Positions 1 through 64,000 of a DNA stretch of 64,000 nucleotides are shown piece by piece. The stretch is from Escherichia phage vB_EcoM_G53. The notes beneath the pieces are model-generated. The model searched no databases and was not told the DNA's origin. It saw only the letters and a program-made list of their open reading frames with translations. A program made the position numbers and the translations under genes. The stretch is from the sequence record MK327943.1. One strand, given 5' to 3'. Numbering within the stretch: position 1 is the first letter of the stretch; the number at the start of each line of letters is the position of its first letter.

Positions 1-252
1 AAGTTTAGCATTACCCAAGATTCCGCGAACGGCTTTATCAATGTCTTCATTAAATAGCTTTTCAGCCTCATCAAGGGTAATTGTACCGTTGCATTTATGA
101 CCGATCATTCTGTCAAGTTCAGCTTTAGCTACGGCTAAAGACGGGTTCTTTGTTACCAAATGGCCTATGCCAATCGTCCAAAAGCCTTCGGTGTCTTTGT
201 ATAAAGTCAGTCTAAGACCTTCGTCATTACGAAGCATTTCAAATATATTCAT
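1..252 (-). CDS. e: endolysin (T4-type lysozyme e), N-terminal 84 codons; 3' end lies beyond the window start
   Basis: Minus-strand ATG at 252 reads [24 protein letters not shown], near-identical to the T4 lysozyme N-terminus; frame open to position 1. Confidence 0.9.
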
Positions 253-280
253 AATACCTCCCACGTTTATAGGAGGTATT
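253..280 (-). promoter_or_regulatory. stem-loop sequestering the Shine-Dalgarno of gene e (AAUACCUCC / GGAGGUAUU, 9-bp stem) with a late-promoter-like TATAAACG in the loop
   Basis: Perfect 9-bp inverted repeat 253-261 / 272-280 whose 3' arm is the GGAGG of the e RBS; T4 is known to control lysozyme translation this way. Confidence 0.55.
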
Positions 281-286
281 TATTAC

Positions 287-745
287 TTATAGGAGTGTAG
301 TGAGCACCTTATATAATGATTTACCCATTACATATTCCCATTGAGAAGGTTTAATTAAAGCGAATGCATCAAATTCAGGAATCTGTCGTCCGTCTGGGAA
401 TGTATGATAGGAATTACAAACACTGTTTCTGAATTGCTCGTGCTCTACAGGGATGGTATATAGGAACAGATGAATATTCTTATTGTCTGAGTAATGATGT
501 TCACCTAGGTCTTTCAGGAAGGCAGGGTCATATTGTGTAAACCCGGTTTCTTCTTCGCATTCGCGAATAGCGGCTTCAATAGGAGATTCGCCAGGTTCGA
601 CACGGCCTTTAGGAATATCCCACCGATGAGCTAATGCACCTTTAGGACGAGAACCAGTTACACGGCCCATGAATAACTCTTTATCTTTTGACATGAAGAT
701 AATACCGGCTGATAGCTCTTTCACTTTATTTTTCTTACTCATCAT
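287..745 (-). CDS. nudE: Nudix hydrolase NudE
   Basis: 152 aa; Nudix box GRVEPGESPIEAAIRECEEETG; directly after e as in T4. Confidence 0.85.
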   Translation of the reverse strand: MMSKKNKVKELSAGIIFMSKDKELFMGRVTGSRPKGALAHRWDIPKGRVEPGESPIEAAIRECEEETGFTQYDPAFLKDLGEHHYSDNKNIHLFLYTIPVEHEQFRNSVCNSYHTFPDGRQIPEFDAFALIKPSQWEYVMGKSLYKVLTTLL

Positions 746-971
746 CTCGGTCCCATGATTTGGCCATTAATTCGGACATAAATTCTTCAATGCGCGTTTC
801 TTTAGATGGACTTTCACTATTAGAGACCGCAAGTTTGTAATCTGCAATAGGACAGAACATATCAAGGTCCATATTAAGGTCGTCTTTGATTTTTTCTTCT
901 GACACATCTTTATCGTATGTGTACAGATAACTATCACATGATTCTGATTTAATGTAAATTGCTATACTCAT
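735..971 (-). CDS. hypothetical protein (78 aa)
   Basis: ORF track 735..986; start moved to ATG 971 (SD AGGAA, ATGA overlap with upstream stop). Confidence 0.5.
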   Translation of the reverse strand: MSIAIYIKSESCDSYLYTYDKDVSEEKIKDDLNMDLDMFCPIADYKLAVSNSESPSKETRIEEFMSELMAKSWDRDDE

Positions 972-1447
972 CTCAAATTCCTGCATTCGGTAATAAAACG
1001 TTCAACTTCATTATTCTTGGCTTTTATCTTGTCTTTATGTTCTTGTAAACTACTTTTAATAAGATTAATAATGATAGCGACGGTGCCGCCGCCAATGATG
1101 CCACCAATAATACTTACGATAGTAGATGCTAATAAGATAGCAATAATATCAACAAAACCGAAAGAACTCACCTTAGTACTAAAAAACCATACCGACGGTA
1201 CAAATATAATCCATCCTGTTATCCATTGGCACTTATTGAAAAACTTTTCAAGCTCAGCTTGAGTTGTTCGTATTACTTCATCGATAGGTTGATATCCATT
1301 AATGTATCTGTTCACGATAATACCTGCTGGCTGGTCGATTTTAAATTCTTGGCAAATATGTTTCACTAAGTAGGATGGACATCCTGTCCAATCTACTGAA
1401 TAGTATGAAATACCTTCGTTGCCATCGTCTATATTATTGTTAATCAT
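968..1447 (-). CDS. small membrane protein with C-terminal ExFIxECR tail (family member 1)
   Basis: 159 aa; hydrophobic stretches WIIFVPSVWFF and IIAILLASTIVSIIGGIIGGGTVAIIINLI; ends ERFITECRNLR; TAATG overlap with upstream gene. Confidence 0.55.
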   Translation of the reverse strand: MINNNIDDGNEGISYYSVDWTGCPSYLVKHICQEFKIDQPAGIIVNRYINGYQPIDEVIRTTQAELEKFFNKCQWITGWIIFVPSVWFFSTKVSSFGFVDIIAILLASTIVSIIGGIIGGGTVAIIINLIKSSLQEHKDKIKAKNNEVERFITECRNLR

Positions 1448-2133
1448 TACCAGCCTTCCATAGGGAATTCCAGATAAACTTGAGCATTGACACGAATTTC
1501 ATTGGTAATCTTTTTAACTCGGTCTGTATTACGAGATACACGTCCGAACCAACGCCATCCATTACTAATTGCACGAGAACCAGTGTGCCATGTTTGCCAA
1601 TCAAACTGAAGAAGAGTACGGTCTGGAGCTTCCCATTTCTCTAGTTCACCTTTTTCAATTTTTTCGAGGACTTCTTTGTGCCACTGACGATAGATAAGTT
1701 CGCCATCAGGAATCTGACTGAACTCTGCAGTTCCTGTTGCAAAATGAGTAGGACACACATCAGCGTTAACAAGACCAAGAATATGTTCAGAATGGTAACG
1801 AGGGTTGTCATAGTCAGGTTGTCCTGCAGTAATAAAGTGTTGTCCAACTGGAATATCAGGGCGTGGAACATCGTCATGGTGATATCCAGGAATAGCAGGG
1901 TACCAACCAGGCATCAGCATATGAACCCGAGAATCAAATACAACATGTTGATTAGTCCAATCAATTGGGAGATTGGCAATAAAGCTACGAGTGATTGAGC
2001 CACCATTATCCCAAGCAAAACCCAAATCACAATTAAAGAACATTGGTTCATTTTTGATTCGGTCATTTTGTACGTTATGTGCAAAACTACCAACTGCACG
2101 AGCTTGACTATTAAACACTTTAGAACTATTCAT
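1447..2133 (-). CDS. hypothetical protein (228 aa); tentative 2OG-Fe(II) oxygenase-like residue pattern
   Basis: Long ORF with ATG and coupling to flanking genes; HHDD ... WHTGSR ... GRVSR pattern loosely resembles HxD...H...RxS; not verified. Confidence 0.55.
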   Translation of the reverse strand: MNSSKVFNSQARAVGSFAHNVQNDRIKNEPMFFNCDLGFAWDNGGSITRSFIANLPIDWTNQHVVFDSRVHMLMPGWYPAIPGYHHDDVPRPDIPVGQHFITAGQPDYDNPRYHSEHILGLVNADVCPTHFATGTAEFSQIPDGELIYRQWHKEVLEKIEKGELEKWEAPDRTLLQFDWQTWHTGSRAISNGWRWFGRVSRNTDRVKKITNEIRVNAQVYLEFPMEGW

Positions 2134-2134
2134 A

Positions 2135-2440
2135 TTATTTTCCTCGACATTCTTTAATGAAATTTTCTAGATTGGTAGATTCAATAGCTTTTTTACGAGC
2201 TTCTGTGTGTTCTTCTTCGGACAATTTACGTTTATAATTGACCCAGACATTATGGTCGAAACCAGACGTGGCATATAATAACAAAGCTCCAACGAATAGC
2301 AAAAATGGTGATAAAAATATACAACCAGGAACACCATCCATACTGTAAGCCTTTTGTAATACTGCAACAGAAAGAGTTGCGTAAAAAGGTGATGCAAGTA
2401 TTGTTAAAAGGCCAATTCGGTTGGTTTCGCCTAATTTCAT
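2135..2440 (-). CDS. small membrane protein with C-terminal ExFIxECR tail (family member 2)
   Basis: 101 aa; two hydrophobic segments; ends LENFIKECRGK; first gene after PeSL promoter at 2461-2498. Confidence 0.55.
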   Translation of the reverse strand: MKLGETNRIGLLTILASPFYATLSVAVLQKAYSMDGVPGCIFLSPFLLFVGALLLYATSGFDHNVWVNYKRKLSEEEHTEARKKAIESTNLENFIKECRGK

Positions 2441-2460
2441 AATATTCTCCTCATGTTTTA

Positions 2461-2498
2461 ATAGGACTACTATAATATAGCCCTATCAGTTTGTACAC
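2461..2498 (-). promoter_or_regulatory. early promoter with inverted repeat (PeSL-type), weaker -35 (TGTACA)
   Basis: Minus strand TGTACA-N17-TATAGT; inverted repeat ATAGGACT / AGCCCTAT brackets the -10. Confidence 0.45.
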
Positions 2499-2699
2499 TT
2501 ATTTTGACATTTCTTCGATGTCACGACGATACCCATCACGAACTTCACGAAGAGCTTCAAGGCCACACATAGGCTCGATACCAGTAATGTGAACTTGATT
2601 AATCTGATACTCTACATCTTCTAACTGAGCGAAAACATAACGACGTTCTGCTGCACAACCAGGTTTAGCTTTACCGAAACGTTTATTCAAAGTAGTCAT
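2499..2699 (-). CDS. hypothetical protein (66 aa)
   Basis: ORF track 2499..2717; start placed at ATG 2699 preceded by GGAG; lies between two PeSL promoters. Confidence 0.5.
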   Translation of the reverse strand: MTTLNKRFGKAKPGCAAERRYVFAQLEDVEYQINQVHITGIEPMCGLEALREVRDGYRRDIEEMSK

Positions 2700-2728
2700 T
2701 TTTATATCTCCATTCACTCATTTGTTTT

Positions 2729-2766
2729 GATAGGTCTATAGTATCAACAACTACAGACCTTGTAAA
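2729..2766 (-). promoter_or_regulatory. early promoter (PeSL-type)
   Basis: Minus strand TTTACA (2761-2766) - 17 bp - TACTAT (2738-2743); short inverted repeat TGATA / TATCA around the -10. Confidence 0.6.
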
Positions 2767-2779
2767 CTGTTTTGCGAAA

Positions 2780-3736
2780 TTATTTGAAAGGTTTTACCAT
2801 ATGGAAATTTTGTTTGAAACGTTTGACGTAATCGTCGTGTCCTAAGCTTTGGTACATACTTACTACTTTGCTATAATTTTCCCAAGCGAACTCACGGAAC
2901 CATCCTGATGTGATTGATGTACAGACCTTTTCAAGGGCCATCATAAAACTATCACGTGGATGGATTTTAAAGTCGTTAGGAATCTGTGAACGTTCAAGAG
3001 CTAATACACAAGCTTCTTCATATACACCGGCTAATTTAACCATTTCTGGTAATGATTCGAACTTCTCGCGTGATGTCATAACTTCTGAGCCTTCTTTCAT
3101 ATAAAACTTATAAGCAGGCTGGTCAGTTAGTGCAATGGCTTCATGGATAGTATCATGGTCATACGTATAGATGTCATCTTTAAAGAACGCACTTTTAGAA
3201 GTGTCAAGAACTGGGTGAGCATAATTCAAGGTTTCTTTCTGGCGTTTCAGCATAATTTCAGTAAGTTCATCGTTCAGTGTAACACCTTTACCACGAAGAT
3301 ACTGAATATGGTTCATAGTCTTTAAAAAGAATGGATTATTTTTCTTGAAACGATGAGACATCTTAATTGCAAGACATATCTCAGGAGTTGCCCAGTAAAA
3401 CCCGTTCAAACGGTCTTTAGTCAAATTTTTCTTGGCGTATTTTAAAAGGTCATAAGAAGACGTGAAATCTTCAGGAGTGAGTTCACCGACTAGTTCGCGA
3501 ACGTTAGTGAGAGCCGGAACGATGTATGCTTCAAAATGAGTTTCGCGTCCATTATGGAAGCATTTGAAAACTTGGACATCAGGGTTATCTTGGTGAACAT
3601 ATACACCCATCATTTGATTTTTGAATGCATTCCAAGAACCTTGGTCCGCAATAAAGTCCCAATCACTATTTTTAATAGCGCTAGAATCAATAAGACCGTG
3701 ATAGTGAAGTGCACGAGAACCAATAACTAACATCAT
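2780..3736 (-). CDS. hypothetical protein (318 aa); N-terminal GS...DWD is weakly nucleotidyltransferase-like
   Basis: Long ORF, SD GAGGAAAAT upstream of ATG 3736; motif IGSRALHYHG...SDWDF; no secure domain call. Confidence 0.6.
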   Translation of the reverse strand: MMLVIGSRALHYHGLIDSSAIKNSDWDFIADQGSWNAFKNQMMGVYVHQDNPDVQVFKCFHNGRETHFEAYIVPALTNVRELVGELTPEDFTSSYDLLKYAKKNLTKDRLNGFYWATPEICLAIKMSHRFKKNNPFFLKTMNHIQYLRGKGVTLNDELTEIMLKRQKETLNYAHPVLDTSKSAFFKDDIYTYDHDTIHEAIALTDQPAYKFYMKEGSEVMTSREKFESLPEMVKLAGVYEEACVLALERSQIPNDFKIHPRDSFMMALEKVCTSITSGWFREFAWENYSKVVSMYQSLGHDDYVKRFKQNFHMVKPFK

Positions 3737-3764
3737 AATATTTTCCTCGGATTAATTCATTAAC

Positions 3765-4004
3765 TTAAATTTCACGACATGCGATATTATATTCATCCCA
3801 GAGGTCATCATGTGAAGCCTCTACCAATGGAACGATTGTACCGTTTATGTCTTCATTATAAGGGCAAATTGTACAGTGCGCATCTTCGAATCGGATGCCT
3901 TTGTGTTCAGATTTTTTATAACGCATATCGAATATCTTTGCAAACTTTTCACGAGTAATGGTTTTACCAACCACTTTGGTTCCGATACTTTCGTAATAAA
4001 TCAT
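3765..4004 (-). CDS. hypothetical protein (79 aa), Cys/His-containing
   Basis: ORF track 3765..4016; ATG 4004 has GGAG 8 nt upstream while ATG 4016 has no SD; contains HCTICPYNED. Confidence 0.5.
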   Translation of the reverse strand: MIYYESIGTKVVGKTITREKFAKIFDMRYKKSEHKGIRFEDAHCTICPYNEDINGTIVPLVEASHDDLWDEYNIACREI

Positions 4005-4023
4005 TGTGGACTCCATTTGTTTT

Positions 4024-4061
4024 GATAGGACTACTATAACATAGCCCTATCTTGTTGTAAA
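4024..4061 (-). promoter_or_regulatory. early promoter (PeSL-type)
   Basis: Minus strand TTTACA (4056-4061) - 17 bp - TATAGT (4033-4038); inverted repeat ATAGGACT / AGCCCTAT brackets the -10. Confidence 0.65.
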
Positions 4062-4066
4062 CTGTT

Positions 4067-4264
4067 TTAGCAAGAATAACTAGATGATACCCAGCCTTGA
4101 ACAGTGATACTATTGTGGGATAATGAGATCGCGTCCTGGAGATTCAGACCTGCGTTATCTTCAATCCATAATGTAACTTCTTCGCGTTCTTCTGTTGCAA
4201 TTTGGAACAGGTTTTCCAGAGCAGCTACTGCCGTACGTACAGCACAATCTAATTCACGAGACAT
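4067..4264 (-). CDS. small protein, GxWVxSSxxC C-terminal family (paralog 3 of 3, 65 aa)
   Basis: Ends VQGWVSSSYSC; SD TAAGGAAAC overlapping upstream stop; third of three tandem paralogs. Confidence 0.55.
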   Translation of the reverse strand: MSRELDCAVRTAVAALENLFQIATEEREEVTLWIEDNAGLNLQDAISLSHNSITVQGWVSSSYSC

Positions 4265-4273
4265 ATTGTTTCC

Positions 4274-4546
4274 TTAGCAAGTGTGAGAAGATGCGACCCA
4301 ACCACCAGTTTCGAGGCTCAGGTTGTAGTCGTATTGGTAAACGTCAGCCCATTCAGCATAGCCGTTTTTTGTACAACGTTCAAGATCGGCTTTAAGATGT
4401 CCGGGTGAATGATAGGTTCCACCCATACCATAAGCTGGGTACAAGTTGAACGTTGTGTTTTGTTTATCAGCAATTTCTTTGGCAGCCTCAATAGCTGCAT
4501 AGATTTTTGCTACAGCTTCAGCCAGTTCGGTTTGTTCTTTAGACAT
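4274..4546 (-). CDS. small protein, GxWVxSSxxC C-terminal family (paralog 2 of 3, 90 aa)
   Basis: Ends TGGWVASSHTC; shares YGxGGTY with paralog 1; SD TAAGGAAT overlapping upstream stop. Confidence 0.55.
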   Translation of the reverse strand: MSKEQTELAEAVAKIYAAIEAAKEIADKQNTTFNLYPAYGMGGTYHSPGHLKADLERCTKNGYAEWADVYQYDYNLSLETGGWVASSHTC

Positions 4547-4555
4547 AACGATTCC

Positions 4556-4861
4556 TTAGCACAACGCAGAAGACGAAACCCAAGCACCTTCAGTAATAAC
4601 GTAACCATTACCTTCACGCTTAACATCGCCACCATTATTTTCAATTTCATCTTTCATCCACTGGGATACGATTTCACCCTTAGGATAATAAGTACGACCG
4701 CTACCATAATCACCTACAGAAAATGATACGGCATATTGGTCTGCGATCTTTGTTGCTTCTTCTTCGATACGTTCAGCTTGATTCAGAAGTTTATAAATTG
4801 CATCTGAAGCGGATTTGGCATCATTAAACTCTGGTACTTTAATTTCAATAATCTTACTCAT
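4556..4861 (-). CDS. small protein, GxWVxSSxxC C-terminal family (paralog 1 of 3, 101 aa)
   Basis: Ends EGAWVSSSALC; ATGA start/stop overlap with upstream membrane protein gene. Confidence 0.55.
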   Translation of the reverse strand: MSKIIEIKVPEFNDAKSASDAIYKLLNQAERIEEEATKIADQYAVSFSVGDYGSGRTYYPKGEIVSQWMKDEIENNGGDVKREGNGYVITEGAWVSSSALC

Positions 4862-5217
4862 TTTCTACATTCCTTAATAAAGTTTTCGATTGTTTCATTT
4901 TCACGTTTAGCTAGAAGTTCATTATAACTAATCATTTGAGAAGCGTAAATCTTTTTATTTTTCTTGTTATGGTTTATAAAATCGTAGTAAAAATAGACTA
5001 CAGTACAAAATGATGCGATGGATGCAAAGGCTTGGGTATACCGTAAGTCCTGCCATTGGTCTGTGAATCCACCAGTGTTCCCTATAAATCCTAACACAAC
5101 GCCGTCAATAAGAAATCCAACTAATCCAAAGGCAAATCCCATGCCAATACTCATAATAAAAATTAGAATGTTCTCACCAAGAGAAGGCCATACGGTTAAG
5201 AGTTGAGGCTTTTGCAT
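4858..5217 (-). CDS. small membrane protein with C-terminal ExFIxECR tail (family member 3)
   Basis: 119 aa; hydrophobic segments; ends IENFIKECRK; SD TTAAGGAAATAAG upstream. Confidence 0.55.
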   Translation of the reverse strand: MQKPQLLTVWPSLGENILIFIMSIGMGFAFGLVGFLIDGVVLGFIGNTGGFTDQWQDLRYTQAFASIASFCTVVYFYYDFINHNKKNKKIYASQMISYNELLAKRENETIENFIKECRK

Positions 5218-5591
5218 CTTATTTCCTTAACGAATTCCATAGCTTCTTCATATTCATACTTTTTAACAGCTTCATCATACTGAGCTTGGGCTTTTGCGCA
5301 CTGAACTTTCCATTCTCTTAATCGGGCTCTGTGATGACGGCCTTGGTGCCAATATCCTACCCAATTAATAGGCATTAATAAAAACGGTACAATAAGTGGT
5401 GCGACGAACATTAATGAAAATGCTGCATCAGACGATATAACTTCACTAGAATCTAAAACAGCTCCTATAATCATAAAGATTAAAAATGCTAAAGCTAAAA
5501 TAGGGCCAAATAATACTTCATTTGGGATTAATTTACGCTTGTATTCATACGCCCAGGGCTTACTTGGCATGTATAGGGTTGGCTTTGACAT
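5196..5591 (-). CDS. small membrane protein with ExFVKEIRC-type C-terminal tail (family member 4)
   Basis: ORF track 5196..5621; start moved to ATG 5591 (MSKPTLYM) just after the conserved tail codons of the upstream gene; hydrophobic segments. Confidence 0.5.
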   Translation of the reverse strand: MSKPTLYMPSKPWAYEYKRKLIPNEVLFGPILALAFLIFMIIGAVLDSSEVISSDAAFSLMFVAPLIVPFLLMPINWVGYWHQGRHHRARLREWKVQCAKAQAQYDEAVKKYEYEEAMEFVKEIRCKSLNS

Positions 5592-6162
5592 ATTCTCTAC
5601 ATTCCATAATAAATTGCTCAAGGATTAAATTGTTAGTGAAATTAGGACTAACAACCATAGTTTCATAAAGCGCATCAATAGCACTTAAAGCATCAACTCT
5701 TTTAAGCAAAGGCTTGCCTTCATACATAGTTTCAGAATCGATGATTAACGTAAAGTAATATTTTTTATTATCGACTAGAACTTCTGTATCGATATAAAAC
5801 ATATTAGACCTCAGAAGCTTATCTCTAAAGCCATAATAATCTTCAGAGCGTTCGCTGATATATTCCCATTCAGTGTTTAAACAACAAACAGACCACGTAG
5901 GAGCAACGAAATCAGTGAATCTAATATCATGGTCTGCAACTAGTTTAGCAATAGCTCCGATATCATGAATCATAATACCTGGGGCTAATAAAGATTTTCT
6001 GCTATGGCTAGCCGTTTTCTCGGTGGTCTCATAAGAAGACGACCAGTACCATTTACGTCCGGTTGCAACATATCGTAATGAATCAACTAAAGACGTAGGT
6101 GGATTTACCTTATCTCGGAACTCTTCGAACATTGAGTCAATATCATTATTTTGGTTTCGCAT
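5560..6162 (-). CDS. hypothetical protein (200 aa) with ExFIMECR motif near C-terminus
   Basis: ORF track 5560..6183 begins at TTG; ATG 6162 has a strong AAGGAG SD; contains LEQFIMECREY. Confidence 0.55.
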   Translation of the reverse strand: MRNQNNDIDSMFEEFRDKVNPPTSLVDSLRYVATGRKWYWSSSYETTEKTASHSRKSLLAPGIMIHDIGAIAKLVADHDIRFTDFVAPTWSVCCLNTEWEYISERSEDYYGFRDKLLRSNMFYIDTEVLVDNKKYYFTLIIDSETMYEGKPLLKRVDALSAIDALYETMVVSPNFTNNLILEQFIMECREYVKANPIHAK

Positions 6163-6181
6163 GTTAACTCCTTTATTATCC

Positions 6182-6203
6182 AAAAGGAGGACCGGAGTCC
6201 TCC
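6182..6203 (-). terminator. hairpin plus short U-run (weak terminator or attenuator) between operon genes
   Basis: GGAGGAC-CGGA-GTCCTCC perfect 7-bp stem followed by UUUU on the minus strand; sits in the leader of the next gene. Confidence 0.45.
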
Positions 6204-6211
6204 GTATTATT

Positions 6212-6805
6212 TTATTTCAAAGAGTTAATATATTCTTGTACATCAGCAGAAGTGGTTTCGACGCCGGCTGGAGTGCCATTGAACGTTTCAACACGAGTCA
6301 GAGTGTCTTCGATATCAACCTTAGTCAGTGCAGCTATTTCAATTACATCATCGGCCGTAGAGATACCAAGGGCATTAGCTGCTCGAGTTTCACGAATGTA
6401 TTCGAGTTTGATTGCCAGATTCTGACGAGCATCGTCAAGTTCAACCACCTTACGAGCAATTTCAATTCGCATAGCGGCATACCCGTCAGCTTTTGTATTA
6501 AGTTGTTCGGCAGTTCGACGATACAGAAGACCAAGCTTAGCATGCATAGTAACATCTTGTCCTTCAGCCAGGAGCTTACGAATTTCACGTTCCTTAGAAG
6601 CGGCTTGCTTGTTCTTTTCATTAACAAGTTCGCGAATACGTTTTTCTTCATTAATAGATTTAACAGAAGCCGTTTTTAGTTCTTTGATTTGGGTAATCAA
6701 CTTATCTGCAGCTGCGTTATACTGTTCTTCGACAGTCAGATTTTTAGCCATAGCAGTACCCAGTTTAGTGCGGATGAATTCAACAAGTTTCTTCAGTGTG
6801 TTCAT
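6212..6805 (-). CDS. coiled-coil protein (197 aa); weak resemblance to PspA/IM30-type proteins, unverified
   Basis: ORF track 6212..6820 begins at TTG; ATG 6805 preceded by AAGGT; Lys/Glu/Ala/Arg-rich heptad-like sequence; first gene after promoter at 6841-6875. Confidence 0.55.
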
Positions 6806-6840
6806 ATTATTACCTTTCAATTGGTGGTTTATTATCCAAT

Positions 6841-6875
6841 GAGAGCATTATACTCTGCTCTCAAGAGTTTGTAAA
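6841..6875 (-). promoter_or_regulatory. early promoter (PeSL-type) with consensus -10
   Basis: Minus strand TTTACA (6870-6875) - 17 bp - TATAAT (6847-6852); inverted repeat GAGAGC / GCTCTC brackets the -10. Confidence 0.65.
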
Positions 6876-7103
6876 TTATTTTTTAATCAAATTGACATAA
6901 AACTTGGCGTCTTCTGGGTGCATGCCTTCGCAGTATTCTTCAACCATGAACTTCTTAACAGCTTCATAAGGACCACTCAGATTAAGCTCAGTTGTCCAGA
7001 ACTTGGAATCTTGGGCTGAATCGATATGAACTTCAGGGTGACGGTTGCGAATAACTTCTTCTGTGTATTCATAATCAACGACATCAATACTAACTTTAGC
7101 CAT
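6876..7103 (-). CDS. hypothetical protein (75 aa)
   Basis: ATG 7103 preceded by GAGAGGAAAA; single-gene cassette between two PeSL promoters. Confidence 0.5.
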   Translation of the reverse strand: MAKVSIDVVDYEYTEEVIRNRHPEVHIDSAQDSKFWTTELNLSGPYEAVKKFMVEEYCEGMHPEDAKFYVNLIKK

Positions 7104-7126
7104 TTTGTTTTCCTCTCATTTGATTT

Positions 7127-7164
7127 GATAGGTCTATAGTAACACCGTCCTTGGTGTTTGTACA
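7127..7164 (-). promoter_or_regulatory. early promoter (PeSL-type), weaker -35 (TGTACA)
   Basis: Minus strand TGTACA - 17 bp - TACTAT (7136-7141); TGATA / TATCA-type flanking repeat. Confidence 0.5.
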
Positions 7165-7668
7165 TCATTTATTTTTAATTTTGCAAATTTTTCCAGCTTC
7201 AATGCACGCAGCATAGATGATGCTCTGGGCAATTTTATTGCTAGTGGACCTTGCAATCACACTAAGAACAATTTCTTTTTCTTCACCACCACATCCCCAG
7301 CTATTTTGCCCATGTGTACCTTTAACTACGGCTGAAACTTCAACAGAACGTCCACCATCAGAAGTCTTAACATCCACAACCCAATCACCGTCTTTCTCAT
7401 TAACCTGTGGTTTATCCCAAGAAATACTAATATATGATTCACCGTCAATAGAAGTCGCCGGGTTTTTCTCTACAGTAAGACCTTCGCTTTCTAACCATTC
7501 AATAGTATTTGAGCATAAATCTGTAGAACATCTCATCGGAAAGCGGCATGATTTTTCACCTTTAGATGCAGCATCATACATCTTTTCCAAAATACGCTTT
7601 TGTACATTTTTAAAAACAACGTCACGCGATTCTTCAGATTTTTTATTCAGTTCAGTATAAAGACTCAT
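7165..7668 (-). CDS. hypothetical protein (167 aa)
   Basis: ATG 7668 preceded by GAGGAAAA; single-gene cassette after PeSL promoter at 7690-7726. Confidence 0.55.
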   Translation of the reverse strand: MSLYTELNKKSEESRDVVFKNVQKRILEKMYDAASKGEKSCRFPMRCSTDLCSNTIEWLESEGLTVEKNPATSIDGESYISISWDKPQVNEKDGDWVVDVKTSDGGRSVEVSAVVKGTHGQNSWGCGGEEKEIVLSVIARSTSNKIAQSIIYAACIEAGKICKIKNK

Positions 7669-7689
7669 AATGTTTTCCTCATTTGTTTT

Positions 7690-7726
7690 GATAGGTCTAT
7701 AGTATCATACCTCAAGGAGAAGTAAA
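7690..7726 (-). promoter_or_regulatory. early promoter (PeSL-type)
   Basis: Minus strand TTTACT - 16 bp - TACTAT (7699-7704). Confidence 0.5.
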
Positions 7727-7761
7727 CAACTTTGTGAAAAATTTATCTGCCCTAGATGCCC

Positions 7762-7788
7762 GAAAGCCCCTTCCTATGGTTGGGGCTT
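7762..7788 (-). other. GC-rich hairpin downstream of the internal-protein-like gene (no U-run)
   Basis: AAGCCCC ... GGGGCTT 7-bp stem; related to the hairpins at 8482-8505 and 50921-50944. Confidence 0.3.
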
Positions 7789-7805
7789 AAGTGATTGTAA
7801 CTTAA

Positions 7806-8432
7806 TTATTTACGGGTTTTTGCATACTGAGCAGCGTCAGCAGCCAAACGACCTGCTTGTCGAAGTTTTTCTTTAATCTCATCATGAAGTGGTTGAGTAT
7901 ACTTCAAACCTTCGATAGTCAAATAAAGACGATAAAGGTCTGGGGTATCAAGGTTGTTGATATGTTGGCCATTACGAAGAATATTGAATTCACGAACGAG
8001 TGAAGACGTATCAGATTCAATATCACGAACAAGCGAAGATAGTTGTTTATATTTTTTTTCCAGGCTAGAAGTATCAAACTTAAGAGCAGGAGCTTTAGGA
8101 GTTGCTTTTACTTCCGGCTTAGGCTCAGGTTTTGCTACTGCTTTAGGGGTCGCAGGTTTAGGAGTGGTAGGAGCAGGTTTCACTTTAGGCGAACCAGATT
8201 TAGCAGAAACACCACCACTAACAATATCTTTGAATGCTTTAGAAGCTCTGTAATATTCTTTTTGGCTGGAAGTGTCGATACCGTACATGGCTTGAACGTT
8301 TTTGAAAAACTCTGTACTAGTTTTTGTACCAGAAATAGCATCGTAAGCAGCTTGCCATTTCTCTTTTGTCATACGTACACCGGCTTCGGTGATTACTTCC
8401 GTTTCGGCTAAAAATTCATTAAAAGTATACAT
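7806..8432 (-). CDS. internal-protein-like capsid cargo candidate (208 aa) with capsid-targeting N-terminus and Pro/Lys-rich linker
   Basis: N-terminus MYTFNEFLAETE resembles the T4 internal-protein targeting sequence MKTYQEFIAE (prohead protease cuts after the LxE motif); low-complexity KPAPTTPKPATPKAVAKPEPKPEVKATPKAP; late promoter TATAAATA 35 nt upstream. Confidence 0.6.
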   Translation of the reverse strand: MYTFNEFLAETEVITEAGVRMTKEKWQAAYDAISGTKTSTEFFKNVQAMYGIDTSSQKEYYRASKAFKDIVSGGVSAKSGSPKVKPAPTTPKPATPKAVAKPEPKPEVKATPKAPALKFDTSSLEKKYKQLSSLVRDIESDTSSLVREFNILRNGQHINNLDTPDLYRLYLTIEGLKYTQPLHDEIKEKLRQAGRLAADAAQYAKTRK

Positions 8433-8467
8433 TGATGGTCCTTAGAAAGTAGGTTTATTGTTTACTA

Positions 8468-8475
8468 TATTTATA
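8468..8475 (-). promoter_or_regulatory. late promoter (TATAAATA) for the internal-protein-like gene
   Basis: Exact TATAAATA on the minus strand about 35 nt upstream of ATG 8432, immediately after the terminator at 8477-8505. Confidence 0.55.
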
Positions 8476-8476
8476 C

Positions 8477-8505
8477 AAAAAAGCCCCGACCTTTCGGAAG
8501 GGGCT
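8477..8505 (-). terminator. rho-independent terminator ending the tRNA/stable-RNA early transcript
   Basis: AGCCCC...GGGGCT stem (imperfect extension, UUCC-type loop) followed by UUUUUU on the minus strand. Confidence 0.7.
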
Positions 8506-8519
8506 ATATACCTTGTCGG

Positions 8520-8800
8520 GGTCCCACCTGCTAAGGCAAGTGTTTGTACGAAACGCCGGGATTCGAACCCGGTTATTAAGCAGTTGACGCTACTCAATAT
8601 TTTTAAAAGGCCATATCTCGACCATATCCGAACGTTCCGTCAAAAACGCTACTCGGCTTACGACAAAGATATTTCCTCGAATCGATAATTCTGTGCGCCG
8701 TTTCTGCTGTGATGTAAGGGGATATTAACAAATCGTAAAGATTTATTAAGACCAGTCCTTACTCAGGGAACATCAGTCCGACGTCTTGCCGGTAGCGACC
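8520..8800 (-). ncRNA. putative stable small RNA(s) with a tRNA-like 3' domain (comparable to T4 species 1/2 RNAs); boundaries approximate
   Basis: About 300 nt non-coding between CDS end 8808 and the terminator; minus strand has a canonical T-arm CCGGGTTCGAATCCCGG plus acceptor-like 3' strand but no complete cloverleaf. Confidence 0.3.
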
Positions 8801-8807
8801 CGGCTTC

Positions 8808-9152
8808 TTATTTTGGCATATCGTCAATTTGCTCTCGACGCCGACGCCATAGATTAATCGCTTCATAGGCACATTCTGCGTTTGGTATATGACGGCAATA
8901 ATATAATGATTCGCGTTTCTGGAACCGATGTTGCAACGGGATTTCGTTTAAAAGGTCTTTACGGTCAAAGTATTCAAAACTAGTTAACCCAGAACGGTTT
9001 TTAAGAAACTTCCAATGTCCGAATTCATTTTGAAAATAAACATAATCAGCATGCTGATACAGCGAATTAATTAACCTATCGGAAATAACTGTTTCACGTT
9101 CGTTAAAATAAAACGTTAAGTCATGAACTACCAGATAAATATTGCCTTTCAT
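8808..9152 (-). CDS. hypothetical protein (114 aa) immediately downstream of the tRNA genes
   Basis: ORF track 8808..9200 would overlap the tRNA; ATG 9152 preceded by GAGGAAAAT is used instead. Confidence 0.5.
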   Translation of the reverse strand: MKGNIYLVVHDLTFYFNERETVISDRLINSLYQHADYVYFQNEFGHWKFLKNRSGLTSFEYFDRKDLLNEIPLQHRFQKRESLYYCRHIPNAECAYEAINLWRRRREQIDDMPK

Positions 9153-9170
9153 ATTTTCCTCACTTGAAGT

Positions 9171-9247
<77 letters not shown>

Positions 9248-9253
9248 AATATA

Positions 9254-9327
9254 TGACCCAGACCAGATTCGAACTGGTAACCTTTCCCTTATGAGGGGAC
9301 TGCTGCTAACCATTGAGCTACAGGGCC
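9254..9327 (-). tRNA. tRNA with CAU anticodon (Met, or Ile with modified C34 as in the T4 tRNA-Ile)
   Basis: Manual fold: acceptor GGCCCTG/CTGGGTC (one mismatch), anticodon loop CTCATAA, T-arm ACCAG-TTCGAAT-CTGGT; D-arm slightly atypical. Confidence 0.65.
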
Positions 9328-9406
9328 TAAATAACTTTCTATTATGAAAGGCACTTTAGAGCACCTTTGGTAATAGAGGGTATGAATTAATAATAACACA
9401 TAATTC

Positions 9407-9922
9407 TTAAAGCAAATCAATCATTTTAACAGTCGGCAAAACGATTTCTTCTTCAATATAAGCAAATTCAACACATTCAACTACGCGCAAGAAATCATAA
9501 TCATAATATTCAGAAGCATGGCCAAGAATATCAATGAGACCTTCTGATACTAAATATCCATTCTCATGGAACAGGTCAAATACACGCGATTCGTCTTCTT
9601 CAGATTTATTACCAAGGTCGACTTCAATATCAAAGACCTTTTTAATGAATTCTGGATAAAGCTGGTCTGAGAACAATCCTTCAACCAAGTATTCATAGAT
9701 TAAAAGCGAACAATCACTGAATAGTGTATTACCACAGTAACGTTCAGCTTTAGTGCTGGAATGACGGCTCTTAAATTTCTTCAAAAGATATTTAAACTGT
9801 TGGAGCTCATGCTCTTCCACACCAAATAATGTTTTGGTTTTATAGTTGTCGCCGTCATTTTCCCAAGTAGTGACATCAATTACGTAACCCTTAGGAATTG
9901 TACTGCCTAAACAAATATTCAT
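9407..9922 (-). CDS. hypothetical protein (171 aa)
   Basis: ATG 9922 preceded by GGTGAG; last ORF of the early operon before the tRNAs. Confidence 0.55.
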   Translation of the reverse strand: MNICLGSTIPKGYVIDVTTWENDGDNYKTKTLFGVEEHELQQFKYLLKKFKSRHSSTKAERYCGNTLFSDCSLLIYEYLVEGLFSDQLYPEFIKKVFDIEVDLGNKSEEDESRVFDLFHENGYLVSEGLIDILGHASEYYDYDFLRVVECVEFAYIEEEIVLPTVKMIDLL

Positions 9923-9926
9923 TTAC

Positions 9927-10217
9927 TCACCGTACCATATTAATGTAATTATATTCAATGCAACATAATTTCAAAGGATTCTTGAAAATATCATATTCAA
10001 GAGGACCTTTTTCTGTTTCAATAAAGAAATCAAAGTTAACTGTGTTAAATTTATCGTCTTCACAGAGTAATTTAACTTGCGAAGATGAACGGTCGATATA
10101 AACCTTTTCAACCTCAAAGTTAGTCAGAATACCGTAGTCGTCGACTAGTGCTTTAGCTGCACGTTGATCGCTTTCATATCCATTCTCAACGGATTTTACC
10201 TTAGCATAAAGAATCAT
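9927..10217 (-). CDS. hypothetical protein (96 aa)
   Basis: ATG 10217 preceded by GGTGGAA; ATGA overlap with upstream gene. Confidence 0.55.
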   Translation of the reverse strand: MILYAKVKSVENGYESDQRAAKALVDDYGILTNFEVEKVYIDRSSSQVKLLCEDDKFNTVNFDFFIETEKGPLEYDIFKNPLKLCCIEYNYINMVR

Positions 10218-10576
10218 GAATGTTCCACCATTTCAAAGGTATGAGCATCAACAATATGATACCAGTCAAAATTTTCTTCTGCGTTTTTATAAATTTCGCG
10301 AAGAGCCTCAACAGTTTTTCCTGTAGCAACAAGGTCGTCAATACCACCAAGAGGATAACAGTCATAACCAGCAAACAGAAGGAAATTAATAGTTTCTGTA
10401 GGTTCTGGATGCAGAACTCCGTTATCGTCTACCACTTCAAAGAAAGTGTAAGAAGGAGTACAAGTTTTAATCCAGGCCCATGCTTGAGCTGCTGAATCAA
10501 ACGGATTACGGAATAAACGACAATCTGGGTCTTTAGAAGGATTTGCTTCAAAATCCGCATATATGTGATATTTCAT
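10214..10576 (-). CDS. hypothetical protein (120 aa)
   Basis: ORF track 10214..10594; start placed at ATG 10576 (MKYHIY) preceded by AAGGTGAG. Confidence 0.55.
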   Translation of the reverse strand: MKYHIYADFEANPSKDPDCRLFRNPFDSAAQAWAWIKTCTPSYTFFEVVDDNGVLHPEPTETINFLLFAGYDCYPLGGIDDLVATGKTVEALREIYKNAEENFDWYHIVDAHTFEMVEHS

Positions 10577-10577
10577 T

Positions 10578-10763
10578 TTACTCACCTTTTGCAATTTTAT
10601 CCATAACGATAGCGATTAAGCCGATTAGAAATGCTACTACCAATGAGATAGAATTTTCTGTTGTTGACAGTAGTCCACAAATGAATCCTACAAACATCGA
10701 AAAACTAAAAGCCATTGAAGCAATTACTACAGCAACATTACGAATCAGTTCAGCGCGTTTCAT
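10578..10763 (-). CDS. small membrane protein (61 aa)
   Basis: ORF track 10578..10784; ATG 10763 preceded by GGAG; one long hydrophobic segment. Confidence 0.5.
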   Translation of the reverse strand: MKRAELIRNVAVVIASMAFSFSMFVGFICGLLSTTENSISLVVAFLIGLIAIVMDKIAKGE

Positions 10764-10791
10764 TTTATTTCTCCATTTACTCATTTGATTT

Positions 10792-10829
10792 GATAGGACT
10801 ACTATAACATAGTCCTATCATCATGTAAA
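10792..10829 (-). promoter_or_regulatory. early promoter (PeSL-type)
   Basis: Minus strand TTTACA (10824-10829) - 17 bp - TATAGT (10801-10806); perfect 8-bp inverted repeat ATAGGACT / AGTCCTAT brackets the -10. Confidence 0.65.
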
Positions 10830-10832
10830 CTA

Positions 10833-11096
10833 TTAAATTCCAGCTTCGCGTTTAACATAATCGACATAAGCTTGGATAGCTTTCTTGCTGGTAATTTTTA
10901 CCTGGCCACGACCATTGCCTTCTTTAGAGTTTTTCTTAACAACTACATTACCATCTTTAACACCCCATACATGGACATAAGTACCGATGTTTCGGTCGTA
11001 GAACATTGCATGGTCGTTGTTGTAAGAGAATGATTCGTAGTTCTCCGACAGAGTAGAAGATTGAGATTCAGCGATAAATTCTTTATACGTTTTCAT
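10833..11096 (-). CDS. internal-protein-like capsid cargo candidate (87 aa)
   Basis: N-terminus MKTYKEFIAES matches the T4 internal-protein capsid-targeting sequence; own PeSL promoter. Confidence 0.6.
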   Translation of the reverse strand: MKTYKEFIAESQSSTLSENYESFSYNNDHAMFYDRNIGTYVHVWGVKDGNVVVKKNSKEGNGRGQVKITSKKAIQAYVDYVKREAGI

Positions 11097-11122
11097 TTGT
11101 TTTTCCGTTTGGTTGTTGATTT

Positions 11123-11160
11123 GATAGGACTACTATAACATAGTCCTATCTGCATGTAAA
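11123..11160 (-). promoter_or_regulatory. early promoter (PeSL-type)
   Basis: Minus strand TTTACA (11155-11160) - 17 bp - TATAGT (11132-11137); same 26-bp palindrome as at 10792. Confidence 0.65.
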
Positions 11161-11164
11161 CTAC

Positions 11165-11452
11165 TTACAGAAGAGTTTTTGCAATAATTTTAAGCTGAGC
11201 TACAGAAATATGCTTAGCTTTAAACAGTGCGGTCTCTTCAGCCGGAGAGATAACAATAGTAGCGCCATCTTTCTTAGCAGACCATCCATCCCCTAAGTAA
11301 ACAGTACCTTTTACTTCTTCGCCATCAACCAGACTAATCATCGGTTTACCCTCACGTCCTTTATTTGCTTTAATAACTTCGGAAGTAAGGGTTGCTTCGG
11401 TCAGAGTAGAAACGTTAGCAACAGGTGATATAAATTCTTTATAGGTTTTCAT
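11165..11452 (-). CDS. internal-protein-like capsid cargo candidate (95 aa), at the position T4 ipI occupies next to 57B
   Basis: N-terminus MKTYKEFIS...LTEA resembles the capsid-targeting sequence; SD AAGGAAAT; orthology to ipI not established. Confidence 0.6.
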   Translation of the reverse strand: MKTYKEFISPVANVSTLTEATLTSEVIKANKGREGKPMISLVDGEEVKGTVYLGDGWSAKKDGATIVISPAEETALFKAKHISVAQLKIIAKTLL

Positions 11453-11480
11453 TTTATTTCCTTGAGGTTGTTTATTTGAT

Positions 11481-11515
11481 AGGATGATAGTAACACACCA
11501 TCATCCTTATGTAAA
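11481..11515 (-). promoter_or_regulatory. early promoter (PeSL-type)
   Basis: Minus strand TTTACA (11510-11515) - 17 bp - TACTAT (11487-11492); inverted repeat AGGATGAT / ATCATCCT brackets the -10. Confidence 0.65.
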
Positions 11516-11529
11516 CTGTTTTGTGAAAA

Positions 11530-12215
<686 letters not shown>

Positions 12216-12219
12216 TTTA

Positions 12220-12954
12220 TTACCTTAAGATTGTTTCAATTTTAGAATAAAGCTCTTCTAAAGAGCCGTCGTTTGTAATAACTAAATCGCCTTCTTCAAT
12301 AGGCAACCCAGCTTCTGTAATATGTTTATCGGTGGATTCCGTACCAGAGCGAACCACATGAATAACTGTAGCACCCATCGCTCTAGCGGTTTCCATTTCA
12401 TGGACTTGGCGTGTATCGGTTACAACATAGTAATCGAAATCACTTCCAATATAATCCATATAGTTTAATGCAAAAAGCTTAACCCAATACATACGGTCAA
12501 ATAAATTAACGACAACATCCGTACCGAGGGCTTGCATAAGACGGCGGATTGACCATGTGTCGTTGATATTATTTATAGCTTCACGCAGGGCTTCATATGG
12601 TTTAATATCTAGATACGAATATCCACCTTCTAACGATGATAATACTTTAACATTATTAATCGGTAAATATTGACTTTGCAAATAAATTAGCGCTTCTTCC
12701 AATAATTCAATAACATCCAACTTATTGAGATTTAATGGTGTTTCACGGTCGTATCCAATGCCTTCAAAGTATTCGTATTTCAACTCTGTGAATACATCAG
12801 GATTTTCAGCATGCCTACGTCCCCAGGCTATTGCTAGAGCGTCTTTAATTGGATATGCTAATTGGTATTTTACGGATTTAAAGTTTGAATTGATGTAATC
12901 AGCAGTGGTGTCTTTACCACTACGTTTGATGCCACTTAAAAAGATTAGCTCCAT
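12220..12954 (-). CDS. 1: deoxynucleoside monophosphate kinase (gp1)
   Basis: 244 aa; N-terminal P-loop FLSGIKRSGKDT; close to my recollection of T4 gp1. Confidence 0.9.
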   Translation of the reverse strand: MELIFLSGIKRSGKDTTADYINSNFKSVKYQLAYPIKDALAIAWGRRHAENPDVFTELKYEYFEGIGYDRETPLNLNKLDVIELLEEALIYLQSQYLPINNVKVLSSLEGGYSYLDIKPYEALREAINNINDTWSIRRLMQALGTDVVVNLFDRMYWVKLFALNYMDYIGSDFDYYVVTDTRQVHEMETARAMGATVIHVVRSGTESTDKHITEAGLPIEEGDLVITNDGSLEELYSKIETILR

Positions 12955-13007
12955 AGGTTTTCCTCATATAATTTATGAGTGATTATAACATACGGAGCTA
13001 GAAGCGA

Positions 13008-13592
13008 TTAACGTAAGGAAGGGTGTCTAGAAATGGATTTAGATTCGACTGCTTGACGTGGTTGTTGAGATACAATGACTTCACCATCCTTTTCTATCGT
13101 CATATACGCATAGTGAATAGTTGCTACGCACGTAACGGCAGGGTCAGAGTCTTCGGTGTAACTAAATTCAATTTCACTCAAATCAGAAATCCATGGTTTA
13201 TAGAAATTCGCCGTCAAAACTACTTCAGTCTTATTGTTGTTTAAAATGTGCAAAGTAACAAACTCAGGACCATCGGAGTGGGCAGTATTATGTCCGGTTA
13301 TATAGTTATTAGTGCTGAGCATCCATTTATACATGTTCATCCAGGACGTCATGTCTTCATCAACTATAAATCGTACAACAAAAGGGTCATATTCAAATGT
13401 GGTGCCTGCACGCATTGCACGTCCTAACCCCATCGTGCCTGTCACAGTTTCAACAACAGGAATTCTCACACCTGGCAATGGAGCCGTTTGGGCATTGAGC
13501 ACAAAACCTGAAGTTCGTGTACTATCCGGGATATCCACAACAAAGTTTGTTATATTTGTTTGGTTAAAAATCTGTCTCGCTGGACGAGTCAT
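13008..13592 (-). CDS. 3: tail completion and sheath stabilizer protein gp3
   Basis: Position between genes 1 and 2 as in T4; ORF track begins at GTG 13598, ATG 13592 preceded by GAGGTG used. Confidence 0.75.
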   Translation of the reverse strand: MTRPARQIFNQTNITNFVVDIPDSTRTSGFVLNAQTAPLPGVRIPVVETVTGTMGLGRAMRAGTTFEYDPFVVRFIVDEDMTSWMNMYKWMLSTNNYITGHNTAHSDGPEFVTLHILNNNKTEVVLTANFYKPWISDLSEIEFSYTEDSDPAVTCVATIHYAYMTIEKDGEVIVSQQPRQAVESKSISRHPSLR

Positions 13593-13694
13593 AAGCACCT
13601 CAAAAACGCTTTAATAAAAATGCAGTATAATGGTTTTAGGTCTCTTCCATTAATCCGGTTCAACAGAATATCAGAAGAACGGAAGAGAATAGAA

Positions 13695-14516
13695 TTAAGA
13701 TTTCCAAACAGTATTCGCAGAGAAACGTTTTCCTTTTGACATAAACTGCTGAGTAGGTAACATGATTATGTTAGCCCAGTCTTTAGGAGCTATTTCTGTT
13801 ATTGTTCCTCTAATGTGGCCTGGCAGGTATGCTTTAATCATTTTGTCAGCACCTTGAAATCCTTTCACCTTGCTCCAGTCTATCTTCAACTTTGTGTTAT
13901 TAGTAATAGTAGTTGTGCTAGCATATTGCTTCAGCAATTCTTCAAGAAACTGTTGACGTGCTTTAGGTGGGATATAGTGCAAGTTTAACCCATACATCAA
14001 ATTATGTTTACCTAATCCTAAATAAATAATCAAAGGATATCTGTCCCAATACGGCAGAGTATCTTTATGTTTAGCATCATACACGTAAGTATAAATTTTG
14101 CCTGGCGTAGGCTTGACTACTTTATGACCTTTTACACTTTTCTTAATTGTTTCAACAAACCACTTAGATGATTTGTTGTTTACTGCTGCGCCTTCATTTC
14201 TAATCTTTTCTCGTATTGAACTGCGAAACGAGTTTATCATCAGAAGTTGACGTTCTTGCTTATTGAGTTTATTTTTAGGTTTAGATTCAAGCGTTTCAAT
14301 TTTCTGTGCAGTTTTAATAGATGATGCATATCTAGACATTGCAGATGTAAACGACGAGTATTTTATTCCTTTTGATTCTGCAAATGCTTTTGCAGTGATT
14401 CCTTTCTCTTTAGCTTTCTTGTATTCTAATCCTATCTCAATCCATTTTCTTTCATTCATAGACTGAGCAATCTTAGGGGCTTGTACGCCTTCAGATATAA
14501 TTTGGAATATGCTCAT
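13695..14516 (-). CDS. 2: DNA end protector protein gp2
   Basis: 273 aa, same size and position as T4 gp2. Confidence 0.8.
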
Positions 14517-14518
14517 AA

Positions 14519-14968
14519 TTACCCCTTGTATCCGAGTTTTCTAAGACCATCTTCGGTTAGAACTCGAAATTTTATATTTCTCTTTTCAGCAACAGCTGAG
14601 GCAGCTTTCCATTTGTCACAGTTCACAGACCACGTGTAGATTTCATTCATATAACGTTTCTTAGCCGCAGTTGTAAGATTCACCGGTTTAATAGGTGGCT
14701 GAGTTTCTTTCTTTGGTTTTATTTCTACAAAGAACTCTTGACCTGATGCATCTTTCATCCATATGTCCATATAGTATCGACGTTTCTTACCTTCAGCATT
14801 ACAAAAATATGGAATTACTGCTGTTTCACTACCCCATGCAATAATTTCTGGATTTTTATCCAACCATTCGAAAAAGAATTTTTCCCAGTTTGAACGATAC
14901 GTTATTTTGGTATGGTCTCCACGGTATTTTTTTAAATTTTTTGGGACCCATTTACCAGAGTAGGCCAT
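14519..14968 (-). CDS. 4: head completion protein gp4
   Basis: ORF track 14519..15112; ATG 14968 has a strong AAGGAGG SD and gives 150 aa as in T4 gp4. Confidence 0.8.
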
Positions 14969-14979
14969 GTTGTCCTCCT

Positions 14980-14987
14980 TATAAATA
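14980..14987 (+). promoter_or_regulatory. late promoter (TATAAATA) for the gene 53-5 transcription unit
   Basis: Exact TATAAATA on plus strand about 43 nt upstream of the gene 53 start. Confidence 0.55.
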
Positions 14988-14994
14988 GTATTAT

Positions 14995-15002
14995 TATTTA
15001 TA
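14995..15002 (-). promoter_or_regulatory. late promoter (TATAAATA) for gene 4, divergent from the gene 53 promoter
   Basis: Exact TATAAATA on minus strand 27 nt upstream of gene 4 ATG 14968. Confidence 0.55.
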
Positions 15003-15029
15003 CCAATTTCATATTGGAAGGAGACTATC

Positions 15030-15605
15030 TTGTTATTTACATTCTTCGACCCAATAGGATATAGTGCTAAAACAGTTGATAAGAATGCACCTACTATTCC
15101 TATGACAGACATATTTCGTAACTATAAAGAGTACTTTAAGCGTGTTGCTGCCAATTATAGATTACGTTCTTATTACATTAAAGGCTCTCCGCGTCCTGAA
15201 GAATTAGCAAACATAATTTATGGAAACCCTCAATTATACTGGGTTCTTTTGATGTGCAACGATAACTACGACCCGTATTATGGTTGGATTACATCTCAGG
15301 AAGCAGCGTATCAAGCTTCTATTCAGAAATATGCTAATGCTGGCGGCGACCAAATTCTTTATCATATTAACGAGAACCGTGAGAAATTTTACAATTTGGT
15401 TTCATATCCTGACGAGCCTTTAGTTTGGTACGATAAAGGTGATGAAGCTCGTAAGTATCCGCAATATAAAGGACCTTTAGCTGCAGTAGATATTTATGAA
15501 GCGGCTGTATTAGATAACGAAAAACTTCGTAAAATAAAAATTGTTGCAAAAGAAGATATAAACTCGTTTATTACAGATTTGATTCGTGAGATGGAGATTG
15601 CATAA
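15030..15605 (+). CDS. 53: baseplate wedge protein gp53
   Basis: 191 aa; TTG start 6 nt after GGAAGGAG; stop overlaps gene 5 ATG; T4 synteny. Confidence 0.8.
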   Translation: MLFTFFDPIGYSAKTVDKNAPTIPMTDIFRNYKEYFKRVAANYRLRSYYIKGSPRPEELANIIYGNPQLYWVLLMCNDNYDPYYGWITSQEAAYQASIQKYANAGGDQILYHINENREKFYNLVSYPDEPLVWYDKGDEARKYPQYKGPLAAVDIYEAAVLDNEKLRKIKIVAKEDINSFITDLIREMEIA

Positions 15606-17338
15606 TGGAAATGATTAGCAGTAGCCTTAATTGGTTCGTGGGTGTTGTCGAGGACAGAATGGACCCATTAAAACAAGGGCGAGTTCGAGTGCGAGTAGTT
15701 GGACTTCATCCCGCACAGAGAGTACAAGGCGATGTGCAGGGTATTCCTACAGAAAAACTTCCATGGATGACTGTTATTCAACCTATTACGTCTGCATCAA
15801 TGTCAGGTATTGGTGGTTCTGTTACAGGTCCTGTTGAAGGAACTCGAGTATATGGTCATTTCTTAGACAAATGGAAAACAAACGGGATTGTACTTGGTAC
15901 ATATGGCGGAATTGTACGTGAAAAGCCTAATAGACTTGAAGGTTTTTCAGACCCGACAGGCCAGTATCCGCGACGTTTAGGTAATGATACGAACGTATTA
16001 AACCAAGGTGGTGAAGCTGGTTATTATTCAAACTCTAACGTAATTCAAGATAACAACTTAGATTATGGTATAAACCCAGACGATACAGATTTAGCAAATA
16101 TTCCAGAAGATGATGACCCTAATTTTACAATAACAGAAATGTTACGTCGTGACGAAGGTCTTCGTGATAAAGTGTATTGGGACCATCTCGGATATCCTAC
16201 AGTAGGTATTGGACACCTTATAGTAATGGAAAAAACCCGGGATATGTCTCGAATTAATAAATTGTTATCTGATCAAGTAGGGCGTGAAGTAACAGGAAAT
16301 CCGGGAACTATTACATTAGAAGAAGCAACAGCGTTATTTGAGAAAGACCTTGCTAAGATGCAGAAAGACATTCGTTCTAATTCTAAAGTAGGTCCTGTTT
16401 ATGCTAAAATGAACAGATCTCGCCAAATGGCATTAGAAAACATGTGCTTCCAAATGGGCGTTGGTGGTGTAGCAAAATTCAATACTATGCTTAAAGCAAT
16501 GGCCGAAGGTGATTGGAAAACTGCATACAAATCTGGGCGCGATTCATTATGGTTCCAACAGACTAAAGGACGTGCTTCACGCGTAACAACAATTATTTTA
16601 ACTGGTAACATGGAATCATACGGTGTTCCTGTTAAAACACCACCTTCGCCTGGTGTTGGTGCCGATTTAGTTACTAGAAATACAGATCCAGAAGATCCGG
16701 CTAGTCCTCCTGTTCCGTTAGATTCACGCATCCTTTTTAAAGAACCGGAATCAAGTTATCGTGGTGAGTACCCATATGTTCATGCTATGGAAACAGAAAG
16801 TGGTCATATCCAAGAATTTGACGATACTCCAGGTAATGAACGTTATCGCTTAGTTCATCCAACAGGGTCATATGAGGAAGTTTCTCCGTCTGGGCGTCGT
16901 ACTCGTAAAACTGTAGAAGACCTTTTTGACATCACTAATGGCGACGGGAACTTCTTGATTTCTGGCGATAAGCTTGTTAACGTTGGTGCTAATGAAATAT
17001 ATTATAACATGGCAGACCGCCTCCATCAAATAGACGGCAATGACACAATCTTTATTCGTGGTAACCAAGCTAAAACTGTTGAAGGCGATGGAACTCTTTA
17101 CGTTAAGGGTAATATCAAAATAGTTGTTGACGGAAATGCAGATATTCTTGTTAAAGGTGATGCCAAAACTCAGGTCGAAGGGAATCATGATTACACCGTC
17201 AACGGAAACGTTAAATGGACTGTTAATGGTAATGTTGATATGACTGTTGCCGGGGATTGGGCAGAAACAATGTCTACAATGAGCTCAGTAGCTTCAGGAC
17301 AATACACTGTTGATGGATCTCGTATTGATATTGGGTAA
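15605..17338 (+). CDS. 5: baseplate central spike / tail lysozyme gp5
   Basis: 577 aa; internal lysozyme-like segment DEGLRDKVYWDHLGYPTVGIGHL; C-terminal beta-helix repeats (VxGNxxxxV). Confidence 0.95.
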   Translation: MEMISSSLNWFVGVVEDRMDPLKQGRVRVRVVGLHPAQRVQGDVQGIPTEKLPWMTVIQPITSASMSGIGGSVTGPVEGTRVYGHFLDKWKTNGIVLGTYGGIVREKPNRLEGFSDPTGQYPRRLGNDTNVLNQGGEAGYYSNSNVIQDNNLDYGINPDDTDLANIPEDDDPNFTITEMLRRDEGLRDKVYWDHLGYPTVGIGHLIVMEKTRDMSRINKLLSDQVGREVTGNPGTITLEEATALFEKDLAKMQKDIRSNSKVGPVYAKMNRSRQMALENMCFQMGVGGVAKFNTMLKAMAEGDWKTAYKSGRDSLWFQQTKGRASRVTTIILTGNMESYGVPVKTPPSPGVGADLVTRNTDPEDPASPPVPLDSRILFKEPESSYRGEYPYVHAMETESGHIQEFDDTPGNERYRLVHPTGSYEEVSPSGRRTRKTVEDLFDITNGDGNFLISGDKLVNVGANEIYYNMADRLHQIDGNDTIFIRGNQAKTVEGDGTLYVKGNIKIVVDGNADILVKGDAKTQVEGNHDYTVNGNVKWTVNGNVDMTVAGDWAETMSTMSSVASGQYTVDGSRIDIG

Positions 17339-17341
17339 TAT

Positions 17342-17857
17342 ATGGCACAAATACTTCCTTTAAATACCGACTTAGGAGAAGACATGGAAGGGGCGTCTAT
17401 TGACGTCCTTTTTACTCCACAGTTAGAAACAACCGAAACTTTAGTGTCAATAAATATAACAGATTATGAACCGACACAAGGCATTACGGTAGATGGTAAT
17501 CGTTTATATGGAACATATGAAAGTGTGTTTAGCTTTTCTTCGGATGCATTGAAATATCGATTAAATGATGATTTTAAAACTGCATCTTCATGGGATGATT
17601 TACCGAAAGATGAATCCACCCAGTTATATTTGTGGAGAGCTCCTCAGAATCTTCGTAAAGTGTTTAGTTATACGGTTGAAATGATTTATAACTACCAAGA
17701 AGAAAGTTCATCAGGCGGTTCTAGAAGTGACTCTGGTGCAGAACCTCCACCAGCTCCAGTACAAAAAACTCTTACTAAGGTTTATACAAAAACTATAGTA
17801 GGAAATTGGAGCAAATGGGCTCATCAATTACGAAACTATGTTTATGTGAGGCCGTGA
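17342..17857 (+). CDS. 5.1: gp5.1-like protein
   Basis: 171 aa ORF directly after gene 5, as in T4. Confidence 0.7.
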
Positions 17858-17859
17858 AA

Positions 17860-18153
17860 ATGTCTGGCTTAAGTTACGACAAGTGCGTTACAACAGGTCA
17901 TGAAGCATGGCCTCCTACTGTAATAAATGCTTCCCAATCTAAAGTGTTCACCGGCGGTATTCCTGTTCTTGTGGCAGGAGACCAAATAACACCTCATACA
18001 GAAATTAAAAAACCATACGAGACTCATGGAGGTGTTACTGAACCTCGTACATCTAAAGTATACGTCACCGGTAAAAAGGCCGTTCAAATGGCTGACCCAA
18101 TTTCATGCGGGGATACTGTTTCTCAGGCCTCGTCAAAAGTCTTTATAAAATAG
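17860..18153 (+). CDS. 5.4: PAAR-repeat spike tip protein gp5.4
   Basis: ORF track 17806..18153; ATG 17860 gives 97 aa, the size of T4 gp5.4. Confidence 0.75.
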
Positions 18154-18161
18154 GAATTAAA

Positions 18162-20135
18162 ATGGCAAACACTCCTGTAAATTATCAATTAACACGAACA
18201 GCGAATGCTATTCCCGAGATTTTTATCGGGGGCACATTTGCCGAAATCAAACAGAACATTATTGAATGGCTCAATGGGCAGAATGAATTTCTTGATTATG
18301 ATTTTGAAGGTTCACGCTTAAACGTATTGTGCGACCTTTTAGCATATAACACTCTTTACATCCAACAGTTCAGTAATAGTGCAGTGTATGAAAGTTTTAT
18401 GCGTACTGCAAACTTGCGTAGTTCTGTTGTACAAGCGGCTCAAGATAACGGATATCTGCCTTCATCTAAATCAGCAGCACAAACAGAAATTATGCTCACA
18501 TGTACGGATGCATTAAATAGAAACTATATCACCATTCCACGTGGCACTCGTTTCTTAGCATACGCTAAAGATACTTCTGTTAACCCGTATAACTTTGTTT
18601 CTACCGAAGATGTCATTGTAGTTAAAGACAAAAATAACCAATATTTCCCGCGTCTTAGATTAGCTCAAGGGCGTATTGTTCGCACTGAATTAACATTTGA
18701 TAGATTAAAACCTATCATTATTCGTGATAAGAATATTGACCGTAATTTGGTTAAGTTGTATGTTGACGGAGCAGAATGGATTAACTGGACTCGTAAGTCG
18801 ATGGTTCACGCTGGTTCTACGTCAACAATCTATTATATGCGTGAAACAGTTGATGGGAACACCGAATTTTATTTTGGTGAAGGCGAAATCTCTATTAACA
18901 CGTCAGAAGGTGCGTTAACATCTAACTATATTGGTGGCCTTAAACCTGTTCAGGGTTCTAAAATCGTAATTGAGTATATTTCTACTAATGGCGCAGATGC
19001 TAACGGTGCTGTAGGATTTTCTTATGCTGATACATTAGCTAATATCACTGTAATCGATATTAATGAGAACCCTAGCAATAACCCGGACTTTGTCGGGGCC
19101 GATGGTGGTGGTGACCCTGAAGATATTGAACGTATCCGCGAATTAGGCACAATTAAACGCGAAACTCAACAACGTTGTGTAACCGCTTCCGACTATGACA
19201 CATTCGTCTCTGAGCGGTTTGGTTCTATTATTCAAGCGGTTCAAACATTCACAGATTCATCTAAACCAGGGTACGCATATATTGCTGCTAAGCCTAAATC
19301 TGGATTGTATTTGACTTCTGTCCAACGCGATGATATCAAAAACTATTTGAATGATTATAACTTAGGGACTATTACACCTGTTGTTATTTCGCCTGATTAT
19401 TTGTTTATCAAAATGAATATCAAAGTTACATACGCGTTGAATAAACTCCAAGAATCAGAACAATATCTTGAAGGGCAAATTATTAATAAAATTGACCGAT
19501 ATTATATTGAAGATGTAGAAATTTTTAACTCATCGTTTGCAAAATCTAAAATGCTAACTTATGTCGATGATGCAGATATTTCTATTATTGGTTCTTCAGC
19601 TACTATTCAAATGGTTCGCGAAGTACAAAACTTCTATAAAACGCCTGAGGCCGGTATTAAATACAATAATCAGATTAAAGATAGATCGATGGAATCTAAT
19701 ATATTCTCGTTTGATTCGCACAGACCTAATCCAGAAAATGCAAACGAAACTATTAAATATGGTGTTCGCATAGTATCTTCTGACCGTAATGACCGTGGCA
19801 TAGGTCAAGTTATTATTGGTCCATTTGCAGACGGTGATGTTGTTGAAAACGAAAATATACAACCTTATACAGGTAATGATTTTAATAAACTTACTGTTAC
19901 TGACGGACGAAACAAATACTATTCAATTGGTGAAGTGAATTATCCTGCCGATTCGATTTATTGGAACATTGCTAAAATTGACCTCACTTCAGACCGTTTT
20001 GAAGTTCAAACAATTGAACTTTATTCCGACCCTGCAGATGATATTATTTTTACAAAGGATGGTTCTTTAATCGTATTCGAAAATGACTTACGTCCTCAGT
20101 ACTTAACTATAGATTTGGAGCCTATTTCACAATGA
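18162..20135 (+). CDS. 6: baseplate wedge protein gp6
   Basis: ORF track 18105..20135; ATG 18162 (MANTPVNYQL) gives 657 aa, close to T4 gp6. Confidence 0.9.
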   Translation: MANTPVNYQLTRTANAIPEIFIGGTFAEIKQNIIEWLNGQNEFLDYDFEGSRLNVLCDLLAYNTLYIQQFSNSAVYESFMRTANLRSSVVQAAQDNGYLPSSKSAAQTEIMLTCTDALNRNYITIPRGTRFLAYAKDTSVNPYNFVSTEDVIVVKDKNNQYFPRLRLAQGRIVRTELTFDRLKPIIIRDKNIDRNLVKLYVDGAEWINWTRKSMVHAGSTSTIYYMRETVDGNTEFYFGEGEISINTSEGALTSNYIGGLKPVQGSKIVIEYISTNGADANGAVGFSYADTLANITVIDINENPSNNPDFVGADGGGDPEDIERIRELGTIKRETQQRCVTASDYDTFVSERFGSIIQAVQTFTDSSKPGYAYIAAKPKSGLYLTSVQRDDIKNYLNDYNLGTITPVVISPDYLFIKMNIKVTYALNKLQESEQYLEGQIINKIDRYYIEDVEIFNSSFAKSKMLTYVDDADISIIGSSATIQMVREVQNFYKTPEAGIKYNNQIKDRSMESNIFSFDSHRPNPENANETIKYGVRIVSSDRNDRGIGQVIIGPFADGDVVENENIQPYTGNDFNKLTVTDGRNKYYSIGEVNYPADSIYWNIAKIDLTSDRFEVQTIELYSDPADDIIFTKDGSLIVFENDLRPQYLTIDLEPISQ

Positions 20136-23100
20136 CAGTAAAAGCGCCAGCAGTCACAAGTCTCAGAATATCCAAGTTGTCCGCTAACCAAGTTCAAATA
20201 CGCTGGGATGACGTTGGTGCTAATTTCTACTATTTTGTAGAAATCGCTGAGACTAAAACGGCAGACGGGGAAATAATTCCCCCTGCCAGCTACAGATGGA
20301 TAAATTTAGGATATACTCCTAATAGCAACTGGTTCGAAAGTAGCTTAGACCCATTAACTTCTTATATTATTCGTGTATCAACTGCCGCCGAAGGCTTCGA
20401 GAGATCTGATTGGGTATATACCGAAATATTTGAATCATTTCAGACTAACGCGTATACATTTCAACATATGATTGAAATGCAATTGGCTAACACTTTTATT
20501 AGAGAAAAATTTACAAATAACAACATGGCTTATGTCGATTTTAATAACGACACTATAATGGCAGCTCTAATGAATGAATCGTTCCAATTTAGCCCAGCTT
20601 ATGCGGATATTTCATCTATTAAAAATTTCATTATTGGCGAAAATGAGTATCATGAAATTCAAGGTTCGATTCAACAGGTGTGTCATGATATAAACCGTGT
20701 TTATTTGATGGAATCCGAAGGAATTCTTTATTTGTTTGAACGATATCAGCCTGTGGTTAAAGTCTCTAATGATAAGGGACAAACCTGGAAATCGGTTAAA
20801 TTGTTTAATGACCGTGTAGGGTACCCTGTATCAAGAACAGTGTATTACCAGACAGGTTATACCACGTATGTTCTTGGGTATGATAAATTATTTTACGGCC
20901 GTAAATCAACTGACGTTCGTTGGTCTGCTGATGATGTGAGATTTAGTTCTCAAGATATAACATTTGCTAAAATTGGTGACCAGTTAAATTTAGGATTTGA
21001 TGTAGAAATATTTGGTAACTACGCATCATTACCTGCTAACGTGTCACGTATTGCAGAAGCTATCGTTTGCAATGACGATTATGTATACGTTGCTGCTCGA
21101 GATAAAGTTCGTTTTATTAAAACTAGTAATGCCCCTATTGATTCGGACCCGTTATCTCCGACATATTCCGAACGTTTGTTTGAACAAGAAACATTTAACA
21201 TCACAGGTAACCCTAAGGCAGTTTGCTATAAAATGGATTCTGTCGGTGGTAAAATATTTGCACTGATTATCGGTGAAGTTGTTAATCTTAATGACGACCC
21301 GAGGACCACTCCTATTGTTGATTCTGCTGATAAGGGCGTTTACGTTCTAGACCATGATGCTGGCACATTTAAACGTGTGTTTGGTAATACTGAAGAAGAA
21401 CGCCGTCGTATTGAACCTGGGTACACCAGTATGTCTACTGATGGTGTTGAGTTATCTATTTCATCTAGTAATTTTAAATTTCTAGAATCGGATATTGTTG
21501 ATGACCCAAAAACACAAATCAAGTACGGTTTAATCGGTGCTGTTAAATATGAGTATCCTCGCGAATGGTTGGCTGATAAACATTATCATATGATGGCATT
21601 TATTTCAACTGAAGACTCTCAATGGGAATCGTTCACTCCTCAACCGATGGAATACTATGCTGAGCCATTCTTTAGTTATTCTAGAAAGTCCGGTACTCGA
21701 TGTTGGATTAATAACTCAGACAAGGCTGTTGTAATTTATTCTGATTTACTTTACACTAAGGTTATTGAGAATCATCCACTTAGTTCTTCAGACCGTGAAG
21801 TTCATGAATATTGGAAGGACGGTGACTGTACAATAGTGATGCCTAACGTAGATTTCACCGGATTTAAAAAATATGCATCCGGCATGATTTTCTATAAATC
21901 ATCAGGTGAGATTATTTCTTATTATGATTTTAGTTATCGTGTTAGAGATAATGTTTCTATAATTTGGAAGCCTACTAATATATTCTTAACAGCATCGTTA
22001 CAAAACCAAGAAAAAGATACCACATGGACTCCTGTAGAAGAGAACGGTATTGCAGACCCAGATTTACGACCATTGCTCACTACAATGATGCCAGAGTCTT
22101 ATCTTTTAGATAATACAAACTTTGAAGCATTCTGCGAGGCTTATATTCAGTATCTTTCTGACGGTTATGGGACCCATTATAACAACCTTTTAAATCTTAT
22201 TAAAAATCAATATCCGCGCGAAGAACATGCGTGGGAATATTTATGGTCTGAGATTTATAAACGAAACATTTACTTAAACGCCGAAAAACGCGATTTAGTG
22301 TCTCGTTTCTTTGAATCAAGAAGTTATGACTTCTATTCAACTAAAGGAACTGAAGCGTCATATAAATTCTTGTTTAAAGTGCTTTATAACGAAGATGTTG
22401 AAATTGAAATTGAATCTAGTTCCGGGACCGAATATGATATCATCATTGAATCTGATTCGTTGACAGAAGATTTGGTCGGGCAAACCATATACACCGCTAC
22501 AGGACGTTGTAATGTGACGTATATCGAGAGAAGTTACTCTAAAGGTAAATTACAATGGACTGTAACAATTCACAACCTCTTAGGTCGTTTAATCCAAGGA
22601 CAGGAAGTTAAAGCTGAAAGACTTCCTGGTTTTGAAGGTGAAATTGTTCGTGGTATTAAAGGTAAAGAGCTTTCTCAGAACAACATCGATTACATAAATC
22701 GTGGTAGAGCATACTACGTAATGAAGATTAAATCTAAACTTCCATCATCTCGTTGGAAATCAGACGTATTACGTTTTGTTCATCCGGTTGGATTTGGATT
22801 TATCGCAATTACCCTTCTCACAATGTTTATTAACACCGGATTAACACTTAAACATGTTGAAACCATTATTAATAAATACAAAAACTATAAGTGGGATTCT
22901 GGATTACCGACTAAATATGCAGACCGAGTGGCTAAATTAGACCCACAAGGAAATGTTGAGTTTGACCCTATTACAGGTAAAGCGATATATGAAATAGGCC
23001 CTATGGCTGGTCAAGATTATCCATTGCCTGAAGATTATAACGCTGAAAACAATAACTCCATATTTCAAGGTCAACTTCCATCGGAACGACGTAAACTGAT

Positions 23101-23230
23101 GAGCCCATTATTTGATGCGTCCGGAACAACATTCTCTAGATTTAGAGATTTGGTTGAACAACGGTTAATCGATAATGTAGGAAATCCAAGAGACCCCGTG
23201 AATCCACCACAGGTTAAATTAGATGAATGA
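20132..23230 (+). CDS. 7: baseplate wedge initiator gp7
   Basis: 1032 aa, same size and order as T4 gp7. Confidence 0.95.
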   Translation: MTVKAPAVTSLRISKLSANQVQIRWDDVGANFYYFVEIAETKTADGEIIPPASYRWINLGYTPNSNWFESSLDPLTSYIIRVSTAAEGFERSDWVYTEIFESFQTNAYTFQHMIEMQLANTFIREKFTNNNMAYVDFNNDTIMAALMNESFQFSPAYADISSIKNFIIGENEYHEIQGSIQQVCHDINRVYLMESEGILYLFERYQPVVKVSNDKGQTWKSVKLFNDRVGYPVSRTVYYQTGYTTYVLGYDKLFYGRKSTDVRWSADDVRFSSQDITFAKIGDQLNLGFDVEIFGNYASLPANVSRIAEAIVCNDDYVYVAARDKVRFIKTSNAPIDSDPLSPTYSERLFEQETFNITGNPKAVCYKMDSVGGKIFALIIGEVVNLNDDPRTTPIVDSADKGVYVLDHDAGTFKRVFGNTEEERRRIEPGYTSMSTDGVELSISSSNFKFLESDIVDDPKTQIKYGLIGAVKYEYPREWLADKHYHMMAFISTEDSQWESFTPQPMEYYAEPFFSYSRKSGTRCWINNSDKAVVIYSDLLYTKVIENHPLSSSDREVHEYWKDGDCTIVMPNVDFTGFKKYASGMIFYKSSGEIISYYDFSYRVRDNVSIIWKPTNIFLTASLQNQEKDTTWTPVEENGIADPDLRPLLTTMMPESYLLDNTNFEAFCEAYIQYLSDGYGTHYNNLLNLIKNQYPREEHAWEYLWSEIYKRNIYLNAEKRDLVSRFFESRSYDFYSTKGTEASYKFLFKVLYNEDVEIEIESSSGTEYDIIIESDSLTEDLVGQTIYTATGRCNVTYIERSYSKGKLQWTVTIHNLLGRLIQGQEVKAERLPGFEGEIVRGIKGKELSQNNIDYINRGRAYYVMKIKSKLPSSRWKSDVLRFVHPVGFGFIAITLLTMFINTGLTLKHVETIINKYKNYKWDSGLPTKYADRVAKLDPQGNVEFDPITGKAIYEIGPMAGQDYPLPEDYNAENNNSIFQGQLPSERRKLMSPLFDASGTTFSRFRDLVEQRLIDNVGNPRDPVNPPQVKLDE

Positions 23231-24227
23231 TTCAAGTGTTATCTATCGTGCAATAGTTACATCAAAATTTAGAACAGAGAAAATGCTGAATTTTTATAAT
23301 TCAGTTGGGGATGGAGACGATAAGAACTCCATTTATATTACGTTTGGACGTTCAGAGCCTTGGGCGTCAAATGAAAATGAGGTGGGCTTCGCCCCACCTT
23401 ATCCTACAGATTCTGTTCTTGGTGTTACTGATATGTGGACCCATATGATGGGTACCGTTAAAGTTTTACCTTCAATGTTAGATTCTGTTATTCCTAGACG
23501 TGATTGGGGAGATGTGCGATATCCAGACCCTTACACGTTTAGAATTAACGATATAGTCGCATGTAATACTGCTCCGTACAACGCGACAGAAGTTGGAGCT
23601 GGTTGGTTAATTTACCGTTGTTTAGATGTCCCTGACGTAGGGCTCTGTTCAATAGAATCTTTAGATAATAAAGATGAATGTCTTAAATTGGGTGGTAAAT
23701 GGACTCCGTCTGTTCGTTCTATGTCTCCTCCTGAAGGCAGAGGCGATGCTAATGGGGTTATCGAAACCGGTGATGGATATATTTGGGAATATCTTTATGA
23801 GATTCCTGCCGATGTGTCAATTAACCGTTGCACTAACGAATATCTTGTAGTTCCATGGCCGGAAGAAATTAAAGAAGACCCCACCCGTTGGGGATATGAA
23901 AATAACTTAACTTGGCAACAAGATGACTACGGTTTGATTTACCGTGTTAAAGCTAATACGATGCGGTTTAAAGCATATTTTGATTCTGTTTATTTCCCTG
24001 AGGCAGCTTTGCCTGGTAACAAGGGTTTTAGACAGATATCAATTATCGCAAACCCGTTAGAAGCTAAGAAAAATCCAAATGACCCTAATGTTAAAGCAGA
24101 AAAGGATTATTACGACCCTAGAGACCTGCAACGTCATTCCGGTGAAATGATTTATATGGAAAACCGACCACCTGTTATTATGGCAATGGACCAAACAGAA
24201 GAAATTAACATTTTGTTTATGTTTTAA
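23223..24227 (+). CDS. 8: baseplate wedge protein gp8
   Basis: 334 aa, T4 size and order. Confidence 0.9.
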   Translation: MNDSSVIYRAIVTSKFRTEKMLNFYNSVGDGDDKNSIYITFGRSEPWASNENEVGFAPPYPTDSVLGVTDMWTHMMGTVKVLPSMLDSVIPRRDWGDVRYPDPYTFRINDIVACNTAPYNATEVGAGWLIYRCLDVPDVGLCSIESLDNKDECLKLGGKWTPSVRSMSPPEGRGDANGVIETGDGYIWEYLYEIPADVSINRCTNEYLVVPWPEEIKEDPTRWGYENNLTWQQDDYGLIYRVKANTMRFKAYFDSVYFPEAALPGNKGFRQISIIANPLEAKKNPNDPNVKAEKDYYDPRDLQRHSGEMIYMENRPPVIMAMDQTEEINILFMF

Positions 24228-24230
24228 TTA

Positions 24231-24255
24231 GGGAGCCTTCGGGCTCCCATTTTTG
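24231..24255 (+). terminator. rho-independent terminator after gene 8
   Basis: GGGAGCC-TTCG-GGCTCCC then ATTTTTG. Confidence 0.7.
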
Positions 24256-24259
24256 TATC

Positions 24260-24267
24260 TATAAATA
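24260..24267 (+). promoter_or_regulatory. late promoter (TATAAATA) for gene 9
   Basis: Exact TATAAATA about 33 nt upstream of the gene 9 ATG. Confidence 0.6.
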
Positions 24268-24299
24268 GAATATAATATCGGACAACAAAAGGCAGAATT

Positions 24300-25172
24300 A
24301 TGGCATTTTTTAAGCAAACTCCTAAACAATTAATCGATACCGGCGAAATTGGTAATGCCTCAACAGGTGATATCTTATTCGACGGCGGTAATAAAATAAA
24401 TGACGATATCAACGCTATTTACAATGCATTTGGCGATCAACGTAAAATGGCCGTAGCAGATGGAACCGGACCTACAGGTCAAACTATTCATGCCACAGGT
24501 TATTATCAAAAAGGAAAGGCGATCGATTATCAAACTCCTATTAAACCCGGCACCATGCATGATATTGATGCTTCTGATGGCGGTGTGATTGTTATTATTG
24601 ACCGTCCTGAATTAGGTGATTCTGTAGAATTCATAAACTCTAATGGGTCTATTTCTGTTAACAATCCTTTAAGTATCCAAGTAACCGATGGTTCAATTAA
24701 AGGTGTTCTTAATAATCTTGTTATTTCCACCCCTTATACCCATGTTGTTCTTCGTTGTGTTGAACTTAACGGGCCAACTTCAGTATGGAATTATTCTACT
24801 GATAGCATGTTTGGGCAGAAAGAATCTCCTGTTGATGGGACTTGGAGTCTTACAGGAAACACAGTTTCTATTCCTCTGTTTTATCGCACAGATTATAACA
24901 TGGCTAAATTGCTTGTTACATGCCAATCCGCCGACGGTAGAAAAATAAAAACATGCGAAATAAATATTCTAATAGATACAATTAACTCAGAAGTTCTTTC
25001 TACCGAATTTGCAGTAATGCGAGTTGGTAATGTAGATGAAACCGACGAGATTGCTAATATTAGCTTTAGTATTATTAACAACTTTGCTACTATGACGATT
25101 ACATCCGATATTATTGGATTACGTTCAGCAGTTAAAATTATCTCAACTCAGAAAATTGGGGTCGCTCAATAA
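24300..25172 (+). CDS. 9: baseplate wedge protein gp9 (long tail fiber socket)
   Basis: 290 aa, T4 size and order. Confidence 0.9.
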   Translation: MAFFKQTPKQLIDTGEIGNASTGDILFDGGNKINDDINAIYNAFGDQRKMAVADGTGPTGQTIHATGYYQKGKAIDYQTPIKPGTMHDIDASDGGVIVIIDRPELGDSVEFINSNGSISVNNPLSIQVTDGSIKGVLNNLVISTPYTHVVLRCVELNGPTSVWNYSTDSMFGQKESPVDGTWSLTGNTVSIPLFYRTDYNMAKLLVTCQSADGRKIKTCEINILIDTINSEVLSTEFAVMRVGNVDETDEIANISFSIINNFATMTITSDIIGLRSAVKIISTQKIGVAQ

Positions 25173-26977
25173 TGAAACAAAATATTAAAATTGGTAACGT
25201 CGTTGATGACGGACAAGGCGATTACCTTCGTCGAGGTGGTGAAAAAATAAATGAGAACTTTGACGAAATCTATTATGAATTAGGTGATGGTGAAGTTCCT
25301 TATGCCGCTGGCGCATGGAAGACTTATGATGCGGCTGATGGTCTTAATCTTAAGGCTGCTTGGGGTAAATCTTATGCAATTAATACTACTTCTGGACGAG
25401 TTTCGGTAAATCTTCCTAAAGGGACAATTGCAGACTATAATAAAGTTATTCGTGCTCGTGACGTATTTGCAACTTGGAACATTAACCCTGTTACTTTAAT
25501 TCCGGCAAACGGGGACACGATTAAAGGTTCTTCATCTCCGGTAGAAATTAACGTTCAGTTCTCTGATTTAGAATTAGTTTATTGTGCTCCTGGTCGTTGG
25601 GAATACATCAAGAACAAACAAATTGATAAAATAGTTAGCTCTGACATTAGTAATGTTGCTCGTAGAGAATATCTGGTTGAAACCCAAGGTCAGACCGATT
25701 TCATGGATGTTTTTAACGGGACCTCTTATAACGTTAACAACATTCGCGTAAAACATCGTGGCAACGAATTGTATTATGGTGATGTATTCAGTGATAATAG
25801 TGATTTTGGTTCTCCAGGCGCTAATCCTGGTGAACTGGTTGCACTCGATGGATTTAATATTAGATTACGCCAACCGTGTAATGTTGGGGACACTGTACAA
25901 ATTGAGACATTCCTAGACGGTGTTTCTCAGTGGCGTAGTTCATATACTCGTCGCCAAGTTCGCATTTTAGATAGTAAATTGACTGCTAAAAAGTCTATTG
26001 ATGGAAGTATTTACGTCACTGATTTGAGTACATTCAGGTCTATTCCATTTACAGCATTTGGTATTAATCCTACAGAACCACCTAACCCGAATTCATTAGA
26101 AGTTCGCTTCAATGGTATTCTCCAAGAATTAGCTGGTACTGTTGGAACTCCTATTTTCCGTTGTGAAGGTGTGGATGCTGATTCTGAAGAGTCGTGCGCT
26201 AATCTAGGTGGGACATGGACTCAATCGTATACAGATTATGCGATTGAGTATACTGATAATACCCCTAGCGCAATTCTGTTTGACCGTCAATTTGAAGACC
26301 AAGACATTATTACCATCACATGGTTTAATAACGATTTAGGAACTCTTCTTGAAATGGAAGAAATCCTTGATGTCGCTGATGAGAAATATGTTTCTCAAGG
26401 GTCTAACATTGAAATTACTGGCGATGTTGCATTAACCGATTTTGATAAAATCGGCTGGCCTAATGTAGAACCTGTTCCTACATATGAACGTGAATTCTCG
26501 ACTATTTCAGCAATATTTGACACAATTTATCCTGTTGGGACTATTTACGAAAATGCTGTTAACCCTAATAATCCGGCCACTTATTTAGGTTTTGGTTCGT
26601 GGAAAATTTGGGGACAAGGCAAAGTATTAGCAGGTTGGAATGACGACGCATCCGATCCTAATTTTGCATTAAATAATAATGACCTTGACGTCAATGGTAA
26701 CCCTACTCATACCGCGGGTGGTACCGTTGGTGTAACAACCATCACATTAGAAAATGCTGATTTACCGGCTACACAAACCGATGAAAAGGTTCTTATTTCT
26801 GATGATAATGGTACAGTAATTATAGGCGGTTGCCAATATGACCCGGATGAAGAAGGTCCTATTTACACTAAATATCGTGAAGACCATGCAAAGACTAATG
26901 AATCTCATGTTCCAGCGCGTTCTATAACTAATATTCAGCCATCTATAACTGTATACCGTTGGGTAAGGATTGCATAA
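25172..26977 (+). CDS. 10: baseplate wedge protein gp10
   Basis: 601 aa, T4 size and order. Confidence 0.9.
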
Positions 26978-27636
26978 TGACTGTACTTAATACAAAGGCG
27001 GGAGTTATTTCCCGCCATGCTGATTTTTTGAATTACAGAAAAAATCCAGCTCAAATTGATGTTTTAAACAACCAAGCTGTAGGTTCCGTGACTATTTCTC
27101 AGTTAGCTCGCGGTTTTTATGACGCTAACGTAGAATCTGCAATAAATGATGTCCATAATATGGCACGAGCTGATATTGGTACTGTTGTCACAAACACTTC
27201 AGGCATATCGCCTGAAGGTACAGCACAAGTTGATTATTGGACTTTTTCTGGTGATGTTCTCGACGATACTTTGGCCCCTGGAACGCCTGTCGTTATTAAC
27301 GTATTTGGACTTGCTGTTAAAGCAACAATCGGTATGACTGATAACGAATTAACGGCACAAGTTCGTATAGCTTTACAAGAAGCCATTGCTAATCAAATCG
27401 CTATTTCTTCTTATAAAGACCATCCGTCTGAAGGTAATAAACTTCAGGTGACATATTTAGATAACCAACGTCATGTGTTGCCAACATATGCTTCGTTTGG
27501 TGTAACAATTTCGCAAGAAATTTTGTCTGAAGCAAAATCCGGATACGGAACATGGAATTTATTGGGTGCCCAAACGGTTACTCTTGATAACCATGGTACT
27601 CCTACCGTTTTCTACCACTTTGTGAGAGCCTCATGA
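26977..27636 (+). CDS. 11: baseplate wedge protein gp11
   Basis: ORF track 26959..27636; ATG 26977 overlapping the gene 10 stop gives 219 aa as in T4. Confidence 0.85.
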
Positions 27637-29216
27637 GTAATAACAATACATACCAACACGTTTCAAATGAATCTATTTACGTTGAATTCGACCCCGTAGG
27701 GTCGAATTTTCCAGACACAGTCACTAATGTCCAAGCCGCATTAGCTGCCATTTCTCCTTCAGGTGTTAATGGCGTACCGGAAGCAACAACTACTACACCT
27801 GGAATTATTCAAATAGCTACTCCACAAGAAGTTATTGATGGATTAGATAATAGTAAAGCTGTTACTCCGGCAACACTGAATGCTCGTCTACAATATCCTA
27901 ATGCAACCGAAACTCAATATGGCTTAACTCGTTATGCTACTGAAGATGAAGCAGTAACAGGAACTATTGACGATGCATCAATTACTCCGCTTAAATTGAA
28001 TCAAAAAATAGACAATGTATTTCAGACAAAAGTGTCAACAGAAGCAACAAATGGTGTAATTAAAATTTCAACTTCTGCTGCGGCATTAGCCGGTTCTGAT
28101 GATACGACGGCAATGACTCCGTTAAAAACGCAACAATTAGCAATTAAACTTATTTCGCAAATTGCTCCAAATAATGGTGACGCAACCGAATCTATTACTG
28201 GTGTTGTTCGTTTGGCTACAGTTGCTCAAGCGCAACAAGGCACCCTTCGTGAAGGCTATGCAATTTCACCTTATACCTTTATGAATTCAGTAGCATCAGA
28301 AACTAATAAAGGTGTCGTTAAACTAGGGACACAGACCGAAGTAAATAGTAACAACTCTTCAGTTGTAGTGACCGGCGCAACATTAAACGGGCGTGGGGCT
28401 ACAACTTCTTTACGTGGAGTTGTTCGTTTAACTACACAAGCGGGTAGCCAATCAGGTGGTGATGGTTCTTCTGCCCTTGCTTGGAATGCTGATGTTATCC
28501 ACCAACGAGGCGGACAAACTATTAATGGCACGCTTCGCATTAATAATACGTTGACGGTTGGTTCTGGTGGCGCTAATATAACGGGTAATGTCAATATGAC
28601 CGGTGGTTATATTCAAGGCAATCGTATTGTGACTCAAAATGAATTGGACCGAATTCTTCCAGTTGGCGCTATTACAATGTGGGCTGCAGATAGTTTACCG
28701 AGTTCTGACTGGCGCTTCTGTCATGGTGGGACCGTTTCTGCTTCAGAATGTCCTGTATATGCTTCCAGAATTGGGACACGATATGGTGGTAGCTCTTCTA
28801 ACCCAGGCTTGCCTGATATGCGTGGATTATTTGTTCGCGGCTCAGGTCGTGGTAACCATTTAACTAACCCTAATGTTAATGGTAATGACCAATTCGGTAA
28901 GCCTCGTCTGGCGGTAGGTTGTACCGGTGGATATGTCGGTGAAGTGCAAAAACAACAGATGTCGTATCATAAGCATGCTGGTGGTTTTGGCGAACATGAC
29001 GATTCCGGTGCATTTGGTAATACTCGTCGTTCAAACTTTGTTGGTACTCGTAAAGGACTTGACTGGGATAACCGTTCATATTTTACTAACGAAGGATATG
29101 AAATTGATCCAGCGTCTCAGCGTAACTCTAAATATACCATGAATCGTCCAGAATTAATTGGAAATGAAACTCGTCCATGGAATATTTCTTTAAACTATAT
29201 CATTAAGGTAAAATAA
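27633..29216 (+). CDS. 12: short tail fiber protein gp12
   Basis: 527 aa, T4 size and order. Confidence 0.95.
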
Positions 29217-30664
29217 TGACTGATATAACTCTGGTAGATTTACCATATGTTGACGGCCCGCCAGACGCGGGTCAGAGTCGTATTGAATGGATTAAAAACG
29301 ATGAAGAAATAACAGGTGCTGACACAAAATACGGTTCTGAAGGTGTAATGAACCGCCCTATTGTTGAAGTTCAACGTAACGTAGAAGCGTTAGATGTTAA
29401 TATTAAAACTATAGCATCTTCTTTGAATACGGCCAATGAAGATATCAAAGTTATTCAAGGTATTTTAGATGTTTCTGGGGATGTTGATGCTCTTGCACAG
29501 ATAGGCCAGAACACCCAAGATATTGATGTCATTAAAGTCACAGTTCAAACCCATGCTAGTGAATTGAATGATTTGAATGAACATATTGATGCGAATACTG
29601 ATGATATTGGTGTTTATAATCAGGAAACAGATTCAGTTTATAGAACGGTTCGTAATGACCTGCTTTGGATTAAAAATGAATTAGGACAATATACTGGTCA
29701 AGATATTAATGGGGTTCCTACTCCAGGAAATGATAGCACTGGTATGAAACGCCGTATTATGACTAATAGCTCCGTAATTGTTGACCACGGTGTTCGATTA
29801 ACTGATTTAGAAACTAAATTTGCTGATTCTGACGTCGGCTCTTTAACTATTGAAGTCGAACACTTGCGCGAAGAAATGGGGCCTCGTACTTCTTTCACTA
29901 CTCCAGTGTTTAGTCGTCTTTCCGGTATTGATTTAACTTTGTCGCGTCAAAATGCTGACTTGGATGGCATTAAACAGTCTATTGGGTATCCTAATACGAC
30001 TTCTATTATTACTACAACTAATGCGAATAGTTCAGCAATAAACGACATTAATCTTGAGCTCAATCAATCAGGTGGTATTAAACCTCGTTTGACTACGGTA
30101 GAAACTGCCATTGGCGCTGATGATTTGCCTACTACAATCCAAGGACGTATTAAACTCAATACTGATGCTATCGGAGCATTGAACACTGTTGTCGGCTCTG
30201 ATTCTTCGTCAGGACTGCGTTTTAATGTGTCATGGTTAAATAACGTAGTTGGTGTTGACGCTTCAGGTGGGAAACCGGAACCAGACGGCTCTTTGCTTTA
30301 TCGTACTCGAGAGCTTGAAGGAACTATCAGTGGGATGAGTAATGACATTCAGAACATTCAAACTGATGTTGGGACTAATAGCACAGGAATTAAGGGTTCT
30401 GTAAACACATTAAATACTCTTATAAATGGCACCAACCCAAATGGTTCGACTGTTGAAGAACGCGGTATATTGCCTACAGTTAAAAGTCATGATATGACAA
30501 TTAATGGTTTAACTTCTAGAATTGCTACTCTTGAAACTGATTTGGCCGCTGCAGAAGCTGAAATCCAAACTCTTAAGGACGCTGGATATATTGAAGATGC
30601 TCCTTCAGACGGTAAATTCTATGTTCGCAAAGATGGCGCATGGGTTGAACTTCCTACAGCTTAA
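29216..30664 (+). CDS. wac: fibritin (whisker, neck protein) Wac
   Basis: 482 aa; long repetitive coiled-coil-like body; T4 position after gene 12. Confidence 0.9.
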   Translation: MTDITLVDLPYVDGPPDAGQSRIEWIKNDEEITGADTKYGSEGVMNRPIVEVQRNVEALDVNIKTIASSLNTANEDIKVIQGILDVSGDVDALAQIGQNTQDIDVIKVTVQTHASELNDLNEHIDANTDDIGVYNQETDSVYRTVRNDLLWIKNELGQYTGQDINGVPTPGNDSTGMKRRIMTNSSVIVDHGVRLTDLETKFADSDVGSLTIEVEHLREEMGPRTSFTTPVFSRLSGIDLTLSRQNADLDGIKQSIGYPNTTSIITTTNANSSAINDINLELNQSGGIKPRLTTVETAIGADDLPTTIQGRIKLNTDAIGALNTVVGSDSSSGLRFNVSWLNNVVGVDASGGKPEPDGSLLYRTRELEGTISGMSNDIQNIQTDVGTNSTGIKGSVNTLNTLINGTNPNGSTVEERGILPTVKSHDMTINGLTSRIATLETDLAAAEAEIQTLKDAGYIEDAPSDGKFYVRKDGAWVELPTA

Positions 30665-30670
30665 TGAAAA

Positions 30671-30684
30671 GGGCCTTCGGGCCC
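30671..30684 (+). other. GC hairpin after wac (possible transcript 3' stabilizer or weak terminator)
   Basis: GGGCC-TTCG-GGCCC between wac and gene 13; no strong U-run. Confidence 0.35.
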
Positions 30685-30696
30685 TAAAGGATTTAT

Positions 30697-31623
30697 ATGT
30701 CAGGTTATAATGCACAAAACCCTAAAGAATTAAAGGATGTAATATTACGTCGTTTAGGCGCTCCTATTGTAAATGTTGAATTAACTACGGACCAAATTTA
30801 TGATTGTATTTCACGAGCGTTAGAACTTTATGGCGAATACCATTTTGACGGGTTGAATAAAGGTTTCCATGTATTTTTTGTTGATGACGAAGAAAAATAC
30901 CGTCACGGCGTATTTGATATGCGTGGTTCTAACGTATTTGCCGTAACAAGAATTATAAGAACAAATGTTGGCTCTATTACTTCAATGGATGGTAATGCAA
31001 CTTATCCATGGTTCACTGATTTCCTTTTAGGAATGGCTGGTGTTTCAGGTGGTATGGGTAGTAATTGTGGTAAATTCTACGGTCCGAACGCTTTTGGCGC
31101 TGACCTCGGGTATTATTCTCAATTAGTATCTTATATGGGTATGCTTCAAGATATGATTGCTCCTCTTCCGGATTTTTGGTTTAACTCTGCAAACGAGCAA
31201 TTAAAAGTAATGGGTAACTTTAGACAGAAAGATGTCATTATCGTTGAATCGTATGTTCGCTCTTATATCGAGACCCATAAGATGGTAGGAAATACAGTAG
31301 GGTACGGACAGGTCGGTCCTCGTGATTCATGGTCTATTTCTGAACGTTATGATAATCCAGACCACAATTTGGTCGGACGTCGAGTTGGTGAAGATCCTGC
31401 AACTAAACAAGGCGCATATAACAACCGCTGGGTTAAAGATTATGCAACTGCATTAGCTAAAGAGCTTAATGGACAAATTCTTGCTAAACATCAAGGTATG
31501 ATGTTACCGGGTGGCGTCACTGTTGATGGTGTTCGATTAATTGAAGAAGCTCGTTTAGAGAAAGAAGCTTTACGAGAAGAGTTATATTTACTGGACCCTC
31601 CTGCAGGTATTTTGGTAGGTTAA
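30697..31623 (+). CDS. 13: neck protein gp13
   Basis: 308 aa, T4 size and order. Confidence 0.9.
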
Positions 31624-31624
31624 T

Positions 31625-32389
31625 ATGGCTACTTATGATAAAAATCTTTTCGCCAAACTAGAAAATCGTGGTGGGTATTCTCAGACAAATGAGACTGAAA
31701 TCCTCAATCCATTTGTCAATTTTAATAATTATGAGAATAGTCAGACATTAGCCGATGTTCTAGTGGCAGAAAGCATACAGATGCGCGGTATTGAATGTTT
31801 TTATGTTCCACGTGAATATGTTGCAGTGGACCTTATCTTTGGTGAGGACCTTAAAAATAAATTTACTAAAGCATGGAAATTTGCTGCATATCTGAACTCT
31901 TTTGAAGGTTATGAAGGAGCGAAATCGTTCTTCAGCAACTTCGGAATGCAAGTTCAAGACGAAGTTACATTATCTATTAACCCAGGTCTTTTCAAACACC
32001 AGGTCAACAATCAGGAGCCCAAGGAAGGTGATTTAATATACTTCCCAATGGACAACAGTTTGTTTGAGATTAACTGGGTTGAACCATATGACCCATTCTA
32101 TCAAGTAGGTAAAAATGCGATTCGTAAAATTACTGCAGGCAAGTTTATTTACTCTGGCGAAGAAATCAATCCGGTGCTTCAGAAAAATGAAGGTATCAAT
32201 ATACCTGAATTTAGTGACTTGGAACTTAACCCTGTTAGAAATCTTGACGGTATCCATGACATTAATATCGATGAATATTCTGAAGTTGAGCAAATCAATT
32301 CAGAGGCAAGTGAATACGTTGAGCCGTATGTAGTAGTTAACAACCGTGGTAGACAAAATTCACCGTTTGACGATGGGTTTATGAATTAA
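31625..32389 (+). CDS. 14: neck protein gp14
   Basis: 254 aa, T4 size and order. Confidence 0.9.
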
Positions 32390-32412
32390 TAAATAGATAA
32401 GATAAAGCAAAC

Positions 32413-32430
32413 ACCGGTCGAAAGGCCGGT
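32413..32430 (+). other. hairpin immediately upstream of the gene 15 ribosome-binding site
   Basis: ACCGG-TCGAAAGG-CCGGT, followed by AGGAG and ATG 32439. Confidence 0.3.
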
Positions 32431-32438
32431 TAGGAGAA

Positions 32439-33263
32439 ATGATGTTTGGCTATTTTTACAACTCGTCGTTCAGGCGATATATCACAATGATGGGCGATTT
32501 GTTTTCAAATATCCAAGTTAACCGTCAATTGTCTACAGGCAATAAATTAATTAGAGTTCCTATTACGTATGCATCTAAAGAGCACTTTATGATGAAACTT
32601 AATAAATGGACCTCTATAAACTCACAAGAAGATGTGGCTAAAGTCGAAACTATTCTACCACGTATAAATCTCCAAATGGTAGATTTCGTTTATAACCCAA
32701 CGTTTAAAACGAATATATTGAATAACTCTCTTTTGAGTAAATCGACTAAGGATATTGTAGACCAATACAACCCATCACCAATTAAAATGATTTTTGAACT
32801 GAGCATCTTTACTCGTTATGAAGATGATATGTTCCAAATCGTTGAGCAAATTATTCCATATTTTCAGCCGCATTTTAATACGACTATGATTGAGCAATAT
32901 GGGCAGGATATTCCATTTGAAAGGGATATTAAAGTCGTATGGATGGCAGCAGCAATGGATGAACAAATAGACGGTGATAATTTATCCCGTCGACGTTTAG
33001 AGTGGTCATTAACATTTGAAGTAAATGGATGGATGTATCCTCCGGTAGGCGCAGCCGAAGGCCTTATTAAAACGACTTATCTTGATTTTCATGCTAACGA
33101 ACGAGACCTTCAAACAGCCGCCAGTGTTTTTGAATCAGTTGATACAGAAATTAAACCGAGAGACGTTGAAGCACAAGATTGGAATGGTGAAGTTGAACAA
33201 ACTTATACTCATGATATTCCAATCCCGACTCCACCAACCCCTCCTGGTCCTAGAAAACAATAA
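32439..33263 (+). CDS. 15: tail sheath stabilizer / tail terminator gp15
   Basis: 274 aa, T4 size and order. Confidence 0.9.
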   Translation: MMFGYFYNSSFRRYITMMGDLFSNIQVNRQLSTGNKLIRVPITYASKEHFMMKLNKWTSINSQEDVAKVETILPRINLQMVDFVYNPTFKTNILNNSLLSKSTKDIVDQYNPSPIKMIFELSIFTRYEDDMFQIVEQIIPYFQPHFNTTMIEQYGQDIPFERDIKVVWMAAAMDEQIDGDNLSRRRLEWSLTFEVNGWMYPPVGAAEGLIKTTYLDFHANERDLQTAASVFESVDTEIKPRDVEAQDWNGEVEQTYTHDIPIPTPPTPPGPRKQ

Positions 33264-35589
<2,326 letters not shown>

Positions 35590-35616
35590 AAATAAAGCAA
35601 ATTAAGAGGAATTAAA

Positions 35617-37599
35617 ATGGCACTTCTCTCTCCGGGCGTTGAGCTCAAAGAAACTACCGTACAGAGTACTGTAGTTAATAACTCCACTGGTACTGCTGCC
35701 CTGGCTGGAAAATTCCAATGGGGACCTGCATTCCAGATTAAACAAATCACTGATGAAGTTGCATTGGTTGATATGTTTGGTACTCCTAATACGGATACAG
35801 CAGATTATTTCATGTCTGCTATGAACTTCCTTCAATATGGTAATGACCTTCGTGTTGTACGCGCAGTTGATCGTGATGCTGCTAAGAACTCATCTCCTGT
35901 AGCAGGCAATATTGAATTCACAATCTCTGCTGCTGGTAGTAACTATGCGGTCGGTGATAAAATTATCGTTAAGTATTTGACCGAAACTGTTGAAGCAGAT
36001 GGTTATGTCACTTCAGTTGATGTCGATGGTAAAATTCTTAACATTTATATCCCAACCGGTAAAATTATTGCTCGTGCAAAAGAAATTAATGAATATCCGG
36101 CATTGGGTTCTAACTGGACCGCCGAAGTTGCCAGTTCTTCTTCTGGTCTCTCTGGCGTTATTACAATTGGTTCTATCGTAACCGATTCGGGTATTCTGTT
36201 AACTGAAGTTGAAACTTCTGAAGAAGCTATTACTTCTCTAACTTTCCAAGAATCTATTAAAAAATATGGTGTCCCAGGCGTAGTTGCTCTTTATCCTGGT
36301 GAACTTGGCGACCAGCTCGAAATTGAAATCGTATCTAAAGCAGACTATGACAAAGGTGCTTCAGCCCAGTTAAAAATTTATCCTGATGGTGGTACTCGTG
36401 CATCTACTGCTAAAGCAATCTTTGGGTATGGCCCACAAACTGATGACCAATATGCAATTATCGTTCGTCGTAACGATGCTGTAGTTCAGAGCGTAGTTCT
36501 TTCTACTAAACGTGGTGAACGCGATATTTATGGTAGTAATATCTTTATTGATGATTTCTTTGCTAAAGGCGCAAGCAATTATATTTTCGCTACTGCACAA
36601 GGTTGGCCAAAAGGTTTCTCTGGCGTAATCAAACTGGGCGGCGGCTTATCATCTAATGAAACTGTTGACGCTGGTGATTTAATGGAAGCTTGGGATTTGT
36701 TTGCTGACCGTGAATCTGTTAATGCGCAGTTGTTTATTGCTGGTTCTTGTGCAGGTGAATCTTTAGAAGTTGCTTCTACAGTTCAGAAACATGTTGTAGC
36801 AATTGGTGATTCTCGCCAAGATTGTTTGGTTCTTTGCTCACCACCACGTGCAACTATAGTCGGTATTCCTGTTAATCGTGCAGTTGATAATCTGGTTGAT
36901 TGGCGTACTGCGTCAGGAACTTACACTGATAATAACTTTAATGTAAGTTCTACTTATGCTGCTATTGACGGTAACTATAAATATCAATATGACAAATATA
37001 ATGATGTGAATCGTTGGGTTCCATTAGCCGCTGATATCGCTGGTCTTTGTGCTCGCACAGACAATATTTCTCAGCCTTGGATGTCTCCAGCCGGTTATAA
37101 CCGTGGACAAATTCTTAACGTTATTAAGCTTGCAATTGAAACTCGCCAAGCGCAGCGTGATCGTTTGTACCAGGAAGCTATTAACCCTGTTACTGGTACC
37201 GGTGGTGATGGGTATGTTCTGTACGGTGATAAAACTGCCACTTCTGTTCCTTCGCCATTTGACCGTATTAACGTTCGTCGTTTGTTCAATATGGTTAAAA
37301 CGAACATTGGTTCAGCATCTAAATATCGCCTGTTTGAATTGAACAACGCATTTACCCGTTCTTCTTTCCGTACAGAGACTTCTCAATATCTACAGGGTAT
37401 TAAAGCTCTTGGTGGTGTATATAACTTTAAAGTTGTTTGTGATACCACCAATAACACCCCAGCAGTTATCGACCGTAATGAATTTGTAGCTACTTTCTAC
37501 TTACAACCTGCGAGATCGATAAATTATATTACGTTGAACTTTGTAGCAACAGCAACGGGTGCCGATTTCGACGAACTAATTGGTGCTGTAGGTGCCTAA
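35617..37599 (+). CDS. 18: tail sheath protein gp18
   Basis: 660 aa, T4 size and order. Confidence 0.95.
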   Translation: MALLSPGVELKETTVQSTVVNNSTGTAALAGKFQWGPAFQIKQITDEVALVDMFGTPNTDTADYFMSAMNFLQYGNDLRVVRAVDRDAAKNSSPVAGNIEFTISAAGSNYAVGDKIIVKYLTETVEADGYVTSVDVDGKILNIYIPTGKIIARAKEINEYPALGSNWTAEVASSSSGLSGVITIGSIVTDSGILLTEVETSEEAITSLTFQESIKKYGVPGVVALYPGELGDQLEIEIVSKADYDKGASAQLKIYPDGGTRASTAKAIFGYGPQTDDQYAIIVRRNDAVVQSVVLSTKRGERDIYGSNIFIDDFFAKGASNYIFATAQGWPKGFSGVIKLGGGLSSNETVDAGDLMEAWDLFADRESVNAQLFIAGSCAGESLEVASTVQKHVVAIGDSRQDCLVLCSPPRATIVGIPVNRAVDNLVDWRTASGTYTDNNFNVSSTYAAIDGNYKYQYDKYNDVNRWVPLAADIAGLCARTDNISQPWMSPAGYNRGQILNVIKLAIETRQAQRDRLYQEAINPVTGTGGDGYVLYGDKTATSVPSPFDRINVRRLFNMVKTNIGSASKYRLFELNNAFTRSSFRTETSQYLQGIKALGGVYNFKVVCDTTNNTPAVIDRNEFVATFYLQPARSINYITLNFVATATGADFDELIGAVGA

Positions 37600-37612
37600 T
37601 AAGACGCCTGAT

Positions 37613-37630
37613 GGGCTATTTCGGTAGCCC
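37613..37630 (+). other. hairpin after gene 18, abutting the gene 19 late promoter
   Basis: GGGCTA-TTTCGG-TAGCCC. Confidence 0.35.
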
Positions 37631-37631
37631 A

Positions 37632-37639
37632 TATAAATA
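37632..37639 (+). promoter_or_regulatory. late promoter (TATAAATA) for gene 19
   Basis: Exact TATAAATA upstream of the gene 19 ATG 37712. Confidence 0.55.
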
Positions 37640-37711
37640 TACTATATCGTTTAAAAATTAATTCTATGGGCATCCGGTTAATCCTAAGCCCATATTACTA
37701 CAGAGGCTAAT

Positions 37712-38203
37712 ATGTTTGTAGATGACGTAACTCGTGCCTTCGAATCTGGTGATTTCGCTCGCCCTAACCTGTTCGAAGTAGAAATCTCTTATCTTGGGCA
37801 AAACTTTAGCTTCCAGTGTCGTGCTACGGCTCTTCCTGCTGCGATTGTTGAAAAGGTTCCTGTTTCTTATATGAACCGTAAAATTAACGTGGCCGGTGAT
37901 CGTACATTCGATGATTGGACTATTACAGTAATGAACGATGATGCTCATAGCATTCGTCAGAAATTTGTTGATTGGCAAGGTATTGCAGCAGGACAAGGTA
38001 ATGAAATTACCGGTGGTAAACCTGCTGAATATAAAAAGTCTGCTATCGTTCGTCAATTTGCCCGTGATGCTAAAACGGTCACTAAAGAAGTTGAAATTGT
38101 CGGCTTGTGGCCTACTAACGTTGGCGAAGTATCTCTTGACTGGGACAGCAATAACGAGATTGAAACGTTCGAAGTAACTCTTGCTCTTGATTGGTGGGAA
38201 TAA
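37712..38203 (+). CDS. 19: tail tube protein gp19
   Basis: 163 aa, T4 size and order. Confidence 0.95.
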   Translation: MFVDDVTRAFESGDFARPNLFEVEISYLGQNFSFQCRATALPAAIVEKVPVSYMNRKINVAGDRTFDDWTITVMNDDAHSIRQKFVDWQGIAAGQGNEITGGKPAEYKKSAIVRQFARDAKTVTKEVEIVGLWPTNVGEVSLDWDSNNEIETFEVTLALDWWE

Positions 38204-38251
38204 TCTGGTTGGGGAGAAATCCCCAGCTTCCCGTGATGACGGAGAAGTCCA

Positions 38252-38259
38252 TATAAATA
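38252..38259 (+). promoter_or_regulatory. late promoter (TATAAATA) for gene 20
   Basis: Exact TATAAATA about 29 nt upstream of the gene 20 ATG. Confidence 0.6.
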
Positions 38260-38287
38260 TAACTATAATTCCCATTCGGAGAATACA

Positions 38288-39859
38288 ATGAAATTTAATA
38301 TCTTAAGTTTGTTTGCTCCATGGGCAAAAATGGACGAACGTGATTACAAAGACCAAGAAAAAGAAAATTTAGAATCTATCACCGCACCAAAATTGGACGA
38401 CGGCGCTAAAGAATACGAAGTATCTGAAAATGAAGCACAGCAAACATATAATGCTATGTTTCAGAGAATGTTCGGTAGTCAAGAACCAGGGCTCAAATCA
38501 ACCCGTGAATTAATCGATACGTATCGAAATTTGATGACGAACTATGAAGTGGATAATGCAGTCTCTGAAATAGTTTCTGATGCTATCGTATATGAAGATG
38601 ATACAGAAGTCGTTTCTATAAATTTAGACAACACAAAATTTAGTCCAAATATAAAATCAATGATGTTGGATGAATTTAACGAAGTGTTGAATCATTTATC
38701 TTTCCAACGTAAAGGTTCAGACCATTTTAGGCGTTGGTATGTAGATTCTCGAATTTTCTTCCATAAAATTATTGACCCTAAACGCCCTAAAGAAGGTATT
38801 AAAGAGCTTCGTCGTTTAGACCCACGCCAAGTTCAATATGTCCGTGAAGTTATTACAACCACTGAAGCCGGTGTTAAAATAGTCAAGGGTTATAAAGAAT
38901 ATTTCATTTATGACACATCACACGAATCTTATGCTTGTGATGGTCGCATATATGAAGCTGGCACAAAAATAAAAATCCCTAAAGCCGCGATTGTTTATGC
39001 CCATTCTGGTTTAGTTGATTGTTGTGGTAAAAATATCATTGGTTATTTGCATCGGGCTATTAAGCCGGCGAACCAATTAAAACTTCTTGAAGATGCCGTT
39101 GTAATTTATCGTATTACTCGTGCTCCAGATCGTCGTGTATGGTACGTTGATACAGGTAATATGCCTTCAAGAAAAGCAGCAGAACATATGCAACATGTTA
39201 TGAATACGATGAAAAACCGTATTGCATATGATGCTACTACAGGCAAGATTAAAAACCAGCAGCATATTATGTCGATGACCGAAGATTATTGGTTACAACG
39301 ACGTGATGGTAAAGCAGTAACAGAAGTTGATACATTACCAGGTGCAGATAATACTGGAAATATGGAAGATGTACGTTGGTTCCGTAATGCGCTTTATATG
39401 GCTTTACGTATTCCTATTACCCGTATTCCAAGTGACCAAGGTGGTATACAGTTTGATGCTGGTACTTCTATTACACGAGATGAATTGTCGTTTGGTAAAT
39501 TTATTCGTGAGCTGCAACATAAATTTGAAGAGATATTCCTAGACCCGCTTAAAACTAATTTAATTCTTAAAGGAATTATTACAGAAGATGAGTGGAATGA
39601 TGAAATAAATAATATTAAGATAAAATTTCATCGGGATAGTTATTTCTCGGAATTAAAGGATGCTGAGATTCTGGAGCGCCGCATTAATATGCTTCAGATG
39701 GCCGAACCATTTATTGGTAAATATATTTCTCACAGAACAGCTATGAAAGATATTCTTCAGATGTCTGACGAGGAAATTGAACAAGAGGCTAAGCAAATTG
39801 AAGAAGAGTCGAAAGAGGCTCGTTTCCAAGACCCCGACCAAGAACAAGAGGATTTTTAA
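38288..39859 (+). CDS. 20: portal vertex protein gp20
   Basis: 523 aa, T4 size and order. Confidence 0.95.
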
Positions 39860-40095
39860 TGGACGATTTAATTCAAGCTATTAAATCAAACGACCTCGTT
39901 GCTACTCGAAAGTTTTTTGAAAGTGCAATGGCAGAAAAAACGGTTCGTTTGATTGAAGCACGCAAAGCAGAAATCGCTTCTCAATTTTTAATTGAAGGCG
40001 AAGAACCTGAAGAAGAAAAGAAAGCTAAAGCTTCGGAAGACGACGCTGATGAAGGCGATGACGACGAAGACGAAGATGATGAGGACGATGAATAA
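39859..40095 (+). CDS. 67: prohead core protein gp67
   Basis: 78 aa with acidic C-terminus [18 protein letters not shown]; T4 order. Confidence 0.85.
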
Positions 40096-40520
40096 TGTAT
40101 CTTATCCCTGAATCTTATGAATTGGTACTCGAAAATGTCGAAGCACTTATTCCTGAAGCACAGGGCCGAATCGATGCATTGTCTTCTGCTCTCGATATTG
40201 ACGATATAAATACTATTATCGAGAACATGCTTGAAACTGAAACGGATTTAGCTGTTGCAATGGCTTCCATTATTAATGAAGAACAGTTAAATGAGTTTAT
40301 CGTTAAACATGTTTCTTCTCGTGGTGAAGTCACCCGCACTAAAGACCGTAAAACTCGTGAACGTAACGCGTTCCAAACCACTGGTCTTTCTAAAGCAAAA
40401 CGTAGACAAATCGCTCGTAAGGTCGTTAAAGCTAAAAAAGCTAACCCTTCAGGCCAAGTTAAAGGCTTGCGTAAGCGTAAAAAGGCTCTTAAACGTCGTA
40501 AAGCATTAGGATTAAGCTAA
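40095..40520 (+). CDS. 68: prohead core protein gp68
   Basis: 141 aa, T4 size and order. Confidence 0.85.
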
Positions 40521-41161
40521 TGAATAAACCCGAGTTACTTATTGAAACTTGGGGTCAACCCGGTGAGATTATTGATGGCGTTCCAATGTTGGAATCTCAT
40601 GATGGAAAAGATTCTGGCTTAAAACCAGGGCTTTATATAGAAGGTATTTTTCTTCAGGCAGAGGTTGTTAACCGAAATAAACGTTTATATCCTAAACGCG
40701 TTTTGGAAAAAGCAGTAAGTGACTATATTAAAGAACAAGTCGCAACCAAACAAGCCCTTGGAGAATTAAACCATCCACCTCGTGCAAATGTTGACCCTAT
40801 GCAAGCCGCTATCATTATTGAAGATATGTGGTGGAAAGGAAACGATGTATATGGACGTGCTAGAATTATTGAAGGCGACCATGGTCCCGGCGATAAATTA
40901 GCTGCTAATATACGAGCTGGTTGGATTCCAGGTGTTTCCTCTCGTGGTCTTGGTTCTTTAACCGACACCAATAAAGGGTACCGTATCGTGAACGAAGGAT
41001 TTAAATTAACCGTCGGCGTAGATGCCGTATGGGGACCTTCTGCTCCAGATGCTTGGGTTACTCCTAAACAAATATCAGAATCAGAAAATTCGGTGGAAAC
41101 CACCAAAAACAGTGCTGATGAAGCATTTAAAGCTCTCGCAGAGAGTTTAAAAACATTATAA
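40520..41161 (+). CDS. 21: prohead core protease gp21
   Basis: 213 aa, T4 size and order. Confidence 0.9.
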   Translation: MNKPELLIETWGQPGEIIDGVPMLESHDGKDSGLKPGLYIEGIFLQAEVVNRNKRLYPKRVLEKAVSDYIKEQVATKQALGELNHPPRANVDPMQAAIIIEDMWWKGNDVYGRARIIEGDHGPGDKLAANIRAGWIPGVSSRGLGSLTDTNKGYRIVNEGFKLTVGVDAVWGPSAPDAWVTPKQISESENSVETTKNSADEAFKALAESLKTL

Positions 41162-41164
41162 ATA
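41157..41164 (+). promoter_or_regulatory. late promoter (TATAAATA) for gene 22
   Basis: Exact TATAAATA overlapping the gene 21 stop, about 30 nt upstream of the gene 22 ATG. Confidence 0.5.
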
Positions 41165-41194
41165 ATAATGTAATCTAAACCACAGGACACTAAA

Positions 41195-42007
41195 ATGATC
41201 AAAGAACAACTTTTGAAAGAAGCTCAGAACATCGAGACTTCAGTTGCTCTTAATAGTGTTTTCGAATCAGTAGAACTGTCTCCGGACGTTAAAGCTAATT
41301 TCAGCACTGTATTCGAAGCCACCGTTAAGCAGGAAGCAGTCAAACTGGCTGAATCTCATATCAAAGCCATCGCCGAAAAAGCCGAAGAAGAAGTTGAAAA
41401 GGCTAAAGAAGATGCTGAAGAGAAAGCTGATAAAAAATTGGCTGAACAAGCTTCTAAATTCCTAGACCATCTTGCAAAAGAATGGCTCGCAGAAAACCAA
41501 ATCGCAGTTGATAAAGGCATTAAAGCTGATTTGTTCGAATCCATGCTTGGTGGTCTGAAAGAACTGTTTGTTGAACATAACGTTGTTGTTCCAGAAGAAT
41601 CTGTAGATGTTGTAGCAGAAATGGAAGAAGAGCTGGCCGAACATAAAGAAGAAACCGCTCGTTTGTTCGAAGAAGTTACCAAACGTGATGCATATATCAA
41701 TTACGTTCAGCGTGAAACCGCTATTAATGAAAGCGTAAAAGACCTGACTGAATCTCAGAAAGAAAAAGTTATTGGCCTGGTTGAAGGTATGGATTATTCT
41801 GACGCATTTGGTACTAAGTTAACTGCTATTGTAGAAATGGTTAAAGGTTCTACTAAAGAAGAAGCCGCTATTACCGAAAGTATAAATACAGTTGACAATG
41901 ACGCTGCCGGTCTTAATTTTGTTGCCGAAGCAGTTGACACTACCACAACTCAGGTAGAACAGAATTCTAATGTAAGTTTATATGCGAAAGTCGCATCTCG
42001 TTTCTAA
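41195..42007 (+). CDS. 22: prohead core scaffold protein gp22
   Basis: 270 aa, Glu/Lys/Ala-rich; T4 size and order. Confidence 0.9.
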   Translation: MIKEQLLKEAQNIETSVALNSVFESVELSPDVKANFSTVFEATVKQEAVKLAESHIKAIAEKAEEEVEKAKEDAEEKADKKLAEQASKFLDHLAKEWLAENQIAVDKGIKADLFESMLGGLKELFVEHNVVVPEESVDVVAEMEEELAEHKEETARLFEEVTKRDAYINYVQRETAINESVKDLTESQKEKVIGLVEGMDYSDAFGTKLTAIVEMVKGSTKEEAAITESINTVDNDAAGLNFVAEAVDTTTTQVEQNSNVSLYAKVASRF

Positions 42008-42024
42008 TTTAAAGGTTAACACAA

Positions 42025-43593
42025 ATGACTACTATCAAAACTAAAGCTCAGCTCGTAGACAAATGGAAAGAACTGCTGGAAGGTGAAGGCCTGCCGGAAA
42101 TCGCTAATAGCAAGCAGGCTATTATCGCTAAAATCTTCGAAAACCAGGAAAAAGATTTCGAAGTATCCCCTGAATATAAAGACGAGAAAATCGCTCAGGC
42201 ATTTGGTTCTTTCTTGACCGAAGCTGAAATTGGTGGTGACCATGGTTATAATGCTCAGAACATCGCAGCAGGTCAAACCTCTGGTGCAGTAACCCAAATT
42301 GGGCCGGCAGTTATGGGTATGGTTCGTCGTGCTATTCCTAATCTGATCGCCTTTGATATTTGTGGTGTTCAGCCTATGAACAGCCCGACCGGTCAGGTAT
42401 TTGCTCTCCGTGCAGTATATGGTAAAGACCCTATCGCTGCTGGCGCTAAAGAAGCTTTCCATCCGATGTATGCCCCAGACGCGATGTTCTCTGGTCAGGG
42501 TGCTGCTAAGAAATTCCCAGCTCTGGCTGCTGACACTACTACTGTTGTAGGTGATATCTATACTCACTTCTTCCAAGAAACTGGTACTGTATATCTGCAA
42601 GCTTCTGCTATCGTAACACTTGATTCTGGTGCAACTGATGCAGCTAAATTAGATGCAGAAGTTAAGAAACAAATGGAAGCTGGTGCACTGGTAGAAATCG
42701 CTGAAGGTATGGCTACTTCTATCGCTGAACTCCAGGAAGGTTTCAACGGTTCTACCGATAACCCATGGAATGAAATGGGCTTCCGTATCGACAAACAAGT
42801 TATTGAAGCTAAATCTCGTCAGCTGAAAGCAGCTTACTCCATAGAATTGGCACAAGACCTCCGTGCAGTACACGGTATGGATGCTGATGCTGAACTGAGC
42901 GGTATTCTGGCTACAGAAATTATGCTAGAAATCAACCGTGAAGTTGTTGATTGGATTAACTACTCTGCACAGGTTGGTAAATCTGGTATGACCCTGACTC
43001 CGGGTTCTAAAGCTGGTGTATTTGACTTCCAGGACCCGATTGATATCCGTGGTGCTCGTTGGGCCGGTGAAAGCTTTAAATCTCTGTTGTTCCAGATTGA
43101 TAAAGAAGCAGTTGAAATTGCTCGTCAAACCGGTCGTGGTGAAGGTAACTTCATTATCGCTTCCCGTAACGTAGTTAACGTACTGGCTTCAGTTGATACT
43201 GGTATTTCTTACGCTGCACAGGGTCTGGCTTCTGGTTTTAATACCGACACTACTAAGTCTGTATTTGCCGGTGTACTTGGTGGTAAATACCGCGTATACA
43301 TCGACCAGTATGCTAAACAGGATTACTTCACCGTTGGTTACAAAGGCGCTAACGAAATGGATGCAGGTATTTACTATGCTCCTTACGTTGCACTTACCCC
43401 ACTGCGTGGTTCCGATCCTAAGAACTTCCAGCCGGTAATGGGCTTTAAAACTCGTTATGGTATCGGTGTTAACCCGTTTGCTGAAAGTTCCCTGCAGGCT
43501 CCAGGTGCTCGCATCCAGTCCGGTATGCCGTCTATCCTGAACAGCCTTGGTAAGAATGCTTACTTCCGCCGTGTATATGTAAAAGGCATCTAA
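42025..43593 (+). CDS. 23: major capsid protein gp23
   Basis: 522 aa, T4 size and order. Confidence 0.95.
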   Translation: MTTIKTKAQLVDKWKELLEGEGLPEIANSKQAIIAKIFENQEKDFEVSPEYKDEKIAQAFGSFLTEAEIGGDHGYNAQNIAAGQTSGAVTQIGPAVMGMVRRAIPNLIAFDICGVQPMNSPTGQVFALRAVYGKDPIAAGAKEAFHPMYAPDAMFSGQGAAKKFPALAADTTTVVGDIYTHFFQETGTVYLQASAIVTLDSGATDAAKLDAEVKKQMEAGALVEIAEGMATSIAELQEGFNGSTDNPWNEMGFRIDKQVIEAKSRQLKAAYSIELAQDLRAVHGMDADAELSGILATEIMLEINREVVDWINYSAQVGKSGMTLTPGSKAGVFDFQDPIDIRGARWAGESFKSLLFQIDKEAVEIARQTGRGEGNFIIASRNVVNVLASVDTGISYAAQGLASGFNTDTTKSVFAGVLGGKYRVYIDQYAKQDYFTVGYKGANEMDAGIYYAPYVALTPLRGSDPKNFQPVMGFKTRYGIGVNPFAESSLQAPGARIQSGMPSILNSLGKNAYFRRVYVKGI

Positions 43594-43617
43594 TCTTAAT
43601 TGATTAAATCTTATTTT

Positions 43618-43647
43618 GGGAGACTTCGGTCTCCCATTTTTGGTTTT
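43618..43647 (+). terminator. rho-independent terminator after gene 23
   Basis: GGGAGAC-TTCG-GTCTCCC then ATTTTTGGTTTT. Confidence 0.8.
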
Positions 43648-43915
43648 ATTTCTGTGCAATTTCGATGTAAGTTTTCAAAATATTTTGCCAATTAGGCATA
43701 CCTTCTTGGACATATGCCGGAGAACCGTCTTTGTTTTTGAATGATGCAAGTTTATCAGTGGCCCAATAACCTTTAGCTCGAGCTTCAGAATCAACTTTCA
43801 TCCATACTTTGTTGAAGGCATTACCATTAACTTTTGCACCATATTTTTCTACTAACTTAACTGCTTCAGCTTCCAGAACTTTTAAAGTATCTCGTAAGAA
43901 ACGTGCTTTAGTCAT
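43646..43915 (-). CDS. hypothetical protein (89 aa) on opposite strand between genes 23 and 24
   Basis: ATG 43915 with own PeSL early promoter; occupies the site where T4 carries segD but has no endonuclease motifs. Confidence 0.55.
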   Translation of the reverse strand: MTKARFLRDTLKVLEAEAVKLVEKYGAKVNGNAFNKVWMKVDSEARAKGYWATDKLASFKNKDGSPAYVQEGMPNWQNILKTYIEIAQK

Positions 43916-43936
43916 TTTGTTTACTCCTCTGTAGTT

Positions 43937-43974
43937 GATAAGTCTATAGTATCACATACCAAATACGTTGTAAA
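43937..43974 (-). promoter_or_regulatory. early promoter (PeSL-type)
   Basis: Minus strand TTTACA (43969-43974) - 17 bp - TACTAT (43946-43951). Confidence 0.6.
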
Positions 43975-43981
43975 CAATCTT

Positions 43982-43989
43982 TATAAATA
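43982..43989 (+). promoter_or_regulatory. late promoter (TATAAATA) for gene 24
   Basis: Exact TATAAATA about 28 nt upstream of the gene 24 ATG. Confidence 0.6.
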
Positions 43990-44016
43990 ATCTATATCAC
44001 ATAAGGAAAAAATGCA

Positions 44017-45300
44017 ATGAGTAAAATCCAAAAATTATTGCGTGAATCTACAACGTCTACTAGCAACTCAATTGGTCGCCCAAATCTCGTTGCTTTGACT
44101 CGCGCTACGACTAAATTAATATATTCTGACATTGTAGCAACACAAAGAACTAATCAACCTGTTGCTGCTTTTTATGGTATCAAATATCTTAACCCGGATA
44201 ATGAATTCACATTTAAAACCGGTGCTACTTATGCTGGCGAAGTTGGATATGTAGACCGAGAAAAAATTACTGAACTCACAGAAGAATCAAAAGTCACACT
44301 AAATAAAGGTGATTTTTTCAAATATAATAATATCGTCTATAAAGTGTTAGAAGATACACCATTTGCAGATATTCAAGAAAGTGATCTAGAATTAGCTCTT
44401 CAGATTGCAGTCGTTCATTTAAAGGTACGGTTATTTTCAGATGCAGCGGTAACAAGCAAATTTGAAAGCTCTGATAGCGAAATTTCTGATGCAAGATTCC
44501 AGATTAATAAATGGCAAACTTCAGTCAAATCTCGCAAACTTAAAACTGGTCTCACGGTTGAATTAGCGCAAGATTTGGAAGCGAATGGATTTGATGCCCC
44601 TAACTTCTTAGAAGATTTGCTTGCTACTGAAATGGCTGATGAAATTAATAAAGATATTCTTCAGTCTTTAATTACTGTATCGAAACGTTATAAAGTTACT
44701 GGAATTACTGACACCGGATTTATTGACTTGAGCTATGCATCCGCTCCAGAAGCAGGTCGTTCATTATATCGAATGGTGTGTGAAATGGTATCACACATTC
44801 AAAAAGAGACAACTTATACTGCAACGTTTTGTGTAGCCTCAGCTCGTGCAGCTGCTATTCTTGCTGCTTCTGGTTGGTTAAAACATAAGCCAGAAGATGA
44901 CAAGTATCTTTCACAAAATGCTTATGGATTCTTGGCAAATGGATTACCTCTTTACTGCGATACCAACAGTCCGTTAGATTATGTTATTGTGGGTGTTGTA
45001 GAAAATATCGGCGAAAAAGAAATTGTAGGGTCCATCTTTTATGCTCCATACACTGAAGGAGTAGATTTAGATGACCCGGAACATGTCGGTGCATTTAAAG
45101 TTGTAGTTGATCCGGAAAGTTTGCAACCGTCTATCGGATTATTGGTTAGATATGCTTTATCAGCAAATCCTTACACAGTAGCAAAAGACGAAAAAGAAGC
45201 GAGAATAATTGATGGCGGGGACATGGATAAAATGGCGGGACGTTCAGATTTGTCTGTTTTATTAGGTGTTAAGCTACCAAAAATTATTGTTGATGAATAA
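44017..45300 (+). CDS. 24: head vertex protein gp24
   Basis: 427 aa, T4 size and order. Confidence 0.95.
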   Translation: MSKIQKLLRESTTSTSNSIGRPNLVALTRATTKLIYSDIVATQRTNQPVAAFYGIKYLNPDNEFTFKTGATYAGEVGYVDREKITELTEESKVTLNKGDFFKYNNIVYKVLEDTPFADIQESDLELALQIAVVHLKVRLFSDAAVTSKFESSDSEISDARFQINKWQTSVKSRKLKTGLTVELAQDLEANGFDAPNFLEDLLATEMADEINKDILQSLITVSKRYKVTGITDTGFIDLSYASAPEAGRSLYRMVCEMVSHIQKETTYTATFCVASARAAAILAASGWLKHKPEDDKYLSQNAYGFLANGLPLYCDTNSPLDYVIVGVVENIGEKEIVGSIFYAPYTEGVDLDDPEHVGAFKVVVDPESLQPSIGLLVRYALSANPYTVAKDEKEARIIDGGDMDKMAGRSDLSVLLGVKLPKIIVDE

Positions 45301-45305
45301 AACAA

Positions 45306-45327
45306 AGGGACCGTAAGGTCCCTTTTT
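45306..45327. terminator. bidirectional rho-independent terminator between gene 24 and rnlB
   Basis: GGGACC-GTAA-GGTCCC flanked by A-run upstream and T-run downstream. Confidence 0.75.
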
Positions 45328-45329
45328 CG

Positions 45330-46328
45330 TTATGATACTAATTCAATCCATGCAGGACGCAGAACATCTTGCACCATTCGGACTAATTCTTTCTTAACAA
45401 GATTCGGATTATCAGATGATGTTAATACAATACCTTCGCGAGAAGTTTCTTCCAGAATATCTTGAACAGTCAATCCCATCACTTTGCCAAAATCTTTTGG
45501 CGTTACAGCACCAATCTTAGAAATCACATTATTAATACGATTTAATGTAACATAACAAGCTAGAACATCAAGCAAGTTTTTGTCAGTTTCGGTTAATGGA
45601 ACCTGAGTTTTAATAGGCTTATCAGACTTTTTCTTTTCACTGAATTTAGAGTTCTTGCACTTAATAGCTACACGAGTACCGTTTGGCAACCATTTAGGGA
45701 AACAAGGCTTCAGAACATAACCTTCTGCCGTATTATCGCCAATAACATTAGCATCAAATACGCAATTATTTGCTTCGACAAGGTCTTCCGATGCCGTGGC
45801 GTTATAAGCGGCTAAAACGGAATCAAGGTCATTTGGAATCATGATAAGAGAATCAAATGTTCCACGACCAAGCATTGGTGCCATTTTAAAACCGAATTCA
45901 TTACAGAAATCTTGCATTTCGTAATCGGTCAAATACGTATTATCACCACTTTCTGTATTGATAAGGATATCGAACACATAAAAATCTTTTTCACCGTAGT
46001 CAACACCTTTCTGGATTCCACCACCAGCGAATTCACCAAAGACCTGATATGATACAGCTCGAGAACTACCCATTACTTCTTGAACGTTTTTAATAGCCTT
46101 ATCATACTTCTTGAGTACAATTTCATAACCATAAAAATCTTCTGCTGGAAGAATAGGGCCTGTGCGCTTGGCGCATGTGACGTTGTCACGTTCAATTATT
46201 AACGAGAAGTTAGTCCCATGGATTTTCTCACGTGCTACCCAAACACCAGTAGTCAAACCATTAGTGTAGAGTTTTTCAATAAACTTAGAGTTGTAGTGGT
46301 TTTCAAGACTGCTGTATTTCTTAAACAT
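45330..46328 (-). CDS. rnlB: RNA ligase 2 (RnlB)
   Basis: 332 aa; N-terminus [21 protein letters not shown] and ligase motif I KIHGTNF match my recollection of T4 Rnl2. Confidence 0.9.
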
Positions 46329-46447
46329 AAATCACCATTATAAATAATAATATCAAAATAATTAGCAGAGACTCTATCTCTGACCGGATGTTTAATTTGA
46401 ATGGATAGAACCTAGATTCATTATACCATCAAAAATTGTAAAGCATA

Positions 46448-46699
46448 TTAGAACTTGATTTCTATCCAATGACCATCACGCTGGTCGTGATTAATTTTGT
46501 ACTGAAAGCCATTATCACGAAGCCATTGACCGACTTGTTCAGTTATAGTTAAATCGTTCTTTGACGGGTAGTACGTGAATTGTGTCTGGCCTTTATCAGC
46601 GGCTTTCTCTGCCATCACAGAGAAGTTAGTAATAAAATCACTCAACAAATTAGCTTTAGTGGCCAGTGCCCTTTCTCTTAATTCCTGTGCAAAACTCAT
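46448..46699 (-). CDS. hypothetical protein (83 aa)
   Basis: ATG 46699 preceded by AAGGTGAAG; ATGA overlap with upstream gene. Confidence 0.55.
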   Translation of the reverse strand: MSFAQELRERALATKANLLSDFITNFSVMAEKAADKGQTQFTYYPSKNDLTITEQVGQWLRDNGFQYKINHDQRDGHWIEIKF

Positions 46700-46890
46700 T
46701 TCTTCACCTTTTTGTTAATCAAACGTTTACGGTATACAACTTTTTCTTTTGCTTTAAACTTTGACCGAGCTGTCTCGGCTTTAGTCCATAGTAATCCAAC
46801 TTCTTTAGGTTGTAAACCAATTTTTTGAGCAATTTCTACGAATGAAAATCCCGCCTCATGTAATGTATAAACTTCAACTTCAGCTCTCAT
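46696..46890 (-). CDS. small helix-turn-helix protein (64 aa), putative DNA-binding
   Basis: ORF track 46696..46896 begins at TTG; ATG 46890 used; segment YTLHEAGFSFVEIAQKIGLQPKEV looks like an HTH; basic C-terminus. Confidence 0.5.
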   Translation of the reverse strand: MRAEVEVYTLHEAGFSFVEIAQKIGLQPKEVGLLWTKAETARSKFKAKEKVVYRKRLINKKVKK

Positions 46891-46958
46891 AATCAATCCC
46901 GTATTATTTGGTTTGTGCCATTATATACATCAATCTCAAGTTGTGTTTTGTATGCTTT

Positions 46959-46986
46959 AAAAACGAAGAAAGGGGCCGAAGCCCCT
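46959..46986 (-). terminator. rho-independent terminator after hoc
   Basis: AGGGGC-TTCG-GCCCCT then UUCUUCGUUUUU on the minus strand. Confidence 0.7.
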
Positions 46987-46991
46987 TACGA

Positions 46992-48410
46992 TTATGGATA
47001 TGTATAGATGATACCAGTTTCCAAAGCAGTTTTATGGATGATGTATCCATTACGTGATTCTTGAACATCAACTTCCGGATAGTCTTTCATCATCTTCTGA
47101 AGAGTGTAACGATGCAGGTAGTATTTACTATCTGGATCTTCAGTTTTCCAATCTTTACCTTCTTCAGTCATTTTTTGGATTTCATCCATAACCCACCATC
47201 CGCACCAGATGTAAGCTGAAGTACGATGTGGAAGAGGATGAACATAAGGTAATTCACCTTCTGGTTCCGGAGCAACTTTATCAGTTACCTGAACTTGACC
47301 TTCTGCTGTAATAGTTTTGCTATCGTAATCAGTTGCAGTAATAGTTGCAGTAACTTCAATAGTTTGACTTCCAATAGATGAGGTATCAACGGTATATACA
47401 TTAGTTGACCCTTCTACAGGAGAAGAATCTTTCTTCCATGAATACTCGATTTGCGCTTCTTCTGGAGCATCAGTGACATTAGCGGTAAATGTAGCCGAAG
47501 CATCTTGCTGAACGTTAATAGAAGGAGGAGTCAATGTAACCCGTGGATTCATTGTCTTCTTATTAACCGTTAATGATACTTCATTCGAAGTAACTTCCTT
47601 TGCATCATAATCTGTCGCGGTTACTTGGGCTACACATTTAATTCTTTTTACTCCACTTGTAGTCGGAGTATAGCTAAATGTAGAGTTAGTTTCTCCACCA
47701 ACCTGTGAATCATCTACATACCACTGATACGTAGCAGACGCTCCAACCGGTTGAGAAGCTAAGGCAGCAGTAAATTGAACTGGGGTTCCAATTACTCCGG
47801 CTGAAGGACTATTGGGAGTTACTGCCAACGTAGTTGTCTGTGTCTTTTTATTAACAGTCAGTGACACTTCATTAGAAGTAACGCTTAGTGCGTCATAATC
47901 TGTTGCGGTTACTTGAGCCACACACTTAATTCTTTTTACCCCGCTTTCGGCAGGAGTGTAATTGAACGTAGCGTTAGTTGCTTCGCCAACAGGAGAATCG
48001 TCTACATACCATTGATAAGTAGCGTTTGCGCCTGATGGCTGCGAAGCTAAAGCGGCGGTAAATTCAATAGCTGTTCCTATTACTCCAGCGTCAGGGCTAT
48101 TAGGAGTTATAGCCAGAGTAGTTGTCTGAGTTTTATTTTTAACTGTGATAGTTGCAGTAGCTTCTGCTGTTTCAGCTTCAGCGTCTGGAACTGTATTTGC
48201 TGCAACTACTTTAATAGTCTTTTGACCGGCAGGTCCTTTTAGTACATAACTAAAAGTTGCTTCAGCTCCATCTTGTGGAACATCATCCACAGTCCAAGCA
48301 TATGTAATAGTTCCACCTTCAGCCTGACCACTAGGTGTGGCAGTAAACTGCTGGGTCTGTCCTATAACTCCAGTAGGTGTTTTAGGAGTTATATTAACTG
48401 TAAAAGCCAT
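46992..48410 (-). CDS. hoc: highly immunogenic outer capsid protein Hoc, with an extra Ig-like domain
   Basis: 472 aa; N- and C-terminal regions near-identical to my recollection of T4 Hoc, including the C-terminal capsid-binding region PLPHRTSAYIWCGWWVMDEIQK; one Ig-like domain is tandemly duplicated. Confidence 0.9.
   Translation of the reverse strand: MAFTVNITPKTPTGVIGQTQQFTATPSGQAEGGTITYAWTVDDVPQDGAEATFSYVLKGPAGQKTIKVVAANTVPDAEAETAEATATITVKNKTQTTTLAITPNSPDAGVIGTAIEFTAALASQPSGANATYQWYVDDSPVGEATNATFNYTPAESGVKRIKCVAQVTATDYDALSVTSNEVSLTVNKKTQTTTLAVTPNSPSAGVIGTPVQFTAALASQPVGASATYQWYVDDSQVGGETNSTFSYTPTTSGVKRIKCVAQVTATDYDAKEVTSNEVSLTVNKKTMNPRVTLTPPSINVQQDASATFTANVTDAPEEAQIEYSWKKDSSPVEGSTNVYTVDTSSIGSQTIEVTATITATDYDSKTITAEGQVQVTDKVAPEPEGELPYVHPLPHRTSAYIWCGWWVMDEIQKMTEEGKDWKTEDPDSKYYLHRYTLQKMMKDYPEVDVQESRNGYIIHKTALETGIIYTYP
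47559..48134 (-). repeat. tandem duplication (2 x 288 bp) inside hoc encoding two near-identical 96-aa Ig-like domains
   Basis: Residues 93-188 and 189-284 are near-identical (both end KRIKCVAQVTATDYDA..VTSNEVSLTVNKK); coordinates derived from codon positions. Confidence 0.8.
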
Positions 48411-48419
48411 AAGCTATCC

Positions 48420-49088
48420 TTATTTTAATGTTATGAAAGAAGAATTACGAGTTTCACGAATTAGAACTGATCCATCGCGATTAATATAATAAATTAAGCT
48501 AAATAATGTTTGGTGAGCAGAAGCATGTACAAAACTAGTTGGGCGAGATTTCCAATCTGGGGTTTCGGCTATCCATTGATAAATCCACCAAGGAACAGTA
48601 ACATATCCTGGGGCTTTGCCTAATTTAATTAGTGTAGGACTAAAATTTTCAGGCAGAACAAATTTTACTTCTTTATTTACCTCTGGTTCAGGCTCTTTTT
48701 CAGATTCAACAACCTGAGTAATTGCTTCTTCGAATTTATCATGGCTGAATTCTTTTTCTTGTTCGACAACTTCTAATACTTCAACTTGTTCTGTTGGAGA
48801 ATCAAACAACAGAATAGCTTCTTCTTTAACTTCTTCGTTGGTGAAATTAACACCGTCCACATCATCTGCGGCAGTAATTAAATCAGTGATAGATAATCCA
48901 TCAGTTTCAGGTAATGGTTCATCAGCCAGTGCGTTAAGAGCTTCTTCGATATCAACAACAATATTATCGAATGATTTTGTTTTCTTAACACTAATGCCAA
49001 ATTGTTTCGCATATTCGAACAGTTTAGCTTTGGCTTCCTTTTTATCGGAAAGAGCACGTAACTCTTCAATATAGTCTTTATCGATCAT
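48420..49088 (-). CDS. inh: inhibitor of prohead protease (Inh)
   Basis: 222 aa at the T4 inh position between hoc and uvsW. Confidence 0.75.
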   Translation of the reverse strand: MIDKDYIEELRALSDKKEAKAKLFEYAKQFGISVKKTKSFDNIVVDIEEALNALADEPLPETDGLSITDLITAADDVDGVNFTNEEVKEEAILLFDSPTEQVEVLEVVEQEKEFSHDKFEEAITQVVESEKEPEPEVNKEVKFVLPENFSPTLIKLGKAPGYVTVPWWIYQWIAETPDWKSRPTSFVHASAHQTLFSLIYYINRDGSVLIRETRNSSFITLK

Positions 49089-49101
49089 AGTATTTCCTCA
49101 T

Positions 49102-49109
49102 TATAAATA
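49102..49109 (+). promoter_or_regulatory. late promoter (TATAAATA) for uvsW
   Basis: Exact TATAAATA about 30 nt upstream of the uvsW ATG; uvsW is a late gene in T4. Confidence 0.6.
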
Positions 49110-49138
49110 TAACTATATTTATTACATGGTAATTTGAC

Positions 49139-50653
49139 ATGACTGACATTAAAGTACATTTTCATGATTTTAGTCACGTTCGCATTGAATGCGACGAAAG
49201 TACGTTTTACGAACTTCGTGACTTTTTTAGCTTTGAAGCTGACGGGTATAAATTTAACCCGCGTTACAAATATGGGAACTGGGATGGTAGAATTCGTCTT
49301 TTAGATTACAACCGTTTGTTACCATATGGACTTGTAGGACAAATAAAAAAGTTCTGTAGCAATATGAGTTATTCTGTATGGATTGACCCTAAAATCTTTG
49401 AGACCGAAGACCTTACCAGAGAAGATTTTGACGCATGGCTTTCTAAACAAGAAATTTATTCGGGCAACTCCAAAATCGAACCACATTGGTATCAAAAAGA
49501 TGCAGTATATGAAGGACTAGTTAATCGTCGTCGAATTTTAAACCTTCCGACATCAGCAGGTAAATCACTAATCCAAGCACTTTTAGCTCGATATTATCTA
49601 GAGAACTATGAAGGTAAAATTCTCATTATCGTCCCTACAACAGCATTGACAACCCAGATGGCTAATGATTTTGTTGATTATCGCTTGTTTAGTCATTCGA
49701 TGATTAAGAAAATTGGCGGTGGTGCTGATAAAGCAGACAAATCTAAAAACGACGCTCCAATTATTGTTGGCACATGGCAAACGGTAGTTAAGCAGCCTAA
49801 AGAATGGTTCTCTCAGTTCGGTATGATGATGAACGATGAATGCCACTTAGCAACAGGCAAAAGTATTTCTTCAATCATCTCAGGATTAAATAATTGCATG
49901 TTTAAATTCGGTTTATCCGGCTCATTAAGAGACGGAAAAGCCAATGTAATGCAGTATGTAGGCATGTTCGGCGAAATCTTCCGTCCTGTTAGCACGTCTA
50001 AATTAATGGAAGATGGACAGGTAACTGAGCTTAAGATTAATAGTATTTTCCTTCGTTATCCGGACGAATTCACCGTTAAATTAAAAGGTAAAACATACCA
50101 AGAAGAAGTTAAAATTATTACCGGACTAAAACGTCGTACAAAGTGGATTGCTCAACTTTCGGTCAAATTGGCTAAGAAAGACGAGAACGCCTTTGTAATG
50201 TTTAAACACGTTACACACGGTAAAGAAATATTTGAAGCTATTAAAGAGCTTGGATACGAAAAAGTTTATTACGTATCAGGTGAAGTTGATACTGAAACAC
50301 GTAACGCGCTTAAAGTCATGGCAGAAAATGGTAAAGGCATTATTATTGTCGCATCATATGGAGTATTCTCTACTGGTATTTCAGTCAAGAATCTTCATCA
50401 TGTTATTTTTGCCCATGGTGTTAAATCAAAAATTATCGTACTTCAAACCGTAGGTCGTGTGCTTCGTAAGCACGGTTCTAAAGCTGTTGCTACAGTTTGG
50501 GATCTCATAGATGACGCAGGTGTAAAACCTAAATCATTAAATACTAAAAAGAAGTATACTCATCTTAATTACTTGTTAAAACACGGTATTGATCGTATCC
50601 AACGTTACGCTGATGAGAAATTTAACTATGTAATGAAAACAATTAATTTATAA
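49139..50653 (+). CDS. uvsW: UvsW RNA-DNA and DNA-DNA helicase
   Basis: 504 aa; DExH box MMMNDECHLA; T4 size and order. Confidence 0.95.
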   Translation: MTDIKVHFHDFSHVRIECDESTFYELRDFFSFEADGYKFNPRYKYGNWDGRIRLLDYNRLLPYGLVGQIKKFCSNMSYSVWIDPKIFETEDLTREDFDAWLSKQEIYSGNSKIEPHWYQKDAVYEGLVNRRRILNLPTSAGKSLIQALLARYYLENYEGKILIIVPTTALTTQMANDFVDYRLFSHSMIKKIGGGADKADKSKNDAPIIVGTWQTVVKQPKEWFSQFGMMMNDECHLATGKSISSIISGLNNCMFKFGLSGSLRDGKANVMQYVGMFGEIFRPVSTSKLMEDGQVTELKINSIFLRYPDEFTVKLKGKTYQEEVKIITGLKRRTKWIAQLSVKLAKKDENAFVMFKHVTHGKEIFEAIKELGYEKVYYVSGEVDTETRNALKVMAENGKGIIIVASYGVFSTGISVKNLHHVIFAHGVKSKIIVLQTVGRVLRKHGSKAVATVWDLIDDAGVKPKSLNTKKKYTHLNYLLKHGIDRIQRYADEKFNYVMKTINL

Positions 50654-50678
50654 GGGCTTCGGCCCTTAGGAGATAAAA

Positions 50679-50912
50679 ATGGTACTTGAATTTAAACAAT
50701 TTTTATACGAAGCATCTATTGACGAATTCATGGGTAAAATTGCTAGTTGTCATACCCTAGAAGGGCTTGAAGAATTGGAAGCTTATTATAAGAAACGTAT
50801 AAAAGAAACGGAATTAAAAGATACAGATGATATTTCTGTCAGGGATGCCTTAGCAGGTAAGCGTGCCGAACTTGAAGGCGACGATGATGAGGATGTGGAA
50901 GAAGACTTCTAA
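50679..50912 (+). CDS. uvsW.1: UvsW.1 small acidic protein
   Basis: 77 aa immediately after uvsW with SD AGGAG; T4 order. Confidence 0.8.
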   Translation: MVLEFKQFLYEASIDEFMGKIASCHTLEGLEELEAYYKKRIKETELKDTDDISVRDALAGKRAELEGDDDEDVEEDF

Positions 50913-50913
50913 T

Positions 50914-50944
50914 TAAAAAAAGGCCCGACCTTTTTGGAAGGGCC
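50914..50944 (-). terminator. rho-independent terminator for the minus-strand uvsY transcription unit
   Basis: GGCCC...GGGCC stem with U-rich loop followed by UUUUUUU on the minus strand; same hairpin family as 8482-8505. Confidence 0.65.
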
Positions 50945-50970
50945 AAAAACCATAGGCAAAAAAGGTAACA

Positions 50971-51138
50971 CTATAGTAAAAGTTGGGTTTCGTTCAATTG
51001 CTCTTCTGAACTTTCTGAAACCGGTAATTGTTGGACATAATTATAACAAGGACCAGGATGTGCTGGACCTTTGTCTGTTTCAACAACCAATGCAGAATCG
51101 ATTGGAGTTTTACAGACAACACAAATCTTATCTGACAT
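50971..51138 (-). CDS. small Cys-containing protein (55 aa), not in the ORF track; possible zinc-binding protein
   Basis: ATG 51138 six nt after GGAGG; translation MSDKICVVCKTPIDSALVVETDKGPAHPGPCYNY...; late promoter upstream. Confidence 0.55.
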   Translation of the reverse strand: MSDKICVVCKTPIDSALVVETDKGPAHPGPCYNYVQQLPVSESSEEQLNETQLLL

Positions 51139-51167
51139 GATTGCCTCCTAAGTTGAAATTACATATC

Positions 51168-51175
51168 TATTTATA
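51168..51175 (-). promoter_or_regulatory. late promoter (TATAAATA) upstream of the 55-aa ORF
   Basis: Exact TATAAATA on minus strand about 30 nt upstream of ATG 51138. Confidence 0.45.
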
Positions 51176-51395
51176 CAACTCTCATATGCATATCAATGCC
51201 CATATCTTTAGAATAAAAATATTCATCAAGATATCCGGCAAATTTTCCTTTAATATAAAGGACGTCTTCACCACACGGGTGGTCTGCCAGGATACGAATA
51301 TCCTGACGACGTAGACGATACTTTTCCATTAAGAATTTAATTTCAGTTTCAAATTCTTCGTCATTATTAAAGGCATCTTCAATTGAATAACGCAT
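51171..51395 (-). CDS. uvsY.-1: UvsY.-1-like small protein
   Basis: 74 aa directly downstream of uvsY with start/stop overlap; T4 order. Confidence 0.7.
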   Translation of the reverse strand: MRYSIEDAFNNDEEFETEIKFLMEKYRLRRQDIRILADHPCGEDVLYIKGKFAGYLDEYFYSKDMGIDMHMRVV

Positions 51396-51808
51396 TATTG
51401 CCCCGCTTCAAATTCTCGCATATCCTGGATATGTTTAAGTGCAAAACTACGAGACTTAACTGCGTCAAGTGCACCACTACAGAACTCAAGTAAAATTCCC
51501 CAGTATTGTAAAGTAGTCTCTATTTTAAGCACATCTTTATCTGCAGCCAGGACAGTTTTCATTTCAGATTTCTCGTATCGGTCCATACTGAATTCATCAC
51601 CGTCACCTCGTCCCGAGTAGTAGTCTAATCTTGCTTTTAGAGCAGTTTTCTTCTGAGTCTCTATACGCAACATTTCTTTACGAATAAATGAGTGCTTACG
51701 TAGCCATTTGCTGTATAACTTAACATTATTCGCCGTCTCATATTGCAACTTTGACATATCAATAGCTAAGTCTGCGTCTAACTCTTCCTGTAAATCTTCC
51801 AGCTTCAT
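51395..51808 (-). CDS. uvsY: recombination mediator protein UvsY
   Basis: 137 aa, T4 size and order. Confidence 0.9.
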   Translation of the reverse strand: MKLEDLQEELDADLAIDMSKLQYETANNVKLYSKWLRKHSFIRKEMLRIETQKKTALKARLDYYSGRGDGDEFSMDRYEKSEMKTVLAADKDVLKIETTLQYWGILLEFCSGALDAVKSRSFALKHIQDMREFEAGQ

Positions 51809-51862
51809 AATATTCTCTCATTAACTAATAATCTCCCGGCTGTATCGGAAGGACCTAAAACC

Positions 51863-51887
51863 ATTATACATAGGTCGCCTTGAAGCA
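51863..51887 (-). promoter_or_regulatory. MotA-dependent middle promoter candidate for uvsY
   Basis: Minus strand TAATGCTTCA (MotA-box-like) - 12 bp - TATAAT, about 55 nt upstream of the uvsY ATG. Confidence 0.5.
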
Positions 51888-52286
51888 TTACACTCTATTG
51901 CTTGACGCTAACTGAAGTTTAATTTGTTCAATATCGTCAGGGTTGTCTACGACCGAAAATCTAATCTCTACTATAACCGTATAGTCATCATATACTGGCG
52001 TTACACTTACAGAAAGTTTGTCGATGCGTGGCTCATAGTTACGAACAGCTGCCTGGATATTACGCTCAATCGTATCGGCTGTAAGTGGTGTCATGTTCTC
52101 GAAAAGTTCGTCGACCAAATCGCATCCAAATTCAGGGTCGAAGGGGCGTGAGCCTTTTCTAGTTGTCACTATGCCAAGAAGACTATTTTTAATAGAACGA
52201 AGTCCTACAGAACGAGCAACGTCCTTGTTCCAATCCATACGCATTTCTGGGTCGATATCTGAATAAAGTTTATTGATATTAGACAT
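51888..52286 (-). CDS. 25: baseplate wedge protein gp25
   Basis: 132 aa, T4 size and order. Confidence 0.9.
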   Translation of the reverse strand: MSNINKLYSDIDPEMRMDWNKDVARSVGLRSIKNSLLGIVTTRKGSRPFDPEFGCDLVDELFENMTPLTADTIERNIQAAVRNYEPRIDKLSVSVTPVYDDYTVIVEIRFSVVDNPDDIEQIKLQLASSNRV

Positions 52287-52912
52287 TATAATAACTCAAA
52301 GAATTCTTTGAGGCCTCGTATTGTGTGAACGTGTGACGCCCCACATTTGGGACATTTAATAGGGGTTGCCAGATAAATTGATGGCGACACCAAAAGATTT
52401 TTAATATTGATCATGTCATCTTCTGTTATAAGGCCGTAAAGGTCGTTTATTTCTGCTTCAGTTAAATCTTCAACAGGGATGGACTCTCCATTGACAAAAA
52501 CGGCCTCAATACATGAAGCAATCATTAATGCGATATTTTTATCGTCAAATAATTTAGGTTGACGGAACTTAATTTTAATACCACTAAACGAATACCAGGG
52601 ATCGGCCTGTTCATCTAATTGAGTGTGCAATAAATTCATATAGACTTGAAATGAATGCCCACAGGAACAATTCCAGGTGTGTTCTTGATTCACTTCACCT
52701 AACGAATGTGCCCACAGATTTACCAACAATAGCTCGGCTTCTTGTTTAGTCAAGTTTTTAGCGTTAGAGCAATTAGTGATAATATTGTTCACTGCTGATT
52801 CAATAGTACCGGTAGCCCGTGCACCTATGAGTCCTAAATATTCTTTTAAAGTAAAGGCTCTACAATTCACTTCTTTATCGCCTAAACGTACGGTAAACGT
52901 ATATTTGTACAT
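52286..52912 (-). CDS. 26: baseplate hub assembly protein gp26
   Basis: 208 aa, T4 size and order. Confidence 0.85.
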   Translation of the reverse strand: MYKYTFTVRLGDKEVNCRAFTLKEYLGLIGARATGTIESAVNNIITNCSNAKNLTKQEAELLLVNLWAHSLGEVNQEHTWNCSCGHSFQVYMNLLHTQLDEQADPWYSFSGIKIKFRQPKLFDDKNIALMIASCIEAVFVNGESIPVEDLTEAEINDLYGLITEDDMINIKNLLVSPSIYLATPIKCPKCGASHVHTIRGLKEFFELL

Positions 52913-52930
52913 GTTAACTCCTTTATTGTG

Positions 52931-52938
52931 TATTTATA
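52931..52938 (-). promoter_or_regulatory. late promoter (TATAAATA) for genes 26-25
   Basis: Minus-strand TATAAATA inside the palindromic TATTTATAAATA, 19 nt upstream of gene 26 ATG. Confidence 0.5.
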
Positions 52939-52942
52939 AATA
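52935..52942 (+). promoter_or_regulatory. late promoter (TATAAATA) for gene 51 and downstream baseplate hub genes
   Basis: Plus-strand TATAAATA 17 nt upstream of the gene 51 ATG, overlapping the divergent gene 26 promoter. Confidence 0.5.
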
Positions 52943-52959
52943 ATAGAAAAGGAGTAATT

Positions 52960-53712
52960 ATGGCTAATATAATTCGTTGTAAATTACCGGATGGTGTTCA
53001 TCGTTTCAAGCCGTTCACCGTAGCGGATTATAGAGACTTTTTACTAGTTAGAAATGATATCGAACATCGTTCGCCACAAGAACAAAAAGAAATAATTGCT
53101 GATCTGATTGATGATTATTTTGGCGAGTACCCTAAAACATGGCAACCATTTATATTCCTGCAAGTTTTTGCAGGCTCTATAGGCAAAACAAAAGTTCCCG
53201 TTATTTTCACTTGCCCTAAATGCTCTAAAGAAAAAACTGCACCATTTGAGATATATCAAAAAGAACTAGTCGAACCTGAACTTGATGTTGCTGGTATAAA
53301 AATACGTTTTTCTTTCCCTGAAAAGTTTTATGACAACAAAGCATTAATGATAAGTGAAAACATAAAAGAAATATATTATAATGACGAATGGTACCCATGG
53401 AATGATTTGACTGAAGAGAACCAAATCCAAGTAATAGAAGCAATAGACATTGACTCGCTCGAGAAGGTTATTGCTTCTATGAATCCTATTAATTTGACCC
53501 TTAGATTAGGATGTTGTGAACGACATGTTAAAACATATACTGATATCTTAGAGGTTTTTAAATTGTTAGTTAACCCTGATGAGATTTTTACATTCTATCA
53601 GATAAACCATTCACTGGTAAAGAGTCAATACACATTGGATTCTATTATGCAAATGATTCCTGTTGAACGTGGTATTGCTTTAACATTAGTAGAAAAGGAC
53701 CATAAAAAATGA
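52960..53712 (+). CDS. 51: baseplate hub assembly catalyst gp51
   Basis: 250 aa, T4 size and order. Confidence 0.85.
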
Positions 53713-54881
53713 AAGTATTCCAACGTCCAGGATATCCTAACTTAAGCGTTAAATTATACCAAGATTATTCGGCTTGGCAAGAAAATAGATACGTTGAACT
53801 CGCAGCAACAATAACAACTTTAACCATGCGAGATTCGCTATATGGAAGAAATGAAGGGATTCTTCAATTTTATGACACTAAAAACATTCACACTAAAATG
53901 GACGGTAGACAGATAGTTCAAATCTCTGTTTCAAATTCAAACACGCCTCTCCAAGTTAGAACTCGAATTTATGGATGTAGACATTATTCTGTGTCTGTGG
54001 ACTCAAAAGGTGACAATATTATTGCAATTGAGCTTGGAACAATACATTCTATAGAGAACCTTAAATTTGGGCGACCATTCTTCCCGGACGCAGGCGAATC
54101 TATACGTGAAATGTTAGGTGTCATATACAAAGACCGTGCGTTAATTACTCCGCCAATAAACACTATTAATGCTTATGTTCCTGATATCCCTTGGACAAGC
54201 ACATTTGATGATTATTTGGCATATGTCAGAGAATTAGGACTTGCTACAGCGAGTGATAAGTTCGTATTCGTATGGCAAGATATTTTAGGCGTAAACATGA
54301 TTGACTACGATACTCTTATTGGTCAGGAAGGCATTAAGATGATTGTAGGTGAGCCAAATACTGTAGGTCAGTATATTCAAGAGCTTGAGTATCCATTAGT
54401 ATGGGATTTCACCTGGATGACTAAAGCTAACCAATTTACAAGAGACCCTATTAAAAACGCCACGATATTCGCTCATTCATTTTTAGATACATCTATTCCG
54501 GTTATTGTTACAGGCGATGGCGATAATGCTATTGTTGTGTCAAGATCCGGTGGATATTCCGAAATGACCTATCGTAATGGATTTGAAGAAGCAAGTCGTC
54601 TTCAGACAATGGCTCAATATGACGGATATGCTAAATGCACTACTACAGGTAATTTTAACATAACGCCTGCTACTAAAATTATATTTGTTGACCAAAAGAA
54701 CCAATTCAAATCCGAATTTTACGTAGATGAAGTTATTCATGAGTTATCAAATAACAACTCACAAACTCATCTATACATGTTTACCAACTCAATGGTGTTA
54801 GAACCTGTTAACCCAGTTAAGGTTAAAAATGAACTTAAATCTGATTCTACCTCTAAAGAAAATAATTCTACCACAGTCTAA
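53709..54881 (+). CDS. 27: baseplate hub protein gp27
   Basis: 390 aa, T4 size and order. Confidence 0.9.
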
Positions 54882-55362
54882 TAAAAAGGTAATGATTCCT
54901 AAATTAGGGCTCAAACATTATAATCTTTTAAAGGACGTTAAAGGTCCTGATGAAAACATGAAAATCTTAGCTGATTCTATTTGTAAAAATATGAGTCCTG
55001 CAGATTTTGATTTTGCATGTCTACATATATTGGAATTTAATAACAAACTTAAGTCTGAAGTTGAAAAAGATGGATTCACTTATAAACTAGATGACGTCTA
55101 TGTATGCCAACGAACAGAATTCCAATTCCAAGGTAATACTTTTTATTTTAGACCCCCAGGCAAATTTGAACAATTCGCTACAATCAGTGAAATGCTATCA
55201 AATTGCTTAATAAAAGTTAATGACGAAGAGAAAGAAATTTCTTTCCTTGAGATGCCTGCTTTTGTAATCAAATGGGCAGAAGACCTTTCGACAACTATTG
55301 CTATTCCAGGCCCTAATGGTCCTATTAAGGGTATAGCAGAAATTATTGGATTGCTTGAATGA
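54829..55362 (+). CDS. 28: baseplate hub distal subunit gp28
   Basis: 177 aa matches T4 gp28 size but overlaps gene 27 by 53 nt; alternative ATG 54892 with SD AAGGT would give 156 aa. Confidence 0.75.
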
Positions 55363-57131
55363 AACCTGAAGAAATGAAATCCATGCGTAGAAATAAGGTC
55401 ATTGCCGATAATAAACCACAAAAAGTAGCTGCAACAGCAGCTACCGATTCATTAGAAGCATTGAATAACATTTCATCAAAACTAGACGATGTCCAAGCCG
55501 CGTCTGAACTCACATCACAAAGTGTAGAAGATAAAGGCAATGGAATTATTGAATCAATTGGAGACTTAAAGAATTCGACAGATAATACTGCTGAAGGCAC
55601 AGAGCTTATCGCAGAAGTTATTGAAAAACAAACTGAAGTCACTAAAAGTATAAACGAAGTTTCTAGTGCAATAAGCTCTAAGTTAGACCGATTAGCTACA
55701 TTATTAGAGCAAAAATTACAAACATCTACCGCTATTCAAAATACAGGAGGCACCTCTCTTGAAGTAATTGAGAACGCGATACCTGTTAAAGTGGTTGAGA
55801 ATGAAACTTCTGATGAGTTGTTTAAAGCATTCCCTACACCTGAAAAGATTGATAATAAGCCAGACGAAGATTTCTTCCCAGCCACGGTTCAAGAAAGTGC
55901 TAATTCTACTTCCGATTCTAAAGGCGGAATTAGCTTTAAATTGAGCGATAAAATTGCAATGCTCACCAAAACAGTTCAAACCGGGTTTAATAAATCAATA
56001 TCAATTTCAGACAGAATTGCTGGAATGCTTTTCAAATACACTATAACGGCTGCTATTGAAGCAGCAAAAATGGCCGCACTTATTCTTGGTATTGTTATCG
56101 GTATTGATTTATTGATAGTCCATTTCAAATATTGGACAGACAAGTTCACTTCTGCCTGGGATTTATTTGACGAAAACTTTACTAAATTCTCCGATGAAGC
56201 TAAAGAGTGGGGTAAATTCTTAAGTGATATATTCACTTCTATTGACTCGATAAAACAATTGTGGGAAGCTGGAGACTGGGGCGGTTTAACCGTTGCTATT
56301 GTCAAAGGTGTAGGAACAGCATTAATGAACTTAGGTGAACTAATTCAATTAGGAATGGCTAAACTCTCTGCGTCTATATTGCGTGCTATAGGTTTTGGCG
56401 ATACCGCGGACGAAATAGAAGGACGTGCTTTAGAAGGATTCCAAGAAACTACTGGGAACAAATTAAAGAAAGAAGACCAAGAGAAAGTCGCTAAATATCA
56501 AATGAAACGTGACGATGGGGAATTAGGAACCGTTTCTAAAGGTCTTGATATGTTACAACGCGGCAAAACATTCGTTACTAACTGGGTTCGTGGTAATGAC
56601 AATAAAGAAGAGTTTAGTACAAGCGATGAGCGTGCTGCGGAATCAGCAAAATTAAAAGAGTTGCCTGAAGAGGAGCGTAAAGAGGCGTATATAAAAGCTA
56701 ATGAAACTCGTGCGGCACTGGTTAGATTTGAGGATTATATCGATAAAATCGATATGACTAATCCGGAAAATGCTAAAAACGTCGAGAAGTCTTATGCTGA
56801 TTTAAGTAAACTTATTAAAGACCCTGAACTTAATAAAACTCCTGTTGTTAAAAAGGAAATAGATGCTAGATTTGAAAAGCTAAATAATAAAATGGCTGAA
56901 GCCAAAAATGCCCAGACAACAGTTAAGCCTGAATCTTCGTCTAAATCTCCAGAAGCAAAACAAGTTCAGTCAATAGAGAAAGGACGTGCTTCTGAATCTA
57001 AACAACAGCAACCGGTAGCGGCGATTAGTAACACAAATAATGTCGTCAAAAAGAATACCGTAGTCCAGAATATGACCCCTGTAACAAGTACAACGGCTCC
57101 TGGAATTTTCCATGCCACCGGTGTTAATTAA
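55359..57131 (+). CDS. 29: tail tube tape measure / baseplate hub protein gp29
   Basis: 590 aa, T4 size and order. Confidence 0.9.
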   Translation: MKPEEMKSMRRNKVIADNKPQKVAATAATDSLEALNNISSKLDDVQAASELTSQSVEDKGNGIIESIGDLKNSTDNTAEGTELIAEVIEKQTEVTKSINEVSSAISSKLDRLATLLEQKLQTSTAIQNTGGTSLEVIENAIPVKVVENETSDELFKAFPTPEKIDNKPDEDFFPATVQESANSTSDSKGGISFKLSDKIAMLTKTVQTGFNKSISISDRIAGMLFKYTITAAIEAAKMAALILGIVIGIDLLIVHFKYWTDKFTSAWDLFDENFTKFSDEAKEWGKFLSDIFTSIDSIKQLWEAGDWGGLTVAIVKGVGTALMNLGELIQLGMAKLSASILRAIGFGDTADEIEGRALEGFQETTGNKLKKEDQEKVAKYQMKRDDGELGTVSKGLDMLQRGKTFVTNWVRGNDNKEEFSTSDERAAESAKLKELPEEERKEAYIKANETRAALVRFEDYIDKIDMTNPENAKNVEKSYADLSKLIKDPELNKTPVVKKEIDARFEKLNNKMAEAKNAQTTVKPESSSKSPEAKQVQSIEKGRASESKQQQPVAAISNTNNVVKKNTVVQNMTPVTSTTAPGIFHATGVN

Positions 57132-57139
57132 GGATTATT

Positions 57140-58249
57140 ATGATTAGTGTAAAAGAAATAGTAGTAGATGCAAAGGATTTAAATAAAGCAATCCCAGTCT
57201 CAGAAAGTGCCGGGCAAAGCACTAAAACAGAAACAACTACTAAAACTTATGTTGCTCAATTTCCTACAGGAAGAGCAGCCGGAAATGACTCCACAGGAGA
57301 CTTCCAGGTAACAGACCTTTATAAGAATGGATTATTATTTACCGCGTACAATATGTCTGCACGCGATTCAGGATCCCTCAGGAATTTACGTCCGGCGTAT
57401 GCCGGGACTTCATCTAATGGTATCATATCAGATTTAACTGATAATGTGAAAGATGCAGTGACTAAATTCTCAAATGGATTGCTTCCTGCCGGAGCTAATA
57501 AGTCTACTATAAACAAAACTCCTGTTGCTAATATACTTTTGCCACGTTCCAAATCCGACGTTGATACAACTTCGCATCGTTTTAATGATGTCGGTGATAG
57601 CCTTATTACTAAAGGTGGAGGTACTGCTACGGGTGTTTTAAGTAACATTGCTTCTACCGCAGTTTTTGGTGCATTAGATTCTATTACTCAAGGGCTTATG
57701 GCTGATAATAACGAGCAGATTTATACGACTTCTCGTAGTATGTATGGTGGTGCTGAGAACCGTACTAAAGTCTTTACATGGGATTTAACTCCACGTTCAA
57801 CTGAAGACCTTATGGCTATTATAAACATTTACCAGTATTTTAACTATTTCTCATACGGTGAGACCGGTAAATCACAGTACGCCCAAGAGATTAAAAGTTA
57901 TTTAGACGAGTGGTACCGTTCAACGTTTATTGAGCCTATGACACCAGACGATGCAGTAAAAAATAAGACATTGTTTGAAAAGATTACTGCGTCATTAACA
58001 AATGTATTAGTTGTAAGCAACCCTACAATTTGGATGGTTAAAAACTTTGGTTATACATCTAAATTTGATGGATTAACTGACGTATTTGGCCCATGTCAAA
58101 TTCAAAGCGTACGTTTTGATAAAACTCCAAATGGACAATTTAATGGTCTTGCTGTTGCTCCTAACTTACCATCAACATTTACGTTAGAGATAACAATGCG
58201 AGAAATTATTACATTAAACCGTTCTTCACTTTATGCGGGGACTTTCTAA
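57140..58249 (+). CDS. 48: baseplate-tail tube junction protein gp48
   Basis: 369 aa, T4 order. Confidence 0.9.
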   Translation: MISVKEIVVDAKDLNKAIPVSESAGQSTKTETTTKTYVAQFPTGRAAGNDSTGDFQVTDLYKNGLLFTAYNMSARDSGSLRNLRPAYAGTSSNGIISDLTDNVKDAVTKFSNGLLPAGANKSTINKTPVANILLPRSKSDVDTTSHRFNDVGDSLITKGGGTATGVLSNIASTAVFGALDSITQGLMADNNEQIYTTSRSMYGGAENRTKVFTWDLTPRSTEDLMAIINIYQYFNYFSYGETGKSQYAQEIKSYLDEWYRSTFIEPMTPDDAVKNKTLFEKITASLTNVLVVSNPTIWMVKNFGYTSKFDGLTDVFGPCQIQSVRFDKTPNGQFNGLAVAPNLPSTFTLEITMREIITLNRSSLYAGTF

Positions 58250-59211
58250 TGTACTCTTTAGAAGAATTTAATAACCAAGCTATAAATGCAGATTTCCAAC
58301 GAAACAATATGTTTAGTTGTGTATTTGCTACTACACCATCAACCAAATCATCTTCACTAATTTCGTCAATTGGTAGTTTTGCTTATAATAACTTAGGGTT
58401 GGATTCAGATTGGCTAGGATTGTCTCAAGGTGATATCAATCAGGGCGTAACAACCCTGATTACAGCAGGAACACAGAAATTAATTCGAAAATCAGGTATA
58501 AGTAAATATCTGATTGGAGCAATGAGTCAACGTACGGTACAAAGCTTGTTAGGTGAGTTCACAGTAGGAGCTTATCTGATAGACTTCTTCAATATGGCAT
58601 ATAATAATACAGGTTTAATGATTTATTCTGTAAAAATGCCTGAGAACCGATTATCGTATGAAACGGATTTCAACTATAACTCCCCGAACATCCGAATTAC
58701 CGGTCGTGAAATGGACCCGTTAGTAATAAGCTTTAGAATGGATTCTGAAGCATCTAACTTTAGAGCAATGCAAGACTGGGTAAACTCAGTCCAAGACCCT
58801 GTAACAGGTCTTCGTGCTTTACCACAAGACGTCGAAGCAGATATTCAGGTTAATTTACATGCACGAAATGGTTTACCACATACCGCTGTCATGTTCACTG
58901 GATGTATTCCTGTTAGTGTCTCTTCTCCTGAGTTAACGTATGATGGTGATAATCAGATAACAGTTTTTGACGTAACATTTGCTTATCGCGTTATGCAATC
59001 AGGTGCTGTAAATAGACAGGCTGCTTTAGAATGGCTGGAATCAGGACTTATTAGTAGTGTTTCAGGAATGTTTGGAAATAATCAGAATGATTCTGGACTA
59101 GGAAGTGCAGTATCAAGACTTTCTAGATTAGGTGGGACTGCTGGTGGTGTGTCTAATATAAACACATTGACAGGTGTTGTGAATTCTGCGTCAAGAGTTT
59201 TAGGACTATAA
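58249..59211 (+). CDS. 54: baseplate-tail tube initiator gp54
   Basis: 320 aa, T4 size and order. Confidence 0.9.
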   Translation: MYSLEEFNNQAINADFQRNNMFSCVFATTPSTKSSSLISSIGSFAYNNLGLDSDWLGLSQGDINQGVTTLITAGTQKLIRKSGISKYLIGAMSQRTVQSLLGEFTVGAYLIDFFNMAYNNTGLMIYSVKMPENRLSYETDFNYNSPNIRITGREMDPLVISFRMDSEASNFRAMQDWVNSVQDPVTGLRALPQDVEADIQVNLHARNGLPHTAVMFTGCIPVSVSSPELTYDGDNQITVFDVTFAYRVMQSGAVNRQAALEWLESGLISSVSGMFGNNQNDSGLGSAVSRLSRLGGTAGGVSNINTLTGVVNSASRVLGL

Positions 59212-59213
59212 GA

Positions 59214-59235
59214 AAAAGGGAGACGTTGTCTCCCT
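59214..59235. terminator. terminator hairpin between gene 54 and the alt-proximal gene (U-run on minus strand)
   Basis: GGGAGAC-GTT-GTCTCCC with AAAAA upstream on plus (UUUUU after the hairpin on minus). Confidence 0.65.
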
Positions 59236-59243
59236 TTAGGGGT

Positions 59244-59537
59244 TTATTTACGGAATGAAAGGAATGCTGGTGCTCTGAATGGAGTATCATCTTTAGAGTA
59301 TTTAACTAATACGACCATTGGTACCTCTGTTTCTAAATGACCTGTCACTACACCGACAAAAATTTGATCAGTGTGCTCAGGGTCACGAAAGTTTTTAAGA
59401 GGTTCCATAGCAATATGGAATGCACCTGGGAATACTCGATTCAATTCATCAATCACAGCTTCGTTAAAAACATCATCCGCTGGGATAGCATCTTCAACTA
59501 CTAGTTCTTGGCCATTAAAGCGAAGCATAGATTTCAT
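59244..59537 (-). CDS. hypothetical protein (97 aa), alt.-1 position
   Basis: ORF track 59244..59609 would cover the promoter; ATG 59537 preceded by GAGGAAAA. Confidence 0.55.
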   Translation of the reverse strand: MKSMLRFNGQELVVEDAIPADDVFNEAVIDELNRVFPGAFHIAMEPLKNFRDPEHTDQIFVGVVTGHLETEVPMVVLVKYSKDDTPFRAPAFLSFRK

Positions 59538-59560
59538 AACGTTTTCCTCATGTTGTTGAT

Positions 59561-59595
59561 GGGATGATAGTATCACACATCCATGTGTTTGTAAA
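59561..59595 (-). promoter_or_regulatory. early promoter (PeSL-type) inside the 3' end region of alt
   Basis: Minus strand TTTACA (59590-59595) - 17 bp - TACTAT (59567-59572); inverted repeat GGATG / CATCC. Confidence 0.6.
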
Positions 59596-61683
59596 CTATC
59601 CTTGGACAAATTTAAACGGAACTGATTCTAAATCCATTAAAGATGCTAACAATTTCAAACCTTTAGGTGCACTAGTTTTTTCTACAAATGAGGCAAAAGA
59701 TACCGGCTCATCTGATTCGATTTCACCTGTCATAGCAACTACCTCGCCTGTTTCCATGAGAACATCACCATCATAAATGACAGCTTCATCTAACTGGTCT
59801 GAGGACATGACTTCAGCTTGAATAAATTTAAGGTTGGATTCTAAACCTGCACCAGTATCAGATGACGCATCTGTAATTTTATTTATCTGCAAGAGAATGC
59901 CTCTAGGCAAAATAATTTCTTGCTCATTAGGGTGATTACTCAACTGTCCTGGATAAATCACGTTAACTTTATGGGCGCCATCAATAGCCCATCCAACGTT
60001 AACACGGATTTGTTCTGGTGCATGCATAGCTGTTCTTACTTGACTCGGAGAAATAGTAACACCTTCGTCATTATTGTCAATGTTAAGCTCTTTGCGAACT
60101 TCTTCAGGAGCAAGTCCAAGGGCAACGTTCTCTTTAAACCCACCGAAAATAATAGGAGCTAGTGAAGTGGAAACATAGTTTCTGAAGTAGAATACCTTAT
60201 TTTTAACCATTGCTTCGTAAATAGGCATTCTGATAGACTGAGCTCTATATAACGTTAGTCCTTCAGGTAAACGGTCTCCATTTAAAAACGCCGAATCAAG
60301 ACCATCAATAGCGCGTTTAACTTCATCTTCATCTGCAACATCGTAAAAATCTGGTTTATAACGACCTAACAACATATTATTGATATCGGTATACGCAGAA
60401 GAGGCATATTCACGAATAGCTCGTTTTTCAGCAACAGAGTATTGTTTAGGGTCCCGATTCATTGTTATATTAAAGGTGCCTCTAGCCGATTCTCGTGCAT
60501 AAGTATACATCACATTAGACAAGAACGCTGATTTACGTTGTTTCCAAGTTCTTTCAGATACTTCAGCTAAAACGTCGTCAGGCAGTTGGAAATTATCACG
60601 TCTAAAATCTTCAAACCATTCGTCTTTAATAGAGTCTGCAATTTCATTTGCAGCTTCAACAAAAGCAGCTAATGCTTTAACAGATGTTGTTTTTTCAGTT
60701 TTAATTTTCTTAGCAAACTTTTCTAAAGATGGCTTAATAACACTACCATAAGAAACTTCATCAGCAAATTTAAAGGATTCATCAATACGATTATAAATCT
60801 TATTTTCGATATCAGCAACTAAAGTGCCTTTTGCTGTGGACGATGCTTGGGCTAGTACGATTTCATATGCTTCAGGAAGTAATTCGGCTGTAGCTGGGCC
60901 ACTAACTTCTTTAGCAGAATTTTCGTATTTCTGGAATAACTCACCTTCTTGTCGGTCAGCTTCTAAAGATTGACTTGCTGCAATAGCACGACGAGAAATT
61001 TTAGTACGAGCAATAACAGGCTTATCTTTACGTTTTTCTTCTACAGCAGCAATAGAACCAGCGATAGCCGTTTCTTTGGTGACCTTTTCGCCAGTCTTTT
61101 TACTCACATAAACTTCGCCAACATCAGAATCTACTTTCGTGTACAACTCTGTGTTAATGTTAGGGATGCCTTTAATATCTTCAATGTTAGCATTTTTACG
61201 AACCATCATCACATAGGTGTGTTTACCTGTGAATTGATACATTGCCGTCAATACTTTAAAACGACCACCGGTTTTAGTAGAAACTAAACGAGCAAGAAGA
61301 GTTTGAAGTTGTTGTCCACGTCCTTTCAATTTCTTGGTAGGGAATCGGAACAGAACTGCATCCATACGAAGAGCTTTAACCTGTTCATATACTGTATTGA
61401 AAATGGTGTTGATTGCATCAATAGGAGCAGGACCAAGGCCATTTTTCAATTCAGCGAGATTACCCTTTTCAGACAGACTCATAATAACAACATGGGCGTA
61501 TTTGTCGCCAAGTTTAACTTGTTTTACAGCGTCGCCTTCGGAAAGGTAAGAGAATAAACGAACTACGATGTTTGTATCGATATCACCAATTTTCCAGACT
61601 TGTGGAACTTTAGCTTTAGGGTTCAAATTGACGACAGGAAGACTGCCTTCAGATTCAAACACTTCATTTAATTGTTCAGACAT
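59596..61683 (-). CDS. alt: ADP-ribosyltransferase Alt (packaged, modifies host RNA polymerase)
   Basis: 695 aa at the T4 alt position between gene 54 and gene 30; SD AAGGAA. Confidence 0.85.
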   Translation of the reverse strand: MSEQLNEVFESEGSLPVVNLNPKAKVPQVWKIGDIDTNIVVRLFSYLSEGDAVKQVKLGDKYAHVVIMSLSEKGNLAELKNGLGPAPIDAINTIFNTVYEQVKALRMDAVLFRFPTKKLKGRGQQLQTLLARLVSTKTGGRFKVLTAMYQFTGKHTYVMMVRKNANIEDIKGIPNINTELYTKVDSDVGEVYVSKKTGEKVTKETAIAGSIAAVEEKRKDKPVIARTKISRRAIAASQSLEADRQEGELFQKYENSAKEVSGPATAELLPEAYEIVLAQASSTAKGTLVADIENKIYNRIDESFKFADEVSYGSVIKPSLEKFAKKIKTEKTTSVKALAAFVEAANEIADSIKDEWFEDFRRDNFQLPDDVLAEVSERTWKQRKSAFLSNVMYTYARESARGTFNITMNRDPKQYSVAEKRAIREYASSAYTDINNMLLGRYKPDFYDVADEDEVKRAIDGLDSAFLNGDRLPEGLTLYRAQSIRMPIYEAMVKNKVFYFRNYVSTSLAPIIFGGFKENVALGLAPEEVRKELNIDNNDEGVTISPSQVRTAMHAPEQIRVNVGWAIDGAHKVNVIYPGQLSNHPNEQEIILPRGILLQINKITDASSDTGAGLESNLKFIQAEVMSSDQLDEAVIYDGDVLMETGEVVAMTGEIESDEPVSFASFVEKTSAPKGLKLLASLMDLESVPFKFVQG

Positions 61684-61719
61684 AGTGTTTTCCTTTTAGT
61701 AATAATTTATATTTATGCC

Positions 61720-61740
61720 AAAAAGAGCCCGAAGGCTCTT
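61720..61740 (-). terminator. rho-independent terminator after the gene 30 transcription unit
   Basis: AAGAGCC-TTCG-GGCTCTT followed by UUUU on the minus strand. Confidence 0.65.
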
Positions 61741-61927
61741 AATCCACAATCGGGAGCAAAGTACGATAAACTTCAAAATTAGGGCCTTTTTCGTACTTAT
61801 CAAAATTGTCCATAAAAATACGATAGGAATCGTTATTAGGAAAATCTAATATAATCTGAGAGCAAGAGGTGGAAACATCTCCACCATCCTTCTTAGCTAC
61901 AATAACTGTTTCTAAATAAGCTTTCAT
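61739..61927 (-). CDS. hypothetical protein (62 aa) between gene 30 and alt
   Basis: ORF track 61739..61948; ATG 61927 overlapping the gene 30 stop (TAATG). Confidence 0.5.
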   Translation of the reverse strand: MKAYLETVIVAKKDGGDVSTSCSQIILDFPNNDSYRIFMDNFDKYEKGPNFEVYRTLLPIVD

Positions 61928-63420
61928 TATAAACCTGTCTGGGACCACGGTCCAAATACGTCTTCAAACGAATCCGCTTCTGTTTTATCAAAACGGAACC
62001 CTTTAATAATTGGAAGGAAAATACCTACAGTACCTTCACGGCCTTTAGAATGAACCCATCCATTACATTCACAATCAGCGATACGTCCAATCAATTTACC
62101 TTCACGAGCTTCGGTCATTAATCGTTCACGGTCCAAATCATGACGCTCATCTAAAGGAATAAGAACCTTTACACCATCAACTGTTTTATGAGTTGTATCT
62201 TTAAACCCTGAACCACAATCGGTTGTAATACGACGACAACGTGATACGAGTTCGACACCACCTAATTTGTTAGGGTCTTTAGAGTGCTCATAGTATCCTA
62301 CAACTTCTAAAGCGATATCAATAACTTCTTTAAATTTAATTAGGTTCTTAGAGCGTTTGTTTTCCCAGTATGAATCACGGTTTTTAAGGATAATACCTTC
62401 AAGACCTTGGTCAACATATTTTTTATAAACCACTTTAGCTTCGTCAAGATTACGAACTAACTGATTTTCAATTGGCTCAATTCGCTTAAAGCCTTCAGCC
62501 ATATTTTCAAGAGCAGCAAAACGAACATCGTATTTCTGACCTTTAATTTTGCCATCAGAATAGACTTCATCTAAAGGAACATAGTCCCAGGCTTGAAGAA
62601 CCATACCTTCCGCTTCTTTAGGAGAAATAGTCCCTTGAAGAGATTTATTTGCTAAACCATTTGAAGTGCTACGGTCTGCAACTTGTACTTCTTCGGATTC
62701 TTCATTATCACCAAATAAGAACGACAGGTCATTTCCTGAGCTCACAGCCTTTTTAATATCAAATGAATGATAAACTAATTCACCGTCGATTAAAACCCCA
62801 TTAGGGTGTCTTTCACGAGCTTCTTTAGTCATTTCCATTAGTTCATCCGCTAATAGAGTAAGACCATGATATTCGTTGCCGGCACGAGAAAAGAATTGAA
62901 CACCATCATCGCGAACTTCAGCGAAACAACGAGCACCATCTGCTTTTAATTGGGCAAATGCGGGCCATTTAATATTTTTAGTAATCAATTTCTCGTCATA
63001 TGCAGATGCTAACATCTGTGGTTGCAATTGAATAAGTCCAGGCCACACCTTATTCGCGATAGACACTGAAGCACCTACTTCAAGGTCGCGCATCATTACA
63101 CGACGAAGGACTTCTACATCATCAGGTTTACCATCAGCGATATAACCCATGAGCTCTTTAATTGCAGCATTACCAGTGAGTTTACGAGTGGCTAATGTGA
63201 ACTCAATAAAATCCAACATGTCATCTAATTCAAGAAGACCATACGCTTGAGACCTTTCACCTGGTCCTGGCCATTTCTTAATATAATACTGGATACCACG
63301 TGCATATGTTAAACGATACACACGTTCAAGTAATTTGTTGTCCTTATTTTTCTTAAGGATTTCCTGTTTTGTTTTAGTAGAACCGATCGCAGCTATTTGG
63401 TTTAAAATATCTAAAATCAT
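61927..63420 (-). CDS. 30: ATP-dependent DNA ligase gp30
   Basis: 497 aa; adenylation motif KADGARC; T4 position. Confidence 0.95.
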   Translation of the reverse strand: MILDILNQIAAIGSTKTKQEILKKNKDNKLLERVYRLTYARGIQYYIKKWPGPGERSQAYGLLELDDMLDFIEFTLATRKLTGNAAIKELMGYIADGKPDDVEVLRRVMMRDLEVGASVSIANKVWPGLIQLQPQMLASAYDEKLITKNIKWPAFAQLKADGARCFAEVRDDGVQFFSRAGNEYHGLTLLADELMEMTKEARERHPNGVLIDGELVYHSFDIKKAVSSGNDLSFLFGDNEESEEVQVADRSTSNGLANKSLQGTISPKEAEGMVLQAWDYVPLDEVYSDGKIKGQKYDVRFAALENMAEGFKRIEPIENQLVRNLDEAKVVYKKYVDQGLEGIILKNRDSYWENKRSKNLIKFKEVIDIALEVVGYYEHSKDPNKLGGVELVSRCRRITTDCGSGFKDTTHKTVDGVKVLIPLDERHDLDRERLMTEAREGKLIGRIADCECNGWVHSKGREGTVGIFLPIIKGFRFDKTEADSFEDVFGPWSQTGL

Positions 63421-63686
63421 TTGATGTCCTCGATTTTGGTTACGGTTCTATTATAAGCCACTTCATCTAGAAGCGATTTCAACGTTTTCTGATAAGTTGT
63501 AATCCATTTACCGAGTCCTTCAACATAGTATTCTGAAATGTAGATGAACCCTTGTTCAACACACTCTTTAAATATTTCTGCGTCTTTTACTGAACGAAAC
63601 GATGGCCAGTCTCGAAAGAACATGTTAACGTGACCGTAGTCACGTGTGGTATTTTTGCCATCTGTAATATCATGAACTACAAACAT
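63417..63686 (-). CDS. hypothetical protein (89 aa)
   Basis: ORF with ATGA overlap onto the gene 30 start. Confidence 0.5.
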   Translation of the reverse strand: MFVVHDITDGKNTTRDYGHVNMFFRDWPSFRSVKDAEIFKECVEQGFIYISEYYVEGLGKWITTYQKTLKSLLDEVAYNRTVTKIEDIK

Positions 63687-63695
63687 AATTAACCC

Positions 63696-64000
63696 TTAAC
63701 AATTTATAGACCAAGTCCATTTAGACGAATCTAAAGGAAAGTTTTGAATCGTCCACCACGGCTGCATATCGGTTGGTCCTGGAGTTCGCCAGGTATATGG
63801 AGTGCGTGTTGTCGAGGGGCCACCAATTTGATTAGGCCATGCGCCTGGACTTGTTGCACCAGATTCTTTAAGCAAATCCGCCAATCGTTTTAAAAGGTCT
63901 TCACGATCTGAATCTGAATTATGCTCAGGTGGAACCAAACGAGATTCAATATCATCCCACGTGTGTACACGTTGTGCAGTACGAGGAATGGCATCACGTT
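63696..64000 (-). CDS. hypothetical protein, 3' portion; 5' end lies beyond the window end
   Basis: Reading frame stays open upstream of the ORF-track start (TTG at 63938) to the window edge. Confidence 0.45.
   Translation of the reverse strand, partial: RDAIPRTAQRVHTWDDIESRLVPPEHNSDSDREDLLKRLADLLKESGATSPGAWPNQIGGPSTTRTPYTWRTPGPTDMQPWWTIQNFPLDSSKWTWSINC

Follow-up and report, generated by a model that had tools for sequence, protein, structure and literature searches.

The psp operon, the ESCRT-III superfamily and the T4 e.6–e.3 cluster

T-even phages shut off host transcription, and T4 encodes several early, membrane-associated and conditionally dispensable proteins that concern envelope integrity or depolarisation, among them Imm, Sp and the rIIA/rIIB pair; the known T4 exclusion proteins are comparable in size and topology to what is inferred for the e.4 and e.3 products described below. 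PspA/Vipp1 is a bacterial protein that seals membranes under stress. The E. coli psp operon (PspA, PspB, PspC) opens with the gene for a PspA-superfamily protein of about 200 aa that has an N-terminal helix followed by a long hairpin; genes for small inner-membrane proteins whose helical tails lie in the cytoplasm come next, and expression depends on a stress-induced sigma-54 promoter and a PspF-type regulator. Vipp1/IM30 of cyanobacteria and chloroplasts and the ESCRT-III proteins (CdvB, Snf7, CHMP) belong to the same superfamily, which is defined by the hairpin and the α5 contact (PMC8281802). The T4 genes e.6–e.3 are transcribed early and their proteins have been detected (PMC9697503 supplement). 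Knock-down of T4 e.3–e.6 carries no fitness cost under laboratory conditions (PMC11879866 supplement), so any membrane role of these genes must be conditional.

The locus analyzed here lies in a 64-kb window (the whole stretch of DNA under study, 64,000 nucleotides) of an RB69-like T-even phage. It is the form that the T4 e.6–e.5–e.4–e.3 early cluster takes in the RB69 lineage, extended by a small acidic protein gene in three tandem copies. Its layout resembles that of the psp operon, with a PspA-superfamily protein first and small membrane proteins after it, but e.6 shares only about 10–17% identity with PspA/Vipp1, and e.4 and e.3, with two hydrophobic segments each, are unrelated to PspB and PspC. 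The phage locus also has an early promoter and no PspF-type regulator, an extra soluble partner (e.5), and a C-terminal motif in the partners that is absent from the Psp system. The best profile and fold matches of e.6 are Vipp1/IM30 and ESCRT-III proteins, with which it shares the predicted order of an α0 helix, an α1/α2-3 hairpin, α4 and α5; in contrast to Vipp1, it is shorter and has no C-terminal α6 extension, its α4/α5 are low-confidence predictions, and a polymer of e.6 is hypothetical. To T4 Imm/Sp and rIIA/rIIB the module is similar in its early, membrane-associated and conditionally dispensable character, but there is no detectable sequence relationship, and those proteins act without a PspA-like polymer.

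Gene content and layout of the locus

The seven minus-strand ORFs reported in the earlier note were recovered with the same coordinates and sizes, together with the early promoter-like element before them and the next such element bounding the unit (Table 1). The densely packed, co-oriented unit behind a T4-type early promoter is real, but it is composite and its coupling uneven. From e.5 to p65, junctions are indeed overlapping (e.5/e.4 by 32 nt, e.4/e.3 by 22 nt, e.3/p101 by 4 nt) or spaced by 9 nt (p101/p90 and p90/p65, all three genes being in one reading frame). The tight coupling does not extend to e.6/e.5, where a 49-nt gap holds a GC-rich hairpin with a UCCG loop (−14.4 kcal/mol), followed by UUUU. 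A Shine-Dalgarno site had been ascribed to each gene; an AAGGA-type site precedes six of the seven starts, and the site at e.4 is weak. The 131-aa start of e.4 is supported by a PHROG 2604 match covering residues 1–130.

Table 1. Features of the e.6–p65 locus and two downstream ORFs with the shared C-terminal motif (window coordinates)
Feature	Position	Strand	Description
Early promoter-like element TTTACA-N17-TATAAT	6847-6875	-	upstream of e.6
e.6 orthologue, 197 aa	6212-6805	-	divergent PspA/IM30/Vipp1 (ESCRT-III superfamily) protein
Conserved GC-rich tetraloop hairpin	6186-6203	-	just past e.6 stop codon
e.5 orthologue, 200 aa	5560-6162	-	soluble; C-terminal motif FIMECR
e.4 orthologue, 131 aa	5196-5591	-	two hydrophobic segments, membrane; C-terminus FVKEIRC
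e.3 orthologue, 119 aa	4858-5217	-	two hydrophobic segments, membrane; C-terminus FIKECRK
p101, 101 aa (RB69ORF139c + 138c)	4556-4861	-	small acidic paralogue; tail GAWVSSSALC
p90, 90 aa (RB69ORF137c)	4274-4546	-	small acidic paralogue; tail GGWVASSHTC
p65, 65 aa (RB69ORF136c)	4067-4264	-	small acidic paralogue; tail QGWVSSSYSC
Early promoter-like element TTTACA-N17-TATAGT	4033-4061	-	boundary of unit
101-aa protein (RB69ORF133c)	2135-2440	-	outside the unit; C-terminal FIKECRGK; hydrophobic N-terminal two-thirds
RB69-type 'e.2' membrane protein, 159 aa	968-1447	-	outside the unit; C-terminal FITECRNLR

The earlier note recognised none of the proteins as T4 genes and regarded the set as undescribed. 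Neither view holds: four are orthologues of the catalogued T4 e.6, e.5, e.4 and e.3 (88%, 47%, 54% and 35% identity, respectively, in the T4 gene order), and the other three correspond to RB69ORF136c–139c. The T4 genes (T4p129–T4p126) and RB69ORF136c–139c are direct orthologues with identical order and overlaps, and in T4, as here, e.6 has an early promoter in front and a hairpin behind. T4 differs in having none of the three small paralogues, e.2 coming directly after e.3; in the present phage, five inserted genes intervene and the e.2 homologue is 3.4 kb further away. Rather than seven well-characterised genes, the comparison yielded four that are annotated yet uncharacterised. All T4 and RB69 counterparts are still annotated as hypothetical, and none of the genes has an assigned function in the records or libraries searched.

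e.6 is a divergent relative of PspA, IM30 and Vipp1

New here is the membership of e.6 in the PspA/IM30/Vipp1 superfamily, a naming found in no public record. An e.6 family profile of 36 members, searched against PDB sequences, returned Vipp1/PspA as its top seven matches, plus 6zvr, with E-values of 9e-5 to 1.5e-3 and alignments co-linear from residue 1 (residues 1–146 to 1–147); a narrower profile already had Vipp1 among its six matches. Two distant family members, P0070 (39.0 bits) and P0064 (35.1 bits), exceed the Pfam PspA_IM30 cut-off of 33.9 bits at E-values of 1e-8 to 1e-9, and both are retrieved full-length by the e.6 profile (E 6e-17 and 3.4e-20, respectively). In their N-terminal helix α0, these distant members also retain the 'ANxN' signature of PspA/Vipp1, and hhalign aligned the e.6 family with E. 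coli PspA over residues 1–59 of both (E 3e-4). The assignment is transitive and structural, because the window e.6 protein has no direct Pfam PspA_IM30 match and an hhalign comparison of E. coli PspA with the alignment of close family members did not reach significance.

The AF2 model bears out the 197-aa coiled-coil protein of the earlier note as a long helical hairpin, with α0 predicted at residues 2–18, the hairpin (α1/α2-3) at 25–80 and 86–145, and then α4 and α5; the model is poor at residues 1–18 and 151–155. A Foldseek search with the AlphaFold model placed Vipp1 in the top eight positions, followed by archaeal CdvB2, PspA and Snf7, at borderline E-values (best 1.1e-3). E. coli PspA and e.6 have the same α0 hydrophobic moment, but the e.6 value does not differ significantly from that of shuffled sequences (p about 0.07).

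A generic coiled coil with a fortuitous, compositional resemblance to PspA/Vipp1 could account for the missing direct Pfam match, for the strong compositional bias of the HMMER alignments (16–18 bits in the profile search, coiled-coil composition being known to inflate such scores) and for Foldseek E-values near 1e-3 in a list with many other coiled coils lower down. Yet sequence and structure searches independently rank Vipp1/PspA first out of several hundred thousand PDB chains, the alignments begin at residue 1 of both proteins and stay co-linear over some 145 residues, two family members exceed a curated Pfam threshold, and the length and helix order of e.6 agree with those of PspA. We regard chance resemblance as extremely improbable, and the placement of e.6 in the PspA/IM30/Vipp1 branch of the ESCRT-III superfamily, as one of its divergent members, as well supported. 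The protein is present in 1109 phage records.

Partner proteins, accessory tail and gene order

The e.5, e.4 and e.3 products and two further downstream membrane ORFs have in common a C-terminal motif, F-[IV]-x-x-C-[RK], which occurs in 4 of the 122 ORFs that are 60 aa or longer in the 64-kb window; all four lie on one strand, between positions 968 and 6162. Its codons vary from copy to copy, and it is kept in the proteins of Aes012 and Margaery, where no downstream gene overlaps it. F184 and C188 of e.5 are invariant in the e.5 alignment (A7). The e.5-type gene is the next gene after e.6 in all Tevenvirinae, Tulanevirus and Pseudotevenvirus loci examined, and its product had no match in Pfam or the PDB. 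The description of the 131- and 119-aa products as membrane proteins agrees with hydrophobic stretches at residues 20–80 of e.4 and 15–48 of e.3; the two segments of e.4 are read as a hairpin with a cytoplasmic C-terminal helix. In an hhalign comparison of e.4 with e.3, significant similarity is confined to the 10-residue C-terminal motif (E 2.9e-6), and neither protein resembles PspB or PspC in Pfam and the other family libraries. Aes012 and Margaery keep e.6 and e.5 with no TM genes adjoining.

The small genes p101, p90 and p65 share the tail G-W-V-[SA]-S-S-x-x-C-stop. Their description as three tandem paralogues stands for p101 and p90, which fall into one PHROG family (phrog_899); p65 belongs to another (PHROG 4882) and is linked to them by its tail, position, reading frame and 9-nt spacing. 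The family is acidic (net charge −3 to −14), phage-only and ends in G-x-W-V-S-S-S-x-x-C. The AF2 model of p101 has a pLDDT of 89, and no structural relative was found in the PDB; in the RB69 reference, p101 is frameshifted. Copy number ranges from 0 to 5 across loci, the tail being absent from T4 and Klebsiella phage KP185. At least one contig has the small paralogues but no e.6, and in two others they lie 3–4 kb upstream of e.6; the family is also found in non-T4-like phages. The unit thus combines a conserved core (e.6, the e.5-type gene and TM genes) with a variable paralogue tail.

In 18 of 21 independent viral contigs, e.6 is followed by a soluble motif protein, one or more TM motif proteins and tandem small paralogues, an order that holds at loci with paralogue identity down to 38%.

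The hairpin behind e.6 was present in all 22 distinct sequences compared (28 loci), in 17 different hairpin sequences, beginning 0–9 nt past the stop codon with a dG of −13 to −21 kcal/mol; in ATK47 and Margaery it is annotated as a terminator. We read it as an attenuator or 3'-end stabiliser. The space between hairpin and e.5 is too short to hold a promoter, so e.5 and the genes downstream must depend on read-through.

Possible functions of the module

Envelope remodelling, one of the functions the earlier note proposed, gains support from the PspA-like e.6, while superinfection exclusion and anti-defence are still candidates. We give an even chance to the interpretation that the phage carries here a Psp-like module which maintains or remodels the inner membrane and which has a variable accessory tail. 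On this model, e.6 would oligomerise in the manner of PspA/Vipp1 on the cytoplasmic side of the host's inner membrane, and the hairpin would hold it in excess over the downstream genes, as might suit a polymer-forming coat protein with sub-stoichiometric partners. The motif-bearing proteins would recruit, anchor or regulate e.6, in the role that PspB and PspC have for PspA but without relatedness to them; a contact between the C-terminal motif and e.6 is hypothetical. The module might then seal and energise the inner membrane during infection, or reshape it, at a stage when the host's psp operon could no longer be switched on, host transcription having been shut off by the phage. The products of p101, p90 and p65 would form a variable accessory tail, most likely of host- or defence-protein binders; they do not demonstrably belong to the e.6 machine.

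A counter-defence role, in which the PspA-like coat and its membrane partners neutralise abortive-infection effectors that depolarise or perforate the membrane (for example RexAB-type channels, or the TM effectors of CBASS, retrons and the like) and the acidic paralogues inhibit further defence proteins, seems unlikely on present evidence. It would suit the early expression, the laboratory dispensability of the T4 orthologues, as expected of conditional anti-defence genes, the position in a hyperplastic region with PeSL-like elements at its borders, and the tandem amplification and variable copy number of the acidic paralogues, which are typical of arms-race genes; T4 rIIA/rIIB, which matter only against membrane-depolarising RexAB, provide a precedent (10.1101/2025.11.20.689424). 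However, no PADLOC model and no function-assigned family in Pfam, PHROGs or NCBIfam matched the proteins, and the 88% identity of e.6 between T4 and the present phage, with its wide occurrence, is more like housekeeping. Nor does the main text of the HIDEN-SEQ preprint mention the genes among the conditionally essential ones (10.1101/2025.11.20.689424). Superinfection exclusion or a block to DNA entry is very unlikely: here the hairpin membrane proteins e.4 and e.3 would act like T4 Imm or Sp, halting lysozyme or the genomes of secondary phages at the envelope, with e.6 merely a scaffold or stabiliser. Early expression, dispensability in single-infection laboratory assays, and a size and inferred topology (two TM segments, cytoplasmic N- and C-termini) resembling those of the T4 exclusion proteins are consistent with it; but in no library searched did the sequences resemble Imm or Sp, a dedicated imm/sp system already exists in T4, and some genera keep e.6 and e.5 without the TM proteins.

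It is also unlikely that there is no single system, and that unrelated accessory genes have gathered in the hyperplastic e-to-tRNA region with only e.6, and perhaps e.5, forming one unit. Tight junctions and a common promoter are normal T-even style and do not imply joint function, the hairpin parts e.6 from the rest at every locus, and conserved order in related phages may simply reflect common descent. The paralogue tail, missing in T4 and KP185, frameshifted in the RB69 reference and found away from e.6 and in non-T4-like phages, and the TM genes missing beside e.6/e.5 in Aes012 and Margaery, point the same way. Against it, the shared motif joins e.5, e.4, e.3 and the two more membrane ORFs and appears nowhere else in the 64 kb, the gene order recurs across distant loci, and no separate promoter serves e.5 to e.3.

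Flanking promoter-like elements

The element upstream of e.6 has 11 of 12 consensus matches; T4 has TTTACA-N17-TATTAT at the equivalent place. The T4/PST early consensus is TTTACW-N17-TAYWAT (PMC4122927). As a class, promoter-like matches are not enriched (11 found versus 12.8 expected in shuffled sequence), and the two flanking elements are credible only because they are intergenic and have a T4 counterpart before e.6. No MotA-type or late promoter was found in the region. An inverted repeat encloses the −10 hexamer of the e.6 element (hairpin of −13.8 kcal/mol), and another covers that of the downstream element (−16.0 kcal/mol). Both elements resemble promoter-early stem-loop (PeSL) cassettes in the T4/PST consensus (one with a single mismatch), in the stem-loop and in their position at the borders of variable gene blocks, a likeness drawn from the nucleotide sequence; they differ in that their inverted repeat extends over the −10 hexamer. 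The nudE-to-tRNA interval, described in the earlier note as apparently several kb longer than that of T4, spans 8.4 kb here and 3.7 kb in T4.

Gene Content and Organization of the Locus

Over the 2.9-kb region, identity reaches 99.7% with Escherichia phage mobillu and 98.4% with RB69 (genus Mosigvirus), and at least 80% of the region is covered by 136 phage records. All seven minus-strand ORFs proposed in the earlier note were found with the claimed lengths. They are not new genes: in the RB69 record they appear as e.6, e.5, e.4, e.3, RB69ORF139c plus 138c, 137c and 136c. The view that none of them belongs to T4 was also mistaken. Four are T4 genes (product identity 88% for e.6, 47% for e.5, 54% for e.4 and 35% for e.3), and their order and overlaps are unchanged in T4. 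In T4, e.3 to e.6 all give early RNAs and all four proteins have been detected (PMC9697503 supplement); their function is listed as unknown, and CRISPRi-ART knock-downs of each were scored ‘Not Fit’, i.e., without laboratory fitness cost (PMC11879866 supplement).

The tight coupling described for the whole unit holds from e.5 onward, where the genes overlap (e.5/e.4 by 32 nt, e.4/e.3 by 22 nt, e.3/p101 by 4 nt) or are spaced by 9 nt (p101/p90 and p90/p65, the three paralogs sharing one reading frame), but not at e.6/e.5, which are separated by a 49-nt spacer with a hairpin. Ribosome-binding sites, expected for every gene, are of the AAGGA type before six starts, but that of e.4 is weak. The RB69 and ATK47 annotations call the e.4 start at an internal Met (5571), giving 124 aa; the start at 5591 (131 aa) is supported by T4 e.4 (130 aa, MSKPSLY...) and by PHROG 2604 (residues 1–130).

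Table. Genes and sequence elements of the locus and its surroundings
Feature	Coordinates	Strand	Description
RB69-type e.2	968-1447	-	159 aa; long hydrophobic stretch, F-I-x-E-C-R end
RB69ORF133c-type ORF	2135-2440	-	101 aa; long hydrophobic stretch, F-I-x-E-C-R end
RB69ORF134c-type ORF	2780-3736	-	318 aa
Promoter-like element	4033-4061	-	TTTACA-N17-TATAGT, one consensus mismatch
p65	4067-4264	-	65 aa, small acidic paralog
p90	4274-4546	-	90 aa, small acidic paralog
p101	4556-4861	-	101 aa, small acidic paralog
e.3	4858-5217	-	119 aa
Promoter-like site within e.3	4921-4949	-	TTTACG-N17-TATAAT, 10/12 matches
e.4	5196-5591	-	131 aa
e.5	5560-6162	-	200 aa
Hairpin	6186-6203	-	7-bp GC-rich stem, UCCG loop, then UUUUGG
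e.6	6212-6805	-	197 aa
Promoter-like element	6847-6875	-	TTTACA-N17-TATAAT, full consensus match
frd.3 homolog	6876-7103	-	Immediately upstream of e.6

Promoter-like Elements Flanking the Unit

Both promoter-like sites named from sequence inspection were recovered by our scan (6875–6847 and 4061–4033). Such matches are not in excess across the region (11 observed vs. 12.8 expected from shuffling); the two flanking sites are nevertheless credible, since they fill intergenic gaps and agree with TTTACW-N17-TAYWAT, the T4/PST consensus for early promoters (PMC4122927), and since T4 carries TTTACA-N17-TATTAT at the equivalent position before its e.6. Inverted repeats enclose the -10 hexamer at both sites (-13.8 kcal/mol at 6825–6880 and -16.0 kcal/mol at 4015–4066). 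With consensus (one mismatch at 4061), stem-loop and a position at the border of a variable gene block, both elements match the published description of a T4-type early promoter/PeSL cassette (PMC4122927), and promoter activity is predicted. They resemble the promoter/stem-loop units of the PeSL cassettes of T4-type hyperplastic regions, proposed mediators of module shuffling in these phages. No MotA-box or late promoter was found on the minus strand between 3500 and 7500. The additional site within e.3 lies 60 nt ahead of the p101 start and could be a separate promoter for the paralogs or a chance match.

e.6 as a Relative of PspA, IM30 and Vipp1

Family profiles and the modeled fold make e.6 a well-supported homolog of PspA/IM30/Vipp1 (ESCRT-III superfamily), through an assignment that is transitive, subject to a high coiled-coil bias, and of low confidence for α0, α4 and α5. 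Queried directly, the window protein did not match PF04012 (PspA_IM30) at E ≤ 0.1 or reach its gathering score; Pfam, NCBIfam and PADLOC returned no matches, and its PHROG is of unknown function. The close-family alignment compared with E. coli PspA by hhalign was not significant; within it, e.6 LTRVETF pairs with PspA MARFESF. The close-relative profile gave six PDB matches, Vipp1 among these (E about 1, co-linear).

The family is small: a word-indexed search gave 39 clusters, and 1.84 billion proteins yielded 45 representatives; the full-length members listed are all 195–234 aa. Its profile finds two distant full-length members, P0070 (E 6e-17) and P0064 (E 3.4e-20), whose PF04012 scores, 39.0 and 35.1 bits, both exceed the curated cut-off of 33.9. 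PspA_IM30 at E ≤ 10 matches five family members, the four identified ones at E ≤ 1.3e-4. A 36-sequence profile, built after distant members were added, placed Vipp1/PspA as the top seven PDB sequences and also recovered 6zvr, with E-values between 9e-5 and 1.5e-3 and alignments running from residue 1 to about 146 in both proteins (1–146 vs. 1–147). By hhalign, the family alignment matched E. coli PspA at E 3e-4 (residues 1–59 vs. 1–59).

The superfamily is defined by a helical hairpin and by packing of α5 on the neighbor’s hairpin (Interface 1) (PMC8281802). The AlphaFold2 model of e.6 (mean pLDDT 75.6) comprises a helix at 2–18 (pLDDT < 50), a hairpin of 25–80 and 86–145 (pLDDT 83–95) and, beyond a low-confidence linker, short helices at 166–174 and 186–196, the putative α4 and α5; the hallmark hairpin (α1 with conjoined α2/α3) is thus present in the prediction. 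A Foldseek search of the PDB with this model returned Vipp1 as the first eight matches (best E 1.1e-3, probability 1.0), followed by archaeal CdvB2, PspA and Snf7. The hydrophobic moment of α0, the expected N-terminal amphipathic helix for membrane binding, is 0.43 vs. 0.42 in E. coli PspA, a value of 0.43 being reached by 7.9% of shuffles, and distant family members keep the ANxN signature of this helix.

Public names of e.6-type proteins are ‘hypothetical’ or ‘host specificity protein’, and no public source calls them PspA. ‘Host specificity protein’ is widespread and stems from ACLAME 1259; e.4 is called ‘sulfurtransferase’ in some records. None of the searches run supported either name. 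Both appear to have been propagated by automatic annotation, and ‘host specificity protein’ is implausible for e.6. No description of a PspA/ESCRT-III-like protein encoded by a lytic phage was found in the open-access and preprint papers searched or among the database names inspected.

The most PspA-like e.6 relatives occur in two metagenomic T4-like contigs (L007, 5001–6383, and L009, 5001–7293), beside gp41/uvsX-type replication genes and not near lysozyme. There, apparently related membrane and soluble proteins follow the PspA_IM30-positive gene, and the majority of them share the C-terminal tail I-[LV]-x-x-A-R, unlike that of the e.5–e.3 group.

A Conserved Hairpin Follows e.6

Of all non-coding features at this locus, the hairpin in the e.6/e.5 spacer is the best conserved. 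It was kept in 22/22 distinct sequences from 28 loci, starting 0–9 nt past the e.6 stop codon at -13 to -21 kcal/mol, in 17 different sequences whose loops are mostly UUCG, UCCG or GAAA. Other annotators labeled it a terminator. In T4 the next bases are UAUUACUU, without a U-run. Since e.5 starts only ~25 nt past the hairpin and there is no other promoter, e.5 onward must be transcribed by read-through, and any termination must be partial, as the downstream genes lack their own promoter. We infer that the hairpin acts as an attenuator or a 3'-end stabilizer setting e.6 above the downstream genes.

Candidate Partner Proteins and Their Common C-terminal Motif

e.6 occurs in 1109 phage records, and tblastn detects e.5 in 643, e.4 in 674 and e.3 in 700; in the loci examined, the lower e.5 count reflects divergence rather than loss. 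An e.5-type gene (184–301 aa) directly follows e.6 and the hairpin in Jiaodavirus, Dhakavirus, Tulanevirus and Pseudotevenvirus, as well as in viral contigs having e.6 ahead of the paralogs. F184 and C188 never vary among twelve aligned e.5-type proteins, and N96 and R189 hardly do. No e.5 relatives were found in Pfam or PDB searches; a precomputed Pfam entry, PF26876, exists. Residues 38–45 of e.5, WYWSSSYE (YYWGSSYE in T4), resemble the paralog tail WVSSSYSC, probably by chance, as they are missing from e.5-type proteins of other genera.

In e.4, a candidate membrane partner, a single long hydrophobic stretch (20–80) is interpreted as two TM segments; e.3 has a stretch at 15–48, and inspection of its sequence points to a second hydrophobic segment near 63–81. 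Each protein carries basic residues on either side of this part and ends in a helical tail of ~40–50 residues; their N- and C-termini are probably all cytoplasmic. Neither matched PspB (PF06667) or PspC (PF04024) in Pfam or NCBIfam; the likeness is one of architecture only, all being small, located in the inner membrane and equipped with a cytoplasmic helix.

The motif F-[IV]-x-x-C-[RK] closes e.5 (FIMECR), e.4 (as the variant FVKEIRC), e.3 (FIKECR) and their counterparts in other genera. Counted at most 26 residues from the C-terminus in ORFs of at least 60 aa across the whole 64-kb window, with the e.4 variant left out, it occurs in 4/122 ORFs, all on one strand between 968 and 6162: e.5, e.3, the hydrophobic RB69ORF133c-type ORF and RB69-type e.2. 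T4 e.2 is shorter than its RB69-type counterpart and lacks the motif. Alignments of e.4 with e.3 by hhalign were significant only over the ten residues of the motif (E 2.9e-6).

The motif partly overlaps the ribosome-binding site of the next gene, AAGGA encoding K-E. Three points argue against this site as its whole cause: the codons vary among copies (TGT/TGC; AGA/CGA/AGG), the spacing to the following start is variable, and Aes012 and Margaery retain the motif without any overlapping gene. We infer a putative docking element for an e.6 polymer.

Small Acidic Paralogs

PHROG membership divides the paralogs into phrog_899 (p101 and p90) and phrog_4882 (p65). Relatives occur in 394 phage records, mostly T4-like phages of Escherichia, Aeromonas, Enterobacter and Klebsiella, with a few from records of ~140–155 kb (phiWec181, FKP3); the matches of a fold search included an Acidovorax phage protein as well. 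From 21 viral contigs, dhaeg and the window, 65 distinct members of 65–112 aa were collected, with net charges of -3 to -14. As these were selected by their tail pattern (W, serines, terminal Cys), only G -10 and V -7 count as independent conservation. Copy number ranges from 0 (T4, KP185) to 5 (Dhakavirus). The paralogs lie directly downstream of e.6, e.5-type and TM genes in 18/21 contigs; in two they are 3–4 kb upstream of e.6, and one has no e.6. In the RB69 reference (AY303349, 6040–6346), a 1-nt insertion splits p101 into ORF139c and ORF138c, and the SSS tail carries a Ser-to-Pro change relative to the window protein; these differences reflect either laboratory-strain decay or a sequencing error.

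Possible Function of the Module

The locus is a real, conserved early unit, with its first gene now placed in a known superfamily and with non-canonical partners. The best-supported interpretation is a phage-borne, Psp-like inner-membrane module. PspA takes its name from ‘phage shock protein’. Here, e.6, a member of the PspA superfamily, would serve as a coat protein produced in excess, and its motif-bearing soluble and membrane partners would be made by read-through. The likely benefit would be a membrane kept tight and energized, or reshaped, after host transcription shut-off, when the host’s own psp response would no longer be available. The homology of e.6 is well supported; oligomerization, partner docking and the physiological role of the module are proposals. 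A more elaborate proposal, which we consider possible but rather unlikely, is a T-even ESCRT-III-type machine sealing or remodeling the inner membrane. Its adaptors, namely e.5, e.4, e.3 and membrane ORFs such as the RB69ORF133c-type ORF and RB69-type e.2, would dock to the e.6 polymer via their common C-terminal motif helix, and the tandem acidic proteins ending in W-V-S-S-S-x-x-C would work alongside as a new effector class.

Four main rivals bear on this interpretation. The likeness of e.6 to PspA/Vipp1 may be a fortuitous coiled-coil resemblance, a reading to be weighed by the coiled-coil bias on one side and, on the other, by two family members above the Pfam cut-off and by alignments that are co-linear from residue 1. 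Alternatively, the genes may simply be packed together in a hyperplastic region, with no further joint function. The hairpin that sets e.6 apart from the other genes in every locus favors such packing; the tail shared by e.5, e.4, e.3 and two further membrane ORFs, and the gene order recurring in 18/21 contigs, speak against it.

A joint function could also be more specialized than membrane maintenance, either as superinfection exclusion or as a specific counter to membrane-depolarizing abortive-infection systems. Early expression and the laboratory dispensability of the T4 genes would suit both. Searches against defense and counter-defense families gave one PADLOC noise match (E = 0.01) and no Pfam family annotated in this sense, and the matching PHROGs are all of ‘unknown function’. 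If e.6 does work like PspA, a function would be gained for a gene in > 1100 sequenced T4-like phages, T4 included, together with a tractable model of a virus keeping or reshaping the bacterial membrane after silencing the host stress response. The C-terminal motif offers a mutable handle for probing which phage membrane proteins contact the putative e.6 polymer, and T4 makes every step directly testable.

Neighboring Genes

The longer nudE-to-tRNA interval suspected in the earlier note was borne out, at 8.4 kb in the window vs. 3.7 kb in T4. In the RB69 record, the unit is flanked by a frd.3 homolog upstream and by RB69ORF135c downstream. The window likewise has a frd.3 homolog (Pfam Phage_FRD3, E 6e-38) where T4 has e.7, which makes the promoter cassette the site of a gene rearrangement. 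The RB69ORF134c-type ORF, an insertion between e.2 and e.3 when compared with T4, consists of DUF7277 (E 1e-27) plus DUF7275 (E 9e-79).

Follow-up and report, generated by a model that had tools for sequence, protein, structure and literature searches.

The three small genes that lie between positions 4,067 and 4,861 of the phage DNA studied here belong to a large family, restricted to phages, of small acidic proteins with a common Cys-terminated tail. Genes of this family are nearly always found directly or closely upstream of a gene for a predicted nucleotidyltransferase, on the same strand, and we infer that the tailed genes and the enzyme gene form one functional two-part phage module. In the reading that we prefer, and to which we would assign a probability of roughly 40%, the small proteins are clients of the enzyme, which would recognise their tail and use its serines as nucleotidylylation acceptors.

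Three tandem paralogs in an RB69-type phage

The window, by which we mean the whole stretch of 64,000 nucleotides of Escherichia phage vB_EcoM_G53 (MK327943.1) that was analysed, is DNA of a Mosigvirus, an RB69-type, T4-like phage. Bases 3700-5300 share 99.8% identity with Escherichia phage mobillu, and 134 phage records span at least 80% of this stretch. The region of the tailed genes sits between the lysozyme/NudE genes and the tRNA cluster. All genes discussed here are 'hypothetical' in the deposited genomes. A 'sulfurtransferase' label near the locus in phage JK36 was rejected as a lead, because it had been given to an e.4-like membrane protein that is hypothetical in the other records.

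A preliminary description, made from the sequence alone, had placed three tandem genes with a shared C-terminal motif in this region, and the open reading frames are found on the minus strand exactly there. FAM1 (4556-4861, minus strand; 101 aa, pI 4.6) is the equivalent of RB69ORF139c and falls into phrog_899 at E 1.3e-22. Its product ends AWVSSSALC, with the tail W94-C101 (WVSSSALC) encoded at 4559-4582, and is of the YGSGRTY subtype, this motif (4688-4708, minus strand) covering nearly invariant alignment columns. FAM2 (4274-4546, minus strand; 90 aa, pI 5.0) corresponds to RB69ORF137c, which coincides with the FAM2 tblastn match, and is also placed in phrog_899 (E 5e-19). It ends GWVASSHTC, the tail W83-C90 (WVASSHTC) being encoded at 4277-4300, and belongs to the YGMGGTY subtype, with the alignment-invariant motif at 4412-4432 on the minus strand. 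The shortest of the three, FAM3 (4067-4264, minus strand; 65 aa, pI 4.2), is equivalent to RB69ORF136c, belongs to phrog_4882 (E 7.7e-37) and ends GWVSSSYSC; its tail W58-C65 (WVSSSYSC) is encoded at 4070-4093. All three proteins thus carry the tail that had been described, and YGxGxTY is present in FAM1 and FAM2. Among 400 ORFs of at least 35 aa in the window, a regular expression for the tail matches FAM1, FAM2 and FAM3 alone. Each of their ATG codons is preceded, at 5-8 nt, by a TAAGGA Shine-Dalgarno sequence that overlaps the preceding stop codon, and the spacers between FAM1 and FAM2 and between FAM2 and FAM3 are both 9 nt long.

Pairwise BLASTP comparisons of the three proteins (E = 2e-4, 1e-3 and 3e-4) bear out their paralogy. 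The codons of the tail differ at synonymous sites, and since only 17-20 of 33 nt are identical between any of the three, the tail is, as had been proposed, conserved at the protein level and not a DNA repeat. Tandem duplication followed by diversification had also been suggested. The proteins are true paralogs, but a recent local duplication does not fit the data, as identity among FAM1, FAM2 and FAM3 is only about 30%, while their orthologs are 51-63% identical (62% for FAM1 in L044, 51-54% for FAM2 and 54-63% for FAM3). Nor is a progressive shrinkage from 101 over 90 to 65 aa supported, because in other T4-like genera each gene is matched by a separate ortholog of similar length. Besides these orthologs, the other genera harbor two further tailed types, and related phages have up to 5-6 copies. 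By these comparisons the three paralogs are old and individually maintained, which argues for separate functions of their bodies rather than for a recent duplication with shrinkage.

The tailed genes are not, as was first thought, the last genes of the operon. They are followed on the same strand by a gene for an 83 aa protein (3765-4016, minus strand; phrog_3723) without the tail and then by the gene for the partner enzyme of 318 aa (c0; 2780-3736, minus strand), which carries the Pfam domains DUF7277 and DUF7275. Conservation of the 83 aa gene is limited to T4-like relatives, and its cluster occurs in 8 loci. A promoter-like site (4921-4949, minus strand; TTTACG-17-TATAAT, a consensus match only) is located about 60 nt upstream of FAM1, inside an e.3-like gene, and phage SA79RD has an annotated T4-type middle promoter at the equivalent site. 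A hairpin at 4024-4051 on the minus strand (RNA fold with an 11 bp stem, dG -16 kcal/mol) separates FAM3 from the 83 aa and enzyme genes. In SA79RD it carries a terminator annotation, but as no T-run follows the stem, such a role is uncertain. The hairpin is overlapped by a second promoter-like site (4033-4061, minus strand), again a consensus match only. Since both elements separate FAM3 from the enzyme gene, the small genes may possibly be expressed above the level of the enzyme.

A large family of small acidic proteins with a Cys-terminated tail

An exhaustive profile search for tail-bearing homologs returned 532 family representatives (clusters at 50% identity, E<=1e-3), and nearly all matches reach the last residue. 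The concern that no homologs with the motif might exist elsewhere is therefore without ground. Word-indexed searches recovered a few relatives, in other T4-like phages, in Aeromonas phage CC2 and in contigs of 360-370 kb. The terminal residue is a cysteine in 155 of the 168 family proteins that were retrieved, and 159 of the 168 have the pattern W-x-x-S-[ST]-x-x-C at their end, followed by no more than one residue. A YGxGGTY-like motif was found in 143 of these 159 tail-bearing members, and in 95 of them the terminal cysteine is the sole cysteine. The proteins are acidic, with a median pI of 4.5, and have a median length of 89 aa; nearly all of the 532 representatives are between 67 and 149 aa long, and members of 52-65 aa also occur.

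A common build can be recognised. The N-terminal part contains a helix that ends ...A-x-x-I-A-[DE]-x-x-G and is usually followed by F-x-F....YGMGGTYYP; in the C-terminal part, a variable acidic linker in which D, E, W and S abound leads to the tail. The constant core of the tail is W-x-x-S-S, then 0-3 residues, then the terminal cysteine, which is rarely the last residue but one; the spacing between the serine pair and the cysteine takes values of 0, 1, 2 or 3 residues across the family. FAM3 has the N-terminal helix and the tail and lacks the YGxGGTY motif. Because it still joins the main family cluster once the tail has been trimmed, the F-x-F...YG-x-GG-T-Y segment appears to mark subtypes, not the family.

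Known families gave little help in assigning a function. Scans of the small proteins against Pfam, NCBIfam and PADLOC returned nothing significant, and a profile search of the PDB sequences gave matches at chance level only. A Foldseek search of BFVD with a small protein found uncharacterised family members only. The PHROG families 899 and 4882, to which the small proteins belong, are labelled 'unknown function'.

The AF2 model of FAM1 (pLDDT 90) places the tail, with good confidence (pLDDT about 88), inside the folded domain, as a strand (93-96) and a short helix (97-100). Some family members contain a second, internal W-x-x-S-S-C, and W-x-S-S half-repeats are frequent in the linker upstream of the tail. 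These observations have to be weighed against the client reading, because an ordered tail could be a structural element and because the variable spacing and the internal W-x-x-S-S-C units show that the cysteine is not strictly a feature of the chain end. They would fit a tail that acts independently of the enzyme, either as a metal-binding or dimerisation element, through the pairing of lone thiols or through a small fold of packed W-x-x-S-S-C units, or as a signal for a conserved host machine such as a protease, a chaperone or a sulfur-transfer enzyme; in that case the neighboring enzyme would only share a pathway with the small proteins. That most members have a single cysteine, free for intermolecular chemistry, is in line with this. 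We nevertheless consider such an explanation quite improbable. A purely structural motif should not remain invariant where the rest of the fold changes or, in the members of 52-65 aa, has disappeared, and a host reader would have to be universal, given hosts that range from enterobacteria to Myxococcus. Above all, the explanation does not account for the tight, directional linkage of the tail to one enzyme gene.

The tailed genes are linked to one enzyme gene

This linkage was analysed from both sides. Starting from a small protein we fetched 37 viral loci, each with 1-3 tandem tailed copies, and together with the window and two annotated relatives these make up a set of 40 loci. Clustering of the neighboring ORFs revealed a gene for an enzyme of about 300 aa downstream and on the same strand in 37 of the 40, always 0-3 small genes away; the remaining three are truncated contigs with too little downstream sequence. 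In the reverse test, 80 loci were fetched via the enzyme alone, and tailed small ORFs were counted within 2.5 kb upstream of the enzyme gene. Here 74 of the 80 loci have 1-6 tailed ORFs upstream on the same strand, and a further one has the variant tail W-D-S-S-T-C, which brings the count to 75/80. Not a single tailed ORF was found on the opposite strand or downstream in these 80 loci. The number of tailed copies per locus is 1 in 10 loci, 2 in 26, 3 in 12, 4 in 6, 5 in 20 and 6 in one. The median gap between the tailed array and the enzyme gene is 350 bp; in the window, the distance from the FAM3 stop (4067) to the enzyme start (3736) is 331 nt on the same strand.

The tail occurs far beyond chance. 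Its regular expression matches 198 of 1539 small plus-strand ORFs that end before position 5001, which is the start of the enzyme gene in nearly all loci fetched, and none of 4886 ORFs of the other classes. The same picture emerges when the regular expression is left aside, as 33% of the same-strand ORFs within 2.5 kb upstream end in cysteine, compared with only 2.8-3.8% of the downstream and opposite-strand ORFs. About 6% of the enzyme loci have no tailed ORF within 2.5 kb, and this we count against the client reading.

No other universal neighbor was found among the loci; genes for Pnkp-like proteins, a metallophosphatase, a helicase and UvsX are lineage-specific. Polynucleotide kinase/phosphatase or RNA ligase genes occur near the module in a few loci. 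A link to tRNA genes was considered and rejected as a general feature, since no more than 8 of 52 diverse loci have such genes within 5 kb. The preliminary description had offered, as speculation, that the tail might be a modification or recognition site. The near-obligatory linkage to a gene with the nucleotidyltransferase fold lends this strong circumstantial support.

The partner enzyme is a predicted polymerase-beta-type nucleotidyltransferase

The enzyme consists of a nucleotidyltransferase core (DUF7277, residues 2-101) and a helical domain (DUF7275, residues 120-305). Conservation is much stronger than in the small proteins: over their whole range its homologs are 37-48% identical, and about 60 positions are invariant. 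Among 32-36 diverse homologs the residues G6, S7, D25, D27 and E69 are invariant. G6-S7, D25-x-D27 and E69 correspond to the hG[GS] motif, the D-x-D motif and the third carboxylate of polymerase-beta nucleotidyltransferases, and in the AF2 model (pLDDT 90.6) the catalytic residues map, as expected, to strand 1 / helix 1, strand 2 and the strand 64-73. Judged by this triad and the predicted fold, the enzyme would be a polymerase-beta-type nucleotidyltransferase of the MenT / ANT / LnuA kind. The model has the bi-lobed fold of MenT.

The helical domain contains the invariant polar residues K125, H128, R129, K139, T140, R165, H174, D193, H194, D195, H198, E240, E241, E248, R249, K270, C272 and R281. 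The C-terminal motifs of MenT proteins comprise motif III, with a lysine for base stacking, and motif IV, with an aspartate (PMC7450476), and the invariant K125-x-x-H128-R129 is a plausible candidate for motif III. C272 is present in 81/81 tail-associated enzymes and replaced by V or I in three distant relatives without tailed neighbors, a pattern that, coming from three phylogenetically clustered cases, is at most a weak hint of thiol chemistry between the partners. Covariation of C243 with the Cys tail was rejected, as C243 is variable. At E<=1, Pfam returned only DUF7275 and DUF7277, with no match to DUF1814, PF10127 or the CCA enzymes; PADLOC gave no match for a MenT / AbiEii-type assignment, the PDB sequence search nothing and NCBIfam only a sub-threshold HisJ match.

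The best structural match of the enzyme is MenT1. This toxin modifies tRNA and is inhibited by a small protein encoded upstream of it (PMC10435456), which speaks against the client reading. The pair MenA1-MenT1 (Rv0078B-Rv0078A) is a toxin-antitoxin system of Mycobacterium tuberculosis, and it likewise has a short helical partner encoded upstream (PMC7450476, PMC10435456). By analogy, the small acidic proteins could restrain or tune a MenT-like enzyme that transfers nucleotides to RNA or tRNA 3' ends and serves the phage to shut off the host, to repair tRNA or to counter defence. The helix would make the contact with the enzyme, and the tail would block its acceptor pocket, a pseudo-substrate resembling a nucleotide or an RNA end, with the indole in place of the base, the two hydroxyls in place of the ribose and the carboxylate in place of the phosphate. 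This is the main rival of the client reading, but despite the resemblance to MenT1 and the similar arrangement of MenA1-MenT1 we hold it to be unlikely. One inhibitor should be enough for one enzyme, but in most phages 2-6 paralogs persist that are old and separately conserved. The C-terminal part of MenA1 is dispensable (PMC10435456), whereas the C-terminus is the most conserved part of the proteins described here. Furthermore, some enzyme genes have no tailed gene nearby, the enzyme has no DUF1814 match in Pfam, and the module is essentially absent from bacterial genomes, the usual habitat of toxin-antitoxin pairs.

The tail as a proposed handle for the enzyme

We rank the client reading above that of an inhibitor, because arrays of old, individually conserved paralogs fit a set of effectors that share a tag. 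Arrays of 2-6 copies are the rule, and the invariant hydroxyls of the serine pair are placed at the chain end, and we count both in its favor. The tail is invariant while the proteins that carry it diverge, it is tied to one highly conserved enzyme across unrelated hosts, and its conserved parts are two hydroxyls, an aromatic ring and a chain end with thiol and carboxylate; these three features argue for a direct recognition of the tail by the enzyme. Moreover, as the module spans diverse phages, the partner of the tail must be one that is kept in spite of very different hosts, as the enzyme is.

In our model the tail W-x-x-S-S-(0-3)-Cys would be the handle by which the enzyme recognises the small proteins. 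It could dock in the acceptor pocket, where related enzymes hold an RNA 3' end or the hydroxyl of a drug, and the tryptophan might stack there as a base would. The thiol and the carboxylate of the terminal cysteine would anchor the chain end, possibly at a metal or at Cys272 of the enzyme, and one of the two invariant serines would receive a nucleotide monophosphate. This would make the tail a modification tag, and the divergent, separately maintained bodies, three of them in this phage, would serve as effectors that act on different targets during infection. A point against the model is that the polymerase-beta-fold enzymes known to modify proteins (GlnE, GlnD and MntA) act on tyrosine and not on serine. 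The more far-reaching proposal of a protein-tagging system of large virulent phages, in which a MenT/ANT-like enzyme would covalently modify a portable tag, at Ser-Ser or at the cysteine and by nucleotidylylation or some other chemistry that depends on nucleotides, on a diversifying repertoire of small acidic effectors, seems rather doubtful to us.

Distribution and significance of the module

The module is confined to phages. The enzyme is encoded in 733 of 50,697 deposited phage records from many host genera, and its family, clustered at 90% identity, forms 2117 clusters. Carriers of the module occur among T4-like, rV5/phAPEC8-like, jumbo and Myxococcus phages, and their hosts include E. coli, Klebsiella, Acinetobacter, Pseudomonas and Aeromonas. 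A search of 185,579 bacterial species genomes gave 5 matches, all of them on phage-like MAG contigs, and on this basis we rejected a bacterial origin and a toxin-antitoxin habitat.

A literature search with the ORF names, the DUF and PHROG numbers and descriptive terms found no paper on these genes within its incomplete coverage. A review of jumbo-phage nucleotidyltransferases names RlaP and CCA-adding enzymes and not the DUF7277-DUF7275 family. Under the client as well as the inhibitor reading, the orphan families PHROG 899, 4882 and 2141, DUF7275 and DUF7277 would become one functional unit. If the tag were shown to be modified, this would be a new kind of system, and a tag pathway would amount to a post-translational modification of phage proteins not known before, with the tag as an address label. 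Nucleotidylylation of the small proteins would mean a new protein modification and would add a new class to the substrates of polymerase-beta-fold enzymes. Should the small proteins instead be inhibitors, lytic phages would use a regulated MenT-like enzyme, and this would bear on host shut-off and on tRNA-centred defence and counter-defence. Several of the carrier phages are in use in phage therapy, and every component of the module is currently annotated 'hypothetical'. A strictly conserved tail at the protein end that is tied to one enzyme offers an unusually clean and testable handle.

Comparison with known systems

A nucleotidyltransferase with a dedicated small-protein partner is an already known kind of arrangement, and the module shares single features with several systems. 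RlaP (PF10127) and the CCA-adding enzymes have the polymerase-beta fold and are common in large virulent phages; they differ in having no tailed small-protein partners. ANT(2'')-Ia and LnuA use small-molecule substrates, likewise have no dedicated small-protein partner and share only 6-9% identity with the enzyme.

The RiPP clusters, in particular those for lanthipeptides, resemble the locus in that several short paralogous genes, which would encode the substrates, lie next to a single enzyme gene, and in the motif rich in serine and cysteine. One could therefore imagine that nucleotidylylation of a tail serine is followed by elimination to dehydroalanine and by addition of the cysteine, to give a lanthionine-type ring, or that the cysteine is decarboxylated (AviCys). 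The distance between Ser(-3) and Cys(0) in the commonest tail is that of small lanthionine and AviCys rings. We judge such a cross-link to be very improbable, because the spacing of serine and cysteine varies between 0 and 3 and the polarity is reversed, with an invariant modified end and a variable remainder. Further, the products are predicted to be folded domains of 65-150 aa and not leader-core peptides. RiPP enzyme families (LanB/LanM/LanKC/LanC, LanD-type) were found neither in the window genes scanned nor in the recurrent neighbor clusters inspected, and the module has no conserved neighbor of the LanB/LanM/LanC/LanD, radical SAM or YcaO type.

The MNT-HEPN (MntA-HepT) and GlnD/GlnE systems share with the client reading a minimal nucleotidyltransferase whose gene stands beside that of the protein that it would modify covalently, and a side-chain hydroxyl as the acceptor, as we propose here. 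The enzymes of these systems modify a tyrosine within a folded partner. The small proteins of the phage module differ in lacking the HEPN motif Rx4-6H, which is absent from FAM1, FAM2 and FAM3 and matched by such a string in only 9 of the 159 family members, and their candidate acceptors would be the serines of a C-terminal tag.

Variants of the Cys tail and a second C-terminal motif

The unit W-x-x-S-S-C that closes the small acidic proteins of the module is not confined to the chain end. Other phage loci encode a subtype, absent from the window, of about 75 aa that has the C-terminus ...IW-x-[PSA]-SSC and additionally carries an internal second unit, DW-x-x-SSC-YGE (L044, 4105-4329; L053, 3693-3923; L064, 3918-4142; L071, 4730-4957, positions local to each locus). 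The unit therefore acts as a module that can be repeated, and is more than a mere end of the chain.

In several deposited or assembled genomes the tail of FAM1 or FAM2 has been lost through a frameshift. These cases are P0002 (RB69ORF139c, 71 aa), P0018 (mar005P1, 75 aa), P0006, P0019 and the hit H31. The RB69 reference ORF139c ends in ...SQWYEK without a Cys tail, and in the mar005P1 records the tblastn match is split in two pieces. The frameshifts could be sequencing errors or reflect natural loss.

The gene string has a second end motif that is unrelated to the Cys tail. Four neighboring e.2/e.3-like proteins, dissimilar elsewhere, share [FIV][IV]-x-E-C-[RK] at or near the C-terminus; all are encoded on the minus strand, at 968-1447, 2135-2440, 4858-5217 and 5560-6183, and the instances in the window read NFIKECRGK, RFITECRNLR, NFIKECRK and QFIMECREY. 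The protein at 5196-5621, with the variant FVKEIRCK, is a possible fifth bearer of this type of ending. At least three of the four look like membrane proteins.

Neighbors of the module and distant relatives of the enzyme

Two further minus-strand genes recur around the module. Downstream of it lies a conserved 228 aa protein (1447-2133), for which Pfam, NCBIfam and PADLOC gave no match and whose cluster, c4, spans 11 loci, all from T4-like relatives. The second gene, at 735-986, encodes an acidic protein of 83 aa, cluster c5, which is also found in L017, L022, L032-L034 and L039; unrelated jumbo-phage contigs have it immediately upstream of the tailed genes, and L033 has it directly downstream of the enzyme gene. 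The c5 protein may be a third, loosely associated component of the module.

In jumbo-phage loci the module also has neighbors on both sides: some 4 kb upstream, a polynucleotide kinase/phosphatase-like gene (P-loop and HAD motifs), and one to two genes downstream, a gene for a calcineurin-type metallophosphatase (L017, L022, L032, L034 and L039, on contigs of 350-390 kb; L010 and L013). In Streptomyces phage Wakanda (L126), the enzyme relative has a polynucleotide kinase gene on one side and an RNA ligase gene on the other. Such neighbors may hint at RNA-end metabolism, as a lineage-specific feature only.

The remote relatives of the enzyme in L128, L125 and L126 are shorter (250-263 aa; DUF7275, E 1e-56 to 1e-65), and no Cys-tailed genes stand beside them. 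They adjoin another acidic family of about 97 aa, represented by Vibrio phage KVP40.0036 (L128, 3360-3656), Gordonia phage ClubL gp17 (L125, 4600-4890) and Wakanda gp196 (L126, 4594-4893), with 28% identity to the KVP40 member and the common pattern ...GR-x-[FY]-[KR]..GY-x-DS[YW]-x-G...EV-x-P.... Because even these tail-less relatives have an acidic neighbor, a small acidic partner seems to be a general companion of the enzyme superfamily.

What the first reader, a model, noticed from the sequence alone, without database searches (positions are those of the whole stretch)
6212..6805. Coiled-coil protein at the head of the operon, possibly PspA/IM30-like
The 197-aa product is almost entirely predicted helix with heptad-like Lys/Glu/Ala/Arg patterning and no hydrophobic segment, a composition reminiscent of PspA/IM30-type membrane-stress proteins. 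It is followed by a hairpin with a short U-run (6182-6203) that may tune expression of the downstream membrane proteins. The resemblance is compositional only.
Basis: inference. Interest (0 to 1): 0.5.

Follow-up and report, generated by a model that had tools for sequence, protein, structure and literature searches.

The report
Phage T4 e.6: a PspA-like protein
This 197-residue helical protein of a T4-like phage (the ortholog of T4 gene e.6, so far "hypothetical") is a very divergent, shortened relative of the bacterial membrane-repair protein PspA/Vipp1, so the phage probably carries its own copy of the host's membrane-stress effector.

Summary
A 197-aa ORF lies on the minus strand at 6212-6805. 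It is about 78% helix with no hydrophobic segment, and a GC hairpin plus UUUU follows it at 6182-6203. The window is an RB69/Mosigvirus-type T4-like phage, and the ORF is the ortholog of T4 e.6 (phrog_1203, unknown function; more than 1,100 phage genomes).

The PspA/IM30 guess is supported, but only through intermediates. The window protein itself has no Pfam hit. Its full-length relatives in Vi01-like phages (hhalign 99.7%, E 2e-25) pass Pfam's own PspA_IM30 threshold (39.0 and 35.1 bits against a cut-off of 33.9).

- A 59-sequence family profile searched against all PDB sequences returns Vipp1/PspA as its top eight hits (E 4e-6 to 5e-5, residues 1-145 to 1-146).
- hhalign against PspA/Vipp1 alignments gives 92-96%. 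Reversed and shuffled controls fail.
- Two AlphaFold models return Vipp1/PspA as the top Foldseek hits.

Homology covers helix a0 plus the a1/a2-3 hairpin. The C-terminal 50 residues are shorter and not demonstrably a4/a5, the EDP motif is absent, and there are no Psp partner genes.

The most likely function is an early-expressed protein that binds and stabilises the inner membrane. This is inferred, not shown. I found no literature on this link.

The parts
6847..6875 (-). Sigma-70/T4-early-type promoter-like site, TTTACA-17 nt-TATAAT, in the 70-nt gap upstream of the gene
   Evidence: 11 of 12 matches. The hexamers are conserved in a T4-type phage, but with a 5-nt shorter spacer. Function is inferred only.
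6813..6818 (-). Shine-Dalgarno-like GAAAGG, 7 nt before the ATG
   Evidence: Read from the sequence.
6212..6805 (-). Coding sequence of the 197-aa e.6 ortholog (stop codon included), a divergent PspA/IM30 (bacterial ESCRT-III) superfamily protein
   Evidence: phrog_1203; 100% identical in phages mobillu, APCEc01 and Mizar; 88-89% to T4-type e.6. Homology chain.
6740..6802 (-). Residues 2-22: N-terminal amphipathic helix, aligned to PspA/Vipp1 helix a0 (the membrane-binding helix in PspA)
   Evidence: Models. The hhalign register is 1 to 1. The hydrophobic moment is 0.43, against 0.42 for E. coli PspA a0. pLDDT is low here (46-55).
6566..6733 (-). Residues 25-80: helix a1, first arm of the long hairpin
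   Evidence: pLDDT 83-96. Aligned to PspA/Vipp1 a1.
6371..6550 (-). Residues 86-145: helix a2/a3, second arm of the hairpin (the tip is at residues 81-85, EGQDV)
   Evidence: pLDDT 79-93. Aligned to PspA/Vipp1 through residue ~140-146.
6215..6370 (-). Residues 146-197: family-specific C-terminal region (LGI...DV.E.A.L..VDVD.....V.TF ... D...Y[LI].SLK), shorter than PspA a4-a5. Its last helix resembles the PspA/Vipp1 C-terminal 'ELAxLKA' motif only weakly.
   Evidence: Conserved across the family. Low pLDDT at 150-181. C-terminal-only hhalign gives E 0.038 and 1.4% probability, but is collinear.
6182..6203 (-). Intergenic hairpin GGAGGAC-UCCG-GUCCUCC plus UUUU, between the e.6 stop codon and the e.5 Shine-Dalgarno (AAGGAG at 6173-6168) and ATG (6162)
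   Evidence: Positional counterpart in T4-type phages.

Best explanation
The gene is the ortholog of T4 e.6. Its product is a compact, highly divergent, phage-borne member of the PspA/IM30/Vipp1 (bacterial ESCRT-III) superfamily. It keeps the N-terminal amphipathic helix a0 and the long a1/a2-3 helical hairpin, which form the membrane-binding and polymerising core of PspA and Vipp1. It ends in a shorter, family-specific C-terminal region. It is transcribed early in infection; the T4 ortholog has early RNA and its protein is detected in the middle class. My proposed mechanism, which is inferred and not shown, has three steps. The protein binds the cytoplasmic face of the inner membrane through a0 and the hairpin. 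It self-assembles into a coat or polymer. This limits ion leakage and holds the proton-motive force while the membrane is stressed by DNA injection, by the many small phage membrane proteins, by superinfection or by membrane-targeting host defences, so the cell stays energised until programmed lysis. I put the homology at about 0.85 and the membrane-protection function, given homology, at about 0.6.
For: Identity of the gene: phrog_1203 at E 5e-87; 1,101 phage records, annotated e.6 in Shfl2, Aeromonas phage 65 and 44RR2.8t. Homology chain: (1) a profile of the close relatives finds P0063 and P0057 at E 6e-17 and 3e-20 over the full length in 1.8 billion proteins, and hhalign of the T4-like group against the Vi01-like group gives 99.7%, E 2.4e-25 over 197 columns. 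The two groups also share one PHROG. (2) P0063 and P0057 pass Pfam PF04012 PspA_IM30 (39.0 and 35.1 bits; cut-off 33.9; residues 6-146 to profile positions 2-143). Three more members hit below threshold in the same register. About 30 Vi01-like clusters carry PF04012, and NCBI names one 'PspA/IM30 family protein'. (3) The 59-sequence family profile against all PDB sequences returns Vipp1/PspA as the top 8 hits, E 3.7e-6 to 4.7e-5, residues 1-145 to 1-146. The next hit, a prefoldin, is at 1.7e-3. (4) hhalign of the family against PspA/Vipp1 alignments gives 92.5% (E 5e-7), 94.5% (E 8e-8) and 96% in global mode. The score is 49, against 19 for a reversed control and at most 17 for 30 column shuffles. 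Expression: T4 e.6 is classed 'early RNA, middle protein' (PMC9697503 supplement). The a0 hydrophobic moment equals that of E. coli PspA.
Confidence: 0.55

Rival explanations
1. The protein is a PspA homolog, but it acts as a decoy or antagonist of the host Psp response. It would bind the host activator PspF as PspA does and keep the psp operon off, or it would co-polymerise with host PspA and poison it. It would not protect the membrane itself.
For: The homologous part (a0-a3) is also the part of E. coli PspA that carries the PspF-interaction determinants (established knowledge of the Psp system, recalled from memory). The truncated, different C-terminus would fit a dominant-negative or capping subunit. 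The gene is expressed early.
Against: The family is closer to cyanobacterial Vipp1 than to E. coli PspA (E 4e-6 against 1.2; 9% identity to E. coli PspA), which is unlike a mimic of the host protein. The family is spread over hosts of several genera. No direct evidence points either way.
Confidence: 0.15
2. The protein is a PspA/ESCRT-III homolog used for active membrane remodelling in a phage-specific process, not for repair. Examples would be forming or anchoring membrane-associated replication or assembly sites, invaginations or vesicles.
For: The superfamily remodels membranes (PMC8281802 and PMC11746142, abstracts). Foldseek also retrieves archaeal CdvB2 and Snf7. Genes for small membrane proteins lie nearby in both phage lineages.
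Against: No conserved partner was found. Nothing in the sequence separates remodelling from stabilisation.
Confidence: 0.12
3. The protein is not a PspA relative at all. It would be a generic two-helix coiled-coil or BAR-like protein whose profile matches come from shared helical composition, with an unrelated role such as a structural or scaffolding protein, or the 'host specificity protein' label found in some records.
Against: Two members pass a curated Pfam threshold. The match starts at residue 1 of both families and ends at the same helix boundary in every method. Reversed and shuffled controls fail. Among 177,635 PDB sequences, only Vipp1/PspA score below 1e-4. The gene is transcribed early (its protein is classed as middle), unlike virion genes. 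I found no basis for the 'host specificity' label.
Confidence: 0.12

Closest known systems
PspA (phage shock protein A) of E. coli, Pfam PF04012 PspA_IM30
   Same: An N-terminal amphipathic helix, then a ~120-residue helical hairpin. The alignment is collinear from residue 1 to ~140. The size is similar (197 against 222 aa). The protein is soluble and has no transmembrane segment.
   Different: About 9% identity. No EDP motif. A shorter and different C-terminal region. No pspF/pspBC neighbours. Encoded by a virulent phage and expressed from a phage early-type promoter, not by sigma-54/PspF.
Vipp1/IM30 of cyanobacteria and plastids (PDB 7O3W, 6ZVR, 8QFV)
   Same: Best sequence-profile and Foldseek matches. 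The same a0-a3 core.
   Different: Vipp1 has a long a4-a5 and an extra C-terminal helix a6. The e.6 family is ~70 residues shorter. Ring or rod formation has not been tested for e.6.
Vi01-like (Ackermannviridae) phage 'PspA/IM30 family protein' (for example the Salmonella phage Vi01 conserved uncharacterised protein; P0063, P0219, P0222)
   Same: Same family as the window protein over the full length, including the C-terminal region (hhalign 99.7%; same PHROG). About 200 aa.
   Different: 21-25% identity to the window protein. These proteins pass the Pfam PspA_IM30 threshold and the T4-type ones do not. They sit at a different genome position (near uvsX, gene 41 and the ligase gene).
LiaH of Bacillus subtilis and ESCRT-III proper (Snf7, CdvB/CdvB2)
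   Different: No sequence-level signal to Snf7 in Pfam. No LiaI-like anchor or Vps4-like ATPase is detectable nearby.

Membership tests
PspA/IM30 family (Pfam PF04012) | The protein itself scores above the Pfam gathering threshold (33.9 bits) | tested here: not met
   No PF04012 hit for the window protein, even at E<=10.
PspA/IM30 family (Pfam PF04012) | Homology to the family is shown through profiles or intermediate sequences | tested here: met
   P0063 (39.0 bits) and P0057 (35.1 bits) pass the threshold and are full-length homologs of the window protein. The family profile finds Vipp1/PspA at E 4e-6 to 5e-5. hhalign gives 92-96% with clean controls.
PspA/IM30 / ESCRT-III superfamily | An N-terminal amphipathic helix a0 followed by a long a1/a2-3 helical hairpin | tested here: met
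PspA/IM30 / ESCRT-III superfamily | Helices a4 and a5, which mediate inter-subunit contacts in the polymer | tested here: inconclusive
   The C-terminal 52 residues are conserved in the family but have low pLDDT. Only the last helix aligns with the PspA C-terminal motif (E 0.038).
PspA/IM30 family | The conserved 'EDP' motif in the a0-a1 linker (D24 and P25 are invariant in my PspA/Vipp1 alignment) | tested here: not met
   The window protein has KNLTVEEQ and the family consensus is KN.S.ED, with no proline.
Psp/Lia systems | Genomic association with PspF, PspB, PspC or LiaI-type partners | tested here: not met
   The neighbours have no Pfam hit to Psp components and are not conserved between phage lineages. 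Unrelated small membrane-protein genes lie nearby.
PspA/IM30 / ESCRT-III superfamily | Membrane binding and self-assembly into rings, rods or carpets | not testable with these tools
   This needs purified protein, liposomes and electron microscopy, or multimer structure prediction. Only single chains could be modelled here.

The most novel reading that the evidence does not exclude
T4-like and Vi01-like virulent phages carry their own bacterial ESCRT-III (PspA/Vipp1-type) membrane-repair polymer. On this reading, e.6 is a phage factor behind the classical resealing of the inner membrane after T4 infection and behind the maintenance of membrane potential until holin triggering. It might also serve as a counter-measure to host defences that kill by membrane depolarisation.
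Probability: 0.3. Interest if true: 0.8.

Novelty: new member of a known kind. Interest (0 to 1): 0.6.

Why it matters
T4 is the best-studied virulent phage, yet e.6 is still annotated as a conserved hypothetical protein, or in some records as 'host specificity protein', a label for which I found no supporting evidence. The two Psp phylogenomic surveys I checked do not discuss phage copies in their main text, and my literature searches found nothing on phage-encoded PspA or on e.6 function. If e.6 is a working PspA-type protein, a phage would be supplying the effector of the 'phage shock' response itself. That would give a genetically tractable handle on how infected cells keep their inner membrane tight and energised: leak and resealing after injection, lysis timing, and resistance to membrane-targeting abortive-infection systems. 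It would also add a minimal ~200-residue, partner-free member to the ESCRT-III superfamily that could be useful for structural work. The claim rests on remote homology, and the function is inferred, so this is a well-founded hypothesis and not a demonstrated finding.

Tried and rejected
- Direct searches with the window protein gave nothing useful: Pfam, NCBIfam, PDB sequences and BLASTP against E. coli PspA.
- The exhaustive search of 1.8 billion representatives with the close-relative profile found only 45 clusters, all ~200 aa, and no canonical PspA. This was useful only for supplying the divergent members.
- Two attempts to collect diverse PspA sequences returned only enterobacterial PspAs of >=78% identity. 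I assembled a small diverse set instead from PDB printouts, plasmids and an unverified phage record.
- The afdb50 fold library was unavailable.
- Conserved-partner test: the genes downstream of the Vi01-like homologs are not similar to e.5, and no neighbour matches PspB, PspC or any other Pfam family. The exception is an frd.3-like protein upstream.
- PADLOC and Rfam over 1-14000 (only the two tRNAs) gave nothing relevant.
- tblastn of E. coli PspA against 50,697 phage records found only two unverified metagenomic records, so canonical PspA is essentially absent from phages.
- The C-terminal region tested alone against PspA a4-a5 is not significant.
- The narrow alignment A1 against PspA is not distinguishable from its reversed control.

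Full report
**What is at the coordinates**

The minus strand carries an ORF from the ATG at 6805 to the TAA at 6214-6212, encoding 197 aa. The mechanical ORF list extends it to a TTG at 6820. However, every homolog begins at the equivalent Met, and a GAAAGG Shine-Dalgarno lies 7 nt before the ATG.

The protein is 39.6% K+E+A+R and 32% charged. Its highest 19-residue Kyte-Doolittle mean is 1.06, well below a transmembrane value. Two AlphaFold models give the same layout: helix 2-22, helix 25-80, a five-residue turn, helix 86-145, then short low-confidence helices. Mean pLDDT is 75.6 and 78.3, with the hairpin above 85-95.

The hairpin GGAGGAC-UCCG-GUCCUCC (6203-6186) followed by UUUU (6185-6182) is real. 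It lies between the stop codon and the Shine-Dalgarno and ATG of the next gene (6173-6160).

**Where the window comes from**

The surrounding genes are those of a T4-like phage: NudE, two tRNAs, 57B, 57A, dNMP kinase, gp3 and gp2. The 5-kb region is 96-99% identical to RB69/Mosigvirus-type Escherichia phages.

The protein is 100% identical to proteins of phages mobillu, APCEc01 and Mizar. It is 88-89% identical to the gene annotated e.6 in T4-type phages. tblastn finds it in 1,101 phage records infecting Escherichia, Klebsiella, Shigella, Aeromonas, Enterobacter, Yersinia and other hosts. It belongs to phrog_1203, 'unknown function'. Records call it 'hypothetical protein' or, without visible basis, 'host specificity protein'.

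In T4 itself, e.6 (69312-69905, minus strand, 197 aa) is classed as early at the RNA level and middle at the protein level. It is therefore transcribed and translated (supplement of PMC9697503).

**Is it PspA/IM30-like?**

Direct tests with the window protein fail. There is no Pfam, NCBIfam or PDB sequence hit, and BLASTP against E. coli PspA gives nothing. A profile of its close relatives (A1, 25 sequences, at least 46% identical) gave only weak hits to Synechocystis Vipp1 (E about 1-2). Those hits were strikingly collinear, residues 5-139 to 5-141. That led to a stepwise test.

1. The same profile, run exhaustively over 1.8 billion representative proteins, found only 45 clusters, all about 200 aa. 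Several were very divergent (17-25% identity), including P0063 (E 6e-17) and P0057 (E 3e-20), each matched end to end.
2. Scanning every member of a 45-sequence family alignment against Pfam showed that five members hit PF04012 PspA_IM30. P0063 (39.0 bits, E 8.9e-10) and P0057 (35.1 bits) exceed Pfam's curated threshold of 33.9 bits. P0062, P0060 and P0052 hit below threshold. All five are in the same register, protein residues 2-7 to profile positions 2-3 and running to position ~143 of 220.
3. P0063 and P0057 are encoded on phage contigs with UvsX, a gp41-type helicase and DNA ligase. By tblastn they belong to Vi01-like phages (Vi01, SJ3, FEC14, KpnM-20), with weaker matches to e.6 of 44RR2.8t and RB43. 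About thirty such clusters carry a precomputed PF04012 hit, and NCBI names one of them 'PspA/IM30 family protein'.
4. hhalign of the T4-type group against the Vi01-type group gives 99.7%, E 2.4e-25, over all 197 residues including the C-terminal region. Both groups fall in phrog_1203. They are one family.
5. A 59-sequence family profile searched against all 177,635 distinct PDB sequences returns Vipp1/PspA entries as its eight best hits (E 3.7e-6 to 4.7e-5; 1-145 to 1-146). The next hit, a prefoldin, is at 1.7e-3.
6. hhalign of the family against a small PspA+Vipp1 alignment gives 92.5% (E 4.9e-7, residues 1-138 to 1-140). Against a more diverse nine-sequence alignment it gives 94.5% (E 8e-8), and in global mode 96%.
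7. Controls: the reversed PspA alignment scores 19 against 49 for the real one, and thirty column shuffles score at most 17.
8. For the second it ranks Vipp1/PspA-family structures as the top eleven. Best E-values are 1e-3 and 6e-4, and archaeal CdvB2 and Snf7 follow further down.

**Weak points**

Taking all this together, I put the probability that the e.6 family is a true branch of the PspA/IM30 superfamily at about 0.85.

**What is the same as PspA and what differs**

The shared features are these:
- an N-terminal amphipathic helix, with hydrophobic moment 0.43 against 0.42 for E. coli PspA a0;
- a short linker;
- the long a1/a2-3 hairpin, with the turn at the same place;
- a similar overall length.

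The differences are these:
- The otherwise invariant EDP motif of the a0-a1 linker is replaced by KN-x-[ST]-x-E-[DE].
- The last 52 residues form a conserved, family-specific region that is shorter than PspA a4-a5.
- Only the terminal '[10 protein letters not shown]' lines up with the PspA/Vipp1 'ISEQLAQLKAKM / VEDELAALKASM' end, at a non-significant E of 0.038.
- The family is nearer to cyanobacterial Vipp1 than to the host's own PspA, so it is not a recent capture of the enterobacterial gene.
- Canonical PspA is essentially absent from phage genomes: two unverified metagenomic records among 50,697.

**Context**

A sigma-70/T4-early-type site, TTTACA-17-TATAAT (11 of 12 matches), lies at 6875-6847 in the 70-nt gap upstream. 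In a T4-type phage both hexamers are conserved, but the spacer is 5 nt shorter, so promoter function is only inferred. The upstream genes are co-oriented and could read through.

T4-type phages have a different hairpin (GGGGC-UUCG-GCCCC) at the same position. It lacks a U-run, and a T4-like genome paper lists it as a predicted terminator. The element is therefore conserved in position and may act as a weak terminator or an mRNA 3' stabiliser. That is untested.

The next gene (e.5, phrog_2607) is soluble. e.4 and e.3 have one or two hydrophobic helices. In the Vi01-like contigs, the gene after the PspA-like gene also encodes a protein with an N-terminal hydrophobic helix. It is not similar to e.5, and none of these neighbours match PspB, PspC or anything else in Pfam. 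Small membrane proteins are common in these regions, so I attach little weight to this.

**Mechanism**

The homology covers exactly the part of PspA/Vipp1 that binds membranes and stacks into polymers (background: PMC8281802, PMC11746142, PMC12636044, abstracts). The simplest reading is that e.6 binds the inner membrane and self-assembles there, and that it limits leakage and preserves membrane potential during infection. The gene is expressed early, at the time the membrane has just been breached by DNA injection and is being loaded with phage membrane proteins.

The steps shown here are the gene, its expression in T4, the fold class and the homology to PspA/Vipp1. The inferred steps are membrane binding, polymerisation and any benefit to the phage.

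Three rivals remain:
- A decoy that silences or poisons the host Psp response. The greater similarity to Vipp1 than to host PspA argues against this.
- An active remodelling role in a phage-specific process.
- No homology at all, that is, a generic coiled coil or BAR-like protein.

**Novelty**

Within the library I could search, I found no paper linking T4 e.6, or phages generally, to PspA/ESCRT-III. Automated pipelines already tag the Vi01-like orthologs with PF04012, so the family assignment is partly implicit in databases. The extension to T4 e.6 and its >1,100 orthologs appears not to be annotated. I rate it a new, divergent and compact member of a known kind, with moderate to high interest because it concerns the model phage and gives a testable handle on membrane maintenance during infection.

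Noticed in passing
window 968-1447, 2135-2440, 4858-5217, 5196-5621, 5560-6162 (all minus strand); DNA repeats at 976-997, 4860-4881, 5592-5613: Five otherwise unrelated neighbouring ORFs carry nearly the same motif at or near the C-terminus: ENFIKECRGK, ENFIKECRK, ERFITECRNLR, EQFIMECREY..., EFVKEIRCK. Several of these ORFs are membrane proteins. At the DNA level it is a ~22-nt repeat (family D4) that contains an AAGGA(G/A) Shine-Dalgarno-like core for the overlapping next gene. This could be a shared translational-coupling cassette or a recombination site.
   Followed up: partly
window 2450-2495, 2719-2764, 4014-4059, 7117-7162: Four copies of a ~46-nt repeat (63-100% identity, family D1). 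Read on the minus strand, they look like T4 early-promoter plus leader cassettes placed in front of genes.
   Followed up: no
window 4067-4264, 4274-4546, 4556-4861 (minus strand): Three tandem small paralogs (65, 90 and 101 aa) with a shared C-terminal motif G-[AG]-W-V-[SA]-S-S-x-x-C. The largest matches phrog_899, unknown function.
   Followed up: no
window 6876-7103 (minus strand): The gene directly upstream of e.6 is a Phage_FRD3 (PF05798) protein, E 6e-38. In the T4-type phage Shfl2, e.8 and a small ORF occupy this position instead, so the region is mosaic.
   Followed up: no
window 9171-9327 (minus strand): Only two tRNA genes are present, Arg(tct) and Met(cat). From memory, T4 has eight at the corresponding locus.
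   Followed up: no
window 8484-8499 (minus strand): A terminator-like hairpin with a GAAA loop and a U-run. It resembles the hairpin listed for T4 'RNA C' in PMC5931544. A homolog of the T4 small stable RNA may lie here, but Rfam has no match.
   Followed up: no
L082 6650-7210; L084 6661-7254: In Vi01-like phage contigs, the gene immediately after the PspA-like gene encodes a ~190-aa protein with a single N-terminal hydrophobic helix. This could be a membrane partner, by analogy with the LiaI/LiaH pairing, or it could be coincidence.
   Followed up: partly

Follow-up and report, generated by a model that had tools for sequence, protein, structure and literature searches.

The T4-type phages carry internal proteins (IPs) in their heads, and these are the sole phage factors present in the cell ahead of phage gene transcription. 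IPI enters the head, is injected into the host and acts as an inhibitor of a type IV restriction enzyme (PMC3012670; PMC12373910). A 2025 study showed all three T4 IPs, Ip1 to Ip3, to be inhibitors of GmrSD type IV restriction enzymes, each of a different one, the target of Ip3 being the GmrSD of ECOR17 (PMC12373910). [quoted passage not shown] According to T4 genetics, positions 4 and 7 of the CTS matter for targeting and positions 8 and 10 for processing, and the prohead protease gp21 cleaves after L/I-X-E (PMC9026906). A larger class, Ip4-Ip10+, is defined solely by a common N-terminal signal on unrelated bodies, in the account of Repoila et al. (1994) given in PMC12373910. The legend of Supplementary Fig. 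9 in the same paper reports no reproducible inhibition of the tested GmrSD variants by Ip4-10, so the tag does not predict a GmrSD target. Another tag-bearing protein, Bas37_0260, has been reported as a candidate inhibitor of type IV restriction in E. coli K-12, and its disruption carries a fitness cost on K-12 with type IV systems and none on a strain without them (bioRxiv 10.1101/2025.11.20.689424).

We analysed a 64-kb stretch of DNA (the window) from an RB69/JS09-like phage of the Mosigvirus group, as assigned by synteny and the JS09 record; the same evidence rules out a placement in Tequatrovirus. Its sequence features indicate that ORF208 (7806..8432, minus strand; 208 aa in the ORF list, with an ATG start and the stop codon at 7806-7808) is very probably a previously unannotated internal protein, loaded into the head by its tag, trimmed by the protease and injected with the DNA. 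We strongly infer its packaging and injection. To the whole account, in which ORF208 would define a new family of internal head proteins of the T4 type that are late, tagged, cleaved, injected and active against host defence, we assign a probability of about 0.65. The steps from transcription to delivery are drawn from sequence features that have been experimentally shown in T4, and the function step from analogy alone. The structural part of this account, i.e. a CTS, a gp21 site, late-only expression and an IP-like cargo, had been suggested in the initial annotation and is now strongly supported by comparative conservation.

The N-terminus of ORF208 reads MYTFNEFLAETEVITEAG (the ORF listing begins MYTFNEFLAETE), and inspection of the sequence places a Shine-Dalgarno motif, AAGGA, at 8439..8443 on the minus strand, 6 nt upstream of the ATG. 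A profile search matches the protein to PHROG 2280 with E = 4.2e-58 over residues 1-203 of 208; this family has no assigned function and is labelled "hypothetical" in every record inspected. Full-length homologues occur in 138-189 phage records, and the carrier phages (~190 sequenced) infect E. coli, Shigella, Klebsiella, Enterobacter, Serratia, Yersinia, Erwinia and Kosakonia. An exhaustive search of 1.84 billion representatives returned 13 clusters only; those with context examined all lie within T4-type phage loci, and no homologue among the matches of this search carries a cellular annotation. Pfam searches with ORF208 and its domain-swapped relatives stayed at noise level, PHROGs returned the unknown family 2280 only, and a profile search against PDB sequences found no match to ORF208. 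The gene is located downstream of the tRNA/rnaC cluster, between rnaC and e.8; T4 lacks it, and so do close relatives of the carriers. An Rfam search over 7000-12000 recovered two tRNAs only; the rnaC and rnaD homologues have no Rfam family.

The predicted propeptide, residues 1-16 (8385..8432, minus strand), consists of the tag MYTFNEFLAE and two L/I-x-E sites, with a net charge of -4. The start of ORF208 had been described as close to the T4 sequence MKTYQEFIAE, and the comparison bears this out: 6/10 positions are identical to the ipII/ipIII tag, the differences F4, N5 and L8 are conservative, residue 2 is Tyr instead of Lys, and F4, F7, L8 and E10 all fit the critical CTS positions 4, 7, 8 and 10. 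The motif M-x-x-[FY]-[NK]-[ED]-[FI]-[LIV]-x-E starts every one of the 12-16 relatives examined, and the JS98-type orthologues, which read MKTYNEFLNES, are nearer to the T4 tag than the window copy is. In all six frames of the window, M-x-x-[FY]-x-[ED]-[FIL]-[ILV]-x-E falls at a start Met in two ORFs only, ORF208 and 10833..11096; the chance of the tag motif is ~2e-5 per ORF start, a rough estimate from typical residue frequencies. A motif scan of 21 loci plus the window picked out known IPs, the ORF208 family and its neighbours only, with one loose false positive. We propose that the tag is a capsid-targeting sequence that would bring ORF208 into the gp22 scaffolding core during prohead formation. 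The same genome encodes the tag-receiving gp21 protease (40520-41161; Peptidase_S77, 2.8e-107) and gp22 scaffold (41195-42007; T4_CASP, 1.5e-89), and the gp20 portal, gp67 and gp23 are likewise encoded in the window.

Alternatively, the tag could be a functionless recombination relic from ip genes, carried by a late cytoplasmic or envelope protein that is never packaged and has a part, for example, in superinfection exclusion, host interaction or the timing of lysis. Envelope-spanning proteins, TonB among them, can likewise have Pro/Lys/Ala-rich spacers, the region is recombination-prone and hyperplastic in T4-type genomes with cassette-like stem-loop flanks, and no proteomic data were found for the ORF208 family, all of which would suit such a protein. 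We give this idea small odds, since the tag has been kept at the protein level in at least seven T4-type genera while synonymous codons differ at its conserved residues, and it is retained where either flanking domain is exchanged. ORF208 also has neither a signal peptide nor a transmembrane helix, and every family member shows the IP pattern of an acidic propeptide, a conserved E-A cleavage context and a basic body.

The initial annotation had proposed cleavage after FLAE. This first site, L8-A9-E10↓, is present, but a second and conserved one, I14-T15-E16↓A (ITE↓A), seems at least as likely to be the cleavage site; it is identical at residues 14-17 to the T4 IPI site STITE↓A. Neither E16 nor F7 varies in the family alignment, and 12/12 family members have one or more [LIV]xE sites inside the first 18 residues. 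We expect gp21 to cut after Glu10 and/or Glu16, dropping the acidic propeptide. Because the only further L/I-x-E site, IKE188, is not conserved, the body of ORF208 should survive gp21. The predicted mature form has a pI of 9.7, a net charge of +11 to +13 and a mass of ~21 kDa, and the corresponding values across all family members are pI 9.6-9.95 and net +9 to +18.

N-terminal L/I-x-E sites would equally be expected of a prohead-core accessory that enters by the tag, affects head assembly and is then degraded or expelled like gp22, gp67 and gp68. The AlphaFold2 model is all-helical, as scaffolding proteins are, the late box suggests expression alongside the head genes, and T4 IPIII mutants show head-assembly aberrations (PMC9026906). 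The core proteins, however, are cut into multiple fragments (PMC9026906), and ORF208 has a single unconserved internal site; its gene is dispensable in many relatives, and its basic pI and its size match those of the retained IPs. We therefore regard a transient core protein as very improbable.

An exact late promoter right behind a terminator had been reported for ORF208, and both elements were found again. The late box TATAAATA at 8468..8475 (minus strand) is an exact T4-type match with 35 nt between box and ATG, and the terminator scan placed an intrinsic terminator at 8477..8504 (minus strand), made of a hairpin at 8483-8504 (GCCCCUUCC-GAAA-GGUCGGGGC) and a U-run at 8477-8482. The hairpin folds with -15 kcal/mol (z = -3.4), and the terminator, a conserved one, aligns with that of the rnaC small RNA in T4, right after which the homology to T4 stops. 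The window has 18 TATAAATA boxes versus 7.3±3.0 expected, a count reached by 0/100 shuffles. An N-ATAAATA box is found 35-44 nt upstream of the ATG in 15/16 distinct orthologous loci; eight of these boxes are exact TATAAATA, most lie behind a hairpin, and we infer that the G/C-ATAAATA variants act as late promoters. On the other side of the gene, a stem-loop at 7765..7787 (minus strand; -13.6 kcal/mol, z -2.6) repeats the layout of the upstream hairpin, GCCCC-NN-CC-loop-GG-NN-GGGGC, and after it comes the next gene's early promoter (-35 at 7722-7727, -10 at 7699-7706). This order, a stem-loop and then GTTTAC...TAnnAT, recurs downstream of most homologues examined. The upstream terminator probably closes the tRNA/rnaD/rnaC transcription unit and would insulate ORF208 from early and middle read-through, and the downstream stem-loop may close a one-gene late unit, so that ORF208 would be transcribed late only, from its own promoter and in time for prohead assembly. 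The window has two other IP-like genes, an ORF at 10833..11096 starting with MKTYKEFIAES and the IPI gene at 11165..11452 (Pfam PF11634, 1.3e-50). Both have T4-early-type promoters (GTTTACA...TATAGT/TACTAT) and no late box upstream, in agreement with the earlier statement that ORF208 differs from them in being late-driven.

Behind the propeptide, ORF208 consists of two helical domains joined by a basic linker. The N-terminal three-helix domain, residues 17-73 (8214..8384, minus strand), carries the motif ERMTKxKW...YG...YYK...AFK, has an AlphaFold2 pLDDT of ~85 and is conserved in relatives, including those with a different C-terminal domain. The C-terminal helical domain, residues 119-208 (7809..8078, minus strand; pLDDT 82-90), is the most conserved part, with the invariants FDTSSLxKKYxQL...LRNGQxxNNLxTPDLY...YTQP in the alignment. 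Fold searches with ORF208 returned generic helical-hairpin matches only and no informative fold. The linker, residues 74-118 (8079..8213, minus strand), is disordered and Pro/Lys/Ala/Thr-rich with a net charge of +8, has pLDDT <50 over residues 74-112 and carries four S/T-P-K-x motifs. The initial annotation had noted a Pro/Lys/Ala/Thr-rich segment of 30 residues; the segment is real but its length is ~40-45 residues (77-116; P11, K9-10, A8; net +7/+8). The mature protein would stay in the head as two small helical domains on a lysine/proline-rich tether, and the tether probably holds it on the packaged DNA. Shaped like beads on a string, it would be able to pass out with the DNA, through portal and tail, when the phage next infects a cell.

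Such a tether also raises the possibility that ORF208 is packaged for a physical role, as a basic DNA-coating protein that neutralises charge, organises the DNA, or aids or protects its ejection. The linker is basic (+3 to +9) in 12/12 family members examined despite its unconserved sequence, its four S/T-P-K-x motifs resemble histone H1 tails, the mature protein reaches a net charge of +13, and the good conservation of the C-terminal domain would suit a housekeeping interaction better than an arms race. About 1000 IP molecules are embedded in the T4 DNA (PMC3012670). ORF208 is, however, an accessory cassette, absent from T4 and from the carriers' close relatives, and hence cannot be generally needed for DNA packaging or ejection. 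The exchange of its C-terminal domain looks like effector diversification, and the three T4 IPs, formerly deemed merely structural, all have anti-restriction targets (PMC12373910). On balance we consider a purely physical role unlikely.

Our preferred reading remains that of an injected protein acting on the host. ORF208 would already be in the cell when expression of the phage genes starts, and by analogy with Ip1, Ip2 and Ip3 it would most likely neutralise a host factor attacking the incoming DNA. As a protein that is very probably injected, it would be a good candidate for a factor disarming host defence. In the Pfam, PDB and fold searches, mature ORF208 resembled no known anti-defence protein in sequence, domain or fold, and its highly conserved C-terminal domain, unlike that of a fast-evolving arms-race protein, counts against the anti-defence reading. 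In the literature searched, no member of the family has virion proteomics, N-terminal sequencing data, an injection assay or a described mutant phenotype. The search for virion proteomes of fHe-Yen9-01, JS98, a Kosakonia phage and Karamvirus ECLFM1 gave no protein list that covers a family member, gel-band identities being absent from some texts, and the single usable mass-spectrometry set from purified virions, that of Jiaodavirus ValerieMcCarty03/04, comes from phages lacking the ORF208 gene.

The relatives of ORF208 exchange either domain and retain the tag. P0025 and P0027 have another N-terminal domain, while CIP9, P0023, P0026, KP179 and UTI-K1 have another C-terminal domain, and these domain-swapped variants match PHROG 2280 over the shared half only. 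In the metagenomic locus L017, the gene after the ORF208 homologue has a CATAAATA box and the tag MITFKQFLNES, which is fused to an ART-PolyVal ADP-ribosyltransferase domain (1.9e-11, over the Pfam cut-off). In the Yersinia phage fHe-Yen9-01, a tagged paralogue comes next in tandem. We tentatively suggest that the tRNA/rnaC-e.8 junction of Tevenvirinae might be a second, strictly late "cargo-loading" locus that swaps one-gene cassettes, each made of a terminator hairpin, a late box, a capsid tag, a cargo and a stem-loop, with the tag, helical domain and basic tether forming, in the ORF208 family, a chassis for exchangeable C-terminal (and N-terminal) effector domains. If so, this would be a polymorphic injected-effector system akin to the bacterial polymorphic toxins, with an ADP-ribosyltransferase among its cargos.

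Since IPs are present before transcription and the T4 IPs inhibit type IV enzymes, the ORF208 family is a concrete and cheap-to-test anti-defence candidate. Many of the phages that carry it are therapeutic candidates, and, with the tag and the basic tether as a natural scaffold, foreign proteins could be loaded into T4-type capsids. Should ORF208 be merely a DNA-associated structural protein, the head-content catalogue of these phages would still grow.

Among the known systems, T4 IPIII shares with ORF208 the 10-residue N-terminal CTS ending in L/I-x-E↓ and similar bulk properties: its precursor has 193 aa versus 208 aa, its mature form has a pI of 9.65 and a net charge of +10 versus 9.7 and +13 (the pI values of IPII* and IPIII* are 9.56 and 9.65), and both genes are non-essential accessories. 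Just past the tag, hhalign gives a faint INKDEW / MTKEKW likeness over 25 columns; homology to IPIII is undetectable beyond residue ~25, and no homology of mature ORF208 to IPII or IPIII was found by hhalign. A remote homology of the ORF208 body to these proteins was rejected, as the alignment covers the tag region only. Unlike IPIII, ORF208 is built of two domains with a disordered basic linker. The T4 ipIII gene adjoins gene e and lacks an N-ATAAATA box in the 70 nt before its ATG, whereas ORF208 sits between rnaC and e.8 with a late box behind a terminator. The tag of IPI starts MKTF/YKEF, and its cleavage tetrapeptide ITE↓A is that of ORF208 residues 14-17. IPI*, of 76 aa, forms one compact domain, in contrast to the ~192-198 aa and two domains of mature ORF208, which has no match above noise to the IPI_T4 profile PF11634; the window ipI has an early-type promoter in place of the late box of ORF208.

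T4 Alt, of ~70-76 kDa, and ART-PolyVal proteins (PF18760) are late, head-packaged, gp21-processed and delivered with the DNA, as we propose for ORF208, in which Pfam finds no ART or other enzymatic domain. The histone H1 C-terminal S/TPKK tails, mycobacterial HupB and AlgP-type PAKKA/KPAA tails are Lys/Pro/Ala-rich and bind DNA; ORF208 residues 74-118 are like them in composition, charge and S/T-P-K-x motifs, without sequence homology, and the linker may simply be a flexible spacer. Alt is processed at both ends (PMC9026906).

ORF208 fits the definition of the Ip4-Ip10+ class, for which a shared N-terminal signal is enough. The Ip4-Ip10 genes presumably occupy the ipI locus, flanked by 57B and trna.4. 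ORF208 is set apart from Ip4-10 by its locus and by its annotation, and could conceivably be one of them. The IP class itself is known, and the ORF208 family would add to it a further tag-bearing, hitherto unannotated family of the internal-protein type.

We suggest that ORF208, a 208-aa gene on the minus strand of the window (7806..8432, ATG start at 8432, beginning MYTFNEFLAETEVITEAG; upstream control region reaching 8475), encodes a late protein that is packaged and then injected, and we put the probability of this whole account, as judged from the sequence, at about 0.65. The phage is of T4 type and belongs to the RB69/JS09 group (Mosigvirus). JS09_035 is the orthologue of ORF208, and the order 1, 57A, 57B, ipI, trna.4-.2, tRNAs, ORF208 and e.x genes is shared. 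Upstream of ORF208 on the same strand are tRNA-Met and tRNA-Arg (9171-9327), a small ORF (8808..9200) and homologues of the T4 stable RNAs rnaD and rnaC (~8500-8790, ~290 bp, ~93-95% identity). The initial annotation placed an exact late promoter right after a terminator, and our data agree: the late box TATAAATA at 8468-8475 (-) directly follows the rnaC terminator, a hairpin at 8483-8504 with a U-run (-; -15 kcal/mol, z -3.4), and its position is conserved in orthologous loci. AAGGA is found upstream of the ATG at 8439-8443 (-). A stem-loop of the same architecture as the upstream hairpin lies 3' of the stop codon (7765-7787, -13.6 kcal/mol) and is followed by the T4-early-type promoter of the next gene, GTTTAC...GATACTAT. 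With a terminator and late box upstream and a stem-loop and early promoter downstream, all called by sequence, ORF208 forms a self-contained late transcription unit within an otherwise early region.

Two other features of this locus differ from T4. Only two tRNA genes are found in the window (Arg-TCT and Met-CAT), while T4 has eight at the same locus, plus the segB homing endonuclease. The small ORF at 8808..9200 (~114-130 aa, RB69ORF150c-like, beginning MKGNIYLVVHDL) sits in the interval from tRNA-Arg to rnaD, which is empty in T4, and its TTG-start version overlaps the tRNA. rnaD and rnaC are T4 stable RNA species 2 and 1; Rfam has no family for either, and hence standard RNA annotation would miss both.

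ORF208 behaves as a presence/absence cassette, with an empty site carrying the same terminator in T4 and Klebsiella phage ValerieMcCarty03. The similarity to T4 ends exactly past the rnaC terminator, and the T4 rnaC-e.8 gap is only 285 bp, without ORF208. The two flanking hairpins (8483-8504 and 7765-7787) share the architecture GCCCC-NN-CC-loop-GG-NN-GGGGC, and GGGGCTTTCGGGCATCTAGGG after the downstream hairpin resembles GGGGCTTTTTGGTATCTAAGCC after the T4 rnaC terminator, which together suggest that recombination between stem-loops brought the cassette in or removed it. Such recombination was previously proposed for mobile promoter/stem-loop cassettes of T4-type phages.

The late box is both enriched and conserved. 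TATAAATA occurs 18 times in the window against 7.3±3.0 expected; two exact copies stand back to back on opposite strands at 14980-15002, presumed to be a pair of divergent late promoters lying between genes 4 and 53. An N-ATAAATA box lies 35-44 nt before the ATG in 15 of 16 distinct ORF208 loci, in most of which a hairpin precedes it. The box is exact in eight (the window, JS98, IME281, PG7, an IMG/VR contig, fHe-Yen9-01, KP179 and UTI-K1), and the variants are GATAAATA (five loci) and CATAAATA (two); we infer that these G/C variants are functional late promoters. The single locus without a box is in Serratia phage 92A1 (P0026); there the gene and the ORF before it overlap. No such box was found within 70 nt of the classical ip genes of T4, JS98 and the window. 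The proposed contrast with two other internal-protein-like genes also holds, since ipI (11165..11452; Pfam IPI_T4, 1.3e-50) and an 87-aa ORF (10833..11096) each lie behind an early-type promoter and lack a late box.

That 87-aa ORF (-), between ipI and trna.4, begins MKTYKEFIAES, a near-perfect T4 capsid-targeting sequence; it belongs to PHROG 13302, a family with no function assigned, is absent from JS09 and matched 35 records; among those listed, all annotated ones call it hypothetical. It is a candidate for a further unannotated internal protein. In JS98 (EF469154; locus L001, 1796-2089), an unannotated 97-aa ORF between 57B and trna.4 begins MKTYQEFIKES and is probably an overlooked internal-protein gene. 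The ValerieMcCarty03 CDS annotated as 'putative IpIII internal head protein' (L018, 561-1142; MDSLHAPRNG...) lacks a capsid tag and seems wrongly named, and its two neighbours are genuine tagged genes (MKTYKEFITEA... and MKTYQEFLNES...).

The first 10 residues of IPIII (MKTYQEFIAE) suffice to bring foreign proteins into the T4 head; residues 4 and 7 are important in targeting and 8 and 10 in processing, and the gp21 protease cuts after L/I-X-E (PMC9026906; PMC3012670; PMC8442874). The tag-like N-terminus noted earlier for ORF208 is borne out: it has F4, F7, L8 and E10, and in a six-frame search of the whole window the strict pattern at a start Met was found in only two ORFs, ORF208 and 10833..11096. 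A looser pattern applied to 21 related loci recovered, apart from one obvious false positive, only the known T4 internal-protein genes ipII and ipIII and the ORF208 family with its neighbours. The tag M-x-x-[FY]-[NK]-[ED]-[FI]-[LIV]-x-E is kept in every relative examined, although it is one residue shorter in the Jiaodavirus copies and in 92A1; the JS98-type orthologues begin MKTYNEFLNES, nearer to T4 than ORF208, and family member P0027 has D-G at positions 9-10 yet retains ITE at 15. A second site, I14-T15-E16↓A17, has the tetrapeptide at which T4 IPI is matured (STITE↓A), and E16 is invariant among the close family. Codons at the conserved tag residues vary synonymously (TTT/TTC; TTA/TTG/CTC/CTG/CTA/ATT/ATC; GAA/GAG), indicating selection on the peptide. 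The tag is retained despite an unrelated N-domain (P0025, P0027) or unrelated C-domains (one type in CIP9, P0023, KP179 and UTI-K1, another in P0026), and so behaves as an independent module. The window also encodes the receiving machinery, i.e. the gp20 portal, gp67, gp21 (Peptidase_S77, 2.8e-107), the gp22 scaffold and gp23. We consider it likely that ORF208 is packaged and processed; that it is a late protein never packaged, with a vestigial tag, is very improbable.

Without residues 1-10 or 1-16 (net -4), ORF208 would be 21.3-22.0 kDa with pI 9.6-9.7 and net charge +11 to +13, basic like T4 IPIII* (183 aa, pI 9.65, net +10). In all 12 members examined, the mature form is predicted to have a pI of 9.6-9.95, and the linker is basic (+3 to +9). 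The Pro/Lys-rich segment described in the initial annotation is real, but spans ~40-45 residues rather than 30 (P11, K9-10, A8, net +7/+8, four S/T-P-K-x motifs). An AlphaFold2 model from a shallow 9-sequence alignment (mean pLDDT 71) predicts two three-helix domains, one at 20-72 (pLDDT ~85) and the C-terminal one at 120-206 (pLDDT 82-90), with disorder at 74-112 between them and an N-terminal helix of low confidence. Such a basic product could also be a packaged protein with a purely DNA-associated or structural role, which we regard as unlikely. Beyond the propeptide there is one L/I-x-E site, the non-conserved IKE188, so gp21 should leave the body intact, as it does with internal proteins; that ORF208 is a core accessory destined for degradation or expulsion is very improbable. 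Fold searches gave orthologues or generic helical hairpins only, a profile search of PDB sequences was empty, and hhalign against IPIII and IPII aligned the tag region only, and hence neither sequence nor fold tells what the mature protein does biochemically.

ORF208 matches PHROG 2280 (4.2e-58), a family with no function assigned, and no Pfam domain. By tblastn it is found in 138 phage records (189 with a Klebsiella-type member as query), covering Mosigvirus, Dhakavirus (JS98 orf135), Karamvirus (PG7_146), Marfavirus, Kanagawavirus (CIP9), Jiaodavirus, fHe-Yen9-01 and phages of Serratia, Erwinia and Kosakonia. All records and database names inspected read 'hypothetical protein', and our literature search found no experimental work on any family member. 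When 1.84 billion representative proteins were searched exhaustively with a profile, only 13 clusters were recovered, and those with context examined belong to T4-type phages or to metagenomic pieces of such phages. In all loci whose surroundings can be seen, the homologues lie 3' of the tRNA cluster and 5' of e.8/e.6.

Some homologues have tagged neighbours. Yersinia phage fHe-Yen9-01 has a tandem pair of tagged PHROG-2280 paralogues (L011, 3001-3570 and 3580-4116; MLQYNEFLKES... and MLEYSEFLKEL...), probably co-transcribed, as a late box precedes the first alone. In the metagenomic contig logan:SRR28624380_555336 (L017), the homologue is directly followed by a 144-aa gene (2092-2526) that has its own CATAAATA box 31 nt before the ATG and joins the tag MITFKQFLNES to an ART-PolyVal ADP-ribosyltransferase domain (PF18760, 1.9e-11, 45.4 bits against a cut-off of 31.2; PHROG 4700). 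T4 packages an ADP-ribosyltransferase of that type as Alt, and this gene looks like a small capsid-targeted counterpart, a mini-Alt.

Based on features validated experimentally in T4, ORF208 would be transcribed late, from a promoter of its own behind the insulating rnaC terminator; the tag would dock the protein in the gp22 core during prohead formation, and gp21 would cleave after E10 and/or E16. The basic two-domain protein would remain on the DNA, plausibly riding by its Lys/Pro tether, and be ejected with it at the next infection. By analogy, it may then neutralise a host factor acting on the incoming DNA. Ip1, Ip2 and Ip3 are inhibitors of GmrSD type IV restriction enzymes, each of a different one (PMC12373910), and the tag-bearing Bas37_0260 has been reported as a candidate inhibitor of the type IV systems of E. 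coli K-12 (bioRxiv 10.1101/2025.11.20.689424). Against the GmrSD variants tested, Ip4-10 showed no inhibition that could be reproduced (PMC12373910, incl. Supplementary Fig. 9 legend), so the target is not predicted by the tag alone. We hold an anti-defence role specifically for ORF208 to be possible, at somewhat less than even odds.

T-even internal proteins are a class defined by a common N-terminal signal on otherwise unrelated bodies (PMC3012670; PMC12373910), and ORF208 has every sequence-testable feature of this class. The Pfam test rejected membership in the IPI family, and hhalign showed no homology to IPII/IPIII past the tag; the sequence comparison, which covered IPI, IPII and IPIII, sets ORF208 apart from these three. 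We tentatively speculate, though we hold it less likely than not, that this is a second, late-controlled cargo locus, with a reusable delivery chassis and swappable effector domains. The classical internal proteins are encoded at the ipI or ipII/III loci, whereas ORF208 lies at the rnaC-e.8 junction in a strictly late, terminator-insulated cassette, has two domains with a basic disordered tether, and belongs to a family that shows domain shuffling.
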